From NCBI GenBank assembly GCA_965223265.1, contig OZ244999.1, positions 5,728,001 through 5,792,000 on the forward strand: a stretch of DNA of 64,000 nt, read 5' to 3'. The stretch is from Planctomycetota bacterium. GTDB taxonomy: Bacteria > Planctomycetota > UBA8108 > SXIK01. The notes under the pieces were generated by a model. That model ran no database searches. It was not told the DNA's origin and saw only the letters and a list, made by a program, of their open reading frames with translations. The position numbers and the translations under genes are program-made. Shown piece after piece: positions 1 to 64,000 of the stretch. Positions within the stretch are counted from its first letter, which is position 1. The number at the start of each line of letters is the position of its first letter.

Positions 1-456
1 CGCCCCGCCAGTGGCGACAAGCTGACGACACGCGCCGCCGGCTTTGGAGTCTTGCGCCTCAATAAACGCACGCGCCAGATCACCATGCAGTGCTTCCCGC
101 GCGGCGTCGACGTCATGAACCCGGCGACTCAACAGTACGATGGTTGGCCGAAGACCATCGACCAGCAAGACAACTATGGACGAACTCCAAAAGCGTATCT
201 CCCCACGCTAGAGATCACCGGTCAGGCGGATCCAGTCGTCAAGATCATCGACGAGTCAGATGGCGCTTGGGTCTACGCCCTGCGCATCAGGGGGTCGCGC
301 TTTCAACCGAAGGTGTTTCGTGAGGGGCGTTACACCGTGGAAGTCGGCGAAGGCGAGGCAAAGGCCGTCATCAAAGGCGTGCAGTCGATCGGACTCGATC
401 AGCAGGCTGAATTGCGAGTCGCACTGCGCGCAGAAAAGGTCGACGGCTCCCCTTGA
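1..456 (+). CDS. C-terminal part of a probable PhoD-like (alkaline phosphatase D family) protein, truncated by the window start
   Basis: Frame is open from base 1 (RPASGDKLTTRAAGFGVLRLNKRTRQITMQCFPR...GWPKTI). It resembles the C-terminus of planctomycete PhoD-family proteins; catalytic motifs are not visible. Confidence 0.55.
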   Translation, partial: RPASGDKLTTRAAGFGVLRLNKRTRQITMQCFPRGVDVMNPATQQYDGWPKTIDQQDNYGRTPKAYLPTLEITGQADPVVKIIDESDGAWVYALRIRGSRFQPKVFREGRYTVEVGEGEAKAVIKGVQSIGLDQQAELRVALRAEKVDGSP

Positions 457-563
457 CGAAGACGACGTCAGAGCCAGGCCCCGACACCTGCATTTGACTT
501 CGGTTCTCGTTCACTGGATACTGCGTTGCCACAAACGACCCGTATCGCGGACAGGAGAATCGA

Positions 564-962
564 GTGATGCATAGAGTACTTGTTTGGTCCCTTTCGTTGT
601 TTCTCCTGCCGCTCGCTGTGAGCGCCTGCGGGCAGTCTTCGCACGAGTCACTCACCGACGAAATGGTCACGTCGACTGAGGAAATCGCGGACGTTCTCGA
701 AACAGTGACTGACAAGGCGTCGGCTGAAGCAGCGAAGCCGAGACTCGAGGCGATCGCGAAAAAGATGAAGGACACCCTCGAGCGCAGAAAGGCCCTTGGT
801 GAGCCGGACGCCGCGGAGCAGCAGGCGATCGCGGAAAAGGTCAAGTCCCGGCTCGATGCTAGCCAGGCTCGCATGATGCAAGCCATGATGCGATTGCAAT
901 CGCAACCCGATGCGCTACAAGTGTTGCGTGACACCATCACAGGAATTGGCCCACTCGAATAG
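564..962 (+). CDS. Small helical lipoprotein, unknown function
   Basis: GGAG RBS upstream; hydrophobic signal ending in lipobox-like VSA-C; helical charged mature region. Confidence 0.7.
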   Translation: MMHRVLVWSLSLFLLPLAVSACGQSSHESLTDEMVTSTEEIADVLETVTDKASAEAAKPRLEAIAKKMKDTLERRKALGEPDAAEQQAIAEKVKSRLDASQARMMQAMMRLQSQPDALQVLRDTITGIGPLE

Positions 963-1016
963 TCGAGACGAGTGCCAGGTCAGTGTCACCGTCGCGCGGG
1001 TAGCCTAGCGCCAGAT

Positions 1017-2261
1017 CTAGATCGCCGCCAGCGGCTTGTACCCAGCGATCACGCCGCGCGCTTGTCGCAAAAACGGTAGCGGCGAAAGCCCCCCGGCACG
1101 CGGCTCCTCGCCTTGAAAGATGTGCTGCACCTGTTGACGAGGAAAACAGCGCCAGGCGACGCGATCCGTGCCGGCGATGGCGAGCAGATTCAGGTTTCCT
1201 TGCTTGGCCTCGTAGCCATCCTCGCCATTCGAAATCGCTAAAAACTCTTCCAGCGCCGCCTCGCCGTATAGGGAGCCTAAAACTCGATCTTTCAGCGTCG
1301 GCGCGCCACCGCGCTGCAGGTCGTCGAGCAGGACGTGGCGCACCTGAGCAGCGGAGCGGTCGGAGAAATGCACATCCAGTGCTTCAGCAACTCGCAGCAC
1401 CGTCAGCTCGAGCGGTTTGATCGATGTCATCATATCCTCGTAGTCGATGCGCGGGGCTTCGCCACCGCGAACGTTGACCACGGGTACACCGCTCGGAAGG
1501 ATGACGAGAAGGTACTTGCGGTTGCCACGCTCGAACATAGCTTCGATCCAGCGCACGAGCTCAGGGATGCTGACGTAATTCGGATCAAACTCTCGCCCGT
1601 AGAGCTGCTGGATCTCAGCGCGGTGCTCGTCAGTCAATCTCGGCCGCAGCGGCAAATAGATTCGGTGCGCGCCGCAGGCCAAACCGACCTGGATCGGCAT
1701 GCAGTTGCTCTTCGAACCGACACACTCGACCAGAAATACCGTGCGGCTGTGGAACGCCTGATCGCGGAGACAATCGACGACGTCGACGGCGCGGTTAGCA
1801 GCCGTGTCGAAGCCGATCGACTCGGCGTGAACGTCGTCCGATGCATCGTCGACGTTGGGATCAAGGAATTCACCTTCCACTGATGCGGGTACGAACATCG
1901 TCGTCGTACGTGCCATGAGGCCGCTTTCATAAAGCCGGTTCAGCACAGCGAAGCTTCCGAGTCCCCCCGTAGCCACGACGACGTCATACTTACGCAGCGC
2001 CATGGCAATTTTCCTGTGACTCTCGGTGTCATCTTTGTTGATCTTGGCATCGGTGGAGCCAAGAACGGACCCACCACGCGACAACACTGAAGCGACATCG
2101 CTATCCTTCAGCTGCCAAAATTCGTCCCGAAGCAGCCCGAGCCAGCCCAAGCGGGCGCCGAAGACATCGGCCCCTCGTTTCAGGGCGATTCGCGTCACAG
2201 CTCGAACGGCGGCATTGACGCCTGGTGCGTCTCCACCGAGCGTCGCAATGAGGCACCGCAT
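1017..2261 (-). CDS. 6-phosphofructokinase (PfkA)-family protein with degenerate active site
   Basis: GGDAPGVNAAVRAV, RGGSVLGS, SIGFDTA and QRGG motifs; AGGAGG RBS. Catalytic motifs are altered (GGLGS, SVEGE, VGS). Confidence 0.8.
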   Translation of the reverse strand: MRCLIATLGGDAPGVNAAVRAVTRIALKRGADVFGARLGWLGLLRDEFWQLKDSDVASVLSRGGSVLGSTDAKINKDDTESHRKIAMALRKYDVVVATGGLGSFAVLNRLYESGLMARTTTMFVPASVEGEFLDPNVDDASDDVHAESIGFDTAANRAVDVVDCLRDQAFHSRTVFLVECVGSKSNCMPIQVGLACGAHRIYLPLRPRLTDEHRAEIQQLYGREFDPNYVSIPELVRWIEAMFERGNRKYLLVILPSGVPVVNVRGGEAPRIDYEDMMTSIKPLELTVLRVAEALDVHFSDRSAAQVRHVLLDDLQRGGAPTLKDRVLGSLYGEAALEEFLAISNGEDGYEAKQGNLNLLAIAGTDRVAWRCFPRQQVQHIFQGEEPRAGGLSPLPFLRQARGVIAGYKPLAAI

Positions 2262-2622
2262 AGTTCCTCCTTCGCGATTGAGTCGGAATCATCCAGTTTT
2301 GGAACCAGACCGCGGCGAGGACACCTTTTAAGATAACCGAGGCCCCTGCCGAGCGTATGAACTTTCCCCGGAATCCTGCGTGCCGCCGAGTCGCCGATGG
2401 CGTAAAGCGAACGCAGAGATCGGCCCGAGCGCCCGCGAAAAATGGCGAGCAAGAGCGGCGAAGAGTGCGTCAGTAGCAGAGTCTCGAGACGCGGCGGAGC
2501 GTTGAGCGTACTTCACCGCAGGTGAGCAAATTGCCGACGCCGCTCAATCGTCGATCATTGCGCACTCTTCGCGGGTCGAAGAGCGCTTCGTTGCCGTGAT
2601 TTTTGTAGGCGATAGGGAACCA

Positions 2623-4230
2623 TCACCGGCCCTCGTGATCGCCGGCGCCTCCACCGTGCCAAGCATGTTCTGGTCGCGCCAGAATCTCGTCAATGACGGT
2701 CGCGACGCGTGAGGCGGCATCACCTTGCCCCGCCGTCCGCGCCTCCGCGAGGATGTGACGCGCCTGAGGTATCAGTTCTTCATAGAATCTCTCCGCAACT
2801 TCGTACATCCCGTGCCAGTGGGCATAGTCGGGCGCCATCATCGACGCGCCATGCCGCGCTCGTCGCCCCTCGTGGTGCCAGAGATAGAACCAGGTCCACT
2901 CGATCTTGTCGTCGAATTGAGTCTTAGAGATGAGCTCGTTTTCGAGGAGCGCAGCCATGATCGCCTTTCCTGGTTTGGCGAACTTCTCGTTGTAGAGAAT
3001 GACGAAATCGTCGTACTGCTTGTAGAAGCCAGAGATGTAGGCCGGTGTATGACAGTGGGCGCAGACATCCTTCATGCGATCACGTTTGTTCTGCCAGCTG
3101 TCGGCGATCAACTCCTGCCTCTTGGCGCTGTCGATCTCCTTGATCACTTTGTGTTCGGCATCGGTGTCCATGACGAGACTGACGGGTGGTCGATTGGTCC
3201 ACGAAATCCTCTGACCAGGGTCGTGCGTGATTTTGCCATCGTTGCGCGAATGGCCAGACATGTGACAGGTCGCGCACGTCGGCGCCTGCGAGTAATCACG
3301 CCCAAGCACCCAAGTCTCTGAGTCCAAGTTCATCGTCTCCCGCAGGTCGCGATAGGCGACACCGTGCTTGGACTCTTCGTAGATCTCTTTTTGCGGGTGG
3401 TCGGGTCCGAGGTGACACTTTCCGCAGTTCTCCGGTTGACGGGCACGCCGCGGCGAAAAGTCGTGCCGCGAGTGGCACGCGGAGCAGGAGCCCTTCGATC
3501 CGTCGAGGTTGAGGCGTCCAATACCGGTGTTCGGCCACGTCCCGGGGTCGTAGAGTGGTCGCCCGCTGTCGGGGTCGTGACGAATGCGAGCGACCGCGGC
3601 TGCGTTCGTCGGTTTTCCATCACCGTCCGGCTGCAAGTCATTGACGGTCACGCGTCCGCCATCAGTAGTCTGTAAGGCGACCATACTGCCATGGCACTGG
3701 TGACACCCGACAAGAGCGCTCGCCATGCCGTTGACGAGTCCGTCTTCGCGGCCCGGGGTCGGTGAATGAGGATTGAAAGGCACACGCGATCCCTCGACGG
3801 TTTCAGCGAGGAAATTGTCGAGCGAGTGGAGGATGTTACCGCCCGCGGCGTGATGACTGCGTGCAAACTCTGCGGCAACGTCGGGATGGCAGCGGCTGCA
3901 GTCGAGCGGGGTTACGACGGTCGCAATGACGACGCCGAAGTGCACAAAGGCGTCCGCGTCACCCTGCTCGGCGCGGTGGCACTCGACACAGCCGACACCC
4001 TTCTCCGCATGCGTGCTACCTTCCCAATGCTCAACGATCCCGGGCGAATTCCTCGTGTGACAGTCGACACATCCCTCCGAAGTCTTTGGCGTGACGTAGT
4101 GAGGGCGGAACCGGCCCGTTTCGCGGCCTTTACGGAGGACTTCCATCGCTTGGACAAAGATGAGCGACAGAAGAAAAACTCCGCCAAGAATCCCGATGAT
4201 CACTTTCTTCGTTTCGAGCCTCATCGACAC
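2623..4230 (-). CDS. Membrane-anchored octaheme cytochrome c, hydroxylamine oxidoreductase (HAO)-like family
   Basis: Eight CxxCH motifs (CVDCH, CVECH, CSRCH, CHQCH, CSACH, CGKCH, CATCH, CAHCH); HAO-family signatures CHLGPDHPQKEIYEESKHG and PDYAHWHG; N-terminal TM helix. Confidence 0.9.
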   Translation of the reverse strand: MSMRLETKKVIIGILGGVFLLSLIFVQAMEVLRKGRETGRFRPHYVTPKTSEGCVDCHTRNSPGIVEHWEGSTHAEKGVGCVECHRAEQGDADAFVHFGVVIATVVTPLDCSRCHPDVAAEFARSHHAAGGNILHSLDNFLAETVEGSRVPFNPHSPTPGREDGLVNGMASALVGCHQCHGSMVALQTTDGGRVTVNDLQPDGDGKPTNAAAVARIRHDPDSGRPLYDPGTWPNTGIGRLNLDGSKGSCSACHSRHDFSPRRARQPENCGKCHLGPDHPQKEIYEESKHGVAYRDLRETMNLDSETWVLGRDYSQAPTCATCHMSGHSRNDGKITHDPGQRISWTNRPPVSLVMDTDAEHKVIKEIDSAKRQELIADSWQNKRDRMKDVCAHCHTPAYISGFYKQYDDFVILYNEKFAKPGKAIMAALLENELISKTQFDDKIEWTWFYLWHHEGRRARHGASMMAPDYAHWHGMYEVAERFYEELIPQARHILAEARTAGQGDAASRVATVIDEILARPEHAWHGGGAGDHEGR

Positions 4231-4282
4231 GCTCCATGCTGGAAATGTTGTATTTCTCTCTCACGCTCTGCGGCGTCTGCTC

Positions 4283-5341
4283 TCAGTGACTCACGGCAGC
4301 TTCCCACACGGTCAGCAAAATGATGGCAATCACTGCCGCAATGCCGATCCAGACGCTCATTTCACTCGTCGGAGCACGGCGACGCAGCCAACCATCGATC
4401 AAAGGCCAGACGAACATGAGAAAGAGAATGAATCCCGTCGTCAGTACTGCGAACGTCCCCGAAAACAACTTGAGCCAACGGAAGACGACGTAGAAGAACC
4501 ACTCGGGCTTGATGACCTCTGGTGTCGTGAAGGGATCTGCCTTCGGGCCGAGCTCCGCTGGCAGGGTGATCGCCAGCGTCGTCAGAATGACCATGAGGGA
4601 TAGTCCGAGAATCAGTTCTGTGTAGAAATGGTCGGGGAAAAAACTGAAGTGAGCGTTCTCCCGATCGCTGTCACGAGCGAAGCGGTACTCGGTGACTCCC
4701 TGCAGCCGAATGAGTGTCAAGTGGATCCCGATCAGGAGCACCATCAGGACGGGAAGAACCGCGGCGTGAAGTACGTAAAGCCGCGACAACGTGTGCGCGC
4801 CGTACGTCTCGCCGCCAAGAAGCAGCCGCTTCAGAACGCCGCCGATCCATGGGATGCTGTCGGCGATGTTGGCGCCCACCGTCGCACCCCAGTAGCTCAG
4901 CTGCTCGTAAACCAGGCTATAGCCGGTGAAGCCGAGAACGAGAGTGCAGACCAGCAGACACATACCGATCATCCAGTTCAGCTCGCGTGGTCTGCGGTAA
5001 GCGCCCGTGAAGTAGACTCGCATCTGGTGCAGGATGACTGCTGCCACCATGAGCGTCGCGGACCACTTGTGAAGACTGCGGATGTACCAGCCGTAGGCGA
5101 CACTCTCCGTGATATACTCAACCGACTCATACGCACGTTGCGGAGACGGCTCGTAGTAAAAGGCGAGCAGAATCCCGGTGACGATCTGGACGACAAAAAG
5201 GTAGGCCGGGGTGCCACCGAGACAGAACCACCAGTGGCGCAGGTGATTCGGCACGGGTTCGTTCGTCAACTCGCGCAGCTGATCACCTGAGACCGGAACC
5301 CGCTCGCGTAGCCACGTGGTCAGGGCGGACATGAGTACCAT
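4283..5341 (-). CDS. Cytochrome b subunit of a Rieske/cytochrome b complex (b6 + subunit IV regions in one chain)
   Basis: GWYIRSLHKWSA, ILHQMRVY, RRPRELNW, SYWGATV, LHAAVLP...IHL heme-ligand histidines; IKPEWFF (PEWY-like). Confidence 0.93.
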   Translation of the reverse strand: MVLMSALTTWLRERVPVSGDQLRELTNEPVPNHLRHWWFCLGGTPAYLFVVQIVTGILLAFYYEPSPQRAYESVEYITESVAYGWYIRSLHKWSATLMVAAVILHQMRVYFTGAYRRPRELNWMIGMCLLVCTLVLGFTGYSLVYEQLSYWGATVGANIADSIPWIGGVLKRLLLGGETYGAHTLSRLYVLHAAVLPVLMVLLIGIHLTLIRLQGVTEYRFARDSDRENAHFSFFPDHFYTELILGLSLMVILTTLAITLPAELGPKADPFTTPEVIKPEWFFYVVFRWLKLFSGTFAVLTTGFILFLMFVWPLIDGWLRRRAPTSEMSVWIGIAAVIAIILLTVWEAAVSH

Positions 5342-5357
5342 CTCTCTTCGTGCTCCC

Positions 5358-5879
5358 CTAGACCGACTCGTTCACGGCAACTTCAATGAAGAGAAGTCCG
5401 TTCTCTACCTTCAGCGGGTAGCGCGGTAGCGCCTGGCCCGCGTCCGCCGGAGGGCCGGAGACGGGCTCTCCCTGCGGTGAAAACACGCCGTTGTGGCACG
5501 GACAAAAGAAGCGGGAATTGTGAGCCTCCCAGTGGACACGACAGCCAAGGTGTGGACAGGTGCTCGAAAGAGCGATGAAGCTGTCATCATCATCGCCGTC
5601 GCCATTGGCGGTGTCGCCGCGACGACTGATGGCCACACGGAGTCCCGCCGGAGTCGCGTAGCTTAGCGTCTTGCCACGACTCAGCTCGCGAACCGGTGCG
5701 ACGAGATGCCAAGCTCGCTCGCTACTCGCTGCTGGATAGAGAAAACGCCCCGCCATCAAGGCGAACGTTCCGTAGCTCAGGGCAAGTCCGCCGCCCATGG
5801 CGACGCCAGAAGCCCGGCGTAGAAAGGTACGGCGAGGTTCGGCTGGGTTGACTGACAAGCCGTCAGTGGTGTCGTGCAT
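5358..5879 (-). CDS. Rieske [2Fe-2S] subunit of the bc-type complex
   Basis: Tat motif RRTFL plus TM helix; CPHLGC and CPCHNG boxes; GPP motif. Confidence 0.93.
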   Translation of the reverse strand: MHDTTDGLSVNPAEPRRTFLRRASGVAMGGGLALSYGTFALMAGRFLYPAASSERAWHLVAPVRELSRGKTLSYATPAGLRVAISRRGDTANGDGDDDDSFIALSSTCPHLGCRVHWEAHNSRFFCPCHNGVFSPQGEPVSGPPADAGQALPRYPLKVENGLLFIEVAVNESV

Positions 5880-6313
5880 AAGGTTCTATTCGCAAACTGA
5901 ACAGTAAAGAAAGCGTACCTAACGACGGAACTCTCGTATCTGAGAGTCGCTCCAACTCGCGTCGCGCCGCATGCCTCGGCATGTCGAGGCACGCCTTATT
6001 CGCAAACGACGTTCCATGCACCGCGATTCACTCAGGAAGCCGACAGTCCCTACCAGCGACGCACGTGAAGGCGCCGTTGCACGAATCAGCTGCAAGCCAC
6101 GCATTCGAGCAGATGCGAGAATTCTCGTCCCCGGCGTAAAATTCCCCTTTCTCGATGATCGCCTATCCGCCTGTGTTGACAGGACTTCCGCGGAGACACT
6201 TGGCGTGACGGGCGCCCGATTGAGGCGAGGACAAGGCCATCTTGGACGCTCATTCGCTGCGGCGCCGGCTGGTCGACAGCACCCCAGTCGTCGTTTTTCA
6301 CCGCCTCGCGCAG

Positions 6314-8260
6314 TCACGCCCCCCCCTGAATCTCGGCGAGGAATGCGGCGCCGAAATCGGCGAGCTTCCGCTCGCCGACGCCGTGCACCTCGAGCAGCGC
6401 CTCCATCGTCCGCGGCACCCGGCGCGCCATGTCGCGGAGCGTTGCGTCGCCAAAGACGACAAACGGCGGTACATTGCGCTCACGCGCCAAACGCAGGCGC
6501 AGCTGTCGCAGCCTCTCGAACAGCTCGGCGTCGACGCCCGCCCACGCATCCTCTTCATGCCGAGAGCGGTGGACGCGCGTTGGCTTCCTCTCGGGTAGGA
6601 ACCAAGCTTGCCGGTTCCCACGGAGCACTTGAGCGGACTGCTCATTCAGCCTGAGGACCGGAAACGCCCCACCTGTTCTCGAGAGGAGGTCCTGATCGAT
6701 GAGCTGATAGACCATGTTCGTGATCGACTTCTTCGTTCGCTCCCTCATCAGCCCGAACGTGCTGAGCTGGTCATGGGAGAGCTGCACGACCCGGTCGCTT
6801 CGAGTACCACGCAACACGTCGGCGATGTGGGCGATCCCGAACTCGCCCTTGACGCGAAAGACGCACGAGAGAATCTGCTGTGCTGCAACCGTTCCATCCT
6901 CAAGGGCGTCGCACTCGCCGAGGCAGACGTCACAAGCGCCGCAATCCGCCGTCTCGTACGGTTGACCGAAGTACTCCGAGAGCGTCTTGTGGCGACAGGT
7001 TCCGGGAGCGGAGAGTCTGCGCATGTGGTGAAGGAGAGTGGCCGCCGCAGCGAATTCCTTCTCCCCTTGGCTCGGATCCTCCGCCTCCGCCGCAGAGCGT
7101 TCCATGAGCTTGCGCCAGCGCAGGGTGTCGGCTGGCGAATGCAACAGAACGCACTCGGCTTCGAGGCCGTCTCGTCCTGCGCGGCCTGTCTCCTGCTGGT
7201 AGTGCTCGATCGATTTTGGGGTCGCTGCGTGAATCACGCAGCGGACGTTGCTGCGGTCGACTCCCATGCCGAACGCAACGGTGGCTACGATGACGTTCAA
7301 GTTTTCGTCGGCGAAAGCTTCTTGGACGCGACGGCGTTCGTCGGCCTCCATGCCGGCATGGTAGCAGGCGGCGCGGTGCCCTTGCGCGTCGAGGTAACTG
7401 CTCAGGCGCTCCGTGTCGCTGCGGCTGATGCAGTAAATGATGACCGCCTCGCCGCGATGCCGTTCGAGCACGTCAAGCGTTTGCTGCCGCAGGTTGTGGC
7501 GCGGAATGAGTCGATATGTCAGGTTGGGGCGGTCGAAGCGTCCGACCAAGACTTCGGGATCGTCCAGCCGCAGCTGCTGAACGATGTCGGCGCGCACGCG
7601 CTCGGTCGCAGTCGCGGTATACGCATGGAGGCCAGCCGCGGGAAAGCGATCCTTGAGGACGGCGAGCTGACGGTATTCAGGTCGAAAGTTGTGGCCCCAA
7701 TGGCTGATGCAGTGCGCTTCGTCAATGGCGAACGATCGCACTGGCACGCGCCTGAGAAGATCGAGGAATCGCGGCTGGACGAGACGCTCTGGCGCGACGA
7801 AGACCAGTCGCACGTCGCCGCCCGCAATGGAGCGCTCGGCCGCGTCGCGTTCCTCCGGTGAAAGTCCGCTATGAATGCCTACCGCGGCGTAGCCGCAGGC
7901 GCGAAGCGAATCGACCTGATCTTTCATCAGCGAGATCAGGGGTGAAACGACGACGTCGGTGCATCCGAGCACTGCCGGCGGCACCTGATAGCAAAGCGAC
8001 TTGCCGCCGCCGGTCGGCATCACCACGAGCGAATCTCGACCGCTCAGGCCAGCGGCGATCGCTTCGGCTTGAAGCGGCCGCAGCTGATCAAAGCCCCAAA
8101 AGCGGCGCACGGTCTCTTTGACTGACTCATGCTCTTTGACTGACTCATGCAGCGACTCTTTCGGCGACTCGTGCACGGACTCCGCCGCTGACTCGGTCGC
8201 CGAAATGTCCACCAACTCCTCGCCGACTGCCTTGACTGCGTCGTTCACCGACTCCTCCAC
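6314..8260 (-). CDS. recQ: ATP-dependent DNA helicase RecQ
   Basis: MPTGGGKSLCYQ, DEAHCISHWGHNFRPEY, ATVAFGMG, QETGRAGRDG, zinc-binding RQC cysteines, C-terminal HRDC (PPFVVFGDATL). Exact start uncertain. Confidence 0.95.
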   Translation of the reverse strand: MEESVNDAVKAVGEELVDISATESAAESVHESPKESLHESVKEHESVKETVRRFWGFDQLRPLQAEAIAAGLSGRDSLVVMPTGGGKSLCYQVPPAVLGCTDVVVSPLISLMKDQVDSLRACGYAAVGIHSGLSPEERDAAERSIAGGDVRLVFVAPERLVQPRFLDLLRRVPVRSFAIDEAHCISHWGHNFRPEYRQLAVLKDRFPAAGLHAYTATATERVRADIVQQLRLDDPEVLVGRFDRPNLTYRLIPRHNLRQQTLDVLERHRGEAVIIYCISRSDTERLSSYLDAQGHRAACYHAGMEADERRRVQEAFADENLNVIVATVAFGMGVDRSNVRCVIHAATPKSIEHYQQETGRAGRDGLEAECVLLHSPADTLRWRKLMERSAAEAEDPSQGEKEFAAAATLLHHMRRLSAPGTCRHKTLSEYFGQPYETADCGACDVCLGECDALEDGTVAAQQILSCVFRVKGEFGIAHIADVLRGTRSDRVVQLSHDQLSTFGLMRERTKKSITNMVYQLIDQDLLSRTGGAFPVLRLNEQSAQVLRGNRQAWFLPERKPTRVHRSRHEEDAWAGVDAELFERLRQLRLRLARERNVPPFVVFGDATLRDMARRVPRTMEALLEVHGVGERKLADFGAAFLAEIQGGA

Positions 8261-8524
8261 CGTCCACCAGCGGCAGCGTCACGTGTTTTCCCCGCTCTTG
8301 TTGCCTTGCGTGGGGGAACAACAGCGACCTTCGCGTCTGACGACTGCACGCTCGGGGCATTCTAACGCTGATCGACCGTGTTCGCCAGTCGCCGCGTTTC
8401 AGCGTCCGACGCTTCGGTTCAGAGGCGAGGACGGACGGGCCAGAACTGGCGTGAAGAAGCCAGCCGCAGAATCATCAATTCAGGCAGGCTATGAACCTCG
8501 AGTTTGGCCATTCGGTGCACGAAA

Positions 8525-8562
8525 GTGGCAGGCAACGCCGTGTGCCGTCCGGTCTGGCACAC
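8525..8562. repeat. Degenerate REP-like palindrome
   Basis: gtggcaggcaacgccgtgtgccgtccgg resembles the GTAGCAGGCACACGCCGTGTGCCGT unit at 17485. Confidence 0.55.
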
Positions 8563-8603
8563 TCCGACCCCATTGTTGCAAAAGAAAAGCGCTTCAAAGC
8601 CAT

Positions 8604-8796
8604 GCGCGATTGCGTGAGCGTGGATCCTCGAGCGCCTGCCGCTTCTCTGCCTGATCTTCGTTTGCTTCTGTTCAAGATTCAAGAGATCAGAACAAGTTGA
8701 ACGAAAAGGAAACCAAGTCAACGAAGGAAAAACGTCCAAACGAGCAGGCAATGCCGTGTGTCGTCCGGACGGCACACGGCGTGCGTCTACTACTTT
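8604..8796. repeat. Dispersed ~190-bp intergenic element, copy 1, ending in an inverted REP pair
   Basis: Near-identical to 17176-17365 (ggatcctcgagcgcctgccgcttctctgcctgatcttcg...ttcaagattcaagagatcagaacaag...gagcaggcaatgccgtgtgtcgtccggacggcac). Confidence 0.85.
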
Positions 8797-8908
8797 TCCA
8801 GAGGAGCTCTTGACACTCGCAAGTTTGCTCAGGGGGAGCAAAAATGCGAAAGGCCTCTGCATCCCGTGAACTCGTCCGGCCAGGCCAGCACGAAATGGTA
8901 GAGTCGAG

Positions 8909-10594
8909 TCAACGCTTCGCCGTCTGCGCTCGTCGCTCGCCGATGATGAACAGATGCTTCTCGCCGCGCAGGAGGATCTGGCCGTCCAAGATTGCGGCCG
9001 AGGCGAGCACGCTCTCGCCGACCGAGCTATGACTCACCTGCTCGAACTCGCGCCCGTAGCGGACGACGAACGTCTCGCCGTCTTCGTTGGTGATGTAGAT
9101 CAGGTCATCGCCAGCGACGAGCGACGAGGTGAAACGCCCGCTCAGACGCTGCTGGTATACCTTCTCGCCCGTCAATGCGTCGAGACAAGTGAGAATGCCC
9201 GTGTCGTTGACCAAGTAGAGAAGGTCCTTCCACAAGACAGGCGACGGCACGTGCGGGCCTCCTCGCGGCGAGCGCCACGCCACGCTCTCTGCTGAGATGT
9301 CGCCTTCGCCACCCGGACGGATTGCCAGCGTTGGACCGCTGCGGCCGCTCGTTGTGTAGACCATGCCGTGGCCGTAGACGAGCGTCGGCACGACTTCCCG
9401 CGTCGGGCCGGGACAGTGCCATAGCTCCTCGCCGGTCGCCGGATCGATGCCAAGCACAGTGAGCTTAGCCGCCCACAAGAGCTGCTCCTCGCCGCCGAAG
9501 CGCACGGCGATCGGCGTGCACCAACCCAGCGCCTTGTCGCGCTCGAACCGCCAACGCTCCTCGCCGCTGCGCTTGTCGATGGCACGACCAAGCGACGGAC
9601 CGCCGTTCTGTTCTTGGCACAGAATGACCAGATCTTGCCAAAGAATCGGCGACGCCGCTGTGCCGTGGCTGCCCTCGAACGGCGGCAGCTCGTACTGCCA
9701 GAGAAGCTGCTCACCATTCATATCATACGCCACGACACCGACGTTACCGAGAAAGAGGATCACTCTTTCACCGTCGGTCACCGGCGTTGCCGCGGCGTAT
9801 CCCGTCTTCTTTTGAATCTTCACTTGCGGCGGCGCTGGGGGCGCGTCGCGCACGAAAAGCACCTCGCTATCGCCACGGCGCAGACCGACGAGGGCGCGGC
9901 GGCGACCGTCTTCGAATGCGGCGGTCAGGTAGATCCGCTCGCCCCAGATGACAGGCGACGAGTTGCCGGCGCCTGGTAGTGCCACGCGCCGGACGTTCTC
10001 ATCAGGCGACCAACGCGTCGGTAGACCCGTCTCGTACGACGTGCCGTCAGCGCGCGGCCCGCGCCACTGCGGCCAGTAGCGCTCGGCCTCGGCCGTGACC
10101 AACACCGCTTCGATGGTGATCGGCTGATCCGAAGCGGTCTGCTGTGCCTTCACATCCACCGGCGCCGCGGGAGTCCGCTCCGGGACAGGGCGCGAACCGA
10201 TGGTGCGCTCCAGAAGTGCGAGAAACTGGGAGGAAATCTGCTGACGTCGCTCGTAGGCAGCAAGCAATTCGGGATCGCTCTGGATCGCATCAACCCCGCC
10301 GTGGGCGGCGGCAAAACGTGCCGGAGTGTCGGCGTTATCGAGGCGTTCATACTCGGTGAGTCGATCCCACATGTTGCGCATCGGCGCCAAGATCTCAGCG
10401 TACGAAGGATCGGCCAGGTCACGTGCAATCAGCGCCATCTCATCGCCGAGAGGATAAAGCTCATCGGCCTGCGCCGTCGGCGTGGCAGAGTCCGCTTTCG
10501 TCTCGACATCGGTCGGCGCGCCGCACCCCGCCGTGAAAAATAACACTGTCGCCATACAGCCAAGCCATTCGCAAGCTTGCCAAACGCGTTTCAC
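8909..10594 (-). CDS. PQQ-like (BamB-type) beta-propeller repeat lipoprotein
   Basis: WPQWRGP, GNSSPVIWG, ATPVTDG, ASPILW, PSPVLW repeats. GTG start at 10594 after GAGGAGGAG; lipobox TAG-C. Confidence 0.88.
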   Translation of the reverse strand: MKRVWQACEWLGCMATVLFFTAGCGAPTDVETKADSATPTAQADELYPLGDEMALIARDLADPSYAEILAPMRNMWDRLTEYERLDNADTPARFAAAHGGVDAIQSDPELLAAYERRQQISSQFLALLERTIGSRPVPERTPAAPVDVKAQQTASDQPITIEAVLVTAEAERYWPQWRGPRADGTSYETGLPTRWSPDENVRRVALPGAGNSSPVIWGERIYLTAAFEDGRRRALVGLRRGDSEVLFVRDAPPAPPQVKIQKKTGYAAATPVTDGERVILFLGNVGVVAYDMNGEQLLWQYELPPFEGSHGTAASPILWQDLVILCQEQNGGPSLGRAIDKRSGEERWRFERDKALGWCTPIAVRFGGEEQLLWAAKLTVLGIDPATGEELWHCPGPTREVVPTLVYGHGMVYTTSGRSGPTLAIRPGGEGDISAESVAWRSPRGGPHVPSPVLWKDLLYLVNDTGILTCLDALTGEKVYQQRLSGRFTSSLVAGDDLIYITNEDGETFVVRYGREFEQVSHSSVGESVLASAAILDGQILLRGEKHLFIIGERRAQTAKR

Positions 10595-10868
10595 GGTCTC
10601 CTCCTCGGGTTGAGGGCCAGCGAGCAAAGGTCGCACATCGACTGACGGTGTTGTATCCGGTCCCGACGCCGATGTCCAACCGGGCGGCAGAGCGCCGTGC
10701 CCAAAAACAAATGAGACCTGATGCGGCGAGGCGTCGACGCTCAAATGCATCGTGCTGGACTCTTTCGGGATGATCTGTGGCGGAGAGCATTTCGTCGGAG
10801 CTCGGCTCGCATCTGCTAGGGCCTACCCGCCACGACGCAACGCTCCACGCCGTAGATACCAGACTTGC

Positions 10869-12536
10869 CTACGATGTGGGCTTTTCAGATGAGTCGCTCA
10901 CGAGCATCGCCGCCCGCTTGCCCAGCAGGTCGCCTACTTCCTTTTCCTCGTCGATCACAGCACTAGCTCCGGCTGGTTCGAGAACCTCCGCGTGTCTGTG
11001 GTAGCGCGACCGTACGACCACAGGCACGTCCGACGCCTGACACCTAATCGCTCGCACCGCCTTCTCAGCGGTCCGAGGATCGGGCAGTGCCACGACAACA
11101 ACAGCGGCGGAGGCCACGTGCAGGTGTTCGAGGACCTCCGGGTGCGTTCCGTCGCCGACATGGGCGTCGAAACCGTCATCCCTGGCACTCGTCGCCAGGG
11201 CGGGGTTCAAATCGAGAACCGAGATCGGAAGAGAAGCGCCGCGAAGCACTCTCGCGCACATCCGCCCCGCAGGTCCGTATCCGACGAGCACCACGTGACG
11301 AGAGATCAGTTCTCGCTGACCCTCAGCGGTGGGAAGATTCACCCTCACGACTCCGAGCTTGGTGAGCGGCCGCAGGATTCCCGAAGCCAAACGTGGAGCC
11401 CAAGCAATCAGGTGCGGAGTGGCGCAGAGGGTCACCATCATGGTCGACACGATCACCATGAAGAGGTCGTGGTCTATGAGCGTTCTTCGCGAGGTCTCCG
11501 CGATAACGAAGGCGAACTCCCCGACCTGGGAGAGACAGAGTCCCGCAGCAAGCGATGACTGCGCGCTCTGTCGCAGGGTCCGAAGTGCGGCGAAGCAAAT
11601 GATCGCTTTCAGAGTCAGTACGCCGGCCGCCACCGCAAACGTAAGCCCGATGTGTTCGACGATCCACGCAGGGTCGGCAAGCATTCCGATCGAACTGAAA
11701 AACACTGTCACGAGAAGCGTACGCAACACCGAGAGGTCAGCCCGGACCTGCGTGGCGAAGGGTGATTCGCCAAGGAGCATACCCGCGATGAACGCTCCGA
11801 CGGCCGGGGACAGTCCGAGTTCGTGCGCCACGTAGATCGAAGCCAGGGCGCCTACGACTGCGAACAGAACCGGCAGCTCGCGATTTCTGAGGGAAGAGGT
11901 CGCAAGCAGTACGCGTGGGACGACGTGGTTGAAGGCCACGTAGAATCCAACGGTCGCCAGAATCAGCATCAGCCCCGTGCGGCCAATACTCCACATTGAC
12001 GCTGAGAGATTTGAGTCCGGAGCGCCGAGAAAGCCCGCGAGGAGCACGAGTGGGATCACTGCGAGGTCCTGGAGCAGGAGGATCCCGAGAGCGTGGCGTC
12101 CGTGCAGGCTGTCGATCTCCGCGCGAGCCATGAGTACCCGCAAGACACCCGCTGTACTGCTGAGCGCGAATGCGGCTCCAACGACCACCGCCGTTCGGAC
12201 GGGAAGTCCGGCCCAGGCGCCGACCACGGCGACAGCGATCAACGTCAACCCAACCTGTAGTGCTCCGCCGCCGAGCGCGGTCAAGCCAAGCGCCCGCAGG
12301 CGGCGCCACGAGAATTCCAATCCGAGCGAGAAGAGCAGCAAGCAGACTCCGACCTCTGCGAGACCTTCCACCTCCTGGCTCGTCGATACCACATCGAGTG
12401 CGTTCGGTCCGAGCAGCATGCCTGCAAGCAAGTAACCGAGAAGAGCACTCTGTCGAAGACGCTCGCACAGAGCGCCGAAAACGAACGCGACGCCAAGAAG
12501 GACCCCGATCTCGAATAGGATCGACCAAAAATCCAT
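10869..12536 (-). CDS. CPA2-family cation:proton antiporter (KefC/YbaL-like) with TrkA-N domain
   Basis: GYLLAGMLLGP, LSSTA, LLLQDL, GAFIAG, LSQVGEFAF and C-terminal VGYGPAG. Start placed at MDFWS. Confidence 0.92.
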   Translation of the reverse strand: MDFWSILFEIGVLLGVAFVFGALCERLRQSALLGYLLAGMLLGPNALDVVSTSQEVEGLAEVGVCLLLFSLGLEFSWRRLRALGLTALGGGALQVGLTLIAVAVVGAWAGLPVRTAVVVGAAFALSSTAGVLRVLMARAEIDSLHGRHALGILLLQDLAVIPLVLLAGFLGAPDSNLSASMWSIGRTGLMLILATVGFYVAFNHVVPRVLLATSSLRNRELPVLFAVVGALASIYVAHELGLSPAVGAFIAGMLLGESPFATQVRADLSVLRTLLVTVFFSSIGMLADPAWIVEHIGLTFAVAAGVLTLKAIICFAALRTLRQSAQSSLAAGLCLSQVGEFAFVIAETSRRTLIDHDLFMVIVSTMMVTLCATPHLIAWAPRLASGILRPLTKLGVVRVNLPTAEGQRELISRHVVLVGYGPAGRMCARVLRGASLPISVLDLNPALATSARDDGFDAHVGDGTHPEVLEHLHVASAAVVVVALPDPRTAEKAVRAIRCQASDVPVVVRSRYHRHAEVLEPAGASAVIDEEKEVGDLLGKRAAMLVSDSSEKPTS

Positions 12537-12908
12537 CAAGGAAGCTGCCTCGCTTTCATGGTGCGCTGTCCGCCATCCTATCGAAGGGAAAACCACTTGC
12601 GAGCGGCGCAGACAATCCGTTCCGGTCTCACAACGTCCCCCTCAAGTGGGCGGGTCGCCACTGAAATGTCACGCTAACGTGTGGGGCGAGAAATCGGATG
12701 CTGCCCGGACAAAGACTCGTCCAAGCAAAAGGCTCCCCGCGCGCGTGCGCATTTTAGCCAAGCGAGCCGCGGAAGTAGCCAGTACTCCTCGCGATCCTGC
12801 CAAGTGGTCGATCCCGTGCAGATAGAGTATCCTGCTCAGAGCTTCGTTGGGTGAGCCATTTCTCGAAATCCCACTCTCTGAATCGCAACTGCCCTAGGAC
12901 GTTCACGT

Positions 12909-13898
12909 TTGTCTGCTGATCGACAGTCTGGCAGTGACCCGAGCGGCCTTTGGGCTCTCGCGTGTTACTTCAACCCGCTCGAGCACCGACAGCGACTCGC
13001 CAACTACCACGCGTTTCGTCGCCGATTGAACGTGCCTCTGATCACGGTGGAGCTCGCCTACGGCGACAGCTACGAACTTGGCGCGGATGACGCAGAGATT
13101 CTGATCCAACGGCGCGGCCGCGACGTGCTTTGGCAGAAGGAACGCTTACTCAATATCGGTTTGCAAGCTCTGCCCCGAGAGTGCGACAAGATCGCTTGGC
13201 TCGATTGTGACGTGGTCTTCCGAACCACCGACTGGCGGGAGCGAGCCTGCGAACTCTTGCGTGACTTCGCCGCGATCCAGTTGTTCGACACCGCATACTT
13301 TCTTTCTCCGGGAATGACGCCGCGGCCACCATCTCAGGTCTCCTCAGGCTACTCGCAACCGGCGATCGCGCGCTGGCTCGTCCTGCAAGACCGCCGCGTA
13401 CGGCATCGCGAAGCGCCCAGGCGGCAGGCCTGGGGACTCGGATGGGCAGCGCGGCGAGACGTGCTCGACCGTCACGGGTTCTACGACACCTGTATCATCG
13501 GTGGCGGCGACGCGGCGATGGCCTATGCGTTTCGCGGTTGTCTGCAGGGTGCTGTCGACGCACTGCGAATGAACGACCGGCAAACCGCCCACTACTTGGC
13601 CTGGGCAGAACCAGTATCCCAAGACATGCGCGGGCAGGTCAGTTGGCTTGACATCGAGATCGAGCATCTTTGGCACGGCGATCACGAACGTCGCGCGTAC
13701 CGCAGTCGTCACCGCAGCTTTCGACGATTCGGCTTTGATCCGTACCAAGACGTTGCGCGGGATGGGAGCGACTGCTGGTGCTGGAACACCAAAAAACACG
13801 ATATGCACGAATGGGTCCTGCGTTACTTCGCCTCCCGACAGGCGAGTGACGAGTCGAAAGACCTTTCACCCACCCGCGATCCTCGGCCGCGACGATGA
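12909..13898 (+). CDS. Putative GT-A fold glycosyltransferase-like protein
   Basis: WQKERLLNIG, WLDCD (DxD), GGGD and HLWH motifs. Start uncertain. Confidence 0.6.
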   Translation: MSADRQSGSDPSGLWALACYFNPLEHRQRLANYHAFRRRLNVPLITVELAYGDSYELGADDAEILIQRRGRDVLWQKERLLNIGLQALPRECDKIAWLDCDVVFRTTDWRERACELLRDFAAIQLFDTAYFLSPGMTPRPPSQVSSGYSQPAIARWLVLQDRRVRHREAPRRQAWGLGWAARRDVLDRHGFYDTCIIGGGDAAMAYAFRGCLQGAVDALRMNDRQTAHYLAWAEPVSQDMRGQVSWLDIEIEHLWHGDHERRAYRSRHRSFRRFGFDPYQDVARDGSDCWCWNTKKHDMHEWVLRYFASRQASDESKDLSPTRDPRPRR

Positions 13899-14150
13899 CC
13901 CCAACGCCTGCAAGAATGGCGAAGCGCGCGTCGGTCGGAGCCATGCTCCGATAAACTCAGCCGCGCACCGCGCGTTGCCGGGTGAAACGTTGATAATGTG
14001 GCCTTACGAACCACTTATTGTTAGCGGTTCACCTCCGAAATCGGATAGAGTCTACCGCTTCAATGATCCGGGGGACGCAGTTGAAAACGTTCGCATCCCG
14101 AATCGCAAGCACGACGGCGGAGAGGCCGGAGATCTGAGATAGAGACACAC

Positions 14151-15611
14151 TTGACTGACTTCCGTGATCTCGGGCTGTCGAAGGATGTCCTTCGCGCCGT
14201 TCATAAAGAAGGCTACGAGCTAGCGACTCCGATCCAGATCCAAGCCATCCCCGAGGCTCTCGCGGGCCGGGATCTCATGGGAAATGCGCAAACTGGTACG
14301 GGAAAGACCGCGGCCTTCGCGATGCCCGTGCTCGAGCGACTGAGAGCGGGCGGCAGCCCACCTCGGGGCCAGCCGCGGGGCCGCCACCGGGAATTTACAC
14401 CGCCGAGGCGCATTCGAGCTCTCGTCTTGGCGCCGACCCGCGAGTTAGCGGCACAGATCGGCGCAAGCTTTAGCGCCTACGGCCGCTTCACCGGATTACG
14501 AAACACTGTCATCTTTGGTGGGGTCGGACAGGGACCGCAGGTACAAGCCATCAAACGCGGCATCGACATCCTCGTCGCCACCCCAGGCCGGCTCGAGGAT
14601 CTGATGGGTCAACGCGTCGTCAGTCTTCGAGACGTCGAAATCCTGATTCTCGACGAGGCTGACCATATGCTCGACATCGGCTTCATCCACGCGCTACGAC
14701 GCATCGTGAAAACAGTCCCAGCGTCGCGACAGACGCTCATGTTCTCCGCAACAATGCCGAACGAAATCCGTCGCTTGGCGAAGGAGTGGCTGAACGACCC
14801 AGTGCACGTTCAGGTAGATCCAGTTTCGACTCCTGCAGAAGATGTGGAGCAGTCCGTCTATTACGTCGAAAAGAAACAGAAACCCAGACTGCTCGCCGCG
14901 TTGTTGAAAGAACTGCCGCGGCATCGATCACTGGTTTTCACACGCACCAAGTACGGTGCTGACAAAGTGGTCAAGCTGCTGAAACGTGAGGGACTCGAGG
15001 CGGCGGCGATCCATGGGAACAAGAGTCAAGGGCACCGTCAGCGAGTGCTCGCACAGTTCAAATCGCATCGAATCACGGTCCTCGTCGCCACCGACATTGC
15101 AGCGCGGGGACTCGACATCGACGGTATCACGCACGTGTTCAATGTCGATCTGCCGGAGGTTGCCGAGGTGTACGTGCACCGCATCGGCCGAACGGGAAGA
15201 GCAGGTGCGACAGGAATTGCGATCTCGTTCTGCGCGCGCGAGGAGGTGTCACTCCTTCGCGCCATTACAAGGCTGACAAAAAGAGAGATTCGCAGGGAAG
15301 AGACACCAACACAACTCCAGTCGCAAGAGGCACCACCGGCGCGGGTCGGCACAGCTCGCGCGGCAAGGGCAAATCAGCCTCGCCAACGGGGCGAGAAAGA
15401 GAACGGAAGAACGCCGCGACGAGGCCGCCAGCATCACTCGAAAGATGGTGCCGACAGCAAATCAAGCGAAACTCGTGGGGAGAACACGCGGAACGAAAGG
15501 CAGAGCGAAAGGCGACGGCCGAAAGCAGCAGCTAAGGCGCGGCGACGACGGCGGTCTCGGAGAACGGCGCCTCCCAGGCGCCGACAGAACGACTCGCAGA
15601 GGAGTGAATAG
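14151..15611 (+). CDS. rhlE: DEAD-box RNA helicase (RhlE-like) with basic C-terminal tail
   Basis: Q motif [45 protein letters not shown]. Confidence 0.92.
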
Positions 15612-15879
15612 AGAGAACGAGAGAAAACGAAGTGAGGAGATCGAACATCGGTGCGGCGAGAGCCCGGAAGAGATATCACGCGCCAAGCCGGTGACGGCGA
15701 CCAAACGTCGCGACCGAAGTTGAGACGATTTGGTGCCACGAAGCCAAAAACTCAGCCGAAAAATTATAGCAGGCGGGTTGGATAGGCCGACTCAAAGGTC
15801 GGAAGGCGAGGCGCGTGGAGCTGCGACGATGACGGTCGTACGCACACGCCTCGAAGAGCTTGCAAGGATCGAAGGAAAA

Positions 15880-16881
15880 ATGGACGCACAAACGAACCGC
15901 ACGAGAGACGACAAAGACGTCATCCTCGAAACAAAGGCGTACGCCCAGGAACGTCCTTGGTTGAGTTGGTGGCACCTCGCGTCGACGCTCGCTATCTTCT
16001 GTTTTCTCGCGGCGTTGACGGTCGTCGTCGATTCCACCGCGATCAAACTCGCGGCGAGCTTCCTGCTTGGGCTCGTCATGGTGCGCATCTTCATTCTCTA
16101 CCATGACGCCGAGCACGGGACGATCTTTCGTGGCTCCCGTCTGGCACGCTCGATCATGTACGTCTATGGCCTGTTCGTCCTCAATCCACCGAACATCTGG
16201 CGCCGCTCGCACGACCATCATCACAGAAACAACGCCAAGATCTTTGGTGCCAGCATTGGCTCCTACCCAGTCATGACACGGGAGAACTACGAAAAAGCTT
16301 CCCGCCGCACGCGCCTTGCTTACTCGATCTCAAGACACCCGCTGACGATCGCGTTAGGCTATTTAACGATCTTCTTCTGGGGTATGTGCTTACGATCATT
16401 CCTCGTCAACCCGAAAGCACACTGGGACTCGGCCTTGTCGATCGTGCTTCACGTCAGCCTCGTCATCACGCTTCTGTTCATTAGCCCAGGTGTCGTGCCA
16501 TTTCTCGTCATCATTCCAATGGTAGTCGCGTCGGCAATGGGGGCTTACCTGTTCTATGCTCAGCACAACTTTCCAGCTGTGAAGCTCCGCGATCGAGAAA
16601 ACTGGGACTACTACTTCGCCGCGCTTCACTCCTCGAGCTTCATCCGCATGGGCGCCCTGCTTAACTGGTTCACCGGCAATATCGGGTACCACCACGTCCA
16701 CCATCTCAACGCGAAGATCCCGTTCTATCGATTGCCGGAAGCCATGAAGGGGATCAAAGAACTCCAGTCTCCAGGTGAGACATCGCTCGGCATACTCGAC
16801 GTGTGGCGCTGCTGCCGGCTCAAACTTTGGGATGCGAAGGCCGACCGCATGATCTCGTTTCGCGAGTTGGCTCGCCCCTGA
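15880..16881 (+). CDS. Membrane fatty acid desaturase (Des-like)
   Basis: His boxes HDAEH, HDHHH and HHVHH; IPFYRL. ATG at 15880 after GAAGGA. Confidence 0.9.
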   Translation: MDAQTNRTRDDKDVILETKAYAQERPWLSWWHLASTLAIFCFLAALTVVVDSTAIKLAASFLLGLVMVRIFILYHDAEHGTIFRGSRLARSIMYVYGLFVLNPPNIWRRSHDHHHRNNAKIFGASIGSYPVMTRENYEKASRRTRLAYSISRHPLTIALGYLTIFFWGMCLRSFLVNPKAHWDSALSIVLHVSLVITLLFISPGVVPFLVIIPMVVASAMGAYLFYAQHNFPAVKLRDRENWDYYFAALHSSSFIRMGALLNWFTGNIGYHHVHHLNAKIPFYRLPEAMKGIKELQSPGETSLGILDVWRCCRLKLWDAKADRMISFRELARP

Positions 16882-17175
16882 GCCTCACAAACCAAAACGA
16901 TCGCGTCGGTCGAGCGACGACTCGCCGACCTCGCGGACGTTCGCGTCGCTATCGACTGCTTGAGTAGCCACGAGCTGAAGACCGCCCCCTATGATGGCGC
17001 CCAATACCTTCGGCGACTTGGGCTCGACGCGAAGACACCGGCAGCTGCGCCGTCAAATTCGACGCCGAGCTCAAGAGCACCGGCGTCGCAAATCTCCGCC
17101 GTCCAGCGCGGTCGACCCAATGAGAGCGTAGCGGGGAGTCGCCGCGCCGGCCGTCTTGCACCGCGATTCGATGGC

Positions 17176-17365
17176 GCGCGATTGCGTGGGGGTGGATCCT
17201 CGAGCGCCTGCCGCTTCTCTGCCTGATCTTCGTCTGCTTCGTTTGCTTCGTTCGCTTCTGTTCAAGATTCAAGAGATCAGAACAAGAGTTGAACGAAAGG
17301 AGCCCAAAGGAGCAGGCAATGCCGTGTGTCGTCCGGACGGCACGTAGGAGCGTGCGTGCTACTTT
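17176..17365. repeat. Dispersed ~190-bp intergenic element, copy 2
   Basis: Same orientation as and near-identical to 8604-8796, with extra internal (gcttcgtt)-like units. Confidence 0.85.
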
Positions 17366-17392
17366 GAAGATCGGCGGCGATACGTGTCTATA

Positions 17393-18256
17393 GTAGCAGG
17401 CACACGCCGCTTCAAGGCCGTGGGCGTGGCCGTGGGCGTGGGCGTGGGCGTGGGCGTGGGCGTGGGCGTGGGCGCCTCTTCAACGTAGCAGGCACACGCC
17501 GTGTGCCGTTCTGGAGGTGACCGCCGACTGTGACTGTGACCGCGAGTCGTCATCGCTCGTTCTCAAGAACTCCCAGCCTCTCCGTGTGCCGTCCGGCCTT
17601 GTCGACGTGAGCGTGGGCGTGGGCGTGGGCGTGGGCGTGGGCGTGGGCGTGGGCGTGGGCGTGGGCGTGGGCGTGGGCGTGGGCGTGGGCGTGGGCGCCT
17701 CTTCAACGTAGCAGGCACACGCCGTGTGCCGTTCTGGAGGTGACCGCCGACTGTGACTGTGACCGCGAGTCGTCATCGCTCGTTCTCAAGAACTCCCAGC
17801 CTCTCCGTGTGCCGTCCGGCCTTGTCGACGTGAGCGTTTGCGTGGGCGTGGGCGTGGGCGTGGGCGTGGGCGTGGGCGTGGGCGTTTGCGTGGGCGAGTG
17901 CATGGGCGTGGGCGTGGGCGAGTGCGAGTGCGTGGGCGAGTGCGTTTGCGTGGGCGTTTGCGTGGGCGTTTGCGTTTGCGTTTGCGTTTGCGTTTGCGTT
18001 TGCGTTTGCGTGGGCGTGGGCGTGGCCGTGGCCGTGGGCGAGGGCGAGGGCGAGGGCGAGGGCGAGGGCGTGGGCGTGGGCGTGGGCGCCTCTTCAACGT
18101 AGCAGGCACACGCCGTGTGCCGTTCTGGAGGTGACCGCCGACTGTGACTGTGACCGCGCGTCGTCATCGCTCGTTCTCAAGAACTCCCAGCCTCTCCGTG
18201 TGCCGTCCGGCCTTGTCGACGTGAGCGTGGGCGTGGGCGTGGGCGTGGGCGTGGGA
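17393..18256. repeat. Composite tandem array: three 139-bp REP-containing modules separated by hexamer tracts
   Basis: Modules at 17474-17612, 17697-17835 and 18088-18226 (one substitution in the third), each with GTAG + GGCACAC-GCC-GTGTGCC hairpin. Tracts are (GTGGGC)-like hexamers. Confidence 0.95.
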
Positions 18257-18344
18257 ATATTCTGGTTCTGAATCTGTATCTGAATCTCCGCCTCCGCCTC
18301 TGCCTCCCTCTTGCGCCACCCGCTCCCAAGCACAATCTTTTCAC

Positions 18345-18386
18345 TTGAAATTTAGTTAATCTACAGATAATTTGTAGATTAACTAA
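18345..18386 (+). promoter_or_regulatory. Putative promoter and MarR operator (perfect 14-bp inverted repeat)
   Basis: TTAGTTAATCTACA-N7-TGTAGATTAACTAA (18352-18386) overlaps the marR ATG; TTGAAA (18345) lies 17 nt before TAATTT (18368). AT-rich island in GC-rich DNA. Confidence 0.8.
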
Positions 18387-18853
18387 TGAAAAGCAACAAG
18401 CCTCAAAGACACACCGCCTATCAAACTCTCGTCACCCTCGTCCGTCTCGGCGGGCTCCTTCGCAAAGCCGGAGACCGGTTCTTCTCCGGCTACGGGCTGA
18501 CGTGGACGCAGTTCTGCGTCCTCATGGCTCTCAAGTACGAACTGCCGCGCGGCGGCACTCAGAACGAGCTTTGCGGCGCGCTGCTCGTCAAACCAGCCAA
18601 CATGACCGGGATCGTGCGACGAATGGAAGCCATAGGGCTTGTGACTCGCGAAGTTGATGCGGAGGACGAGCGCGTGTGGATCGTGAACATGACGACTCAA
18701 GGTCGCCGAACTCTCCAACAGATCGAATCAGCCTACTACCGCGATGCCGAACGCATCATGGGAGCCCGGTCAGAAACCGAGCTCAAGCGACTGTCGCTAC
18801 AGCTCGAACAAACCCAAGCTGCCGTGTTGGCGCAGACCGATCAGACCGTCTGA
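18386..18853 (+). CDS. MarR-family transcriptional regulator
   Basis: GLTWTQFCVL, TQNEL...PANMTGIVRRMEAIGLVTR...DER winged helix; 155 aa. Confidence 0.92.
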   Translation: MKSNKPQRHTAYQTLVTLVRLGGLLRKAGDRFFSGYGLTWTQFCVLMALKYELPRGGTQNELCGALLVKPANMTGIVRRMEAIGLVTREVDAEDERVWIVNMTTQGRRTLQQIESAYYRDAERIMGARSETELKRLSLQLEQTQAAVLAQTDQTV

Positions 18854-18907
18854 GACCCGCTGGATGCGCACTTCGAGGCGCCCCGGTGTCTGAGAGGAGC
18901 AGAAGCT

Positions 18908-19963
18908 ATGGTCAGGCTAAAGAATTTCTGGTACATCGCCGCACCGTCTGTCGAGCTCAAGCGTCGCCCGATTCGGCGCGTCGTCGAGGGCGAAACCGTG
19001 GCACTGTTTCGTGACACGCTGGGCAAATGTCACGCGCTGCGCGATCGCTGTGTGCATCGAGGTATGGCCCTTTCAGCAGGCCGGGTGGTTGGCAGCTGCA
19101 TCCAGTGCCCATATCACGGCTGGCAGTATGACAGCGACGGGCACATTCGCTCCGTGCCGGCTCTTTGCGACACTGAGGACCTTCCAACGGCGAGAACACG
19201 CTCGTTTCCGGTTCGCGAACAAGACGACCACATCTGGGTCTGGATCGGCGATGAAGAGCCGACCACACAACCCTTTCACTTTCCTCGCTACGGAGAGCAC
19301 GGCTGGTCCACCTTCTTCATGCAGACTCGTTTCAATGCGCCAGTCGAGCTGTGTCTCGAGAATTTCCTCGACGTACCGCACACACTCTTCGTCCACCCAG
19401 GCCTGTTCCGCAAAGACGAACTGAGGAACACCCGTGCCCAAGTGCGGACCTACAAAAACGGCGTCGAAGCGGAGTTCATGAATGAAGCGCCGCTGGAAGG
19501 CATTGGCCCACGGCTACTTTTTCCGCGCGGTACGAAGATGGAGCACACCGATCGCTTCATTCTGCCTTCGATCTCACGCGTAGACTATCGCTTCGGTGAT
19601 GCCTATCAGTTCATCATTTCGTCACAGTGCACACAGCGTGACGACGACGTCGTAGATGTCGTCACGGCGATCACCTGGCGACTCCCTCTGCCTGCAATTG
19701 CCGTTGGCCCATTCCTGCGCTGGTACTGCCGGCGTGTGATTCAGCAGGACGTCGAGACTCTGGAGATTCAAGGCGAGCAGTTGAGACGCTTCGGTCGCTG
19801 CGATCTTCACACCTCCGCCGACCTTCTTGGCCGGCAAATCTGCGAACTCCGACGCCAGGCGATAGAGGGATTGAACCAGCGAGTGGATGTCGACAACTCT
19901 GCGAGTGACGAGCGCCGAGCGCCGACACGCGAGTTCTGCAGAGAGATCGAACTTCGAATATAG
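18908..19963 (+). CDS. Rieske non-heme iron oxygenase (VanA/KshA-like)
   Basis: DRCVHRG...CPYHGW cluster ligands; ENFLDVPHTLFVH mononuclear Fe motif; QQD; GAGGAG RBS. Confidence 0.92.
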   Translation: MVRLKNFWYIAAPSVELKRRPIRRVVEGETVALFRDTLGKCHALRDRCVHRGMALSAGRVVGSCIQCPYHGWQYDSDGHIRSVPALCDTEDLPTARTRSFPVREQDDHIWVWIGDEEPTTQPFHFPRYGEHGWSTFFMQTRFNAPVELCLENFLDVPHTLFVHPGLFRKDELRNTRAQVRTYKNGVEAEFMNEAPLEGIGPRLLFPRGTKMEHTDRFILPSISRVDYRFGDAYQFIISSQCTQRDDDVVDVVTAITWRLPLPAIAVGPFLRWYCRRVIQQDVETLEIQGEQLRRFGRCDLHTSADLLGRQICELRRQAIEGLNQRVDVDNSASDERRAPTREFCREIELRI

Positions 19964-19974
19964 CAAAACGAGGC

Positions 19975-20703
19975 ATGACGATGCTCCAAGGATCTGTGCA
20001 GCCGCGGCAATCCGTCTCTGATGACGACGTCGAACGCATGTATCGCCTCTTCTGCAATTACTACACACATGTAAGGCGAGACGTCTTCTATCGCGACTGG
20101 AAGGAGAAACATTGGGCACTCACGCTGCGCGACGAGTCAGGAGACCTTCGCGGCTTCACGACGCTCATGCTCTATGATCTCAAGGTTCTCGGAAAGCGTA
20201 TTCGTGCTGTCTTCAACGGCAACACCATCATCGACCGCGACTGCTGGGGAGAGCAGGAACTGGTGCGAACGTGGTGCACGTTCATGTCGACGCTCAAGAC
20301 GCAGCAGCCCGATCTCCCTCTCTACTGGTTTCTCATCTCCAGCGGCTACCGCACGTATCTTTTTCTGCCGCTCTTTTTCCGTGAGTTCTTTCCGCGCTAC
20401 GACCGAAGTACCCCGCCGCTCGAGCAGCACATCATCGACTCCCTGGGACGACTGAAATTTCCGGGGGAGTACCGTGACGGCATCGTACGTGTTTCCGAGC
20501 AGCGCGAGTGCTTTCGCTCAGACTTAGCGAAGCCATCGCCTGGACGCCTACGGAACGATCACGTCAAGTTCTTCGTGACCCAGAATCCAAACTTCGCACG
20601 AGGCGACGAATTGGTCTGCCTGACGGAGTTCTCCTTCGCCAACACGAAACGAATGGCCCATGAGAAACTCGCTGAGACGTTGATGGACAAAAACGTGAGT
20701 TAA
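19975..20703 (+). CDS. Hypothetical protein, probable GNAT-like fold, GH3-cluster associated
   Basis: Operon position; LRGFTT, FNGNTIIDRDCWG and YWFLISSGYRTY patterns compatible with an acyltransferase fold (inference). Confidence 0.65.
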   Translation: MTMLQGSVQPRQSVSDDDVERMYRLFCNYYTHVRRDVFYRDWKEKHWALTLRDESGDLRGFTTLMLYDLKVLGKRIRAVFNGNTIIDRDCWGEQELVRTWCTFMSTLKTQQPDLPLYWFLISSGYRTYLFLPLFFREFFPRYDRSTPPLEQHIIDSLGRLKFPGEYRDGIVRVSEQRECFRSDLAKPSPGRLRNDHVKFFVTQNPNFARGDELVCLTEFSFANTKRMAHEKLAETLMDKNVS

Positions 20704-20885
20704 CAGCCCGTTGAAACAGGGTTTCGTTCTCCGAACCGGCTCCCTCACGCTCAGCTCAGCTCGACCGCATCGGCACCCGCCATGTATGCCTTTTAGAAAA
20801 AGCTCGAAGATCACCCGCGCTTGCCACTGCTGCGGCGGATGCGAATGATCCGGTTATTCGACTAAAGCACTCTTTCGACAGGCCG
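20704..20885. mobile_element. 182-bp MITE-like insertion with TTAA duplication
   Basis: TTAA (20700-20703) CAGCCCGTTGAAA ... TTTCGACAGGCCG TTAA (20886-20889); terminal inverted repeats match at 10/13 positions. Confidence 0.7.
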
Positions 20886-20908
20886 TTAAAAGCGTCTTCA
20901 AGCTACCA

Positions 20909-22411
20909 ATGATCACTCGCTGTCTCGGCAACGCTCTTTGGCTCCGGTCAAACCTCCGTCATGCAGCAGCATATCGCCGCGCCCTGAGCAATCCGCGTCG
21001 AGCTCAAGAAGAGATTCTCTTCGCTTTTCTCGAGCGCAACGCGACCTCAGCGTACGGGCGCCAATTTCGTTACGCCCAAATACGATCGGTGCACGATTTT
21101 CAGCAAGCCGTGCCAGTGGTCACCTACGACGACCTCGTGCCGTGGATCGATCGCATGCTGCACGGAGAGGAGAGAGTGCTGACGACGGAGGCTGTGCTCC
21201 GGTTCGAGAAGTCGAGTGGCTCAAATGGACCGGCGAAGTTCATTCCATACACCGAAACGCTGCTGCAGCAGTTCCGGGCTGCGATCGGCGCCTGGATCGA
21301 GGACATGTACCGTGCACGTCCGGGGCTCGCTTTCGGATCCCAGTATTGGTCCGTCTCGCCGATCGTGACCGAACGCGAGCACACACCTGGTGGCCATCCC
21401 ATCGGCATGGAGGACGACACTGAGTACTTCGCGCCGGCCGTTCGTCGTTGGCTCCGCTGGATCATGGCGGCCCCTGGAGCCCTCGCGGCCACGCAAGATG
21501 TCGGCGAACACCGGAGGCTCACGCTCGCTCACCTCATGCGCGCTCGCGACCTCCGGTTCATTTCGGTATGGAATCCAAGCTTCTTGACGCTACTCCTTGA
21601 GCAACTGCCGGCACCCGAGCTGGCGACGAAACTCTGGCCGCGGCTGCAGCTCATCAGCTGTTGGACGAGCGGCGCTGCAGCACGCGCAGTCGGCGACCTT
21701 GAGCGTCTCTTTCCGGACGTCGAGATTCAGGGCAAGGGACTCATGGCAACCGAGGGCGCCGTTTCGATTCCGCGCTTTCCGGACGCCTCATCGCCCTCTA
21801 CTCAAGTGACAATTCCCAGCCCTGCGCTGACGTCTCACTTCTTGGAGTTCATCGCCTCAGACGGCAGCGTTCACCTCGTGGGCGACCTCGACCCCGGAGA
21901 GACCTACCGCGTCGTCTTGACAGCGGGCAACGGATTCGCCCGCTACGACCTCGGCGACCGAGTTCGAGCCGCTCCACCACTGCCTGGCGAACGTGTCGCT
22001 CGCATCGAGTTCGTTGGCAGGGACAGCAACTTCACGGATCTGTGCGGAGAGAAGCTCAACGAGGTCTTCGTCGGAGACATCATCGAGGGCGTCGTTCAGC
22101 GGTTTGACGTCAACGGTATCGCCATGTTGGCCCCGGAGTGGGGCCAACCGCCTCACTATCTCCTCTTTGTCGACTCGCCCCAGGCTCCCACCATTGCAGC
22201 GGCAGTCGAAGATCGCCTCCGCACTTCGTTTCACTACGACTACTGCCGACGTTTGGGACAGCTCGGCCCCACCGAAGGGATTTACTGTCAGCGCGGCAAC
22301 GAAGCTTACCTCGGCGTGCGCGCTGCTCAAGGCATGCGCCTTGGCAACGTCAAGCCAACGTATCTTCGCCGCGAACTAGATTGGAGGAAACGGCTCGCAG
22401 CTCATGCGTGA
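20909..22411 (+). CDS. GH3-family acyl-adenylate/amide ligase
   Basis: AYGRQF, VPVVTYDDL, FEKSSGSNGPAKFIPYT, GLMATEG, RYDLGD, FVGR...DLCGEKL. Confidence 0.9.
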   Translation: MITRCLGNALWLRSNLRHAAAYRRALSNPRRAQEEILFAFLERNATSAYGRQFRYAQIRSVHDFQQAVPVVTYDDLVPWIDRMLHGEERVLTTEAVLRFEKSSGSNGPAKFIPYTETLLQQFRAAIGAWIEDMYRARPGLAFGSQYWSVSPIVTEREHTPGGHPIGMEDDTEYFAPAVRRWLRWIMAAPGALAATQDVGEHRRLTLAHLMRARDLRFISVWNPSFLTLLLEQLPAPELATKLWPRLQLISCWTSGAAARAVGDLERLFPDVEIQGKGLMATEGAVSIPRFPDASSPSTQVTIPSPALTSHFLEFIASDGSVHLVGDLDPGETYRVVLTAGNGFARYDLGDRVRAAPPLPGERVARIEFVGRDSNFTDLCGEKLNEVFVGDIIEGVVQRFDVNGIAMLAPEWGQPPHYLLFVDSPQAPTIAAAVEDRLRTSFHYDYCRRLGQLGPTEGIYCQRGNEAYLGVRAAQGMRLGNVKPTYLRRELDWRKRLAAHA

Positions 22412-23615
22412 AGTCATAGAACGCACAAGGAAAGTTCGACGCGCACAGTTCTTCGATGAACGAAAGAGCCTCTTCCGGTCGCTCGATAGCCGGCCTGCAT
22501 TCTCGGATACGTCCGCGGCTACGTCCGCGGGTGCGATGCGCTTCGAACTGGCGACGCCAAGCGACGACGAAGCGCTTCGCGCGCTCCTTCGCGAAACTCC
22601 AATACCCGGTATGGCAGAAGTCGCGTTTTTGCGTGAGCCGAGCTACTTTCGCGCCGCAGCCGTGGCTGGCACCCACGTTCAAACGCTCGTCGCGCGCGCG
22701 GGCGGCCAAATCGCCGCGGTCAGTACGAGGGCCATTCGTCCAACTTTCATCAACGGCAGGCGCACCGACGCAGGTTACTTAGGAGACCTTCGCGTCCGGC
22801 CAGAGTTTCGCGGCACGACGCTGCTCGCGCGTGGCTACCGGTTCCTCCGCCGGCTTCATGACGACGGCCGCGCCCGACTCTACTCCACGATGATCATGGA
22901 AGGCAATCGCAACGCCCTGTCCACGATTGCGGCGAACCGCGCCGATCTGCCGTGCTACTCGGATCAAGGCCGCGTCTTCACCCCCATGCTGCACGTCCGG
23001 CGGTCTCGCAGAGTAAACCTGGCGAGATCCGAAACGCTCGAACGTGGTCGACCTGAGACTCTCGACGAGATCGTCGCGGCGCTGAACCGTGACCGTCTAC
23101 AGTTCGCTCCGGCGTATTCGCGCCATGACTTTCTCGGCGGCCGCTACGCCAACTTTTCTGTAGAGGACTTCTTTGTGCTGCGGCGCACCGGCCGCATCGT
23201 TGCCGTCGCGGGTCTATGGGACCAACGACCCGCACGCCAGACCGTAGTGACGCGATACTGCGGTGCGCTAAAGGCGCTCCGGCCACTGGTGAACTTACTG
23301 CGTCGTCCCAAGTTGCCGCAGCCACACACACCGTGGAACTATGCCTACGTCGCCTTTGCCTACAGCCGCGACACGGAAAGCTTTCGCAAAATTCTACGAT
23401 CCATCCATAACCACGTCGGCGGCGTTGGGCTCGAAGACGGGCGCTGCAGTGACATCGATTTCCTGATCATCGGTCTCCACGAAGATGATCCTCGCGCCGC
23501 CGTTCTCAGCGAATTTCGTACGACTCCATTCAGCGGTCGACTTTTCGCCGTGACTTTCGACGCCCCATTACCGTTCGATGGCCGCACCCCCTTCGTTGAG
23601 GCGGCTTTGCTATGA
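22404..23615 (+). CDS. GNAT-like N-acyltransferase
   Basis: FLREPSYF; GYLGDLRVRPEFRG acetyl-CoA motif A. True start may be the internal MRFELA. Confidence 0.75.
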   Translation: MREVIERTRKVRRAQFFDERKSLFRSLDSRPAFSDTSAATSAGAMRFELATPSDDEALRALLRETPIPGMAEVAFLREPSYFRAAAVAGTHVQTLVARAGGQIAAVSTRAIRPTFINGRRTDAGYLGDLRVRPEFRGTTLLARGYRFLRRLHDDGRARLYSTMIMEGNRNALSTIAANRADLPCYSDQGRVFTPMLHVRRSRRVNLARSETLERGRPETLDEIVAALNRDRLQFAPAYSRHDFLGGRYANFSVEDFFVLRRTGRIVAVAGLWDQRPARQTVVTRYCGALKALRPLVNLLRRPKLPQPHTPWNYAYVAFAYSRDTESFRKILRSIHNHVGGVGLEDGRCSDIDFLIIGLHEDDPRAAVLSEFRTTPFSGRLFAVTFDAPLPFDGRTPFVEAALL

Positions 23616-24586
23616 AGGTACTTGACGATCGCTCCGATGTTCGAAGTCTTGTTTTCATCGCCGCGCTTCTTCTCTTGATCGGACTGCAGTGGTGTGGAGC
23701 GGCTCGAGACTCAGTTCTCTACGCCGCCACCCTTTGGCTCAGTTTTGTCGCCTGCATCGTCAATCACAATCACCAACACTGCGCGACGTTCTGTTCGGCG
23801 GTCGGAAATCGCCTCTTCGGCATTCTGTTGACTTTCTCAATCGGTCAGCCCGCGACGGCGATCGTTCCGATGCACAACCACAACCACCATCCGCACAACA
23901 ACTCGGCGCACGACTACGTGCGCGTCTCACAGGTCACCTATCGCTGGAATCTCCTCAATTTGCTTCTGTTTCCGTTCGTTGCGGTCAAGAACTATGCGGC
24001 CGTCAAATCTCAACAGATGCGGCAGTGGCGTCGACTCGACCCGCGCCTTTTCGCGCAACTGCGCTGGGAACGAACACTCTTCTACCCGACGCTGCTTCTT
24101 TTGGTGTTCGCTCGCCCGGTCGAAACCGTTCAGTTCTGCATCCTGCCTTATCTCTTCGGGCAGTGGAGCATCATCGCGATCAATCTCGTGCAACATGACG
24201 GCTGCGACGCCCAGTCCAGACATAACCACTCACGCAACTTCACCGGTCGGTGGCTCAACTGGTGGACACTCAACAACGGCTATCACACAGCACACCATAT
24301 GCGCCCACAGATGCACTGGAGCCGTCTGCCGACGCTTCACGCGGAGATCCAGGCGTCCATCCACCCTAAGCTGCGCCGAGGGTCGCTGCTGTGGACCCTC
24401 TTTCAATTCTATCTTTGGCCGGGTCGCCGCGCCCAGGTGGCGGAACTACGGCGCCCCGCTGTGCGACCCAGCTTGTCGGCAAGCGAAGCGGCGCCGGAGT
24501 GTGAGTCGATTCGGTTGGGCCAGAAGCAACAGCATCGGCGGCCAAGTTTGGAAACCGTGGGAAGTCAGGAGAGTCAAAACGCATGA
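23612..24586 (+). CDS. Fatty acid desaturase-family membrane diiron enzyme
   Basis: His boxes HNHQH, HNHNHH and HTAHH; ATGA overlaps at both ends. Confidence 0.9.
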   Translation: MKVLDDRSDVRSLVFIAALLLLIGLQWCGAARDSVLYAATLWLSFVACIVNHNHQHCATFCSAVGNRLFGILLTFSIGQPATAIVPMHNHNHHPHNNSAHDYVRVSQVTYRWNLLNLLLFPFVAVKNYAAVKSQQMRQWRRLDPRLFAQLRWERTLFYPTLLLLVFARPVETVQFCILPYLFGQWSIIAINLVQHDGCDAQSRHNHSRNFTGRWLNWWTLNNGYHTAHHMRPQMHWSRLPTLHAEIQASIHPKLRRGSLLWTLFQFYLWPGRRAQVAELRRPAVRPSLSASEAAPECESIRLGQKQQHRRPSLETVGSQESQNA

Positions 24587-27500
24587 AACCGTTCTCCAAT
24601 CGAGCGCCGGCGAATTCAGCAACTACCGCGAAAGCTTCGGAGGTGTCGGAGCCACAACCCCCACAGCGCTGGCTGCGATGGTGGTTAGCAGCGGCCCTCT
24701 CGATCCTCGCTGCCATAGCGCTCCTGTTTTATCGCCACCAGAACATGTCAGCTGGTGTCGGCGGCCCCATCTCGCTTCCCAAGATACTCTGGCTTGCGTT
24801 CGCCGTTGGCACTTGGTTCGTCGTCCCCCCCTTTCTATGGCGCGACCGTCGCTTGAATCGTCCGACGCGTCAACTGTTCGGGTATTTTTGGATCGCCATG
24901 ATGGTGCGGGGCGTTCTCGAGATCATTCTCATTTACTTTTTCCACCACTGGACGCCCTGGTATGGCATCGCTCACGACCTCTTTTGCGTGCTACTGATCC
25001 TCGCACTACGTCGCCGTGTGCCGTCATCGGGTCCGGAGGCGACGAACGAAAGCCATCGAGCCCGCCGCTTCTCCTCGTCAATCGTTGTCGCACTCCTGGC
25101 CGAGACGGCGTTTGCGGCGATGTTTCTCCAGGCACAGGTGCACCATGAAGCGATCTACTTCGTCTCGTCCGCTTCGTCCTGGGGTTACGTCAACCTCACG
25201 ACCATCGCTGTACTCATGTTTCTGTACCCGGACCTGATCGCTATGCTGATCACGCTCTACTTTCCGGGTGTCTCCCGCGAGACTCCACGGGCGCTGAGGC
25301 TGGCAGGTGCCGTAGGTCGTTTCGCTACCGTGGTCCTGGTCGCTGCTGCCCTCTCCTTTTGGACGTGGATGCAGAGTGTCGAGCGAACCGCGCGGCAGTT
25401 TCAAGACGTCGGCTATCAAGTCGTCGACTCGTGTACACAATTCAAAGAAGACTTCGTGCTGGCCCGTCGAGATCGGATGGCAGACTTCATTGACTCGGGT
25501 GTAGCTACGTGGCGCCGTGTCTCGCGTCAGCACAACCATCCTTTCGAGATCCTCGAGTGGCAACCTGGGGGCGAAGAGGACCGACGCCCGCTCCTCGACG
25601 CGCTGCTCGAAATGCGCCACCGCTTCACCAGCCTGACGGCGGCGGCGTTCAAGATCCATCTCGTCGAGCGCTCCGATGACGAAGACGCCATCGTGCAGCT
25701 TCGTTTCGAGGTCAGTGGTGTCGAACGCAACCTTGCTGGGATCCCCGCGCTCCACGGCACTGACCGTGGACTACTTCGCTGCTCATTTCATCTCGGCGAC
25801 GATGGCCGTTGGCGGATCACGCAATCGTCGCTGCTCGAAGGGGTCTCTGTTCGCGGCAAGGCTCGTTCGTTTCGAGACGTCGCCGAAGAGCGTGGGGTCG
25901 CCTTCTTCATGGAACCAGACCGCCGCTTCCTTCCGGGGGAGAAATGCGACGCTCATCGCTGCGGCGACTATGGCAGACTCCACTTTCAAACCATGCGCCA
26001 CGCCTATGCAGGCTGCTCGACAGCCGACTACGACGGCGACGGGCATGACGACGTGCTTCTCTGTGCCGGAGGACGCTCCCGACTCTATCGAAACAAGGGA
26101 GACGGCACATTCCATGAGACCACGGCGCGAGCTGGCCTACCGGAGCTGTGGCACGTCAACACTGCCGGATTCGCTGATTTGGACAACGACGGCGACCAAG
26201 ACCTCTTCTTAGGTGCTTTCTACGGACAGAATCGTCTGTTCGAGAACATGGGTGGCGGAAGATTCAGGGAAGCAACAGAGCGCTCGAGTCTTGGTCGAGA
26301 CGACGCGGTCACGTGCTTTGCATTCTTCGACTACGACCGCGACGGCGATCTCGACCTTTACCTCGGCCGCTTCCTCGAAGCACGTCGCGAAATACCAGAT
26401 TCCTTTCTCTATGCCCGCAACGGCGAGCCCAATGTTCTCTACGAGAACGAAGGAGGGCTTCGGTTCCGCGACGTCACAAAGAAGGCCGGCGTGGGCGACC
26501 GAGGTTTAACCCTCAGTCTCGCAGCTGCTGACTATGACGAAGACGGCGACCAAGATCTCTATGTCGCAAACGACTTCGGCCGCAATCTCCTCTACGAGAA
26601 CCGCGGCGATGGTTCGTTCCAAGATGTGGCCAAACAACGCGGGGCGTTAGCCATTGGCGGCAGCATGAGCGCCAGTTGGGGCGACTATGACAACGATGGC
26701 AGACTCGATCTTTACGTCGCCGCGATTCGCTCCAACCAGCGCTGGTTTGTCCAGCCGATCACAGCACGGCGCGTCATCTTCAAATTCTTCCGCGAGGGGA
26801 AACTGGGAACGGACAACCCCGTACTCTCCGACCTCAGGAGCTACATGGGAAGAGACTGGGTCAACATCGGCAACCACGCTCTCGCGGGCAACTCGCTGCT
26901 TAGGCAAACGCCTGAGCACAACTTCACCGAGCAGGCTGAGCTGGCGCACGCTCGGCCCGCGGGTTGGTATTGGAGTTCCGGCTTCATAGACCTCGACCAT
27001 GACGGCGATCTTGACATCCTGGCGACGAACGGGTGGATCACGGGCAAGAAATCTCACGACTTGTGAGCTGAATTCAACACCGGTGCGGTCGCACCGGATC
27101 GCCCCTACAAGAGTGGCTACCTCTTCAGCGACGCCTTTCTGCGTGACTTCTCCTGGAACGGCAACGAGCGCAATCGTTTCCTTGTGAACATGGGCGAAGG
27201 CGTGTTCGTCGAGGCTGCGACTCCGTATGGACTCGATAGCATTCGCGACGCTCGAGGTCTCGCAGCGTCCGACTTCGATGGCGACGGAGATGTCGACTTG
27301 ATCGTCAATAACTACAACCGCCCAGCGCACTACTTCGCCAACGATGCGGCACGAGGCAACTGGCTACGCGTGCGCCTGCGGGGACGGACAAGCAATCGAG
27401 ACGGCATCGGAGCCACCGTGCGGGTTGAAACAGGAACGCACCGGCAAATGCGCGTCGTAACAGCGGGGAGCGGCTACGCATCGCAGTCTTCGCGGACGGT

Positions 27501-27669
27501 ACATTTCGGCCTTGGGACATACGACACCGTGGATCTCCTCGAAATCAAATGGCCGGGAGGCGATCGCGGCAGCGCAGTACGACAGAGTTTCAGGGACGTC
27601 AGTGTGAATCGGTTGCTGGTCATAGATGAACACGAGCATGAGCTATTCGCGATGGAGCCGTCACGGTGA
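24583..27669 (+). CDS. Membrane domain + FG-GAP repeat + ASPIC/UnbV (CRTAC1-family) protein; candidate selenoprotein (UGA at 27064-27066)
   Basis: ORFs 24583-27066 and 27184-27669 share a frame, and the 39 codons between them are open and family-like (FSWNGNERNRFL). Multiple DxDxDGDxDL repeats; C-terminal SNRDGIGA...GSGYASQS...HFGLG UnbV domain; SECIS-like hairpin after the UGA. Confidence 0.8.
27064..27097 (+). promoter_or_regulatory. UGA plus putative bacterial SECIS element
   Basis: UGA-N13-CCGGUGC-GGUC-GCACCGG: 7-bp perfect stem with GGUC loop. Confidence 0.7.
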
Positions 27670-28697
27670 GGAGGGACGCAGTGATCAGTAGTCCAAGCGC
27701 ACTGCTCGAGAAGAACCCGGCCCGATTGCCGCTTCGAGAACTTCTCGATCAGGCTCGAGAGCACGCCAACTCGCCGAGGTCGTTGAACGTTGTTGCACCG
27801 ATCGCCACGGATCGATTCTTCATCTGCCCGACTGCGACACCGCTTTACTATACCTCACTCTACCGAAAGCTCTCCGAAGAGCAGGCGCGACGCTACAACC
27901 AGCTCACGGCGCTCTCTTTCAACGAGCTCATCATGGCCCTCGAAAGAAGCATCGCCCCAGTGCTTTTCGCCGCCCTACGCGGCGCAGCCTGGTTTCACCG
28001 TACCGATCCACCGTCCGAGCTTGTCGACTACTTCGAGTTCTTCGAAGCCGAAGAGCGTCGACACCTGCGTATGTGGCAGGCCCTGAACCAACTCGCCGAA
28101 CCCAAGTGGTATGAGGGCGAGAACGTCCATTTCTTCCAGACACGGACGCGCCCATCGTCAATGCTCCGAACACTCTGTTCGCGCCCCCACCTCGTTTCAA
28201 CAGTGCTTTGGATCATGCTCCTGCAGGAGGAGATGACGATGGAGTTAGCGCGCCGCTGTGCCAGAAGCTGTCTCGAACCACTCGAGCCTCGCTTCGGAGA
28301 GGCGTACCGCCTACACGTCGAAGATGAAGTTCGACATGTTCAGATTGACTGGTACGTGATTGAACACTTGCGTGCCGCGCAGAGCCCTCGGGTGCGCCGA
28401 TTGAACGCGAGGATAGTCCGATTCCTCGTGAAGACGTTCTTTCTGGCGCCACGTCGACTCGCTGTCAAGGTCGCCAAAGAGCTCGTCCGCGAGTTTCCGA
28501 GTCTACGGCCAAGCCTTTCACGGATGCAGAGGGAACTGAAGGGGCTCGGATCGGATCTTGAATACCAGCACATGATGTACTCGCGTCGAAGCCACCCTAT
28601 TTCGTTTCATTTGTTCGACTGCTACCCGGAATTTGAGGCCATGAGACACGTGCTCTTCTCCTACCAACCAGGTGAGTCTTCCCGTGCGCAGTCATAG
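27666..28697 (+). CDS. AurF/CmlI-like ferritin-fold diiron oxygenase
   Basis: TPLYYT...Y..LS, EAEERRH, LQEE and HVEDEVRH ligand motifs; GTGA overlap with the upstream gene. Confidence 0.82.
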   Translation: MRRDAVISSPSALLEKNPARLPLRELLDQAREHANSPRSLNVVAPIATDRFFICPTATPLYYTSLYRKLSEEQARRYNQLTALSFNELIMALERSIAPVLFAALRGAAWFHRTDPPSELVDYFEFFEAEERRHLRMWQALNQLAEPKWYEGENVHFFQTRTRPSSMLRTLCSRPHLVSTVLWIMLLQEEMTMELARRCARSCLEPLEPRFGEAYRLHVEDEVRHVQIDWYVIEHLRAAQSPRVRRLNARIVRFLVKTFFLAPRRLAVKVAKELVREFPSLRPSLSRMQRELKGLGSDLEYQHMMYSRRSHPISFHLFDCYPEFEAMRHVLFSYQPGESSRAQS

Positions 28698-29622
28698 CGG
28701 TGTGCCGTCAACATTTCCGATACCGACCGCGTGGAACGTGTCGATCATTATGGTGCAATGGCTTGCGTTCTTTGCATGCTGCTGGTGGGCTGCAAGGATC
28801 GAAACCTGGACGCAGACGCTTGGTCTGGCACTTGTGTTCGGCATTCTTGGCAACTCGATCTATTCCGTCCTTCATGAAGCGGAACACGGGATCCTTCTTC
28901 CGAACCGCCGCCTGAACGATCTCGCCGGTGTCATGATGGCGCTCCTCTTCCCGGCGCCGTTTCATCTGCTGCGGCAAGGACATCTCGGGCACCACCTCAG
29001 AAACCGCTCCGACGACGAAGCCTTCGACCTCGTCATCGAGGGCGAGCACCCCGTGTGGAAGCGCATTCAGTTTTACGGGATCATCACTGGTTTTTACTGG
29101 CTTGCCGTCGTGCTCGGCAACTTCGTAGCTCTCTTTGCGCCGACGCTATTGAGGTCTCAGTCGCTGCGGTTTGACAAAGCGACAGCGGCTCTACTCGATT
29201 CACTCAATCCACGCTATCTGCGCCTGATCCGCATCGAAGCATGTGCCGCGCTTGCCTTCCACACAAGTGTCGTATGGGCATTCGGCATCGCGCCAGCGAC
29301 CTACTTCTGCGTTTACTTCGGTTTCGGCTGGATGTGGTCCGCCATGCAATACGTACACCACTTCGGGACCGAACGCCACGTAGTGCGCGGCACTCGCAAT
29401 CTCTGGGTGTGGCGCCCGCTCGACGCCGTTTGGCTGCACCACAATCTGCATTTGAACCACCACGCCCACCCGACCGTTCCGTGGATTCACCTACCAAAGC
29501 TCAGCGAAGGCGCAGAAACGACACGAGGGTTTCTGCCGTGGTACTACCTCCGCATGTGGCGTGGCCCTCAGCCAACGGCGGAACACGTGGAGAACCGTTA
29601 TGCGGGACGGATCATTGACTGA
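28672..29622 (+). CDS. Fatty acid desaturase-family protein
   Basis: His boxes HEAEH, HLGHH, QYVHH and HLNHH; PTVPWIHLP. Confidence 0.9.
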   Translation: MSLPVRSHSGVPSTFPIPTAWNVSIIMVQWLAFFACCWWAARIETWTQTLGLALVFGILGNSIYSVLHEAEHGILLPNRRLNDLAGVMMALLFPAPFHLLRQGHLGHHLRNRSDDEAFDLVIEGEHPVWKRIQFYGIITGFYWLAVVLGNFVALFAPTLLRSQSLRFDKATAALLDSLNPRYLRLIRIEACAALAFHTSVVWAFGIAPATYFCVYFGFGWMWSAMQYVHHFGTERHVVRGTRNLWVWRPLDAVWLHHNLHLNHHAHPTVPWIHLPKLSEGAETTRGFLPWYYLRMWRGPQPTAEHVENRYAGRIID

Positions 29623-30355
29623 TCTAACGAATGATGCAGCGCAGAAGGTCTTAGGCGATTCGGTCGTCGGCCGGGAAGAGCCGACGCATGTAAAGCTGCA
29701 GCGGAAGGCCAACATAGGCACCGGGACAAAACTCTTCATGATCCTCACGGGCTACATTCCTCTCGCTCACGCCGTCTTCTGTGCGTTTCTGTTTGTCGCG
29801 GTCGTAGCCGCCGCTGGTCCAGCATGGGGAGTCGCGACGGCGCTCAGCGCATTGTACATAGCCCCGGCGCTTCTCGTGCGCTCGGTTCGTCGCGTTGCGG
29901 CAGTGCCCAACGGCCGATACGGCCCAGCGACGATCACATTTCGACTCTGGTGGTTCTGTGCGCAGTGCCAGCTTCTCTTCAATCGACTGCCGATCTTGGA
30001 GGAGTGCCTCCGCGTTGTCCCAGGTCTCTACTCCGCGTGGATCCGGCTTTGGGGCTCACGCGTGGGCTCGCTCGTCTACTGGGCACCAGGCGTCGTGGTG
30101 TTCGACCGACAGCTCTTGCGCATTGGGCATCGTGTCGCGTTCGGTGGCCGCGCCCACATAACGCCACACTACATGGCCAAAGACGACGACGGCTGCATCG
30201 AGCTCTGCATCGCACCGATCACCATAGGAGACGACGCCCTCGTTGGCGGCCTGTCGCTCGTTCCGGCCGGTGCGACCATTGAACCAGGTGGAGTGACTCG
30301 CGTTCGCGGCGTCGTCAAACCGTTCGAAGTCTACGGCAGGACGTCCGAAGTATGA
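29561..30355 (+). CDS. Membrane-anchored hexapeptide-repeat (left-handed beta-helix) acyltransferase
   Basis: Two TM helices, then WIRLWGSRVG...IGHRVAFG...ITIGDDALVG. Start probably further downstream. Confidence 0.75.
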   Translation: MALSQRRNTWRTVMRDGSLTDLTNDAAQKVLGDSVVGREEPTHVKLQRKANIGTGTKLFMILTGYIPLAHAVFCAFLFVAVVAAAGPAWGVATALSALYIAPALLVRSVRRVAAVPNGRYGPATITFRLWWFCAQCQLLFNRLPILEECLRVVPGLYSAWIRLWGSRVGSLVYWAPGVVVFDRQLLRIGHRVAFGGRAHITPHYMAKDDDGCIELCIAPITIGDDALVGGLSLVPAGATIEPGGVTRVRGVVKPFEVYGRTSEV

Positions 30356-31119
30356 AATCGATCGGCAAACCACGGGCAGTCGAGGAAGGCGCCCGGAAGC
30401 GAAACCTCCTTGAACTCGTTTCGCGCGTGTGGCAGACGAAGCTAGCCCTCACCCTCGTTTTGCCGATTGCATTCTGCGTCTTCTACTTTCTGCTTCAGCA
30501 CCTCACCGAGATGCGAGTCACGACGTTCAAACTCACCAGCGTGGATCGCTGGATTCAGTTTCAACCGGAATGGATCTGGGTCTACCAGTCCGTCTATCTC
30601 GCGATGCCAATCGCACCGTGGCTTGCGGCCTCTAAGAGGGAGCTGAGGCGCTACGGAGAGGGTTTCGTGCTCCTGTCGCTGATCGGCTTCGGCATCTTCT
30701 CTCTCTATCCAGTCGCGGCCCCACGTCCCACGGACGTCCCGGCGCATGAAATGTACGCGCTATTGATCACTTACGACGGAATCGGCAACGCGTTTCCCTC
30801 TCTGCACTGTGCGTTGACATTTTACCATCTGCTGTTTGCGGAGCACACGACGACCACTCTGCTGTCACGGCGCGGACGACTGCTCTGGCGCGTCATAGGA
30901 GGCTTCTGGACCGCTGCGATCTGCTACTCGACGCTAGCAACGAAGCAGCACTATTTTGTCGACGTCGTAGCTGGTCTCGTGCTCGCTACGGCGGTGCACG
31001 CTGTTGTGTGGACGGAACGCACTAGGGCGACAAGCTTTCTCGCACTGCGGCGGCCAGCCGCTGTGCTGCACCCTACGGCGAGATCATGCACTCCAGCAAA
31101 CTCGCGAACCGACAACTGA
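30352..31119 (+). CDS. PAP2-superfamily phosphatase/phosphotransferase (AUR1/IPC-synthase-like)
   Basis: YPVAAPRP, NAFPSLH and TKQHYFVDVVAG motifs; about six TM segments. Confidence 0.85.
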   Translation: MKSIGKPRAVEEGARKRNLLELVSRVWQTKLALTLVLPIAFCVFYFLLQHLTEMRVTTFKLTSVDRWIQFQPEWIWVYQSVYLAMPIAPWLAASKRELRRYGEGFVLLSLIGFGIFSLYPVAAPRPTDVPAHEMYALLITYDGIGNAFPSLHCALTFYHLLFAEHTTTTLLSRRGRLLWRVIGGFWTAAICYSTLATKQHYFVDVVAGLVLATAVHAVVWTERTRATSFLALRRPAAVLHPTARSCTPANSRTDN

Positions 31120-31131
31120 AAGGAAGGTAAG

Positions 31132-31734
31132 ATGGATCGGATCAAATCAGGAAGTACTCTTCTCATCGGCGGCGCTCTATGCGCGACCTTCGCGTTCGCG
31201 ACCACTGTGAACGGTCAAGGCGACGAAGCCGAACACACAGCTCTTCGAGAACTCAAATCGATCTACGAAAAAGCTGTCAATGAAACACAGCTCGACTTAC
31301 TTGCCCCGCACTTGCACGCTAATTTCAGTGGGGTCATGGTCACAAACGACCCCGTAGCGAGCCAGAAAGACATCGAGGAGTACTGGCAATGGGTGTCGGG
31401 ACTCCTAGGCGACGGCGGCACGTATCGCGTCACACTCAATCCAGAGCGTAGCACTCTTCTCGGCAACTTTGCTCTGGCGAGAGGAACCGCAGACGAAGTC
31501 GCATCGATTCGCGGGAAGGAACTCAAGTTCCAGTCCAATTGGACCGCGCTTCTCGAGAAAGTCGATGGCGCCTGGAAGATCCTACGCGTTCACGGCTCCA
31601 TGAACCCAGTCGCGAATCCGTTTGCGAAAGCGAGCGCCAAGGCTGCGTCGTACACCAGCGGCGCTATCGGCGGTGGCATAGGGTTCGTTGTCGGGCTTTT
31701 GGTCATGTTGGTCACGCGCCGCAAGAAATCTTGA
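31132..31734 (+). CDS. SnoaL/NTF2-like (DUF4440-type) exported protein with C-terminal membrane anchor
   Basis: Signal peptide; WTALLEKVDGAWKILRVHGS; C-terminal TM followed by RRKK; GGAAGG RBS. Confidence 0.8.
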   Translation: MDRIKSGSTLLIGGALCATFAFATTVNGQGDEAEHTALRELKSIYEKAVNETQLDLLAPHLHANFSGVMVTNDPVASQKDIEEYWQWVSGLLGDGGTYRVTLNPERSTLLGNFALARGTADEVASIRGKELKFQSNWTALLEKVDGAWKILRVHGSMNPVANPFAKASAKAASYTSGAIGGGIGFVVGLLVMLVTRRKKS

Positions 31735-31738
31735 CGCC

Positions 31739-33022
31739 TCAGCGCCTTATTTCCTCCTCGACGGGTATGGACGCTGAGCCATAGATTCGGCCAGCCTTCA
31801 CCGTCGCCACCGGCAGCAGCCGGCGGTGCCCAACGCGCTCCTGCTTCAGAGCATCGATGAACTTAAAGTCGCCCTCCTCGAGCGAGAACACGGCGACGTC
31901 TGCTTCAGCGCCCTCGCGCAGAGAACCGAGACCACCGGCAAAACCAAACACACTGGCAGGATTCTTCGTCGCGCGTTCGATCACGTCCTCGAGGGAAAGC
32001 CCCATGTGGAGAAACTTGGAGAGCGTCGTCGCCAAGTCGAACACCGGACCATGGACGTTATATTGATGGACATCGCTTGAGATCGTCCCCGGTGGGGTGC
32101 CATCGCGCAGCGCCTTCTCGGCCACGTCGAACGAAAAACTACCCGCTCCGTGGCCGACGTCGAGGTGCACGCCGCGTTCGACACTCTGTCGCACCTCGCT
32201 CAGCACCCGCCCGCGTGCATCAAGAATTCCCCCCTCACGTCCGTGGTAGCAATGCGTGACGATGTCGCCTTTGCGTAGCGGCGCGAGGATCTTTGCGAGC
32301 GGAGAGTGGGTGTCGCCGATGTGGACCATGAGCGGCAGCTTCACGGCATCGGCAGCTTCCTTGGCGAGTCTCAGCGCCTCAAGATCGTGATTGGCAGCAA
32401 TGTTCTTGGAGAGGCGAACCTTGATGCCGACGATAACGTCTCGATGCGCTTCGATCGTCCGCACTGCCAAACGCGGGTTAGCGAATCCGAGGTGTAGCAG
32501 CTCCCCGAATGGGTTGTCACCAGAGAGTGTCGATTGGCCGACGACCGAGATATTGAGCAGTGCACGGACGCGCGTTTGCACGACGTCGATGACGTACTTT
32601 CGAAACCCCGGAAACGTGTGAGCTCCAGAGGATCCGGCGTCAATGGCAGTCGTCACTCCTTTGGCGACGCAGTTTGGGTCGGCGGGAATCCCCAGCGGCG
32701 CGACGCCGTCGTAGACGTGCGTGTGTGAATCGATCAGCCCGGGCGTCACGATTCTCCCTACCGCGTCGAGAACCCGGCGCGCGTCGGTAAGGGGAATCTC
32801 TGCAGCGACGCGGACGATCTTGTGACCCGAGATGGCGATGTCGCGCTTGGCGGAGAGTTTCTGCACTGGATCGACAACATGGCCGCCTTTGACGACGAGG
32901 TCATAGGTGGCGTCTGCGCGTCGCGGTGCGCCCAGGAGACTTTGCCATGGAGCCGATAGAGTGCAGGCAAGAGATCCGAGCACAGAGCGTACGACAAACT
33001 CGCGACGTGTAGAGCGGTGCAT
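31739..33022 (-). CDS. Tat-exported amidohydrolase/deacetylase (dihydroorotase-like metallohydrolase)
   Basis: TRREFV signal; PGLIDSHTH, GIKVR, MVHIG, THCYH, GHGAGSF and SSDVH motifs. Confidence 0.9.
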   Translation of the reverse strand: MHRSTRREFVVRSVLGSLACTLSAPWQSLLGAPRRADATYDLVVKGGHVVDPVQKLSAKRDIAISGHKIVRVAAEIPLTDARRVLDAVGRIVTPGLIDSHTHVYDGVAPLGIPADPNCVAKGVTTAIDAGSSGAHTFPGFRKYVIDVVQTRVRALLNISVVGQSTLSGDNPFGELLHLGFANPRLAVRTIEAHRDVIVGIKVRLSKNIAANHDLEALRLAKEAADAVKLPLMVHIGDTHSPLAKILAPLRKGDIVTHCYHGREGGILDARGRVLSEVRQSVERGVHLDVGHGAGSFSFDVAEKALRDGTPPGTISSDVHQYNVHGPVFDLATTLSKFLHMGLSLEDVIERATKNPASVFGFAGGLGSLREGAEADVAVFSLEEGDFKFIDALKQERVGHRRLLPVATVKAGRIYGSASIPVEEEIRR

Positions 33023-33188
33023 CCATCCTCCTCGACGAGAGCTACTCCCGTCAGTTGTTCTGATTGTCCTGCGCGTGCGTGCAGCGTATCATCGTCGCGC
33101 TGCACGGCTTGCCAGCAGCTGGCACCCAACGCTAACCAATGTCGCGGTACGTTTCCACTGACTCAAACGCGTCACACGACGAGCGTCT

Positions 33189-34610
33189 ATGTCCTGGCCT
33201 GAGTGCGCAATCCCCATCGGTATCTCCTTCGCGCTGTTCTCCTCGCCTGACGTTGCCGCGAGTGACCGCGCTCATACCCGCACGTCAAGCACAACCGCCG
33301 TGGCGCCGGGCAATTGGCCTCAATGGCGCGGCGCCAGCGGCACGGGCGTAGCTGGAGACCACGCCGACCCACCCATCCATTGGAGCGAAGAGAAGAACAT
33401 TCGCTGGCGCGTCGGCCTTCCCGGTAGCGGTCATTCGACGCCGATCGTCTGGGGTGACCGCGTCTTTGTGACGACTGCGATGCCAACGGAGAAGCTCCCT
33501 CGGCCGATTCCGGACACGGCTCCAGGCGGACACGACAACCGCGCGATCACCCACAAGGAACGCTTCTCGGTCCTGGCGCTTGACCGACGCGACGGGACGC
33601 TTTTGTGGCAGAAGGTGGTCCACGAGGAGGTGCCGCACGAAGGTGGACACTACACTGGGACGTTTGCGTCGGCATCTCCGGCAACCGACGGCGAGTTGGT
33701 CTTCGCGTTCTTCGGGTCACGCGGACTCTACGCCGTTGACAAGCGCGGCGAGCTTGAGTGGCAAGTGGACCTCGGCGACATGGTGACGCTCCACGGCCAT
33801 GGCGAAGGTAGTTCCCCCGTGCTGCACGCAGACACTCTCGTCGTCAATTGGGATCACGAAGAGGAGTCGTTCGTGGTCGCCTTCGACAAACGCACGGGGG
33901 AGGAGCGTTGGAAAGTCCAGCGTGACGAAGTCACGTCGTGGGCAAGCCCCATCGTCGTCGAGCACGACGGCAAACCTCAGGTCATCATCAGCGGCACCCA
34001 GCGCGTGCGCGGATACGACCTGGGCAGCGGCGCAATCCTTTGGGAGTGCGGCGGCCTGTCGCACAACGTCGTCGCCTCGCCAGTTGCCGCCGACGGCATG
34101 GTGTTCGTCGGTAGCAGCTACGAAAAGCGCGCGCTCTTCGCCATCCGTCTCGACGGCTCACGAGGAGACATCACCGGAACGGATCGGATCGCCTGGAGTC
34201 GGACGCATCGAACTCCGTATGTTCCGTCTCCTCTCCTCTACCGCGGCTCTCTCTACTTTTTGCGCCACTACCAAGGAATCCTCTCTCGCGTCGAAGCCGC
34301 CACTGGCAAGGAGACCCAAGGCCCGTACCGCCTCTTCGGCATGCGCGACATCTATGCATCGCCCGTTGCCGCGGCGGGCCGCATCTACGTGACAGATCGC
34401 AACGGCACGACGGTTGTCCTGCGCCATGAGGACCCAAGCGAGACGCTGGCGATCAACCGACTCGACGACAGCTTCAGCGCCTCAGCAGCCATCGCCGACC
34501 AAGAGATCTTTCTGCGCGGCGAGAGGAGCCTCTACTGCATCGCACGCGATCGAGATGGCACTGACATCAAGAGCGATGAAACGCGTGTGAAGCCTCCGCA
34601 GAAAAGGTGA
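33189..34610 (+). CDS. PQQ-like beta-propeller repeat protein
   Basis: NWPQWRG, GHSTPIVWG, ASASPATDG, SSPVL, WASP and YVPSP repeats. Confidence 0.9.
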   Translation: MSWPECAIPIGISFALFSSPDVAASDRAHTRTSSTTAVAPGNWPQWRGASGTGVAGDHADPPIHWSEEKNIRWRVGLPGSGHSTPIVWGDRVFVTTAMPTEKLPRPIPDTAPGGHDNRAITHKERFSVLALDRRDGTLLWQKVVHEEVPHEGGHYTGTFASASPATDGELVFAFFGSRGLYAVDKRGELEWQVDLGDMVTLHGHGEGSSPVLHADTLVVNWDHEEESFVVAFDKRTGEERWKVQRDEVTSWASPIVVEHDGKPQVIISGTQRVRGYDLGSGAILWECGGLSHNVVASPVAADGMVFVGSSYEKRALFAIRLDGSRGDITGTDRIAWSRTHRTPYVPSPLLYRGSLYFLRHYQGILSRVEAATGKETQGPYRLFGMRDIYASPVAAAGRIYVTDRNGTTVVLRHEDPSETLAINRLDDSFSASAAIADQEIFLRGERSLYCIARDRDGTDIKSDETRVKPPQKR

Positions 34611-34724
34611 ATCAAAAGCCCGCCGCATCCGGACGGCGGTACGTCACCACGAACGCCGACGGACGGTGATCCGTGCCGCAGATTCAGAGGTAGAGGCAGA
34701 GGCGGACACAGAGGCAGAGACAGA

Positions 34725-34930
34725 CCCTACAACTGCATAAATCTCTCTCCGGAAGGGCTCAGAAGCCCTTGTTCTACGGCTCGATCGGCGGCCCTGGGGC
34801 GTCGCGGCAGACTTCACGTTTGGTGAGGTTTCCCGGAGTGCCTGCTCTACCGCGCACCCACACACCCACACTCTCTCACGCCTCCCACTCGCTCACGGTC
34901 TTGAAGTGTTTCTCTTTTGCAACGTTGGGG
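34725..34930. mobile_element. 206-bp MITE-like element (family B, copy 1) with ACAGA duplication, inside hexamer repeats
   Basis: ACAGA|CCCTACAACTGCATAA...TTTTGCAACGTTGGGG|ACAGA; inverted homolog at 51849-52080. Confidence 0.8.
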
Positions 34931-35307
34931 ACAGAGACAGCATCAGAAGCAGATACGGATCCAGAGACCGAGACGAGCCGCCCACGCCCACGCACACGCC
35001 CACGCACACGCCCACGCACACCCACGCACGAACCCAGACGCCCCCCACCGATTCGAACACTGCAGCCGACACCACCATAGACGCGTCTGGAGATCGTGAG
35101 CCCACCCCGGCCCATTCGTCGCCAGATGTCCGCGCCGGTCAACGCTTGTTTTTGGGAACCGCTCGCCCTCCGGCGACCCGAAAACTTCAGGAGTGAACCG
35201 CCGCGCCCGAAACACCCGGATGTGGTGTTCTAGGATTCGCTTCGTTATCGACGCATTCGTGACCACAGCGTCTGAAGACGAAGCCCCAGGAAAAAACCGA
35301 GCGTACC

Positions 35308-38300
35308 ATGTCCGTCGAGAAGTTGATCCGCGCGATTGAAAGTCGAAACACCGTCTCAGCTCTTGAACTCGTCCGCAGCGGAGTCGATGTCAATACTCGC
35401 TACGGGTTCATGGAGACGCCACCGATCGTGCTCGCTGCGCAGTTTGGCATCGCGCCTCTCGTCGACGCGCTGATTCAAGCTGGGGCCGATCCAAACCTCG
35501 CAGACTGTGGACGCAACACCGCACTGATGGAAGCCGTTCGCAGTGGCAGCGAGAGTATCGTTGACCTCTTGTTGAAGGCCGGCGTCAAGATCGACCGTGC
35601 GGACGACCTACGGATGACGGCGCTCCACTGGGCCGTTCACGGCCGCAGTGACGAGAAGGCAGGCAAAGATGGCGAAGCTGAGGTCGTCGTCGCGGAACGA
35701 CTCCTCTCGGCGGGCGCCAACGCCAACGCGCGAGACAGCGACGGCTACACACCTCTGATGACGGCAGCGCGCTGCGGCGCCGCACGCTTCCTGACGCCTT
35801 TGCTGCGCAACGGCGCGGATCCGAAGATCCGCAACCGAGACGGAGAAGACGCCGAGTCCATCGCAGCGCTGCGCGGCGCTCTTCACATCGTGGAGCGTCT
35901 CGCTGCCGAGTCGAGTGGAGATGACGACGCCCCAGATGCGGCGCTGATCCACGCCCTGAAGTCTGGTGACGAGGAGCGTGCGGCAGAATTGCTCGAGTCC
36001 GGTGTCGATGCCAACTCACGCGATCCGCAGACAGACTGGCCGGCGATCTACTGGGCCGCGCTACTCGGCCGCAGTGAGGTCGCCAAGAAGCTGCTCGCAA
36101 GCGGCGCGAATCCTGACAGCGGCGTGGAATCCGACACGCCGCTGTGCGCAGCTACACGACAAGGGCACGTCGAAACAGCTCGATCACTGATCGACTCCGG
36201 TGCTCGTGTCGAACCAGAGAAAGCAGCCGCGACCAGCGCGCTTTTTCTCGCAGCTTCGCGCGGTGAGACGCGCTTGATCTCGGCGCTGCTCGATGCTGGT
36301 GCAGCCGTCGATCGCGTCGACAAGGACGCTGAGCGAACGCCGCTCCTAGAGGCTGCCGGCGAAGGGCATGAGGAAGCAGTGCGCGTACTGCTAGCGGCCG
36401 GCGCTGATCCGAATGTGCGCCGCGGAGCCGTCGTTGAGCTTGTCGCTGCTGCCAACCACACGGCGCCGATGCGACTCTGTTTGAGTGCTGGCATCGACCT
36501 CGAGCGGGCGTCACGCACGCACGTCAAGGCGGCCGTCTTTCACGCCGCGTATCACGGCAACGGTGAAATCCTTCGCCTCCTGCTGGGCGCCGGCGCTGAT
36601 CCGGACGTGCGCAACGAGTACAAGGAGACGCCGCTGATCGTCGCTGCCGAGAAGGGACACCTGGATGCGGTCTCCGCTTTGATTTCTGGCGAAGCCAACG
36701 TCGAGAGAAAATGTGACGGCTACACGGCGCTCCACTGCGCCGTTCGCGGCGGCCATGTGGACGTTGTCGACGCTCTCCTCAGCGCGTCGGCAACGCTCTC
36801 GACGCGTGACCCCCTCCTGGCCGCGATCGTCTCCCGGGACGAAGACGCTGCCTGCGCCCGCATCGAAGACGGTGCAAAGCTCGACATCGAAGAGAAAGCG
36901 ACCGGGTGGACTCCCCTTCGACTAGCGATCCTTATGGGCCTCGACTCCGTCGTCGAGGCGCTACTCGGCGCGGGCGTCGAAGTGGCGCCGGGTGGCGAAG
37001 TAAAACACTCTCCGCTGGTGGAAGCCGCGCGGCTTGGTAGAGCGAACGCCGTCCAGCGCCTTCTCGACGGCGGCGCGATCACGGCAGGCGACGCGCCTGC
37101 AGCCTCCGATGCCCTCGTCACCGCCGCTAGAGAGGGGCACGCGGACGTCGTGCGCGCCTTACTCGCAACCGGCATCGACGTCGCAGGACGCGACTCAAAC
37201 GACAAGACGGCACTTGTCGCGGCATCGTCTCAAGGTCACCTCGAAGTCGTCAAATGCCTTGTCGACGCCGGCGCGGACATTTTGGAAACCGATCGCTTCG
37301 GCCCAGCAGTGCTCCTCGCCGCCGCACGCCACGACGACGTATCGCAGTACCTCTCGGAGCTCCTACGCGAGCACGACGCTCGTGCCGCCGACGCGGCGAC
37401 GTCGCAGATTCATCTCACCAAGGACACAGACGAGATCAGTACCGCAGGAGACGACGAAGAGGAGGGTGGCGTCGAGTCGTCGGTTCTCTCTGGCCTGGGA
37501 CGAATCGACGAACTCATCGAGGCTATCCTCGACGAAGACAGTGAACGCGTCGCAGCGCTGATCGACGCGGGTGCCGACGTCAACGGTCGCACCGATGAGG
37601 ACCACACACCTCTCCTCGTTGCCACGCTTGCGAATCTCGCGCCGTTCGTCGAACGCCTGCTCGCCGCGGGAGCCGATCCCAATCTCGAGACGCAACATCA
37701 GCCGGTTTTGTACACAGCTGCGTTCGCCGGCCACGAGAACATCGTCAAGCTGCTCATCGAGGCCGGCGCTGACCTCAACGCCGACGGCTACTACGGCACG
37801 GCGATCGCGGCCGCCTGCTACAAACGAGACGTTCCGGTTGCACAGAAACTCATCGACGCCGGCTGCGACGTCAACGTCGCCAATGAGCATCAAATAACGC
37901 CGCTCATGTACGCTGTGCGCGACATTGATCTGACCCAGCGAATGATCGCGGCTGGCGCCGACGTGAACGCGCGCGACGACCGCGGCACCCCCGCCATCGG
38001 CTGGGCGGCGAGTTCGTGCAGCATCGACGCCCAACGTGCCCTCTGGGCAGCCGCGCCTTTAGCGGCTGACGAGCGCTCTCTGGTCGACGCCATCATTGCC
38101 GGCGAAGCGGCGCGCGTCGAAGACTTCCTGCGCGGAGGTGAATCGCCGCGACAGAAGGACCCTCTCCTCGGGTGGCCACTGGTCCTGTGGGCGGCGCTCG
38201 CAGGTCACGGCGAAATGATCGAAGCGTTGGTTGAGGCCGGGGCCAAAGTGGACGCACGCGTGAGCACTGCCAACGCCATGGCTCTCGCCATCGCGGCGGG

Positions 38301-40086
38301 TCGCTTCGATCTCGCAGCGCAGCTCGTACGGCTGGGATTCAAGCCCGACTGCCGCATCCAAGATGTGCCACTGCTGGCACACGCGGCCCGGGCCGGCTCG
38401 GAAGAGCTCGTCGCCGCACTGCTCGAGCGCGGTGCGAAAGTCACCGGCGAAACCGTCATCGCGGCTGTGCGACAGGGCCATCAGAACATCGTCCGCCTTC
38501 TCTCACAACACGGAGCATCGCTCGACCTCAAAGGCGCTCTCGGCGAGGCCCCCCTCGCAGCTGCGATTCTCGCCAACCAAGGAGAGACATTCGACGCTCT
38601 CCTGAAACTCGGTGCCGATCCGAACAAGAAGTGTGACCGCGAAACACCACTCCACGTCAGCGTCAACGCTGGTCGCATCGGTTTCGTTCGCTCGCTCATC
38701 GAAGCGGGAGCGGACGTCTCGGTCAAAAACGGCGACGGTGACACGCCTCTTCATTTGGCGATCCGTGGTGGCGACGCCGCTTTGATCGGCGCTCTCACCG
38801 AGGTCGACTCGAACGTCGCGATCAAGAACTCACGCGGCCAAACGCCGCTTCACGAGGCCGCGCGTAGTGCCGACCGCGAGACGTTCTCGCTCCTGCTGCA
38901 GAGGGGCGCCGATCTTAAGGCCAAGGACAAGGAGAAACTAGGTGCACTGCGACTCGCAGCCGAAGAGCGTGAACCCGAGCTCGTCCGAGTTGCGGGCGAA
39001 TTCATCTGCACGCACGCTGAACGCTCTCCCGCGTGGCTGCGGGCAATCCTGGCCGACGACAAGGAGGCGCTCGCCGCTGAGCTTGAGCGCGGCGAGATCC
39101 GTACCCGACGCGACCCGGGGTCAAGTTGGACGCCGTTCGAGTGGGTAGCCGCCCTGGGCTCAGAGGAGCTCTTGGACCTCCTTCTTAGGCGATCCGCTCC
39201 CACGGCTCTGGCTCAGGCGAAAGCGCTACGGACGAGCTCGAGCAACGCACTCGTTCTCGCAGTCCACGGTGGACACTTGGGCTGCGCGCAGCGCCTTCTC
39301 AGTCTCACTTCGGACAGCGACGACGATGCCCCGTTCGCCGTGGCGCGCGAGGCAGCAGAAACGAACGGCTTCTTAACGCTCCGCCGCCTGATCGACGAAG
39401 CGACCGGCCACACTGCAGCAGAGGAGGGCGGCGCCGAGTCGAGAAAGGAGGAATCCGAAGAAGACGCCATGGTCGAACAGTGGATGCTCGACTTCGGCGC
39501 TTCGATCGATGTCGGCATCCAGATGCGGATCGAGCGCGTCAGACAGCTGCGACGACTCGGCACGCCACGCACACTCGTGCTCGATGGTCGATTCTCCCGC
39601 TTTTGGAAGGTGCCAAGCAAGCACCTCGACACCGACACAAAAAGGGCGCGACACCTTCAACCTTTCTTGTGGCGTCTCGACGTCGTTACGACGGCCCTGA
39701 CCGACCTCGGGTACTCTTCCATCGGCGACATTGTGAGCGAGCGCACGCTCGACGTCGTCACACGACTCTACGCCCACCCCAGCGCCACGGCGTACGCAGC
39801 GTTCAACGTTGGGGCTGTGGGACGCACAGTCGATTTCGTGACGCGATTCGAAGACGGGGCATTCTACACGACGACCTCACTAGACCAGTTCAACGCCGAT
39901 CCAGTGCAGCACCTCTACGGCAAGCCCTACCCTGGCGTTTCGATCGGGACGCTGCATGGCAAGCACGCGGCATGGGTGGGCGCCCGAGTTCGCCAGGGGT
40001 CGACCCCAATCCCAGCTCTCGGGGAGCTCGGCGCCGCCGCTGGCTGGATTGACGAGTTCCTGGCGCGGCAGCACGGAACGTTCTAA
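35308..40086 (+). CDS. Giant ankyrin-repeat protein (1592 aa) with an unrelated C-terminal domain
   Basis: Dozens of TPLxxAAxxGHxxxVxxLLxxGADxN repeats; final ~200 aa non-repetitive. Confidence 0.93.
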   Translation: MSVEKLIRAIESRNTVSALELVRSGVDVNTRYGFMETPPIVLAAQFGIAPLVDALIQAGADPNLADCGRNTALMEAVRSGSESIVDLLLKAGVKIDRADDLRMTALHWAVHGRSDEKAGKDGEAEVVVAERLLSAGANANARDSDGYTPLMTAARCGAARFLTPLLRNGADPKIRNRDGEDAESIAALRGALHIVERLAAESSGDDDAPDAALIHALKSGDEERAAELLESGVDANSRDPQTDWPAIYWAALLGRSEVAKKLLASGANPDSGVESDTPLCAATRQGHVETARSLIDSGARVEPEKAAATSALFLAASRGETRLISALLDAGAAVDRVDKDAERTPLLEAAGEGHEEAVRVLLAAGADPNVRRGAVVELVAAANHTAPMRLCLSAGIDLERASRTHVKAAVFHAAYHGNGEILRLLLGAGADPDVRNEYKETPLIVAAEKGHLDAVSALISGEANVERKCDGYTALHCAVRGGHVDVVDALLSASATLSTRDPLLAAIVSRDEDAACARIEDGAKLDIEEKATGWTPLRLAILMGLDSVVEALLGAGVEVAPGGEVKHSPLVEAARLGRANAVQRLLDGGAITAGDAPAASDALVTAAREGHADVVRALLATGIDVAGRDSNDKTALVAASSQGHLEVVKCLVDAGADILETDRFGPAVLLAAARHDDVSQYLSELLREHDARAADAATSQIHLTKDTDEISTAGDDEEEGGVESSVLSGLGRIDELIEAILDEDSERVAALIDAGADVNGRTDEDHTPLLVATLANLAPFVERLLAAGADPNLETQHQPVLYTAAFAGHENIVKLLIEAGADLNADGYYGTAIAAACYKRDVPVAQKLIDAGCDVNVANEHQITPLMYAVRDIDLTQRMIAAGADVNARDDRGTPAIGWAASSCSIDAQRALWAAAPLAADERSLVDAIIAGEAARVEDFLRGGESPRQKDPLLGWPLVLWAALAGHGEMIEALVEAGAKVDARVSTANAMALAIAAGRFDLAAQLVRLGFKPDCRIQDVPLLAHAARAGSEELVAALLERGAKVTGETVIAAVRQGHQNIVRLLSQHGASLDLKGALGEAPLAAAILANQGETFDALLKLGADPNKKCDRETPLHVSVNAGRIGFVRSLIEAGADVSVKNGDGDTPLHLAIRGGDAALIGALTEVDSNVAIKNSRGQTPLHEAARSADRETFSLLLQRGADLKAKDKEKLGALRLAAEEREPELVRVAGEFICTHAERSPAWLRAILADDKEALAAELERGEIRTRRDPGSSWTPFEWVAALGSEELLDLLLRRSAPTALAQAKALRTSSSNALVLAVHGGHLGCAQRLLSLTSDSDDDAPFAVAREAAETNGFLTLRRLIDEATGHTAAEEGGAESRKEESEEDAMVEQWMLDFGASIDVGIQMRIERVRQLRRLGTPRTLVLDGRFSRFWKVPSKHLDTDTKRARHLQPFLWRLDVVTTALTDLGYSSIGDIVSERTLDVVTRLYAHPSATAYAAFNVGAVGRTVDFVTRFEDGAFYTTTSLDQFNADPVQHLYGKPYPGVSIGTLHGKHAAWVGARVRQGSTPIPALGELGAAAGWIDEFLARQHGTF

Positions 40087-40284
40087 GGCAGCGTCGGCGC
40101 TTCGAACCACCCTTGAGATCACGCTGGGCCACCCACATCGCCGGGCCCGCTGTGAACGTCTCCGCGGCGAACCAGGTGAGATCGGCAGCCGGGCCATCTC
40201 GGAGTATCCTACAACTCGGCCGACCCGATGTAGCGCAACCGGGGTTGCATCGAGCATACTCGCGTCAGTTCTCAACGTGAGGCC

Positions 40285-41079
40285 ATGAGCGTCGCAACCA
40301 AATCCGAGCCCACCGGCATCGAACCGATCATTCGGACTGTCGATCTCCAGAAAGAGTACTTTCTGGAAGCGGGAGCGGTTCCGGCGCTCCGTGGCCTCGA
40401 TCTAGCCATCGAGGCGGGCGAGTTCGTCGCCATCATGGGCCCTTCGGGCTCCGGCAAGTCCACACTGCTGAATATCTTGGGCTGCCTTGATCGGCCCACC
40501 AGCGGCGCCTACTGGCTCGGCGGTGAGGATGTTTCGCGACTCAGCGACGACGCGCTCTCCGAGATCCGAAGCCGCAGACTCGGCTTCGTGTTTCAATCTT
40601 ACAACCTCATCGCGCAGCTTAATGTCCTCGAAAACATCGAGATACCACTCTTCTATCAGGGCTTCCCAGCGCAAGAGAGTCGTGAGCGTGCCTTGGAACT
40701 AGCGGCGCTGGTCGGCCTTGATGATCGATGTCTGCACCGCCCCAGCCAACTTTCCGGTGGACAGCAGCAGCGTGTTGCGATCGCCCGCTCGCTGGCCAAT
40801 GATCCGTTGGTGATTCTTGCGGATGAACCCACCGGCAACCTCGATTCGGCAACGGAAGAAGAGATCTTGGACATCCTCGTTGACCTCCACCGGCAGAACA
40901 AAACCATCGTGATGGTCACACACGAAGACCGGATCGCGTCCATCACACAGCGCGTGATCCGTTTGCGCGACGGTCGAGTCGTCTCCGACCGATCGGAGCG
41001 CCCGGAAACGCCGCTCGATCGTGCGGGCTTCTCGGCTTCCGACACCTCGGACTCTAACCCGAACGTTCGAAGAGAATGA
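40285..41079 (+). CDS. ABC transporter ATP-binding protein (MacB/LolD type)
   Basis: [38 protein letters not shown] and VTH motifs. Confidence 0.95.
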
Positions 41080-41181
41080 CGGCGAAAACTCAACCGACAC
41101 ACTCTGAGCGGTCGTTCTGGAGATTCCGGCAGCACGCGATGACGTCGTTCGAATGATCTACAACTTCTCGACCGGAGGACC

Positions 41182-43875
41182 ATGACCAGAGGCCACTCGC
41201 CACAAGGATCACCGCGCCGCTGCGCTCGAGGCGACGGTTACCGTAGCGTTCAACTCTTCCTCGTTGGGCTTGTGGTACTGTCGTGTAGTCGCTCCGATCA
41301 TCGGCAGGCAGCAGACGATGAAGTGCGCCAGCTCGTAGCGGAGAAGTCAAACGACGCACGCTGGGCTCTAAAGGAGTTCAGCATAGAGATGGATCCGCGC
41401 AGCCGATACTACGACCCCGGCGACCCCGATCATCCGTCAATGCCGCAAGACGACCCGGCGTCTCACGAGTTCATGGTCAGAGTCGATGGAAAGAGAGGCT
41501 ACGCTGGCTGGACCGAACGAGCTGCCACTGAGGAAGATCATCGCACGGGCGGCGCGCACAGACTCGAGAACCCCGACTGGCGACGCCATCTCGGCGAGGA
41601 TCTACCGCAAACTGGCGACGGCAAAGTCAGTCTCAAGCTTGCAGACGCGCTACGGCTGGCGCTGATCCACTCACCCAGCTACCACCAGCAGCTCGAGTCG
41701 ATCTACTTGTCGGCTCTCGACGTCAGTACGGAACGCTTTCGTTTCGATACACAGTTCTTCGGTGGTTTCACTGCGAGCGCCGCGCATCGCGGTAGCGATA
41801 ACCCCGGCGGTGAAAGCACGACGCTGGCGCTCGAACCGAACGCTTCGATCCGCAAGCGCTTCGCAGCCGCCGGCGAACTTCTGGTCAGCTTCGCCAACTC
41901 GATCGGTTGGGAATTCTTCGGACCAAACGACGGCTTCGCCAGCTCACAGCTGGGCTTCAGCCTCGTCCAACCACTCCTGCGCCGCGGAGGGCGCGCCGTC
42001 GCGCTCGAGCAGCTGACGATCGCCGAACGCACGCTGTTGGCGAATCTGCGCGCATTTCAGCTCTATCGACAAGGTTTCTACACGCTGGTGGCTATCGGCG
42101 AGCTCGGCGTGTCGGGTCCGCAGCGGCGTGGTGGCTTCTTCGGCGGTACCGGCTTGACTGGCTTCACCGGTCAGGGGAGCGGCGGCTTCGGTGGCGTCGG
42201 TGACATCACCGGTTTTGGACGTGGAGGCGGCGGGTTCGGAGGCGGCGGCGGTGGTGGTGGCGCTGGTTTTGCGGGTGGCGGTGCCGGCTCGGTCGGTGGC
42301 TTCATCGGCCTACAGCAGCAGGCCCAACAGATTCGTAACACGCGCGACAGCCTCGAAGCACAACTGCGGACGCTGGCGCTCCTGGAGTCCAACCTCGAGG
42401 CAGGGCTGATCGATATCGCTCAGGTCGATCAATTTCGTCAAAACATCGAAACCGAGCGCGCCAATCTGCTCCAGGCTCAGAATGGTCTCCTGTCGTCGCT
42501 CGACTCGTTCAATCTGTCGGTCCTTGGATTGCCGCCGGACCTTCCGATCGAACCAGACGATGCGTTCATTCGACCGTTTCAGTTGATCGCCCCCGCCGTC
42601 ACAGCGGTGCAAAACTCTGTGGCGCAGCTTATCGACGCACTCGGGGAGTTGCCAGAGACTCCCGCGATCGGCGATCTCCGACGCATCATTGGGCGAATCG
42701 AACCGCTGCGCATGGACATCTCGACTCAGATCGACCTGTTGCCTGCCGACTTCGCGCGTTTGCACGCGGCGTCCGACGTGCGAACGCGCGCCATGACTCC
42801 TTCGGAGCGTCGGCTGTTCGACCGCGACGTGGAACAGTTGCACGAGAGTCTTCGAGACCTCCGTCAACGTTTCAGCGCGACAGCGGCGAGGCGCGAACAG
42901 CTTGAAGCCGCACTGACTCCCGAGTCGATCGATGAAACGGCAGACGGCGTGATCGAACTGCTGACGGAGCTGTCGAATGTCGTCGGAGAGCTATCGCTCG
43001 TCCAAGCGCGAGCACGGCTGGAGTCGATCACGCTAGTGCCGATCGAATTCGACGCCGCGGAAGCCCTCGAGATCGCTCGCGACTCTCGACTCGATTGGAT
43101 GAACAACCGGGCGGCACTCGTCGACACGTGGCGACTGATCGAATTCAATGCCAACGCCTTGCAGTCGGATCTCTCCCTACGCTTTAGCGGCGAGGTGCGC
43201 ACAGCTGGCGACGACAACCCAGTCAAGTTCCGCGATGACACCGGCAGTGTACGCGCAGCTCTTGAGTTCGACGGTCCGTTCGCGCGTCTCGTCGAACGAA
43301 ACAACTTCCGCCAGCAGCTCATTCAGTACCAACAAGATCGCCGTCAATTGATCCGTTTCGAGGATTCAGTCCATCAGACACTTCGGCGGCGCCTCCGAGA
43401 TCTCGAAGAACTGCGCCTCAATCTCGAGATCCAGCGGCGCGCCGTAGCTATCGCGATTCGTCGCGTCGACCAGACCCGCGAAGCCCTCTATCGCCCAGTG
43501 CCGCCGTCTGCCCCAGGCGAGGCACCGCAAGCTCTCGGTCCGACCGCAGCCCAGAATCTACTCTTCGCCCTTTCCGATCTGCGCAACACGCAAAACAATC
43601 TGATGAGCGTTTGGCTCAACCATCTTGCGGAACGAATGCGGCTGCATCGCGATATCGGAGTTATGCAGCTCGATGAACGCGGCATATGGATCGACCAACC
43701 GCTGGCAGCGACCGTGGACCAAGTCGTTAGGCGCGAACCCCTACCGCCCGCCATTCCCGACGAGTGGCTGTCGATGAACGAGACGGATAGAGAAGGCTCA
43801 AATTCGAACGTACCATCAACCTGGCCTCATCGGCCCGAAAGGCACCGCGAACATGCAGGCCGAAAACCACAGTGA
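41182..43875 (+). CDS. TolC-like outer-membrane efflux lipoprotein with Gly/Phe-rich insert
   Basis: Lipobox VLS-C; [19 protein letters not shown] and RLDWMN..A motifs; position within the exporter operon. Confidence 0.75.
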
Positions 43876-45700
43876 CACACGCAGTCTTCGTCATGCGGCT
43901 CCGCCGCCTCGCCGCAGTTGGTGGAAGATCTCGCTCCTGATACTCGTCCTCTGCAGCCTTGCAGTGGCTGCGACGTTTTATCGCCCGCTGTTGAATCGTC
44001 TGACAGGCGTCGATTCCGAGCGTCACGCATTGACCTACGAAGTCGTACGTACACCTCTGCAGATTACGGTTTCCGCCGAGGGCAATGTCGAGAGCGCGAG
44101 CAACGTCGAAGTGAAATGCCGCGTCGCCGGCGGTAGCACGATCCTATGGATCGTCGAGGACGGCAAGATCGTCGAAGGAGGAGAAGAGATCGTCCGCCTT
44201 GACACCGCACCGATTGACGATCAGCTGAACTCGCAGCGCATCGTCTTCGAGAACGCGCTAGCCGCGAAGATCCAAGCACAAGAGGCCTTCGAGGTCGCAA
44301 AGATCTCGGTACACGAGTATCAGGAAGGTACGTTCGTGCAGGAACTCAACCAGATCGAAGCGGACATACAAATCGCCATGGAGAACCTGCGCAGCGCAGA
44401 AAACCAGCTGACGTTCTCAAAGAGGATGGCGCGCAAGGGGTTCGTTAGTTCCCTTCAGCGAGACGCAGACGAGTTCGCAGTCAAGCGCGCACAGCTCGAC
44501 TTGAAGGCCGCCAATACTCGTAAAAAAGTCTTGGTCGATTTCACGCAGAAAAAGATGCTCACGGATCTCGAAGCGCAGCGTGAGGCTGCAGAGGCGACGC
44601 TGCGCGCGGTGGAAACGAGTTTGAAGCTTGAGAGAGACCGCCTCGAACGCCTTCAGGCTCAACTCAAGAACTGTGTCGTCGACGCGCCCAAGAAAGGCAT
44701 GGTCGTCTACGCCAACAATACGCGTCGGAGCCGGTACCGCAGCTCCGATGGGCCGCAGATCGAAGAAGGAGCAACGGTGCGCGAAGGCCAAGCACTTGTG
44801 CGGCTTCCCGATCTGACGCAGATGCAAACCCGCGTCATGATCCACGAGTCACGGGTCGACCAGGTTCGCGTCGGGATGCCAGCTCGCATCGTCGTCCAAG
44901 ATGAGGAGTATTCCGGCAAGGTGCTTGAGATCGCCAACCAGCCGCAGCCGACGAGCTGGTTCTCAGCGAACGTCAAGGAATACGCGACGATGGTTTCTAT
45001 TGAGGGCGAGAGCAACAACCTGCGGCCGGGAATGACCGCCGAGGTGACGATCTTGATCGACGATGCGGACGATCTCCTGACAATTCCAGTTTCAAGTGTG
45101 GTCGAGCAGCGTGGAGAGTTCTTCTGTTGGACTCAGACTTCAGGCACCCCCGAAAAACGCCCCCTCGTCCTCGGGCGCACGAACGACAAACTCATTGAAG
45201 TCATCGACGGGCTCAAGGCAGGCGATGTCGTCTACCGCAATCCACGCGCCGTGATCGAAGCGGCACGCACGCACATCCCGTTCGAGAGCGAGGCCGAGGA
45301 CGTTGAGTTCGCTAACTCCGAAGTACCGGAAGTGTCCCGTGCCAAGGGAAGAGCTGCCTCACAGCGAGCGAGTGATGCAGACGGCAAGTCGACCGAGCGC
45401 CGTGGGCACCAACCGGAGCCGGGCGCGAAGCGGGACGCACGGCGGGATTCCGGCGACGGCGGTAGCACGCAGGGACGCCGCAGCGGGGGAGGCTTCAATC
45501 TGTCGAGCCTCGATCGAAACGGCGACGGCAAGCTCACCCGCGAGGAGTTCCCGAGCCGTATGCAAACCGCCTTCTCAAGGTTCGACACGAACGGCGACGG
45601 ATTCGTCGATGCCGGCGAATTTGCCGCGATGCTCGAGCAGCGCAGGCAGCGCCGCGGCGTTGAGCGCGGCACAGCGGACGGCCAACGAGGCAGCGACTGA
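43853..45700 (+). CDS. Periplasmic adaptor (MacA/HlyD family) with C-terminal EF-hand pair
   Basis: TM anchor, lipoyl half-motifs, coiled coil, LRPGMTAEV, GLKAGD; DRNGDGKLTREE and DTNGDGFVDAGE. Confidence 0.9.
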   Translation: MQAENHSDTRSLRHAAPPPRRSWWKISLLILVLCSLAVAATFYRPLLNRLTGVDSERHALTYEVVRTPLQITVSAEGNVESASNVEVKCRVAGGSTILWIVEDGKIVEGGEEIVRLDTAPIDDQLNSQRIVFENALAAKIQAQEAFEVAKISVHEYQEGTFVQELNQIEADIQIAMENLRSAENQLTFSKRMARKGFVSSLQRDADEFAVKRAQLDLKAANTRKKVLVDFTQKKMLTDLEAQREAAEATLRAVETSLKLERDRLERLQAQLKNCVVDAPKKGMVVYANNTRRSRYRSSDGPQIEEGATVREGQALVRLPDLTQMQTRVMIHESRVDQVRVGMPARIVVQDEEYSGKVLEIANQPQPTSWFSANVKEYATMVSIEGESNNLRPGMTAEVTILIDDADDLLTIPVSSVVEQRGEFFCWTQTSGTPEKRPLVLGRTNDKLIEVIDGLKAGDVVYRNPRAVIEAARTHIPFESEAEDVEFANSEVPEVSRAKGRAASQRASDADGKSTERRGHQPEPGAKRDARRDSGDGGSTQGRRSGGGFNLSSLDRNGDGKLTREEFPSRMQTAFSRFDTNGDGFVDAGEFAAMLEQRRQRRGVERGTADGQRGSD

Positions 45701-45705
45701 GCCCC

Positions 45706-47049
45706 ATGATCTCGGAGATGCGCCTCACCTTCCGAGTCGGCCTCAAATCGCTGCTACTGCACAAGCTGCGCTCAGGCCTCGCCATGCTCGGCATCCTCAT
45801 CGGTGTCATGGCGGTGATCTGGTTGGTCGCCCTCGGCGAAGGCGTCAGCTACCAAGCGCAGGAGCAGATCAAAGATCTCGGTGCCACTAATATTATCGTT
45901 AAGAGCGTCAAGCCGACGCAGGGCACATCGAGTGGTCGCGGTAGCAGTCGCGTGGTCGAGTACGGCCTGACCGAGCTCGACTATGCGCGCATCATCTCTG
46001 GCGTGCCGACGGTTCGGCGGGCGGTCCGCATGCGCGAAATCCGTAGTGTCGCGCGTGCACGCAGCCGCGAAGCAGAAATCAAACTGCTTGGCTGCTCGCC
46101 GGCATATTTCGACATCAACCATTTGCGCATGGAACGTGGACGTTTTTTGAGTGACCGGGATCTCCTCGAGCGTTCCAACGTTGCAGTGGTTGCAGCGGAA
46201 ACCGCGGCGAGGTTGTTCCCCTACGAAAGCCCGATCGGCCGCTCTATAGAGGTGGTCGCCAACAACAAGCCTGATCTCTACGTCATCGTCGGCCAGACCG
46301 AGAGCCGTACACCTTCTGCAGCCATCGGAGGCAGCCTCGAAGGTCGCGACTACAACCTCGACGTCTACATTCCGATGACGACGCTCCGGTCCCGCATCGG
46401 CGACCAGGTGTACACGTTTAGCACCGGCAGCAGCGAAGGGGAACTCGTTCAGTACAGCCAGTTCACGCTCACCGTCGGTGACATCGACGAAGTCGAAGAA
46501 GCGGCAGACATCGTCGACATCCTCGTCGCAGAAAAACATCCCGCAGCAGACTACTCGATCACCGTACCGAAGGAGCTGCTGCGCCAAGCAGATGTGCTGC
46601 GCATGATGTTCAACGTGCTTCTAGTGCTGATCGCCGGCATCTCACTGGTCGTCGGTGGCATCGGCATCATGAATATCATGCTCGCGACTGTTACCGAGCG
46701 CACTCGTGAGATTGGTGTCCGTCGCGCCCTCGGTGCCAAACGCGGCGACATCATTCGGCAGTTTCTTGCCGAGACCGTCGTACTTTCAGCGGCGGGTGGA
46801 ACGATCGGTGTCGCAGCAGGATTCCTCTGCCACCCAATCACAGACATGATGCTCCTCGCGGTCGAAAGCTGGTTCCCGACCGTCTGGCTGACGATGCCGC
46901 CAACAATTCAAAAGCTACAACCGATCATCGCGCCGTGGTCGATCATCGTCGCTTTCGGGATTTCCGTCGCCGTCGGCGTTCTCTTCGGGCTCTACCCGGC
47001 CCGCCGCGCGGCGCTCATGGATCCGATCGAAGCGCTCCGCCACGAGTGA
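45706..47049 (+). CDS. ABC transporter permease (MacB/FtsX family)
   Basis: KLRSGLAMLGILIGV, GGIGIMNIMLATVTERTREIGVRRALGA, PARRAALMDPIEALRHE. Confidence 0.95.
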   Translation: MISEMRLTFRVGLKSLLLHKLRSGLAMLGILIGVMAVIWLVALGEGVSYQAQEQIKDLGATNIIVKSVKPTQGTSSGRGSSRVVEYGLTELDYARIISGVPTVRRAVRMREIRSVARARSREAEIKLLGCSPAYFDINHLRMERGRFLSDRDLLERSNVAVVAAETAARLFPYESPIGRSIEVVANNKPDLYVIVGQTESRTPSAAIGGSLEGRDYNLDVYIPMTTLRSRIGDQVYTFSTGSSEGELVQYSQFTLTVGDIDEVEEAADIVDILVAEKHPAADYSITVPKELLRQADVLRMMFNVLLVLIAGISLVVGGIGIMNIMLATVTERTREIGVRRALGAKRGDIIRQFLAETVVLSAAGGTIGVAAGFLCHPITDMMLLAVESWFPTVWLTMPPTIQKLQPIIAPWSIIVAFGISVAVGVLFGLYPARRAALMDPIEALRHE

Positions 47050-47093
47050 GCGAATCCGTTCAAGTAAGGACGCGCCGTCAACGGATCTCGAGT

Positions 47094-49439
47094 TCAATCG
47101 CTCGAGCTCAGCGCCGCGCGCAAAAACTCACCGCGGCGGACAACGAAGTCGCGAATACGCGCATACCCGCTCTGAATAACCTGGCGCCGAACTTCTCGTT
47201 CGGTGCCCAAGAACTGCTCCTGCAGGGCCAGATCCTCGAGGAGGAGAGCCTCCAGCGGCTGGATCATACTCTCCATCGCCGCGACGGTGAATCGCCCTGA
47301 CGAACTGACCTCCGAGGCGAGTTGTTGCAGGTAAGCGACGTGAAGATCGTTCTCGCGGTGAAACGGTCGCGAGACCACTCCGGGGTCGCGGCTAAGACCT
47401 CCTGTGATTCCCGTGAGCGGAAAATCAACGGCGAACTGCGAATCACCGAAGAGTTGATCGAGATCCCACGGGATCACGCGCCAGCTGTTAGGCGTCCCCG
47501 GATCGACGATCGGGCGATAGAAGTAGATGTTGTTGTGAAAACCGTCCCAGTTGTCCGTCAGAGCGCCGACAACCGAATAGAGTCCGACATTCTCCAAATC
47601 GAACAGTTCGAGAGCCTGTCTCCTGACGACCGCATCGTCGGAGTTGAGGTTGCGAATCATCTCGCGGTAAAGGTCATTTCCAGTCTCTGGATTCGTCCGC
47701 TTCGCGAAGTTCACTTTATCCACTTTCCAAAGATCCGCCCCGGCATCGAGGCCGTTCATCTCCAGGAAGCGCTCGTTCACCTGCTGGACGACGAGGTTTT
47801 GCGTGTGACGCCCCTCCTCCCGGGCAAGGTCGATGACGCGAAACCAGTCGCTCCGCGGTGCGGTGACACCGAACGCGTTGTAGAGACGAAAACCAAGATC
47901 CTCACCGAACGTCAGGCCGGTGGGAGTCTCCGGGGTGGACTTCTCGGGGAAGACGTTGAGCGTACGGTCGCCACGATACTCCTCACCTTTGATAAACCGG
48001 ACCTTGTGGCCGTTGCTTTCGACGCGAAAACGCGGCTGGACAATCGCAGCATCGAACACCAGAGCCTCGCCAGTCCCGGGCTCGACGATGACGATGCCGG
48101 TGAACGACTTGGCCGCCGCGGTCATCTCGGTCGACGAGCGCGGGAAGCGCCACATAATCGGCAATCGAGCCGGGATCTCGAAGTCGTAGACGAAGTAGCC
48201 GTAGAACGGGCGAGGTTCGCCGGACGGCGGCAATCGTGCCGATCGGCCATCCGTGAGCGCCACGTCGACGACGAAGCGAATCAGCGACTGCGACGCCTGG
48301 GGCGGCAAAGTTGCAACCCAGGTGCTGGCAAATTCAGACGACCGTACGAGTGACATCGCCTGCGCCGTCCTCGCACCAGCGATGTCGGTAAACACCTGCC
48401 ACGAAAAATCGACGCGGTTGATCCGCGTGGGCGGGATGTCGAGCAAGATCTCGACTTCCACCGCATCACTACTGCCCGGCCGAGGAGGGCGCGTCTGGAC
48501 GGCAGTGACGAGCGGGTATGCGGGAACGCCCGCCGTCGTGTTCGCCTCTCCCACAGTGCCCGTCGAGGCGCGAAAGCCCTCGCTCGTAGAACTACGCCAA
48601 CTGTGAGGATCCTCCGCAGGCGCAAGCACGTCGACCCGCTCGAGCGACGGGCCGTAACCGTCAGCCCCAACGGGCCACGGAGCACGGTCGTCGTAGCGCA
48701 CGCTCTCCACCTCACAGTCGCCGTCTTCGAGCGTCAGTCTTTCGCCGCCATCCGCAAGGCGTCCTTCGAACGGCCCGAACAGTGGCACTTCCACGCGAAC
48801 GATGGCCGGCACCAACGCAACGACTACGTAGTCCCGCGGCGCGATCGCGGCATCGAGTGGAAACTGATACGTGATTCCGCGCGTGAACCTGTACGAACTG
48901 AGATCGATCTCGACGTCCGAGCGGTTGAAGAGCTCGACATACTCACGGTTAAAAGGCGTCAGCGGATGGTACTGAATCTCGTTGATGACGACCGCCGGGG
49001 TCCTCACGTCGCTGTCGCCACAGTCCAGTCGATCGCAGGTTGGATCAGGCCCGGGCGTAAGGGCACCCGGTGACGGCAAGTCGGCGTTACCGAAGAGAAC
49101 CGCAAGTGACCGGAGGGCGTCGGTGAGATCGATCTCACCATCGTCGTTTGCATCCGCGGCGTCTTCGCAGGCGAAACCACCGCCGCGGCCAAACAGCGTC
49201 AAGATCTGAGTGACCGCGTCGCTGACGTCGAGCCTTCCATCGCGATTTGTGTCGCCACGGATGAAATCGGCCCAGAGCGCTGACGTCATCAGCGTGAAAA
49301 CCGTCGCGAACGATACGACGCAAGCTGTGTGCCGCTTCACTCGTCCCGCTCCTCGAGATGGGGTATCGCTGCCCGCACCCGGTGCCCAAGATGCTAGTGA
49401 TGTTTCTAAACGATGTTCGATCTCCCCGAAAACTGCCAC
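47094..49439 (-). CDS. Secreted dockerin-like + lamin-tail + CotH kinase protein
   Basis: FIRGDTNRDGRLDVSDAV (dockerin-like), VVINEIQYHP (lamin tail), NWDGFHNNIYFY...PWDLD (CotH). True start is probably ~100 nt downstream of the ORF start. Confidence 0.85.
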   Translation of the reverse strand: MAVFGEIEHRLETSLASWAPGAGSDTPSRGAGRVKRHTACVVSFATVFTLMTSALWADFIRGDTNRDGRLDVSDAVTQILTLFGRGGGFACEDAADANDDGEIDLTDALRSLAVLFGNADLPSPGALTPGPDPTCDRLDCGDSDVRTPAVVINEIQYHPLTPFNREYVELFNRSDVEIDLSSYRFTRGITYQFPLDAAIAPRDYVVVALVPAIVRVEVPLFGPFEGRLADGGERLTLEDGDCEVESVRYDDRAPWPVGADGYGPSLERVDVLAPAEDPHSWRSSTSEGFRASTGTVGEANTTAGVPAYPLVTAVQTRPPRPGSSDAVEVEILLDIPPTRINRVDFSWQVFTDIAGARTAQAMSLVRSSEFASTWVATLPPQASQSLIRFVVDVALTDGRSARLPPSGEPRPFYGYFVYDFEIPARLPIMWRFPRSSTEMTAAAKSFTGIVIVEPGTGEALVFDAAIVQPRFRVESNGHKVRFIKGEEYRGDRTLNVFPEKSTPETPTGLTFGEDLGFRLYNAFGVTAPRSDWFRVIDLAREEGRHTQNLVVQQVNERFLEMNGLDAGADLWKVDKVNFAKRTNPETGNDLYREMIRNLNSDDAVVRRQALELFDLENVGLYSVVGALTDNWDGFHNNIYFYRPIVDPGTPNSWRVIPWDLDQLFGDSQFAVDFPLTGITGGLSRDPGVVSRPFHRENDLHVAYLQQLASEVSSSGRFTVAAMESMIQPLEALLLEDLALQEQFLGTEREVRRQVIQSGYARIRDFVVRRGEFLRAALSSSD

Positions 49440-49767
49440 CAGATCGTCGAGACCTGGCAGATTCGAACTGCGATTCTACCCTCTCCTCTCTCACCCGCTA
49501 GCAAATCAAGTCGCATTTTAGGGTCACGTTAGCAAGTGGTTTCCTAACGGCTGCTGACTCTGCGAGTTGACGGCGCAAGGAACAGCCCACTAAAATGAGG
49601 CCGCCATAGGGTTGAATCCGCAGGGATCGGCAAAAAACCCGTTCACGGAATCGTTTGGGTAAGGTTCAGCGTGTTCTTGCAGCCAGCTCGGTTGCACATG
49701 CTGACCGCTCGAGGAGCAGTGAATCGACGGACACTGCTCAAGGTCTTTTCGCCGGAAGGGGACGAGC

Positions 49768-51672
49768 ATGGTAAAGGCTGCGCGAGTTCTTTGGGCGTTC
49801 GTTTTGTGCTTTGCGATGAGTGGATTTGTGTGGGGGCAAGGCTCCGTTCCAGATGCCGTCGTGCCGGGCGATGCCGGCGTGACCGCCCTGACCGGGGACA
49901 TCAAGATCATCGGCGCCGGAGACGAGGAGAACAAAGACGGCCCTGCGCATCGCTTCGCCGCTGCGTTCCCTTGCGCGACGAGCGATGATCGCGTCGTGGT
50001 CTGCTATCCCAACCCCGACCTGGTCGATCCAGGTACAACAGTTCCTTTCGTCGACATCTACGCCGCCGATGGCACTCGCCTTCTGGCGCATCAGGCTGGC
50101 TACTTGGATGACGACGGTCAGGGGATCGCTGTACAGTCGGAGCTCGCTTCCGGCAGCGTGACCGGCCCGGCGATCGAGTGCTCCAGAGACGGCAACGATT
50201 ATTTCTGCGTCTGGTCGCGCGTCTCACCGTGGAAATACCTCGGCGGCAACCTCGCAGCGTGGGGCAGCGGGACATTGGATTTTGGCGATTCGGAAAGCGG
50301 TGTCGGCGTCGGCCAGGTGTTCGACAAAGATGGAGCTGCCATCAGTGGCGTGCTCAATCTCTGGACGGACGACATCACGACTGATAACGACCTGATCGCA
50401 GACGGCGGCGAGATTCGTTCGCGTGCGGTCTCGCCACTGTCGAACGGTGACTGGTGCGCAACGTTTTGGGATCGGAAAACTCCAGCGCTGGGATCGACGG
50501 GTGATCGCTGGGCAACTGATTTTCCGGCGTACGCGGGCTCGGGGCAGATCGTCGGACTCTTGATCTTCAAAAACGATGGCACCGTCGTGGCAAGGAAACC
50601 CATCAGCACGCCCGGAGAAGGGAGCGCCGACTCCATGCGCGGCAGCGCTGCAGGAGACGGCTGGTGCGCTGTGCGTTACGAGGACTCGGTGCAGGCTGGT
50701 GGGGACAACAGCGGCGGTTCACGCACGGTCTACCACATCTTTGACAACACCGGCGCTGAGCTCGCCAAAATCAACGTTGCCGAAGCGTTGTTCGATAGCG
50801 GCCTGATTGCAGGGCTCGACGCAGCGGGAGCCGCCGGGCTCGCTGGCGGCCGCGGTGACGGCGAACAGATCTCTGGCCGCGGCGCTTATCTCTACGCTTC
50901 GCATTGGAACGCGACTGAGATGTACGTCTCCAAGTGGGACGCAGTCAACGGCGAGCTCGACGATGTCGTCCTCGCCTATGACAGCGCTCATGTGCGCGGT
51001 CAAGCGCGCCCTGTCACAGACTCCGCAGGCAACATCGCCATGACGTTCGCCGACGACAGTCTGGCCACCGCCGGCAGCTTCGACGAGACGCCGACGGAAG
51101 CCGTGACGATCTTCCTGTGGAACGATCTGTCGCCGGCAACGCCTCCGGTCGTCCCGTTTGAGAACTCCAACACCGCAACGGGTCGCTTCGGCGATGACGG
51201 CGGCGAGCCGCCGAACGAAAACGCCGGCCGCAAGTGGAAAGACAACAACACGGCGTTGAACGACCGTATTGTCGCAGTCACTTCCCACACCACTGGGCTG
51301 CCGGGCTACGACTTCACCGATCTCGATCGCGAGATGGAGCACGCCCTGCGCATCTTCGAGAGCCCCTTCTACACGCCGGTCAAGCCCGGCGACATGAACC
51401 TCGACGGCAGCGTCGACATCGCCGATCCCGTCGCAGACCTCAACTTTCAGTTCGCCGGAATCTCTCTCGACGAGTGCCTGCTCGAAGGCATCTCGTTGAA
51501 CGCCTCCGGCCTGCTCATTGCCGACTTTAACGGCGACGGCAGCCACGACATCTCCGACCCGGTCGGATCACTCAACTGGCAATTCGTCGGTGGCGGCAAT
51601 CCTCCGCATGTCCTCGGGACTGATTGCATCCCGCTCAACGGCAGTGGCTGTGACGGCCTCTGCACCGAGTAA
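49768..51672 (+). CDS. Secreted acidic protein with C-terminal dockerin-like domain
   Basis: Signal peptide; PGDMNLDGSVDIAD...ADFNGDGSHDISD duplicated Ca-loop; rest unassigned. Confidence 0.8.
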   Translation: MVKAARVLWAFVLCFAMSGFVWGQGSVPDAVVPGDAGVTALTGDIKIIGAGDEENKDGPAHRFAAAFPCATSDDRVVVCYPNPDLVDPGTTVPFVDIYAADGTRLLAHQAGYLDDDGQGIAVQSELASGSVTGPAIECSRDGNDYFCVWSRVSPWKYLGGNLAAWGSGTLDFGDSESGVGVGQVFDKDGAAISGVLNLWTDDITTDNDLIADGGEIRSRAVSPLSNGDWCATFWDRKTPALGSTGDRWATDFPAYAGSGQIVGLLIFKNDGTVVARKPISTPGEGSADSMRGSAAGDGWCAVRYEDSVQAGGDNSGGSRTVYHIFDNTGAELAKINVAEALFDSGLIAGLDAAGAAGLAGGRGDGEQISGRGAYLYASHWNATEMYVSKWDAVNGELDDVVLAYDSAHVRGQARPVTDSAGNIAMTFADDSLATAGSFDETPTEAVTIFLWNDLSPATPPVVPFENSNTATGRFGDDGGEPPNENAGRKWKDNNTALNDRIVAVTSHTTGLPGYDFTDLDREMEHALRIFESPFYTPVKPGDMNLDGSVDIADPVADLNFQFAGISLDECLLEGISLNASGLLIADFNGDGSHDISDPVGSLNWQFVGGGNPPHVLGTDCIPLNGSGCDGLCTE

Positions 51673-51723
51673 GGCAATTCCCCTGAGGCGCGGCGCTTGC
51701 GGCCGCGTCCCTCTCGAACTCCG

Positions 51724-51770
51724 ACGCCCGGACACGCCCTCCGCAGGGTGGTGTTCGGGCGTTCTTCTTT
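51724..51770 (+). terminator. Probable intrinsic terminator
   Basis: ACGCCCGGACAC...GTGTTCGGGCGT stem followed by TCTTCTTT, 50 nt after the stop codon. Confidence 0.6.
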
Positions 51771-51848
51771 GCCTCAACGAAACGCCTGAACGCTCGCCAG
51801 TGTCGGCGTTGCGGTCTGAGGTATCACGGAGCCAGATCCAGAGACAGA

Positions 51849-52080
51849 CCCCAATGTTGCAAAAGAGAAACACTTCAAGACCGTGAGCGAGTGGGAGGGC
51901 GAGTGCGTGGGCGTGAGAGAGTGCGGGTGTGAGGGTGTGTGGGTGCGCGTTGGCGGTAGAGCAGGCACTCCGGGAAACCTCACCAAACGTGAAGTCTGCC
52001 GCGACGTCCCACAACCGCGGATCGAGCCGTAGAACAAAAGCTTCCGAGATCTTCCGGCGAGAAATTATGCAACTGTAGGG
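51849..52080. mobile_element. 232-bp MITE-like element (family B, copy 2, inverted) with ACAGA duplication
   Basis: ACAGA|CCCCAATGTTGCAAAA...TTATGCAACTGTAGGG|ACAGA; terminal repeats match at 12/16 positions. Confidence 0.8.
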
Positions 52081-52192
52081 ACAGAGTCCGCCCACACCCA
52101 CGCAGAGACGCAACCGGACGCAGATCTTTTTGTGTCTCTGTATCTAGCGCTGTATCTGCCTCCGGCATCTGTCGTCCGTCTCCGTCACTGGC

Positions 52193-52462
52193 TCCGCCTC
52201 TGTCTCCGTCTCTGCCTCCGCCTCTGTCTCCGCCTCTGTCTCCGCCTCTGTCTCCGCCTCTGTCTCCGTCTCTGCCTCCGCCTCTGTCTCCGTCTCTGTC
52301 TCCGCCTCTGTCTCCGTCTCTGCCTCCGCCTCTGTCTCCGTCTCTGTCTCCGTCTCTGTCTCCGCCTCTGTCTCCGTCTCTGCCTCCGCCTCTGTCTCCG
52401 TCTCTGCCTCCGCCTCTGTCTCCGTCTCTGCCTCCGCCTCTGTCTCCGTCTCTGCCTCCGCC
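52193..52462. repeat. Hexamer VNTR (TCYGYC)x45 with 24-bp higher-order unit
   Basis: Only TCCGCC, TCTGTC, TCCGTC and TCTGCC units occur, mostly in a repeating 4-unit order. Confidence 0.95.
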
Positions 52463-52637
52463 TCCGACCCGGCGCTCCAACCCCGCTGCGGCGCCCCACC
52501 CATGCGCAGTATAGCCTTTGTTTTTGCGTGAAGGTCCGGGAAGATGGACGACTTGAGGCGCGCGACGAGCTGTCTGCGCCGCGCGCCTCGGTTCGCCTCG
52601 ATGGTTTCCGCTCTCATCGATTCTCTGCGTCGCCACC

Positions 52638-53810
52638 ATGTCGATGTTCTGCCGCAATTCACGTTCGCTTCACGGCCCGCTCGGATTGACGTTCTTTCTC
52701 CTGCTAGTCAGCTGTGGAGAGCGTACGGAATCTCATCAGCCGCGGCCGGAGCCCACACCAACGCCCGAAGCAGTCGAGCCCTCTCCGCCAGCGCCGGAGA
52801 CGTCCACTCGACACAACGAAACGCACTCGTCACCTGGATCACCGGCGGCAGAGGGCGCCTCGGCGCGTCCGGCACAATCGCTTGTCGCGCAGCCACCGCC
52901 AGCACCACCGGGATTCACGTCGGTGGCAGCTCTCAAAGCCGCTGAACGCGACAACCCGAACCTGCTCGAAATGATCGACGTGCGCTCGTTCGTTCCAGAC
53001 TACATCAAACTCGAACGCGACGTCACATTCGCTCGCTACGAAGAACGTGAACTCAAGCTCGACCTTTACAGTCACCGAGACCAAACGCGGGCTGCACCCG
53101 GAATCATCTTCGTCCACGGAGGTGGCTGGCGCGCGGGTCGCAAAGAAGCCTACCGATTCTATTCGCTTGTCTTTGCCGCTGAAGGGTACGTCTGCGCATC
53201 CATTTCCATGCGACTCAGCGATGAGGCGACATTTCCCGCCGCGGTGCAGGATGTCAGCGCCGCCGTCCGTTGGTTGCGCAAAAACGCGGCCCAGTACAAG
53301 GTCGACCCGAACCGCATCGCGCTTGTTGGCAACTCTTCGGGAGCTCACGTTTCACTCTTGGCAGCCTATGCGTCCAGCGACCCGGAGTTCGCAAGTGGAG
53401 ACAACACCCCTGGCACTAGCGGCGCTGTGCAGGCGGTTGTCAGCTTCTATGGTCACACCGACTTGACGGCAGAGTTTGCGATGACGAACGACAACGTCGC
53501 CGCGTTTCTCGGCAAGCGTGCCGACGAAGCTCCTGAGCTCTACCGACGAGCTTCGCCGATTGTCTACGCAACGAGCAAGGCGCCGCCGACACTGCTTTTT
53601 CATGGCACCATCGACGACGACGTCCCGGTCTCCCAGTCCGATCTCTTGCGTGAACGTCTTCGAGAGCTCGGTGTCCCGTGTGTCTACGATCGCATCGAGG
53701 GCTGGCCGCATGGCCTGGACCTGATCACGCCAATCAACCGCCGGTGCCAGTGGTTCATGCGACGCTTCTTTCTCGATCACCTCGGTCCGGGGAAGTTAGG
53801 TAATGAGTGA
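52638..53810 (+). CDS. Alpha/beta hydrolase (HSL/BD-FAE-like esterase) lipoprotein
   Basis: Lipobox LVS-C, Pro-rich linker, HGGGW, GNSSG nucleophile, HGTIDDDVP and WPHG. Confidence 0.9.
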   Translation: MSMFCRNSRSLHGPLGLTFFLLLVSCGERTESHQPRPEPTPTPEAVEPSPPAPETSTRHNETHSSPGSPAAEGASARPAQSLVAQPPPAPPGFTSVAALKAAERDNPNLLEMIDVRSFVPDYIKLERDVTFARYEERELKLDLYSHRDQTRAAPGIIFVHGGGWRAGRKEAYRFYSLVFAAEGYVCASISMRLSDEATFPAAVQDVSAAVRWLRKNAAQYKVDPNRIALVGNSSGAHVSLLAAYASSDPEFASGDNTPGTSGAVQAVVSFYGHTDLTAEFAMTNDNVAAFLGKRADEAPELYRRASPIVYATSKAPPTLLFHGTIDDDVPVSQSDLLRERLRELGVPCVYDRIEGWPHGLDLITPINRRCQWFMRRFFLDHLGPGKLGNE

Positions 53811-53881
53811 AGTCGCCATGCACGCAAGGGTGTGAGCGTCATCCTTTGCCTCGCATCCGCAAGGAGCAACCCCACGTTCGA

Positions 53882-56800
53882 CTACCGACATGCGCTCACC
53901 GCGCATCGCTGCAGCGCGTCATCGCTGCTATCGACGCCGCACGTTGGGTGGGGTGGAGATGGCATGCGGCCGCGGCGAAATAGGTAGTTGAGTGTCAAAA
54001 GCGCGTCGCTGACATCTAGTGTCCCATCGTCATCGGCGTCCGCTGCGTCGGCGCACACAGCGCCTCGCTTGTCCCTGGCAAATAGCTCGAGTAACACACG
54101 TACTGCGTCGGTGACGTTCACCAAACCATCGCCGTTCGCGTCACCACGCAAAAAACGGTCATCTCCGATCGCTCCAGCTGCGCGCGGCGAGTGCACTCCG
54201 CCCTTGTACGCCACAAAGTCCACCTGCAGCGCCCCGGCTGCCAGCTTGTTGCTCAAGCCCAGCTCCAAGTAGGTCACATCCGTTACACGCTCGAGCCCGA
54301 GACTCTCGATGCCGGATCGGGGCAGACGAAGAATCTCCGTCAGCGAGGGATCTTCCGAGCCGTCGAGGTAGACGTTCAATTCATGTTCCCCTGACTCGCG
54401 GGTTGCACTGACCGTCACCCACACCGACTGAAATTCCGTCTCGGAGACCTCTGCCACGACGCGGTTCGCCACCCGCAGCTCGCCATCGGATAGCGCGCAC
54501 GTCAATTGCCGGCGTCGACCCACCTCCGGGCTGTAGACCGTCACACCGACTTGCCCTTTTCCGCGCGACGGTGACTGGCTCAGAGGGCCATCGACATCTC
54601 GAGGACTCGGATGCACCCGGAAGCGCGTGAGAAATGTTACGCCGTCCCCGTCGACAAATTCGTTTCGCAGCGTCACCTCACGCAAGAAGAACAGCGTCGA
54701 GTTCGTGTTCGACACGAACGTGGCTCCTGTTGGATCGCCGGGGTCCTCCAGCGACAAAACGCTCGCCTCGCCACCGCCTTCGCTGCCACCGTCCACAGTT
54801 TCAATCTGCACTCCACCAGGGAGTCCACCTTCCTCTCCTGGACGACTGCCGTCCCAAAAATCGGTCAAAAGCGACCGACGCCATGTGCCATCGAGCGCTC
54901 CACGGTAGAGCTTGCGCTCGCTATACTGCGATTCCCCCGGCTCGGCGTCGTAGACGTAGTCGAAACCGCCGACGGGCGGCGCCCAACCGCCAAAGCTCGA
55001 CGGCTCCACTTGCGCGACCACGGAATTCGACGGCGGTGACTCCAGACCCGCGGTGTTTACAGCGATCACTTGATACTCATGCCTAATTCCCGGCGTCGTG
55101 CGATCAACGTAGCGCAATCGTTGGGCGCTCGTCTGCGCGACCTCGGCGCCATCGCGCAGCACGCGGTAGTGCAAGATCTCGCCCTCCAGGTCTATCGACG
55201 GCTCCCATACTAGGTGTACGCCGCGCGACGTCGAAGCGGACAGACGAAGAGGGCCAGGAGTCAGGGGCGCAGTGGTATCACGCTCGCCGACACTGAACTG
55301 CGTGGGTTCAGAGAAAAAACCCCAGCGCCCCGTCGCATCGCGATAGCGAACGCGGTACGCGTAGCTTCTGCCGACTGCGAGCAGCGGCGTGAAGTCACCG
55401 GAAGGGGTCTCATCTTCCGATGCCTCACGTCGCACCGGCGCCGATTCCAAAAACTCGCTCGTGCGCAGCTCCCAGCGCGGCGACGACCACTCACCGTTCG
55501 ACTCGATCAAGAGCCAGTGCGACTCTGCATGTGCGTCGCCGTCGGCGTCGAAATACGCGTTCGCGTTCAGCTCCACGTCCTCTTCGCTTCCAACGACCTC
55601 ACCCTCTAGCGGAGAGACATTCTGCGGCGCTCGCGGGATACTGGGATCCAGTACATCGGCCAGTAAGTCGACCCGCCGCCGAGCGATCCAGTCCTTCAGT
55701 TCCTCGACGTTGCTCGAGATTGGAGTGTAACGGCCGCACTGCGGCGCGACAAAACCAGGCAGCGACGACACACAATCCGGACCGTGGTTCCAGCGATCGC
55801 GCTCCGCAGTCGCAAGATCGCCAACCAGCTCGGCCCAGCCGTCGATCGTGCGCTCCAAGACCTCGGCGCGATACACCGTCTGCAACAGAAACCGCTTCGT
55901 GGCCTCGAACTCCAACGGATACTGAGGCGTCACACGTGGCCGTAGCGGTTCCGTTCCCTGACCACCTCGATTGCCAAAAGTGTTGTCCAGGTCCCACGGC
56001 AGAACCTCCCACAGCCCCGTTCCTGCGTTGTGGTAGTAATAGAAGTTGTGAAAACTCAAATCGCTGTGCTCAGTGAGATCAACGCAAGCGACGAAGCGTA
56101 GGTACCTATCGACATCGAGGTTCTCTTCGAACCACTCGCGCGTGCTAATGTTCTCAACGCCGTCGATAAAGGCGTTGACGTCTTCAAGCGAGTCTGTGCA
56201 ATCGGGGTGCTTCTTCTCGGGCGGGCCGTCGATGTTGTAGATAGCTGTCGATTCGTCGTCGATGACATGTCCGATGCGATCGAAGAAGCTGACGTCAAGT
56301 CGCTCGACATTGAGATAGACACCGAAGAAGTCTCCATCGAACTGAGAGGCTTCGTTCGCCGACCGGATCACACGCATCTGCGTGAACACCGGAATGCCCG
56401 CGGAGACTCCGGCGTCACGGAACACCTTCCACGCCAGAGCTTCGTAGATGCCACCGTCTCCGCGTGAAGACTCCGTTTGTACCCCGTTGAGCATCAAGTG
56501 ACGACGCGCCCCGGGAAACAGAGAGCCGTCATTGAATCGTCGCCGGACAGGGTTGCCCTTGTTGAAGCGGAGCTTCCAGCTCCGCTTCGGCCAGCGGTAG
56601 CGGTTGACGCCGCCACGCGCGCGCGCGTCGACATGGTCGTAGAAGTCGCTCTCGACGTGACCGTCCACAGGGTCGACCCAGTAGTACACCACCGTCACCT
56701 TCCATGGATAGGTGCTACCACCATGAAGCGCATACTGCAGAGCCTCGATGTCCTCCGCACTGCCAATCACCTGCAATGTCGGCAGGCCCTCAACTCCCGG

Positions 56801-58492
56801 ATGCATAAAACCTGGAGAGCCGAACTCACTCTGTTCACTCGCGACGTAGGGCGGAATTCCGTCATACACTAGATAGCCGACATTCGGCTCGGGATCTTCG
56901 CGTCGCGGATAAGCACGCACCATCGCTGACGCCCCCGCCTCCTGCGCGCGCAGCCGATACCGCACGACCGTGCGATGATCAGCAGACGGCAGCACCGCCT
57001 CCCACCTCCCGCGCTGCAGCGAAAAGCCCATTTCCAGGGCCGTCCATTCGGTCTCATACGCCGGATCGCTCAATCGTATGTAGCTCCCAGGCAAGAGCAC
57101 TTGGTATTCGACGATCACACGCTCGATTGCCGCGCCGTCAGCATCCCACACGCGAGCGTGCACCAGCACTTCGTCCCCCGACGCCACGTTTGTACGCGAC
57201 GGTGCTCCTGGAGCCAAAACAGGAACGTGACCTACGTCGTCGAAGAGCGGCGCCAAACTCTCACCGTTCGCCCGCCAGTCGCGCGTCGCGCTGTTCTCTC
57301 CGCCCGGCGTGCCACGAAAGTCCTCGCTTTCCTGCCAGCTCCAGCCCGAATCGTTGTCCACCGTCGATGCCACGAGCTCGAGGGAGCCGCGAATTCCATC
57401 GGGGTTGATCGGCCAGGGCAGACGATCGTCGTATTCCACGAAGTCGACGATTTCACCGACGGCGTCTACGAGCATGAGCTCTTCTCCGCCGTCGTCCAGC
57501 CGGCGAGTGTACGGGCCGTGCACCACGGCCGGATCAACTTCTGGAAAACGCGCAGCAAACTCTCCCACGTCCTTCGCCAGCACCACGTAACCACCGGCGG
57601 CAATCTCACTACCCGCATCAAAGACAAACTCGAAACCACGCGTGAAAGACCAGCCGCTGAGATCCACCGCCGTCGAGCCGCGGTTGTGGATCTCCACGAA
57701 CTCCTGGCTTTCACAGTGCCGCAGCGGATCCACCTCCGCCTCACGTACGGGGTTGTACGCGATCTCATTGATCACAACCACATGGCGCGGCGCGATCGTT
57801 CCTGCGCTGCTGTTCGCACGGCCTGGAGTACCGGGTCGCGCGCTCTGCGAACTCGCCGCGAAGTTTGTGAAGTCGTCGACCGCTATCGCGCTGCTGTCGA
57901 TACGCTCGAGCGTCGCCCCTTCGCCATCCGCCGACTCAGGCCATGGAGAGTTGTCGTTGTATGCCACGCGGTCGATCAGTTGCCCCGAGGCGCTGAACAC
58001 TCGCACCTCGTCGCCGGAATTCGAAAGACCAAAACCTACGTCACCGACGATCGCAAAACCATCGCCGTAGACGCGGCGCAATGCGGAGGAGTTTCGAGCC
58101 AACACCAAGTAGTCGCCGGCTGCGATCTCTGTTCCCGCAGGAATCACGAACGCATTTCCGTCCTGCTCGTCCTTCACCACCCAGCCGCCAACCGACACCG
58201 TAAAATCTCCGACGTTCGCAAACTCCAGGAACTCCAGTTCTGCGTCACGGCCCAAAACAGCTGGAGGGTTGTACGAGATCTCGTTCAGCACGATCGACTC
58301 GGCGCTCTGCGCTGCCAGCGGCATCGAGGGCAAGCCAAGACAAACGAGAAGGCAAACGTCCGCGCGCAGTTTCCACGGACGTCGAGAAGATGATGGGCGC
58401 ATCGGTGAGGCCAAGCTCCTAGACCAAGCTCTGCGCAGTCTCTGACCCGAATCGCTAAGATCGATTGTTGATCTGCTGAGGGATCCGGTCAA
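53882..58492 (-). CDS. Secreted 2x lamin-tail + CotH kinase + FN3 + C-terminal dockerin-like protein
   Basis: IVLNEISYNP, VVINEIAYNP, RGG...KRSWKLRF, HNFYYY...PWDLD, FN3 (YQVIAVNTAGLES), FLRGDANGDGLVNVTDAV. Start uncertain. Confidence 0.88.
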   Translation of the reverse strand: MTGSLSRSTIDLSDSGQRLRRAWSRSLASPMRPSSSRRPWKLRADVCLLVCLGLPSMPLAAQSAESIVLNEISYNPPAVLGRDAELEFLEFANVGDFTVSVGGWVVKDEQDGNAFVIPAGTEIAAGDYLVLARNSSALRRVYGDGFAIVGDVGFGLSNSGDEVRVFSASGQLIDRVAYNDNSPWPESADGEGATLERIDSSAIAVDDFTNFAASSQSARPGTPGRANSSAGTIAPRHVVVINEIAYNPVREAEVDPLRHCESQEFVEIHNRGSTAVDLSGWSFTRGFEFVFDAGSEIAAGGYVVLAKDVGEFAARFPEVDPAVVHGPYTRRLDDGGEELMLVDAVGEIVDFVEYDDRLPWPINPDGIRGSLELVASTVDNDSGWSWQESEDFRGTPGGENSATRDWRANGESLAPLFDDVGHVPVLAPGAPSRTNVASGDEVLVHARVWDADGAAIERVIVEYQVLLPGSYIRLSDPAYETEWTALEMGFSLQRGRWEAVLPSADHRTVVRYRLRAQEAGASAMVRAYPRREDPEPNVGYLVYDGIPPYVASEQSEFGSPGFMHPGVEGLPTLQVIGSAEDIEALQYALHGGSTYPWKVTVVYYWVDPVDGHVESDFYDHVDARARGGVNRYRWPKRSWKLRFNKGNPVRRRFNDGSLFPGARRHLMLNGVQTESSRGDGGIYEALAWKVFRDAGVSAGIPVFTQMRVIRSANEASQFDGDFFGVYLNVERLDVSFFDRIGHVIDDESTAIYNIDGPPEKKHPDCTDSLEDVNAFIDGVENISTREWFEENLDVDRYLRFVACVDLTEHSDLSFHNFYYYHNAGTGLWEVLPWDLDNTFGNRGGQGTEPLRPRVTPQYPLEFEATKRFLLQTVYRAEVLERTIDGWAELVGDLATAERDRWNHGPDCVSSLPGFVAPQCGRYTPISSNVEELKDWIARRRVDLLADVLDPSIPRAPQNVSPLEGEVVGSEEDVELNANAYFDADGDAHAESHWLLIESNGEWSSPRWELRTSEFLESAPVRREASEDETPSGDFTPLLAVGRSYAYRVRYRDATGRWGFFSEPTQFSVGERDTTAPLTPGPLRLSASTSRGVHLVWEPSIDLEGEILHYRVLRDGAEVAQTSAQRLRYVDRTTPGIRHEYQVIAVNTAGLESPPSNSVVAQVEPSSFGGWAPPVGGFDYVYDAEPGESQYSERKLYRGALDGTWRRSLLTDFWDGSRPGEEGGLPGGVQIETVDGGSEGGGEASVLSLEDPGDPTGATFVSNTNSTLFFLREVTLRNEFVDGDGVTFLTRFRVHPSPRDVDGPLSQSPSRGKGQVGVTVYSPEVGRRRQLTCALSDGELRVANRVVAEVSETEFQSVWVTVSATRESGEHELNVYLDGSEDPSLTEILRLPRSGIESLGLERVTDVTYLELGLSNKLAAGALQVDFVAYKGGVHSPRAAGAIGDDRFLRGDANGDGLVNVTDAVRVLLELFARDKRGAVCADAADADDDGTLDVSDALLTLNYLFRRGRMPSPPHPTCGVDSSDDALQRCAVSACR

Positions 58493-58600
58493 GCGGAATG
58501 GCCAATGTGGCGCCTTGACGATCTCCGCGGTGCTGCCGTAGGCTTGCTACAAGTCCGCGAACTCGCGCGAGGAAAAATCGCGCCGCGAGAGAGGATAACG

Positions 58601-59989
58601 ATGATCACAATCCTGGGACCCGAAGCGCGGAAGTTTTGCGATGGCCTGACGCGACGCAGCTTCATTCGCATTGGGGCTCTCGGTCTCGGCGGCGCGTCGC
58701 TTCCGCAGCTGCTGGAGGCTGCAGCGGGGCCGGGTAAGAGCGGCGGAAAGTCGGTGATCATGATCTATTTGCCGGGTGGGCCGCCGCACCAGGATACCTT
58801 CGACCTCAAACCCGAAGCACCTGCGGAGATTCGTGGTTCGTTCCAGCCGATCGAAACGAATGTACCTGGAGTGCGCATCTGCGAGCTGCTCCCCCAACTC
58901 GCACGCATCACCGATAAGCTCGCAATCATTCGTTCGTTGGTGGGTGCCAAGGATCGTCACGAGTCATTTCAGTGTTACACTGGGCGATTGGCAGGACGGC
59001 CAGGGGACATCGAACCCGCCGGAGGCTGGCCGACTCTCGGATCGGTGGTCTCCGCGACGCTCGGCGGTCGGCGTGGTATGCCATCGTACGTCGACGCCGC
59101 ACCGCGTATGGGATACGGCCCATACAACAACACTGGGCTCCACGATGCGAGTGCGGTGAGCTCGTGGCCAGGATTCCTTGGCGCAGCTCACACACCGTTT
59201 CGCCTCGAAGGTGACGGCCGCGAGGATCTGGTGCTCAACGGAATCTCTAACGATCGCCTCACAAAGCGCCGCACTCTCCTCGCTCACTTCGATCGCTTCC
59301 GCCGCGCGGTCGACGAGGATGCGAGCCGGGATGGATTCGATGCGTTTCGCGAACAAGCTTTCGGCATCTTAACGTCGAGTCGACTAGCGGAGGCCCTCGA
59401 CCTCGAAAGAGAGCCCGCGAACGTTCGCGAACGCTACGGCGTCGGTGGTCCGACGACGGCCAGCTTCGGCGGCGCACCGAAGAGCCCTCAGCATCTGCTG
59501 CTGGCTCGACGACTCGTAGAGGCGGGGGTCCGCTGCGTTACCGTAGCGTTCGGCGCTTGGGATTGGCACGCGAACCGAGGTGGCCCACTCGTTCAGCTCG
59601 CCAAAGAAGATCTGCCAATGTTCGACCACGCCATCGCGACGCTCATCGACGACCTCGACCAGCGTGGTCTGCTCGACGACGTGAGCGTGGTTGTGTGGGG
59701 CGAGTTCGGACGCACACCGCGGATCAACGCCAAAGGAGGTCGCGATCACTGGCCGCGCGTTGCCACTGCGCTGCTCGCCGGCGGCGGAATGAGGTGCGGA
59801 CAAGTCATCGGCGCGACGGATGCACACGCCGGCGAAGCGACCAAAAGGCCTGTCCACTTCCAAGAAGTCTTTGCGACGCTGTACCACAACTTGGGTATCG
59901 ATGTGCGCACGACAACGGTGCGCGATCTCAACGGCAGACCCCACTATTTGGTCGATGCGGGGCGGCGCCCGATCGAGGAGTTGCTGTAG
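58601..59989 (+). CDS. DUF1501 domain protein
   Basis: CDGLTRRSFIRIG Tat-like start, GGPPHQDTFD, WDWH, GEFGRTP and GGRDHW; GAGGA RBS before 58601. Confidence 0.92.
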   Translation: MITILGPEARKFCDGLTRRSFIRIGALGLGGASLPQLLEAAAGPGKSGGKSVIMIYLPGGPPHQDTFDLKPEAPAEIRGSFQPIETNVPGVRICELLPQLARITDKLAIIRSLVGAKDRHESFQCYTGRLAGRPGDIEPAGGWPTLGSVVSATLGGRRGMPSYVDAAPRMGYGPYNNTGLHDASAVSSWPGFLGAAHTPFRLEGDGREDLVLNGISNDRLTKRRTLLAHFDRFRRAVDEDASRDGFDAFREQAFGILTSSRLAEALDLEREPANVRERYGVGGPTTASFGGAPKSPQHLLLARRLVEAGVRCVTVAFGAWDWHANRGGPLVQLAKEDLPMFDHAIATLIDDLDQRGLLDDVSVVVWGEFGRTPRINAKGGRDHWPRVATALLAGGGMRCGQVIGATDAHAGEATKRPVHFQEVFATLYHNLGIDVRTTTVRDLNGRPHYLVDAGRRPIEELL

Positions 59990-60044
59990 CTACCCTTGGA
60001 AGGGCAACGCACTCGCCGAGAGAGTGGCACGCGAGTCGCCCAAG

Positions 60045-60545
60045 CTAGTGTTTCAGGAGCGCCTTGCCCTCGATCGGGGTGCTCGACGGCCCGGCGAGGC
60101 CGGTGCGACTTTCGCGAATGACCCCCGATGCGTCAACGTAAAAGTAGCGATCTCCGGTCACACCGAACTCATTCGGCACAGCGAAAACTCGCCACGGAAT
60201 ACCCGAGATAGAACTGATCAAGAACGAATACCCCGCTTTACCGCCGACGTTGGGTGCCCCTTCGTACGGCGGGTACACCTCACCCAAGTATCCATCCAGG
60301 CTGCCGCTCGACCGCAGTGACTTCCACGCCATCGGATAGGTGCCGAATCTGGACCGATACAGGCTCATGACCGACGCGATCGTCTTCAAGTTGGCGATCG
60401 CAGCCCCTTCGTTCGCGGACTTACGCGCTTGCTGAAGACTTGGAACTGCGAGTGATGCAACGATGGCTATGACCGAAGTCGTGATCGCCATCTCGATCAG
60501 AGTAAAACCGCGAGCCGAAGATTGACCACGTCGCTGCTTGTTCAA
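60045..60545 (-). CDS. Prepilin-type N-terminal cleavage/methylation protein (type IV pilin/pseudopilin)
   Basis: RG|FTLIE followed by a hydrophobic helix; ARKSANE; TTG start after GGAGGAGG. Confidence 0.9.
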   Translation of the reverse strand: MNKQRRGQSSARGFTLIEMAITTSVIAIVASLAVPSLQQARKSANEGAAIANLKTIASVMSLYRSRFGTYPMAWKSLRSSGSLDGYLGEVYPPYEGAPNVGGKAGYSFLISSISGIPWRVFAVPNEFGVTGDRYFYVDASGVIRESRTGLAGPSSTPIEGKALLKH

Positions 60546-60836
60546 GTCCTCCTCCTTTCACACACGAGACTCGGTGCAATTTCAATGCCAAATGACACCG
60601 TACAGTCAAGAACCGTTACGTAACCGCGAGTTAGCGCACGCCAAGCTTTTGACCTCGACGCGAAGGATCGAACAGAACTTGGACACGTCGCCCCTGGCGC
60701 GTCCGGGTGACGGCAACGGGCTGAGAGCGTGACCGATTTGGCTGGCCGAGTGCGTTCCCAACTCTTACTCTGGACGGCTTGCCTCGCGGCCCTTGTATGC
60801 CCAGTTCAACATATACTCTCAAGCGATTCTGACTTC

Positions 60837-63800
60837 ATGAACTCACGACAACTGCTATCGCAACGTAGCGATTTCCGCCCACTGTTGATTGTTCTTTGCA
60901 TCGCGTTTCTTCCTGCGACCAAGGCGGCTCGCGCCGCCGATCTCCTAAACCTTCAAAAAGGCGACAGCATTTGCTACCTCGGCAACACACTCGCCGAACG
61001 CATGCAGCACGACGGCTGGCTCGAGACGCTGATCCAGAGTCGCTTTCCGCGCAAGGAACTGTCCTTCCGCAACTTGGGTTTCTCGGGCGACGAGTTCGCC
61101 CTCAGGCAGCGATCGGCCGGATTCGGATCGCCCCACGATCACCTGGAGCACAACCGCGCTGACGTCGTGTTTGCCTTCTTCGGCTACAACGAATCTTTCG
61201 CCGGCAAAAAAGGGATCAAGAAGTTCAAAGCTGACGTGGGCGAGTTCATTCAAAGAACTCTCGAACAGAAATACAACGGCGAAACCCCGCCGCGGTTGGT
61301 GATCTTTTCGCCCATCGCTCATGAGGATCTCCGCGATCCGAATCTGCCGTACGGACGCGACAACAACGCCCGTCTAAGGCTGTACTCGGAGGCAGCGGCA
61401 CAAGTGTGCGAAGCGCACGATGTAATCTTCGTAGACCTCTTCATGCCGACGCGAAAACTGTACGCCGAGACGGCGACAGCTCACACGATCAACGGGGTTC
61501 ACCTCAACGACTATGGAAATCGAAAGGTTGCGGAAATCATCGACACCGCCCTCTTCGGTCCTCGACCGCCTCACGATCAAGCGAAACTCACCCAGATTCG
61601 CGATGCGGTCCTCGACAAAAACTTTTACTGGTTCCAGCGCTACCGTGTCGTGGATGGCTACAACGTCTACGGTGGACGCTCACACCTCGAGTACAATGGG
61701 CAAACGAACCGTGTCGTCATGCAGCGCGAGATGGAGATCCTCGATGTCATGACAGCCAATCGCGATCGCCGCATCTGGGCAGTGGCGAACGGAATGGACT
61801 TCGAGGTCGACGACAGCAGCACACCCGAGTTTCTGCCCACGGAGACGAACAAGCCCGGTGACGGCCCTCGGGGGTCTCACGTCTACGTCGGCGGCGAAGA
61901 GGCGATCGCACTGATGACGCCAGCTGCGGGAATGAAAGTCAACTTTGTCGCGTCCGAGGCCGAGTTTCCCGATCTCGCCAATCCAGTCAATATGGCGTTT
62001 GACCCGAAGGGACGTCTCTTCGTCGCCTGCATGCCCTCCTACCCGCACTGGAAGCCAAAGGATCCTTTCAACGACAAGATCGTGATCCTCGAAGATCTCG
62101 ATGGCGATGGTCGCGCCGACCGCCTGAAGGTTTTCGCCGACAAGCTCCATGTTCCGACAGGCCTGGAGTTCTGGGGAGGCGGACTCTTCGTGGGCCAGCA
62201 ACCAGACTTGATGTTCTTGAAAGATACCGACGGGGATGACGTCGCTGACATCCGCCAGCGCGTGCTTCATGGGATCGACTCAGCCGACACCCACCACGCT
62301 CTCAACAGCTTCGTCCTTGACCCGGGCGGAGCCCTCTACTTCCAGGAGGGGATCTTTCACCACACCCAGGTCGAAACCGCTTGGAAGGCTCCCGCACGTT
62401 GCGTTAACGCTGGCGTCTTTCGCTACGAGCCCCGGACACAGAAGTTCGATGTCTTCGTCTCGTACGGCTTCGCGAATCCGCACGGTCACGCCATCGATCG
62501 CTGGGGCCAAAGCTTTGTGACAGACGGCACGAGTGCTAACACTTATTTCGCGGCGGCGTTTTCAGGGCACGTAGACTTTCCGCGCAAACATCCTCGCATG
62601 CGAACGGTGTACGATCGGCGTACCAGACCCTGCCCTGCCACAGAAATTCTCTCTAGCCGCCACTTTCCCGCGGCGAACCAAGGCAACTTTCTTGTCGCTA
62701 ATGTGATCGGCTTTCTCGGCATTCTGCAGTATGAGTTTGAGGACGCCGGCTCTGGCTTTGGCGCCAAAGAGGTCGACCCGATCGTCTTCTCGAGTGACCC
62801 TAGTTTCCGTCCAGCAGACCTGGAGATCGGTCCCGACGGGGCGATATGGTTCATCGACTGGCACAACGCGATCATCGGACACATGCAGCACCACCTCCGC
62901 GATCCGAGCCGCGACCACAAGCACGGTCGCGTCTACCGGGTGACCTACGAGGGAGGCGATTCGCTCAAACCGGTCGAGATCGACGCTGCACCAGTCCCCC
63001 ACCTGCTCGACATCCTCAAACAGCACGAGGATCGAGTGCGTCTACGCGCACGCATCGAGCTAAGCGACCGAAAGACGACGGAAGTCGTCGCGGCGTTGAC
63101 GAAGTGGATCGCCGCCCTCGACCAGAGCAACCCCGACTACGAACACCACCTGCTTGAAGCGCTTTGGCTTCACCAGAGCCACAACGTCGTTACGGTCGAG
63201 CTCCTCGAGCGACTCTTGAGCGCTAAGGACGCCCGCGCTCGAGCGGCTGCAACGCGCGTCCTATGCTACTGGCGAGACCGTGTCCCGGCCGTCCTCGACT
63301 ACCTGCGCCGGCTCGCGGTGGACCCACACCCCCGCGTGCGACTCGAGGCCGTGCGCGCTGCGAGCTTCTTTCGCGACGTCAGCGCGATCGAAGTGGCACT
63401 GACCTCACTGACGCTTCCGATGGACTACTATCTCGACTACACACTCGAAGAGACGCTGCGTACGCTCGATCCCTACTGGAAACACATGCTCGCCGAAGGC
63501 AAGCTGCCCGGAGGCACAGCCCTCGCCACACGTCATCTCATCTCACGGCTGAGCGTCGAAGAACTCATGGCTCTGAGGACGATGAGACCTCGCGACGTCT
63601 ACCTCGAGCTATTGACTCGGCCACAACTCCCGGCTGAACTACGCCTCGAAGGTAGCCGTGGCCTCGCCGCTCTGGACGAGACCTCCGAGACGAGTGCAAT
63701 CGTGCGCACGCTTCGGCAGCTCGAGTCTACCGATGCGGAGAGTAGCGCGCTGTACGATTTAGCGCACCTACTGACACAACGAGGCTCGACCGAACTCGCC

Positions 63801-64000
63801 GCGATCCGCCCGGAGTTGGTGTCACTAGCGACGGCGGCAACGCAACCGATTCTCCGCCAGATCGGCTTCGTGACACTTATGATAGCTGATGGCTCGGCAG
63901 ATCCTGCTTACGGAATCGCCGCTGCCAACGTGGAGCGCCTTGAGGACTTCGTCCGAGCTGTGCCACTCCTACCCGATGTCGACCTGCGCGCGACTCTCTA
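60837..64000 (+). CDS. Large PVC-type protein (SGNH-like + dehydrogenase-like beta-propeller + HEAT repeats), truncated by the window end
   Basis: Absent from the ORF track because it has no stop. Manual translation gives a signal peptide, GDSICYLGNTLAERMQ, NGVHLN, ASEAEFPDLANPV, DSADTHH, NPHG, FRPADLEIGPDGA, DWHNAIIGHMQH and HEAT repeats. Relatives usually end in a CxxCH domain, which is not visible here. Confidence 0.88.
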   Translation, partial: MNSRQLLSQRSDFRPLLIVLCIAFLPATKAARAADLLNLQKGDSICYLGNTLAERMQHDGWLETLIQSRFPRKELSFRNLGFSGDEFALRQRSAGFGSPHDHLEHNRADVVFAFFGYNESFAGKKGIKKFKADVGEFIQRTLEQKYNGETPPRLVIFSPIAHEDLRDPNLPYGRDNNARLRLYSEAAAQVCEAHDVIFVDLFMPTRKLYAETATAHTINGVHLNDYGNRKVAEIIDTALFGPRPPHDQAKLTQIRDAVLDKNFYWFQRYRVVDGYNVYGGRSHLEYNGQTNRVVMQREMEILDVMTANRDRRIWAVANGMDFEVDDSSTPEFLPTETNKPGDGPRGSHVYVGGEEAIALMTPAAGMKVNFVASEAEFPDLANPVNMAFDPKGRLFVACMPSYPHWKPKDPFNDKIVILEDLDGDGRADRLKVFADKLHVPTGLEFWGGGLFVGQQPDLMFLKDTDGDDVADIRQRVLHGIDSADTHHALNSFVLDPGGALYFQEGIFHHTQVETAWKAPARCVNAGVFRYEPRTQKFDVFVSYGFANPHGHAIDRWGQSFVTDGTSANTYFAAAFSGHVDFPRKHPRMRTVYDRRTRPCPATEILSSRHFPAANQGNFLVANVIGFLGILQYEFEDAGSGFGAKEVDPIVFSSDPSFRPADLEIGPDGAIWFIDWHNAIIGHMQHHLRDPSRDHKHGRVYRVTYEGGDSLKPVEIDAAPVPHLLDILKQHEDRVRLRARIELSDRKTTEVVAALTKWIAALDQSNPDYEHHLLEALWLHQSHNVVTVELLERLLSAKDARARAAATRVLCYWRDRVPAVLDYLRRLAVDPHPRVRLEAVRAASFFRDVSAIEVALTSLTLPMDYYLDYTLEETLRTLDPYWKHMLAEGKLPGGTALATRHLISRLSVEELMALRTMRPRDVYLELLTRPQLPAELRLEGSRGLAALDETSETSAIVRTLRQLESTDAESSALYDLAHLLTQRGSTELAAIRPELVSLATAATQPILRQIGFVTLMIADGSADPAYGIAAANVERLEDFVRAVPLLPDVDLRATL

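What the first reader, a model, noticed from the sequence alone, without database searches (positions are those of the whole stretch)
24583..27669. Candidate selenoprotein: FG-GAP/ASPIC-UnbV protein with in-frame UGA and SECIS-like hairpin inside a biosynthetic operon
Seen: the two called ORFs share one frame and are separated only by TGA at 27064 (GWITGKKSHDL*AEFNTG...FSWNGNERNRFLVNMG). The 117 nt after it are stop-free and read as continuation of the propeller, and the second ORF has no obvious RBS. Thirteen nt after the UGA lies CCGGUGC-GGUC-GCACCGG. Established: bacterial Sec insertion uses a stem-loop just downstream of UGA, and the E. coli fdhF SECIS has GGUC in its apical loop about 11 nt from the UGA. 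Inference: a 1028-aa protein with Sec828. This would imply a reactive residue in a family (CRTAC1/UnbV) usually viewed as a non-catalytic Ca-binding propeller, here within a lipid/natural-product pathway.
Basis: partly seen in the sequence, partly recalled or inferred. Interest (0 to 1): 0.92.

Follow-up and report, generated by a model that had tools for sequence, protein, structure and literature searches.

The report
New exported selenoprotein family on propeller
The in-frame stop codon is almost certainly read as selenocysteine, which makes this calcium-propeller protein a member of a widespread selenium-protein family, found mainly in Planctomycetota, that is absent from the current catalogue.

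Summary
TGA at 27064-27066 joins two ORFs into one 1028-aa protein (Sec828). Its order is a 7-TM anchor, an NTF2-like domain, a 7-bladed FG-GAP propeller and an UnbV/ASPIC domain.

- **Sec machinery:** the genome has tRNA-Sec, selA, selB and selD. TGA is also its commonest ordinary stop codon.
- **Conservation:** the same column is TGA in 36 distinct homologous loci. These come from Planctomycetota, Acidobacteriota and a Verrucomicrobiota MAG. It is Cys in 7 homologs.
- **SECIS:** nearly every TGA is followed by a 6-7 bp hairpin with a GGUC-type loop. The hairpin shows compensatory changes across three different peptide contexts. The genome's own FdhA-type selenoprotein carries the same kind of hairpin.
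- **Redox link:** the largest subgroup has a fused TlpA-like thioredoxin domain. Its CxxC is intact in 18 of 18 Sec loci and 84 of 84 Sec-type database fragments. It is intact in only 15 of 32 forms that lost Sec. This ties Sec to thiol-disulfide chemistry outside the cytoplasm.
- **Novelty:** the family is missing from the 119-family catalogue of 2026 and from NCBIfam. Public gene calls split it at the TGA.

Selenium incorporation and the substrate remain untested.

The parts
24583..27669 (+). Whole selenoprotein gene (1028 aa, Sec828). Its start overlaps the stop of the upstream desaturase gene, and it ends in an ordinary TGA stop at 27667-27669.
27064..27066 (+). In-frame UGA read as selenocysteine (motif NGW-ITGKKSH-DL-U)
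   Evidence: same column is TGA in 20 of 20 first loci and in 36 distinct loci overall
27080..27097 (+). SECIS-type hairpin: 7-bp stem (27080-27086 with 27091-27097) and GGUC loop (27087-27090). The loop starts 23 nt after the U of UGA.
   Evidence: covariation in the two larger subgroups
24673..25356 (+). N-terminal polytopic membrane domain with 7 hydrophobic segments (residues 31-258). The positive-inside pattern puts the rest of the protein outside the cytoplasm.
   Evidence: K+R per loop 4|1|5|0|6|0|3; shared with orthologs L023 and L062
25366..25860 (+). NTF2-like (ketosteroid-isomerase-like) domain
   Evidence: AlphaFold model pLDDT 78.8; Foldseek PDB top hits are NTF2-like proteins, E 4.6e-5; no Pfam hit
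25945..25962 (+). C455-x4-C460 pair just before the propeller. It is conserved in the three membrane-anchored orthologs and absent from the Cys homologs P0005 and P0006.
25996..27387 (+). Seven-bladed FG-GAP propeller with seven DxDxDGxxD loops (residues 482, 532, 583, 650, 701, 803, 897). Sec lies 17 residues after the sixth loop.
27403..27618 (+). UnbV/ASPIC domain
   Evidence: Pfam PF07593, 66.5 bits
18908..24586 (+). Upstream operon genes: Rieske oxygenase (18908-19963), unknown (19975-20703), GH3-like (20909-22411), unknown (22404-23615), fatty-acid-desaturase family (23612-24586)
   Evidence: same order in L062
27666..31734 (+). Downstream operon genes: AurF-like diiron oxygenase (27666-28697), fatty-acid-desaturase family (28672-29622), unknown (29561-30355), PAP2 (30352-31119), SnoaL/DUF4440-like (31132-31734)
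   Evidence: AurF, desaturase and PAP2 are syntenic in L062

Best explanation
The UGA at 27064 is decoded as selenocysteine by the standard bacterial route. SelB with Sec-tRNA(Sec) is recruited by the stem-loop 13 nt downstream. The product is a single 1028-aa membrane-anchored protein whose propeller faces the periplasm.

The gene belongs to a family that is absent from the catalogue I read. It is a distinct clade of the CRTAC1/ASPIC-UnbV calcium-propeller superfamily. Its marks are the motif NG[FWY]..(5-7 residues)..D[LT]-U and a clade-specific ERN motif.

The stated confidence of 0.85 is for Sec decoding and family membership.

Inferred function (about 0.6 confidence): Sec is a redox-active catalytic residue. 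It sits at the N-terminus of a short helix between blades 6 and 7. It is oxidised in each turnover and re-reduced by thiols.
- In the largest subgroup the reductant would be a fused TlpA-like CxxC domain.
- In the window's subgroup it may be the conserved C455-x4-C460 pair or an outside thiol.

In this operon the enzyme probably acts on an oxidised lipid-type intermediate made by the neighbouring desaturase, diiron and Rieske enzymes. That last step is a guess.
For: Shown:
1. Sec machinery is complete. tRNA-Sec scores 70.3 bits with anticodon TCA. selB scores 324 bits, selA 548 bits and selD 309 bits, all over their cut-offs.
2. TGA is not reassigned. It closes 1593 of 2687 long ORFs and ends this gene and most operon genes.
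3. The TGA recurs. The 41 best-scoring rows of a 41-genome search each hold exactly one TGA. It falls in the same column in 20 of 20 aligned loci. Of 41 aligned stretches from loci L022-L061, 33 have TGA and 1 has Cys. Four more TGA loci came from other assemblies, including two Acidobacteriota and one Akkermansiaceae MAG.
4. Cys forms exist: P0005 and P0006, L048, and P0122, P0123, P0160 and P0164.
5. The hairpin is selected as RNA.
   - Local folding energy averages -12.7 in 33 Sec loci against -8.8 in 60 non-Sec homologs (Mann-Whitney p 1e-8).
   - In the 25-sequence group 96% of cells pair, and one pair is AU in 17, CG in 4 and GC in 3 sequences.
   - In the 8-sequence group 94.6% of cells pair, and 3 pairs change on both sides.
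   - Slid controls pair in 11-69% of cells.
   - Three unrelated peptide contexts (AEFNTGAV, DFVENVGRR, FFWRQVVS) all encode a hairpin at the same distance.
6. Positive control: the genome's FdhA-type gene (NCSRA-U-HAPTV; Molybdopterin Pfam 259 bits) has a 7-bp stem and GGUC-type loop 21 nt after its UGA.
7. Redox link.
   - All 18 of 18 Sec loci with at least 286 residues after Sec carry a CxxC.
   - CxxC and the cis-Pro are invariant in 16 of 16 aligned sequences.
   - AhpC-TSA matches 15 of 16.
   - The nearest NCBIfam models are TlpA, ResA, StoA and DsbE.
   - CxxC is intact in 84 of 84 Sec-type fragments but only 15 of 32 full-length forms without Sec. Fisher p is 5.5e-12. The sequences are related, so this overstates the significance.
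8. Export.
   - A canonical lipobox is present in 8 of 19 complete N-termini, and the rest have hydrophobic anchors.
   - The own-genome paralog has LLMAGC.
   - The 7-TM topology puts the propeller outside.
9. Fold. The model has pLDDT 87.3 and pTM 0.91. Sec is residue 356, at the start of helix 355-364. The best PDB match is murine CRTAC1, 9etn_A (E 5e-27, TM 0.70).
Against: - No direct evidence of selenium in the protein, and no RNA run was listed.
- The single-sequence fold is not better than shuffles (z -1.07).
- One ortholog (L062) has a weaker, bulged hairpin with an AGUU loop. L099 and L119 have imperfect stems.
- No second Cys is invariant across the whole clade.
- The window's own subgroup and the ENVGRR lipoprotein subgroup lack the fused thioredoxin domain. 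No thioredoxin-like gene lies next to either own-genome copy.
- Among 32 full-length motif-bearing relatives without TGA, the column is Ser in 15 and Cys in only 4. Cys is therefore not the usual replacement, and some members probably do something non-redox.
- The model is poor around Sec (pLDDT 54, then 45-48 for residues 361-380). The helix-cap position is therefore tentative.
- selA was not found in G041, one of the four outside genomes with a TGA form. It is 3.6 Mb and its completeness is not given.
- selA is present in 40 of 41 relatives, so co-occurrence does not discriminate.
Confidence: 0.85

Rival explanations
1. UGA is decoded as Sec, but Sec is not a thiol-recycled redox nucleophile. 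Instead it is a metal or cofactor ligand, or a structural residue. The fused thioredoxin domain would then serve another client.
For: - No universally conserved resolving Cys exists.
- The short forms lack the thioredoxin domain.
- Sec lies next to a Ca-binding loop of the propeller.
- Ser, His and Asp replace Sec in relatives, and 15 of 32 such relatives keep the CxxC.
- Foldseek also finds a metal-dependent propeller enzyme, aldos-2-ulose dehydratase 4a7z (E 4.4e-8).
Against: - CxxC is strictly retained with Sec (84 of 84 and 18 of 18) and decays in about half of the non-Sec forms.
- The predicted position of Sec at the N-terminus of a helix is typical of reactive thiols and selenols. That generalisation is my recall, and the local model confidence is low.
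Confidence: 0.25
2. The UGA is read through with an ordinary amino acid (near-cognate Trp, Cys or Arg) and the hairpin merely stimulates read-through. No selenium is involved.
For: No direct selenium evidence exists. Hairpins after stop codons can promote read-through in other systems (my recall).
Against: - The hairpin has the same form and spacing as the one in the genome's FdhA-type gene, a textbook Sec site.
- The GGUC-type loop is nearly invariant.
- Complete Sec machinery is present.
- Cys occurs at the column in 7 homologs and Trp in none of the motif-bearing ones.
Confidence: 0.04
3. The UGA is a true stop. The locus would then encode an 827-aa truncated propeller plus a separate about 160-aa UnbV protein, and the hairpin would be a coupling or regulatory element.
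For: Gene callers annotate it this way. 84 of 119 database relatives are C-terminal fragments that start 3-32 residues after the column. Sec decoding is often inefficient (my recall), so some truncated product is likely in any case.
Against: - The frame is kept, with no gap or shift, in 36 loci.
- The stretch between the TGA and the first possible start is conserved as protein.
- The break would cut the propeller between blades 6 and 7.
- Full-length Cys and Ser homologs are single polypeptides.
- I saw no Shine-Dalgarno-like run before the second ORF (my reading).
Confidence: 0.04
4. Nonsense mutation, pseudogene or sequencing error.
For: None beyond the bare presence of a stop codon.
Against: - The TGA is in the same column in 36 independent loci, including paralogs and other phyla.
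- Contigs of 4 runs are identical.
- The operon around the gene is intact.
Confidence: 0.005

Closest known systems
Bacterial selenoprotein genes with a SelB-type SECIS, such as formate dehydrogenase alpha (FdhA/FdhF)
   Same: - In-frame UGA followed at once by a stem-loop whose apical loop is GGUC-type.
- Same spacing as the FdhA-type gene of this genome (loop starts at +21 there and +23 here).
- selA, selB, selC and selD are present.
- Cys homologs exist.
   Different: - The protein is unrelated to FdhA. It is a Ca-binding FG-GAP propeller with an UnbV domain.
- It has no UxxC or CxxU motif.
- It is exported or membrane-anchored.
- It is not among the 119 families of Table 1 in PMC13188914 (whole table read).
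CRTAC1 / ASPIC-UnbV family (murine CRTAC1 structure 9etn; enediyne protein UnbV/E4)
   Same: - Pfam FG-GAP_3 and UnbV_ASPIC match.
- The profile hits 9etn_A at E 2.9e-41.
- Foldseek gives E 5e-27 and TM 0.70.
   Different: - Most family members have neither Sec nor Cys at this column.
- The Sec clade adds the D[LT]-U, WxW and ERN motifs.
- It has an N-terminal NTF2-like domain.
- It often has a C-terminal TlpA-like domain plus TPR repeats.
- The view that CRTAC1 is non-catalytic is my recall.
Exported reductases fused to a TlpA-like domain, such as the PilB-type MsrA/MsrB of Neisseria
   Same: A TlpA/ResA/DsbE-like CxxC domain is fused to a catalytic module outside the cytoplasm. NCBIfam lists TlpA, ResA, StoA, DsbE and the PRK14018 MsrAB model as nearest matches. 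That the fused domain recycles the catalytic residue in PilB is my recall.
   Different: - All scores lie far below the family cut-offs (51.6 against 230 bits), so this is a resemblance and not membership.
- The catalytic module here is a propeller with Sec, not an Msr domain.
- The window's own gene lacks this domain.
[quoted passage not shown]
   Same: They are selenoproteins with thiol-disulfide chemistry, and some are exported.
   Different: In those proteins Sec sits inside the thioredoxin-fold active site. Here the thioredoxin domain keeps an ordinary CxxC, and Sec lies about 270 residues upstream in the propeller.

Membership tests
Bacterial selenoprotein (Sec-decoding UGA) | In-frame UGA conserved at one column among homologs | tested here: met
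   TGA is in the same column in 20 of 20 loci and in 33 of 41 aligned stretches. Four further loci carry it, giving 36 distinct sequences.
Bacterial selenoprotein (Sec-decoding UGA) | Cys in place of Sec in some homologs | tested here: met
   Seven Cys forms were found: P0005, P0006, L048, P0122, P0123, P0160 and P0164. Ser (15) and other residues are commoner among the full-length relatives.
Bacterial selenoprotein (Sec-decoding UGA) | SECIS stem-loop just downstream of the UGA, kept by compensatory change | tested here: met
   with the own-genome FdhA-type control. Rfam has no matching family. bSECISearch was not available.
Bacterial selenoprotein (Sec-decoding UGA) | selA, selB, selC and selD in the genome | tested here: met
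   all over the curated cut-offs.
Bacterial selenoprotein (Sec-decoding UGA) | Selenium found in the polypeptide | not testable with these tools
   Needs 75Se labelling or MS of the peptide spanning residue 828.
CRTAC1 / ASPIC-UnbV superfamily | FG-GAP propeller followed by an UnbV_ASPIC domain | tested here: met
   Pfam scores are over the cut-offs. The fold matches 9etn_A with TM 0.70.
TlpA/ResA/DsbE thiol:disulfide oxidoreductases (fused domain of the large subgroup only) | Thioredoxin fold with CxxC and cis-Pro | tested here: met
   C337, C340 and P426 are invariant in 16 of 16 sequences. AhpC-TSA matches 15 of 16 and Redoxin 13 of 16.
TlpA/ResA/DsbE thiol:disulfide oxidoreductases (fused domain of the large subgroup only) | Score over the curated NCBIfam cut-off | tested here: not met
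   The best match is TlpA at 51.6 bits against a cut-off of 230. The domain resembles the family but is not an equivalog. It is absent from the window gene.
NTF2-like superfamily (domain before the propeller) | Cone-like alpha+beta fold matching solved NTF2-like proteins | tested here: inconclusive
   Foldseek E values are 4.6e-5 to 1e-3 with target-normalised TM 0.5-0.7. The model has pLDDT 78.8 and came from only 7 sequences. There is no Pfam hit.

The most novel reading that the evidence does not exclude
This is the first sighting of a large class of exported selenoenzymes built on the CRTAC1/UnbV calcium propeller. In this reading Sec, at the cap of a helix between blades 6 and 7, is the catalytic centre. 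A dedicated TlpA-like domain or a local Cys pair recycles it in the periplasm. An NTF2-like pocket presents a hydrophobic substrate, which here would be a product of the neighbouring desaturase and diiron oxygenase genes. If true, the CRTAC1/UnbV superfamily has a catalytic redox branch. The unexplained UnbV/E4 step of enediyne pathways would then deserve a fresh look.
Probability: 0.45. Interest if true: 0.85.

Novelty: new member of a known kind. Interest (0 to 1): 0.74.

Why it matters
**Selenium biology.** This would add a family that is absent from the newest catalogue and from NCBI's naming models.
- It has up to 7 copies in one genome.
- It was found in 35 of 401 sampled genomes of the phylum by one strict DNA pattern alone.
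- It is exported, which I believe is uncommon among bacterial selenoproteins (my recall).

**Annotation.** Public gene calls cut these genes at the UGA. They name the pieces 'tetratricopeptide repeat protein' or 'ASPIC/UnbV domain-containing protein'. Proteomes of Planctomycetota are therefore systematically wrong at these loci.

**The CRTAC1/UnbV superfamily.** No biochemical function is known to me for this superfamily (my recall). A Sec tied to a CxxC reductase domain gives a concrete, testable hint of catalysis.

**The operon.** It marks a conserved set of lipid-type oxidation genes that includes a selenium-dependent step.

Tried and rejected
Searches and tests that gave nothing:
- Rfam on 26900-27300 gave only one chance-level hit, a snoRNA at E 6.9.
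- NCBIfam has no model for the propeller part.
- Co-occurrence with selA cannot discriminate, because 40 of 41 relatives have selA.
- No thioredoxin-like gene lies next to the own-genome paralog. Its neighbours are DUF1501, PSCyt2, an SDR and an SGL protein.
- No RNA holder was listed for the stretch. The four runs laid are contigs from one study and may be the source of the assembly, so they are weak independent support.
- A WD40 ORF with TGA plus hairpin at G000:C1:3487289 came out of the genome scan. No TGA-bearing ortholog was found in 20 relatives, so I dropped it as probable chance.
- The strict DNA pattern found 0 of 150 other genomes in the phylum of G042. The family looks rare there in that sample. 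Absence is not shown.
- MAFFT on all 36 SECIS stretches (A2) does not put the three registers in one structural frame. I therefore counted pairs within each subgroup (A3, A4). The window's own 3-member subgroup was not counted formally.
- The AlphaFold model gives no coordinates to me, so I could not measure distances around Sec.

Literature:
- Searches for 'selenoprotein'+'FG-GAP' (4 papers), 'selenoprotein'+'ASPIC' (22 papers) and 'selenocysteine'+'CRTAC1' (3 papers) gave listings that looked irrelevant.
- 'selenocysteine'+'UnbV' gave 0 papers.
- 'selenoprotein'+'Planctomycetes'+'SECIS' gave 5 papers. In PMC4807772 I saw passages only. They name fdhA and fmdB. Its S9 table could not be opened.
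- A search on 'new selenoprotein families', 'bacterial' and 'SECIS' is.
- Term look-ups for FG-GAP, ASPIC, UnbV, VCBS, propeller and Planctomycet* found nothing relevant in the main texts of PMC13188914, PMC12013277, PMC13326102, PMC2398784, PMC9312934 and PMC1794560.
- I read Table 1 of PMC13188914 in full. None of its 119 families is this one.
- Supplementary lists of these papers and the BSepDB database itself were not visible and could still hold it.

Full report
**1. The observation.**
- The window has TGA at 27064-27066. It is in frame between ORF 24583..27066 and ORF 27184..27669.
- The 117 nt between them are open.
- Read-through gives 1028 residues with the special residue at 828, in the context ...NGWITGKKSHDL-U-AEFNTGAVAPDR....
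- Thirteen nt after the TGA lies a perfect 7-bp hairpin with a GGTC loop at 27080-27097.
- Pfam sees six FG-GAP_3 stretches, FG-GAP and UnbV_ASPIC.
- Taken alone, the 71-nt region folds no better than shuffles (z -1.07). The case therefore rests on comparison, not on this one fold.
- Contigs assembled independently from four runs (two samples, one study, possibly the source) are identical over 26600-27600.

**2. Can this genome insert Sec, and is TGA otherwise a stop?**
- The genome is 9.18 Mb in one contig.
- tRNA-Sec scores 70.3 bits, and ARAGORN reads anticodon TCA.
- selB scores 324 bits, selA 548 bits and selD 309 bits, all over their curated cut-offs.
- TGA is the commonest ordinary stop. 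It closes 1593 of 2687 ATG-ORFs of at least 400 aa.
- TGA ends this gene and 8 of its 10 operon neighbours.
- A genome-wide reassignment of TGA is therefore excluded. Recoding must be local.

**3. Recurrence of the TGA.**
- I searched residues 472-1028 against 41 genomes (the window's own plus 40 relatives), with stops read through. The 41 best-scoring rows each carried exactly one TGA.
- Twenty fetched loci put the TGA in one column, 20 of 20.
- With 20 more stretches, 41 aligned stretches gave TGA 33, Cys 1 (L048), gap 4 and other 3.
- A scan of one genome per species found four more TGA loci. These are a Planctomycetota MAG (71% identical ortholog), two Acidobacteriota assemblies and an Akkermansiaceae MAG. 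A Bryobacterales relative has Gly there.
- In all there are 36 distinct TGA contexts.
- The window's own genome has a second member at C1:3156619-3158910 on the minus strand. It is 763 aa, with TGA at 3157216-3157218.
- The other UnbV paralogs of this genome have Thr, Val and other residues there and lack the motif.
- Most CRTAC1-like proteins elsewhere also lack it. The Sec forms are thus a distinct clade and not the whole superfamily.

**4. The hairpin is an RNA element.**
- The clade falls into three peptide contexts after Sec: AEFNTGAV (the window's group), [MP][DT]F[VL]ENVGRR, and S[FV][FY]WR[QH]VV.
- All three encode a 6-7 bp stem with a GGUC or GGUCG loop (CGUGG in one branch). The loop begins 20-24 nt after the U of UGA.
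- Local folding energy of +8..+50 averages -12.7 kcal/mol in 33 Sec loci and -8.8 in 60 non-Sec homologs at the same column (p 1e-8). G+C is 0.63 against 0.56, and the sequences are related, so this p is generous.
- In the 25-sequence group 96% of cells pair, against 11-69% when partners are slid. One pair is AU in 17, CG in 4 and GC in 3 sequences. In that pair a synonymous third base of an Arg codon covaries with the first base of a Ser, Pro or Ala codon.
- In the 8-sequence group 94.6% of cells pair and three pairs change on both sides.
- Exceptions: L062 has a bulged stem and an AGUU loop. L099 and L119 have imperfect stems.
- As a control I scanned the whole genome for TGA, then a stem of at least 6 bp with a GGTC loop, with open frame on both sides. 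This gave nine sites.
- Those nine include the two family members and a molybdopterin oxidoreductase with NCSRA-U-HAPTV (Molybdopterin 259 bits). That is an FdhA-type selenoprotein whose hairpin has the same form and spacing.

**5. Architecture and location.**
- An AlphaFold model of residues 472-1028 (37-row alignment) has pLDDT 87.3 and pTM 0.91.
- Its best PDB match is the murine CRTAC1 crystal structure 9etn_A (E 5e-27, TM 0.70). The sequence-profile E value is 2.9e-41.
- Seven DxDxDGxxD loops mark seven blades. Sec lies 17 residues after the sixth loop.
- In the model Sec stands at the start of helix 355-364, right after a strand. Local confidence is low there (54, then 45-48).
- Residues 262-476 model as an NTF2-like domain (pLDDT 78.8). 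Foldseek finds ketosteroid-isomerase-like proteins, bile-acid 7-alpha-dehydratase and SgcJ (E from 4.6e-5).
- Residues 31-258 hold seven hydrophobic segments. Lys+Arg counts per loop are 4|1|5|0|6|0|3, which places the propeller outside the cytoplasm.
- Paralogs point the same way. Eight of 19 complete N-termini have a canonical lipobox, three more look lipobox-like by eye, and the rest have hydrophobic anchors.
- The own-genome paralog has LLMAGC.

**6. What Sec does.**
- No second Cys is invariant across the clade.
- The S[FV][FY]WR[QH]VV subgroup carries a C-terminal thioredoxin-fold domain and TPR repeats.
- All 18 of 18 such loci with at least 286 residues after Sec have a CxxC.
- CxxC and the cis-Pro are invariant in 16 of 16 aligned sequences.
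- AhpC-TSA matches 15 of 16, Redoxin 13 of 16 and TPR_14 13 of 16.
- The nearest NCBIfam models are TlpA, ResA, StoA, DsbE and the MsrAB fusion, all far below their cut-offs.
- A database search with this region gave 968 relatives. I examined the 119 best new ones.
  - 84 are 688-850-aa fragments that begin 3-32 residues after the Sec column. These are gene calls cut at the TGA.
  - 35 span the column. Three of these are unrelated repeats.
  - Column residues among the 35: Ser 15, Cys 4, Asp 4, His 3, Tyr 2, Gln 2, and five others once each.
- The CxxC is intact in 84 of 84 fragments but only 15 of 32 motif-bearing full-length forms. Fisher p is 5.5e-12. Relatedness inflates this.
- Sec and the CxxC are thus kept together and lost together. 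I read this as a shared redox cycle outside the cytoplasm.
- This is inference. That Ser is the commonest replacement, and that the short forms lack the domain, both count against a simple picture.
- The window's subgroup instead shares a C455-x4-C460 pair just before the propeller. The pair is absent from the Cys homologs P0005 and P0006.

**7. The operon.**
- The gene sits among same-strand genes with overlapping or closely spaced ends.
- The order is: Rieske oxygenase, unknown, GH3-like, unknown, desaturase family, the selenoprotein, AurF-like diiron oxygenase, desaturase family, unknown, PAP2, SnoaL-like.
- The order from GH3 to PAP2 is the same in the ortholog locus L062.
- A role on an oxidised lipid-type intermediate is plausible but untested.

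**8. Distribution.**
- One strict DNA pattern for the largest subgroup hit 35 of 401 sampled genomes of the phylum (26 of 287 genera). One genome has up to 7 sites. The reversed control pattern gave no hits.
- The window's own genome has none of that subgroup, so this count is a lower bound for the family.
- In the phylum of the Akkermansiaceae MAG only that MAG matched, 1 of 151.
- selA is present in 40 of 41 relatives.
- selA is over the cut-off in 3 of the 4 outside genomes with a TGA form. It was not found in G041, a 3.6-Mb assembly of unknown completeness.

**9. Novelty.**
- I read Table 1 of the May 2026 review PMC13188914 in full. It lists 119 prokaryotic selenoprotein families, and none is an FG-GAP, UnbV or CRTAC1 protein.
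- Term look-ups in five other selenoproteome papers found nothing relevant.
- NCBIfam release 20 has no model for it.
- Supplementary tables and the BSepDB database were not visible, so an unremarked listing cannot be excluded.
- The recoding mechanism is the standard one. What is new is the protein family, its exported location and its link to a built-in thiol reductase.

**10. Limits.**
- There is no selenium chemistry, no expression data and no coordinates around Sec.

Noticed in passing
G000:C1:3156619-3158910 (minus strand; locus L144): A second member of the same selenoprotein family in the window's genome. It is a 763-aa lipoprotein (LLMAGC) with TGA at 3157216-3157218 and a GAGAACGUC-GGUC-GGCGUUC hairpin. 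Its neighbours are DUF1501 and PSCyt2 genes.
   Followed up: yes
G000:C1:8398989-8401787 (locus L142): An FdhA-type molybdopterin oxidoreductase with in-frame TGA at 8400141 (NCSRA-U-HAPTV). A 7-bp stem with a GGUC-type loop lies 21 nt downstream. I used it as the positive control for the SECIS type.
   Followed up: yes
G000:C1:3487037-3487717 (locus L143): A small membrane-anchored WD40 ORF with in-frame TGA (DDG-U-NFDC) and a 9-bp hairpin with a GGUC-type loop. No TGA-bearing ortholog was found in 20 relatives, so it is probably chance.
   Followed up: partly
G000:C1:3460739-3461653 (locus L019): The selD match lies in a 790-aa open frame, far longer than the 311-position model. SelD may be fused to another domain.
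   Followed up: no
Proteins P0139-P0240: 84 public gene calls of 688-850 aa begin 3-32 residues after the Sec column. They are named 'tetratricopeptide repeat protein', 'ASPIC/UnbV domain-containing protein' or 'TPR/peroxiredoxin'. They appear to be the downstream halves of selenoprotein genes split at the UGA.
   Followed up: partly
Proteins P0126-P0222: Full-length relatives with Ser, Asp, Gln or Glu at the Sec column often have a decayed CxxC (SPAS, SDAS, WPAS, APSS and so on). This suggests repeated loss of the redox function as a unit.
   Followed up: partly
G042 (genome of locus L099, an Akkermansiaceae MAG): This genome holds at least five family members (four pattern sites plus L099). 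None of 150 other sampled genomes of its phylum matched the pattern. Horizontal transfer or a binning error is possible.
   Followed up: no
window 18908-31734 and L062 1195-11047: A conserved gene cluster (GH3-like, two desaturase-family genes, AurF-like diiron oxygenase, PAP2; in the window also Rieske and SnoaL-like genes). Its product is unknown.
   Followed up: partly
L066 (Bryobacterales MAG): This relative has Gly at the Sec column (DL-G-SFFWRQVV), although its genome has selA over the cut-off.
   Followed up: partly
window 35308-40086: A 1592-aa ORF on the + strand, downstream of the operon. I did not examine it.
   Followed up: no
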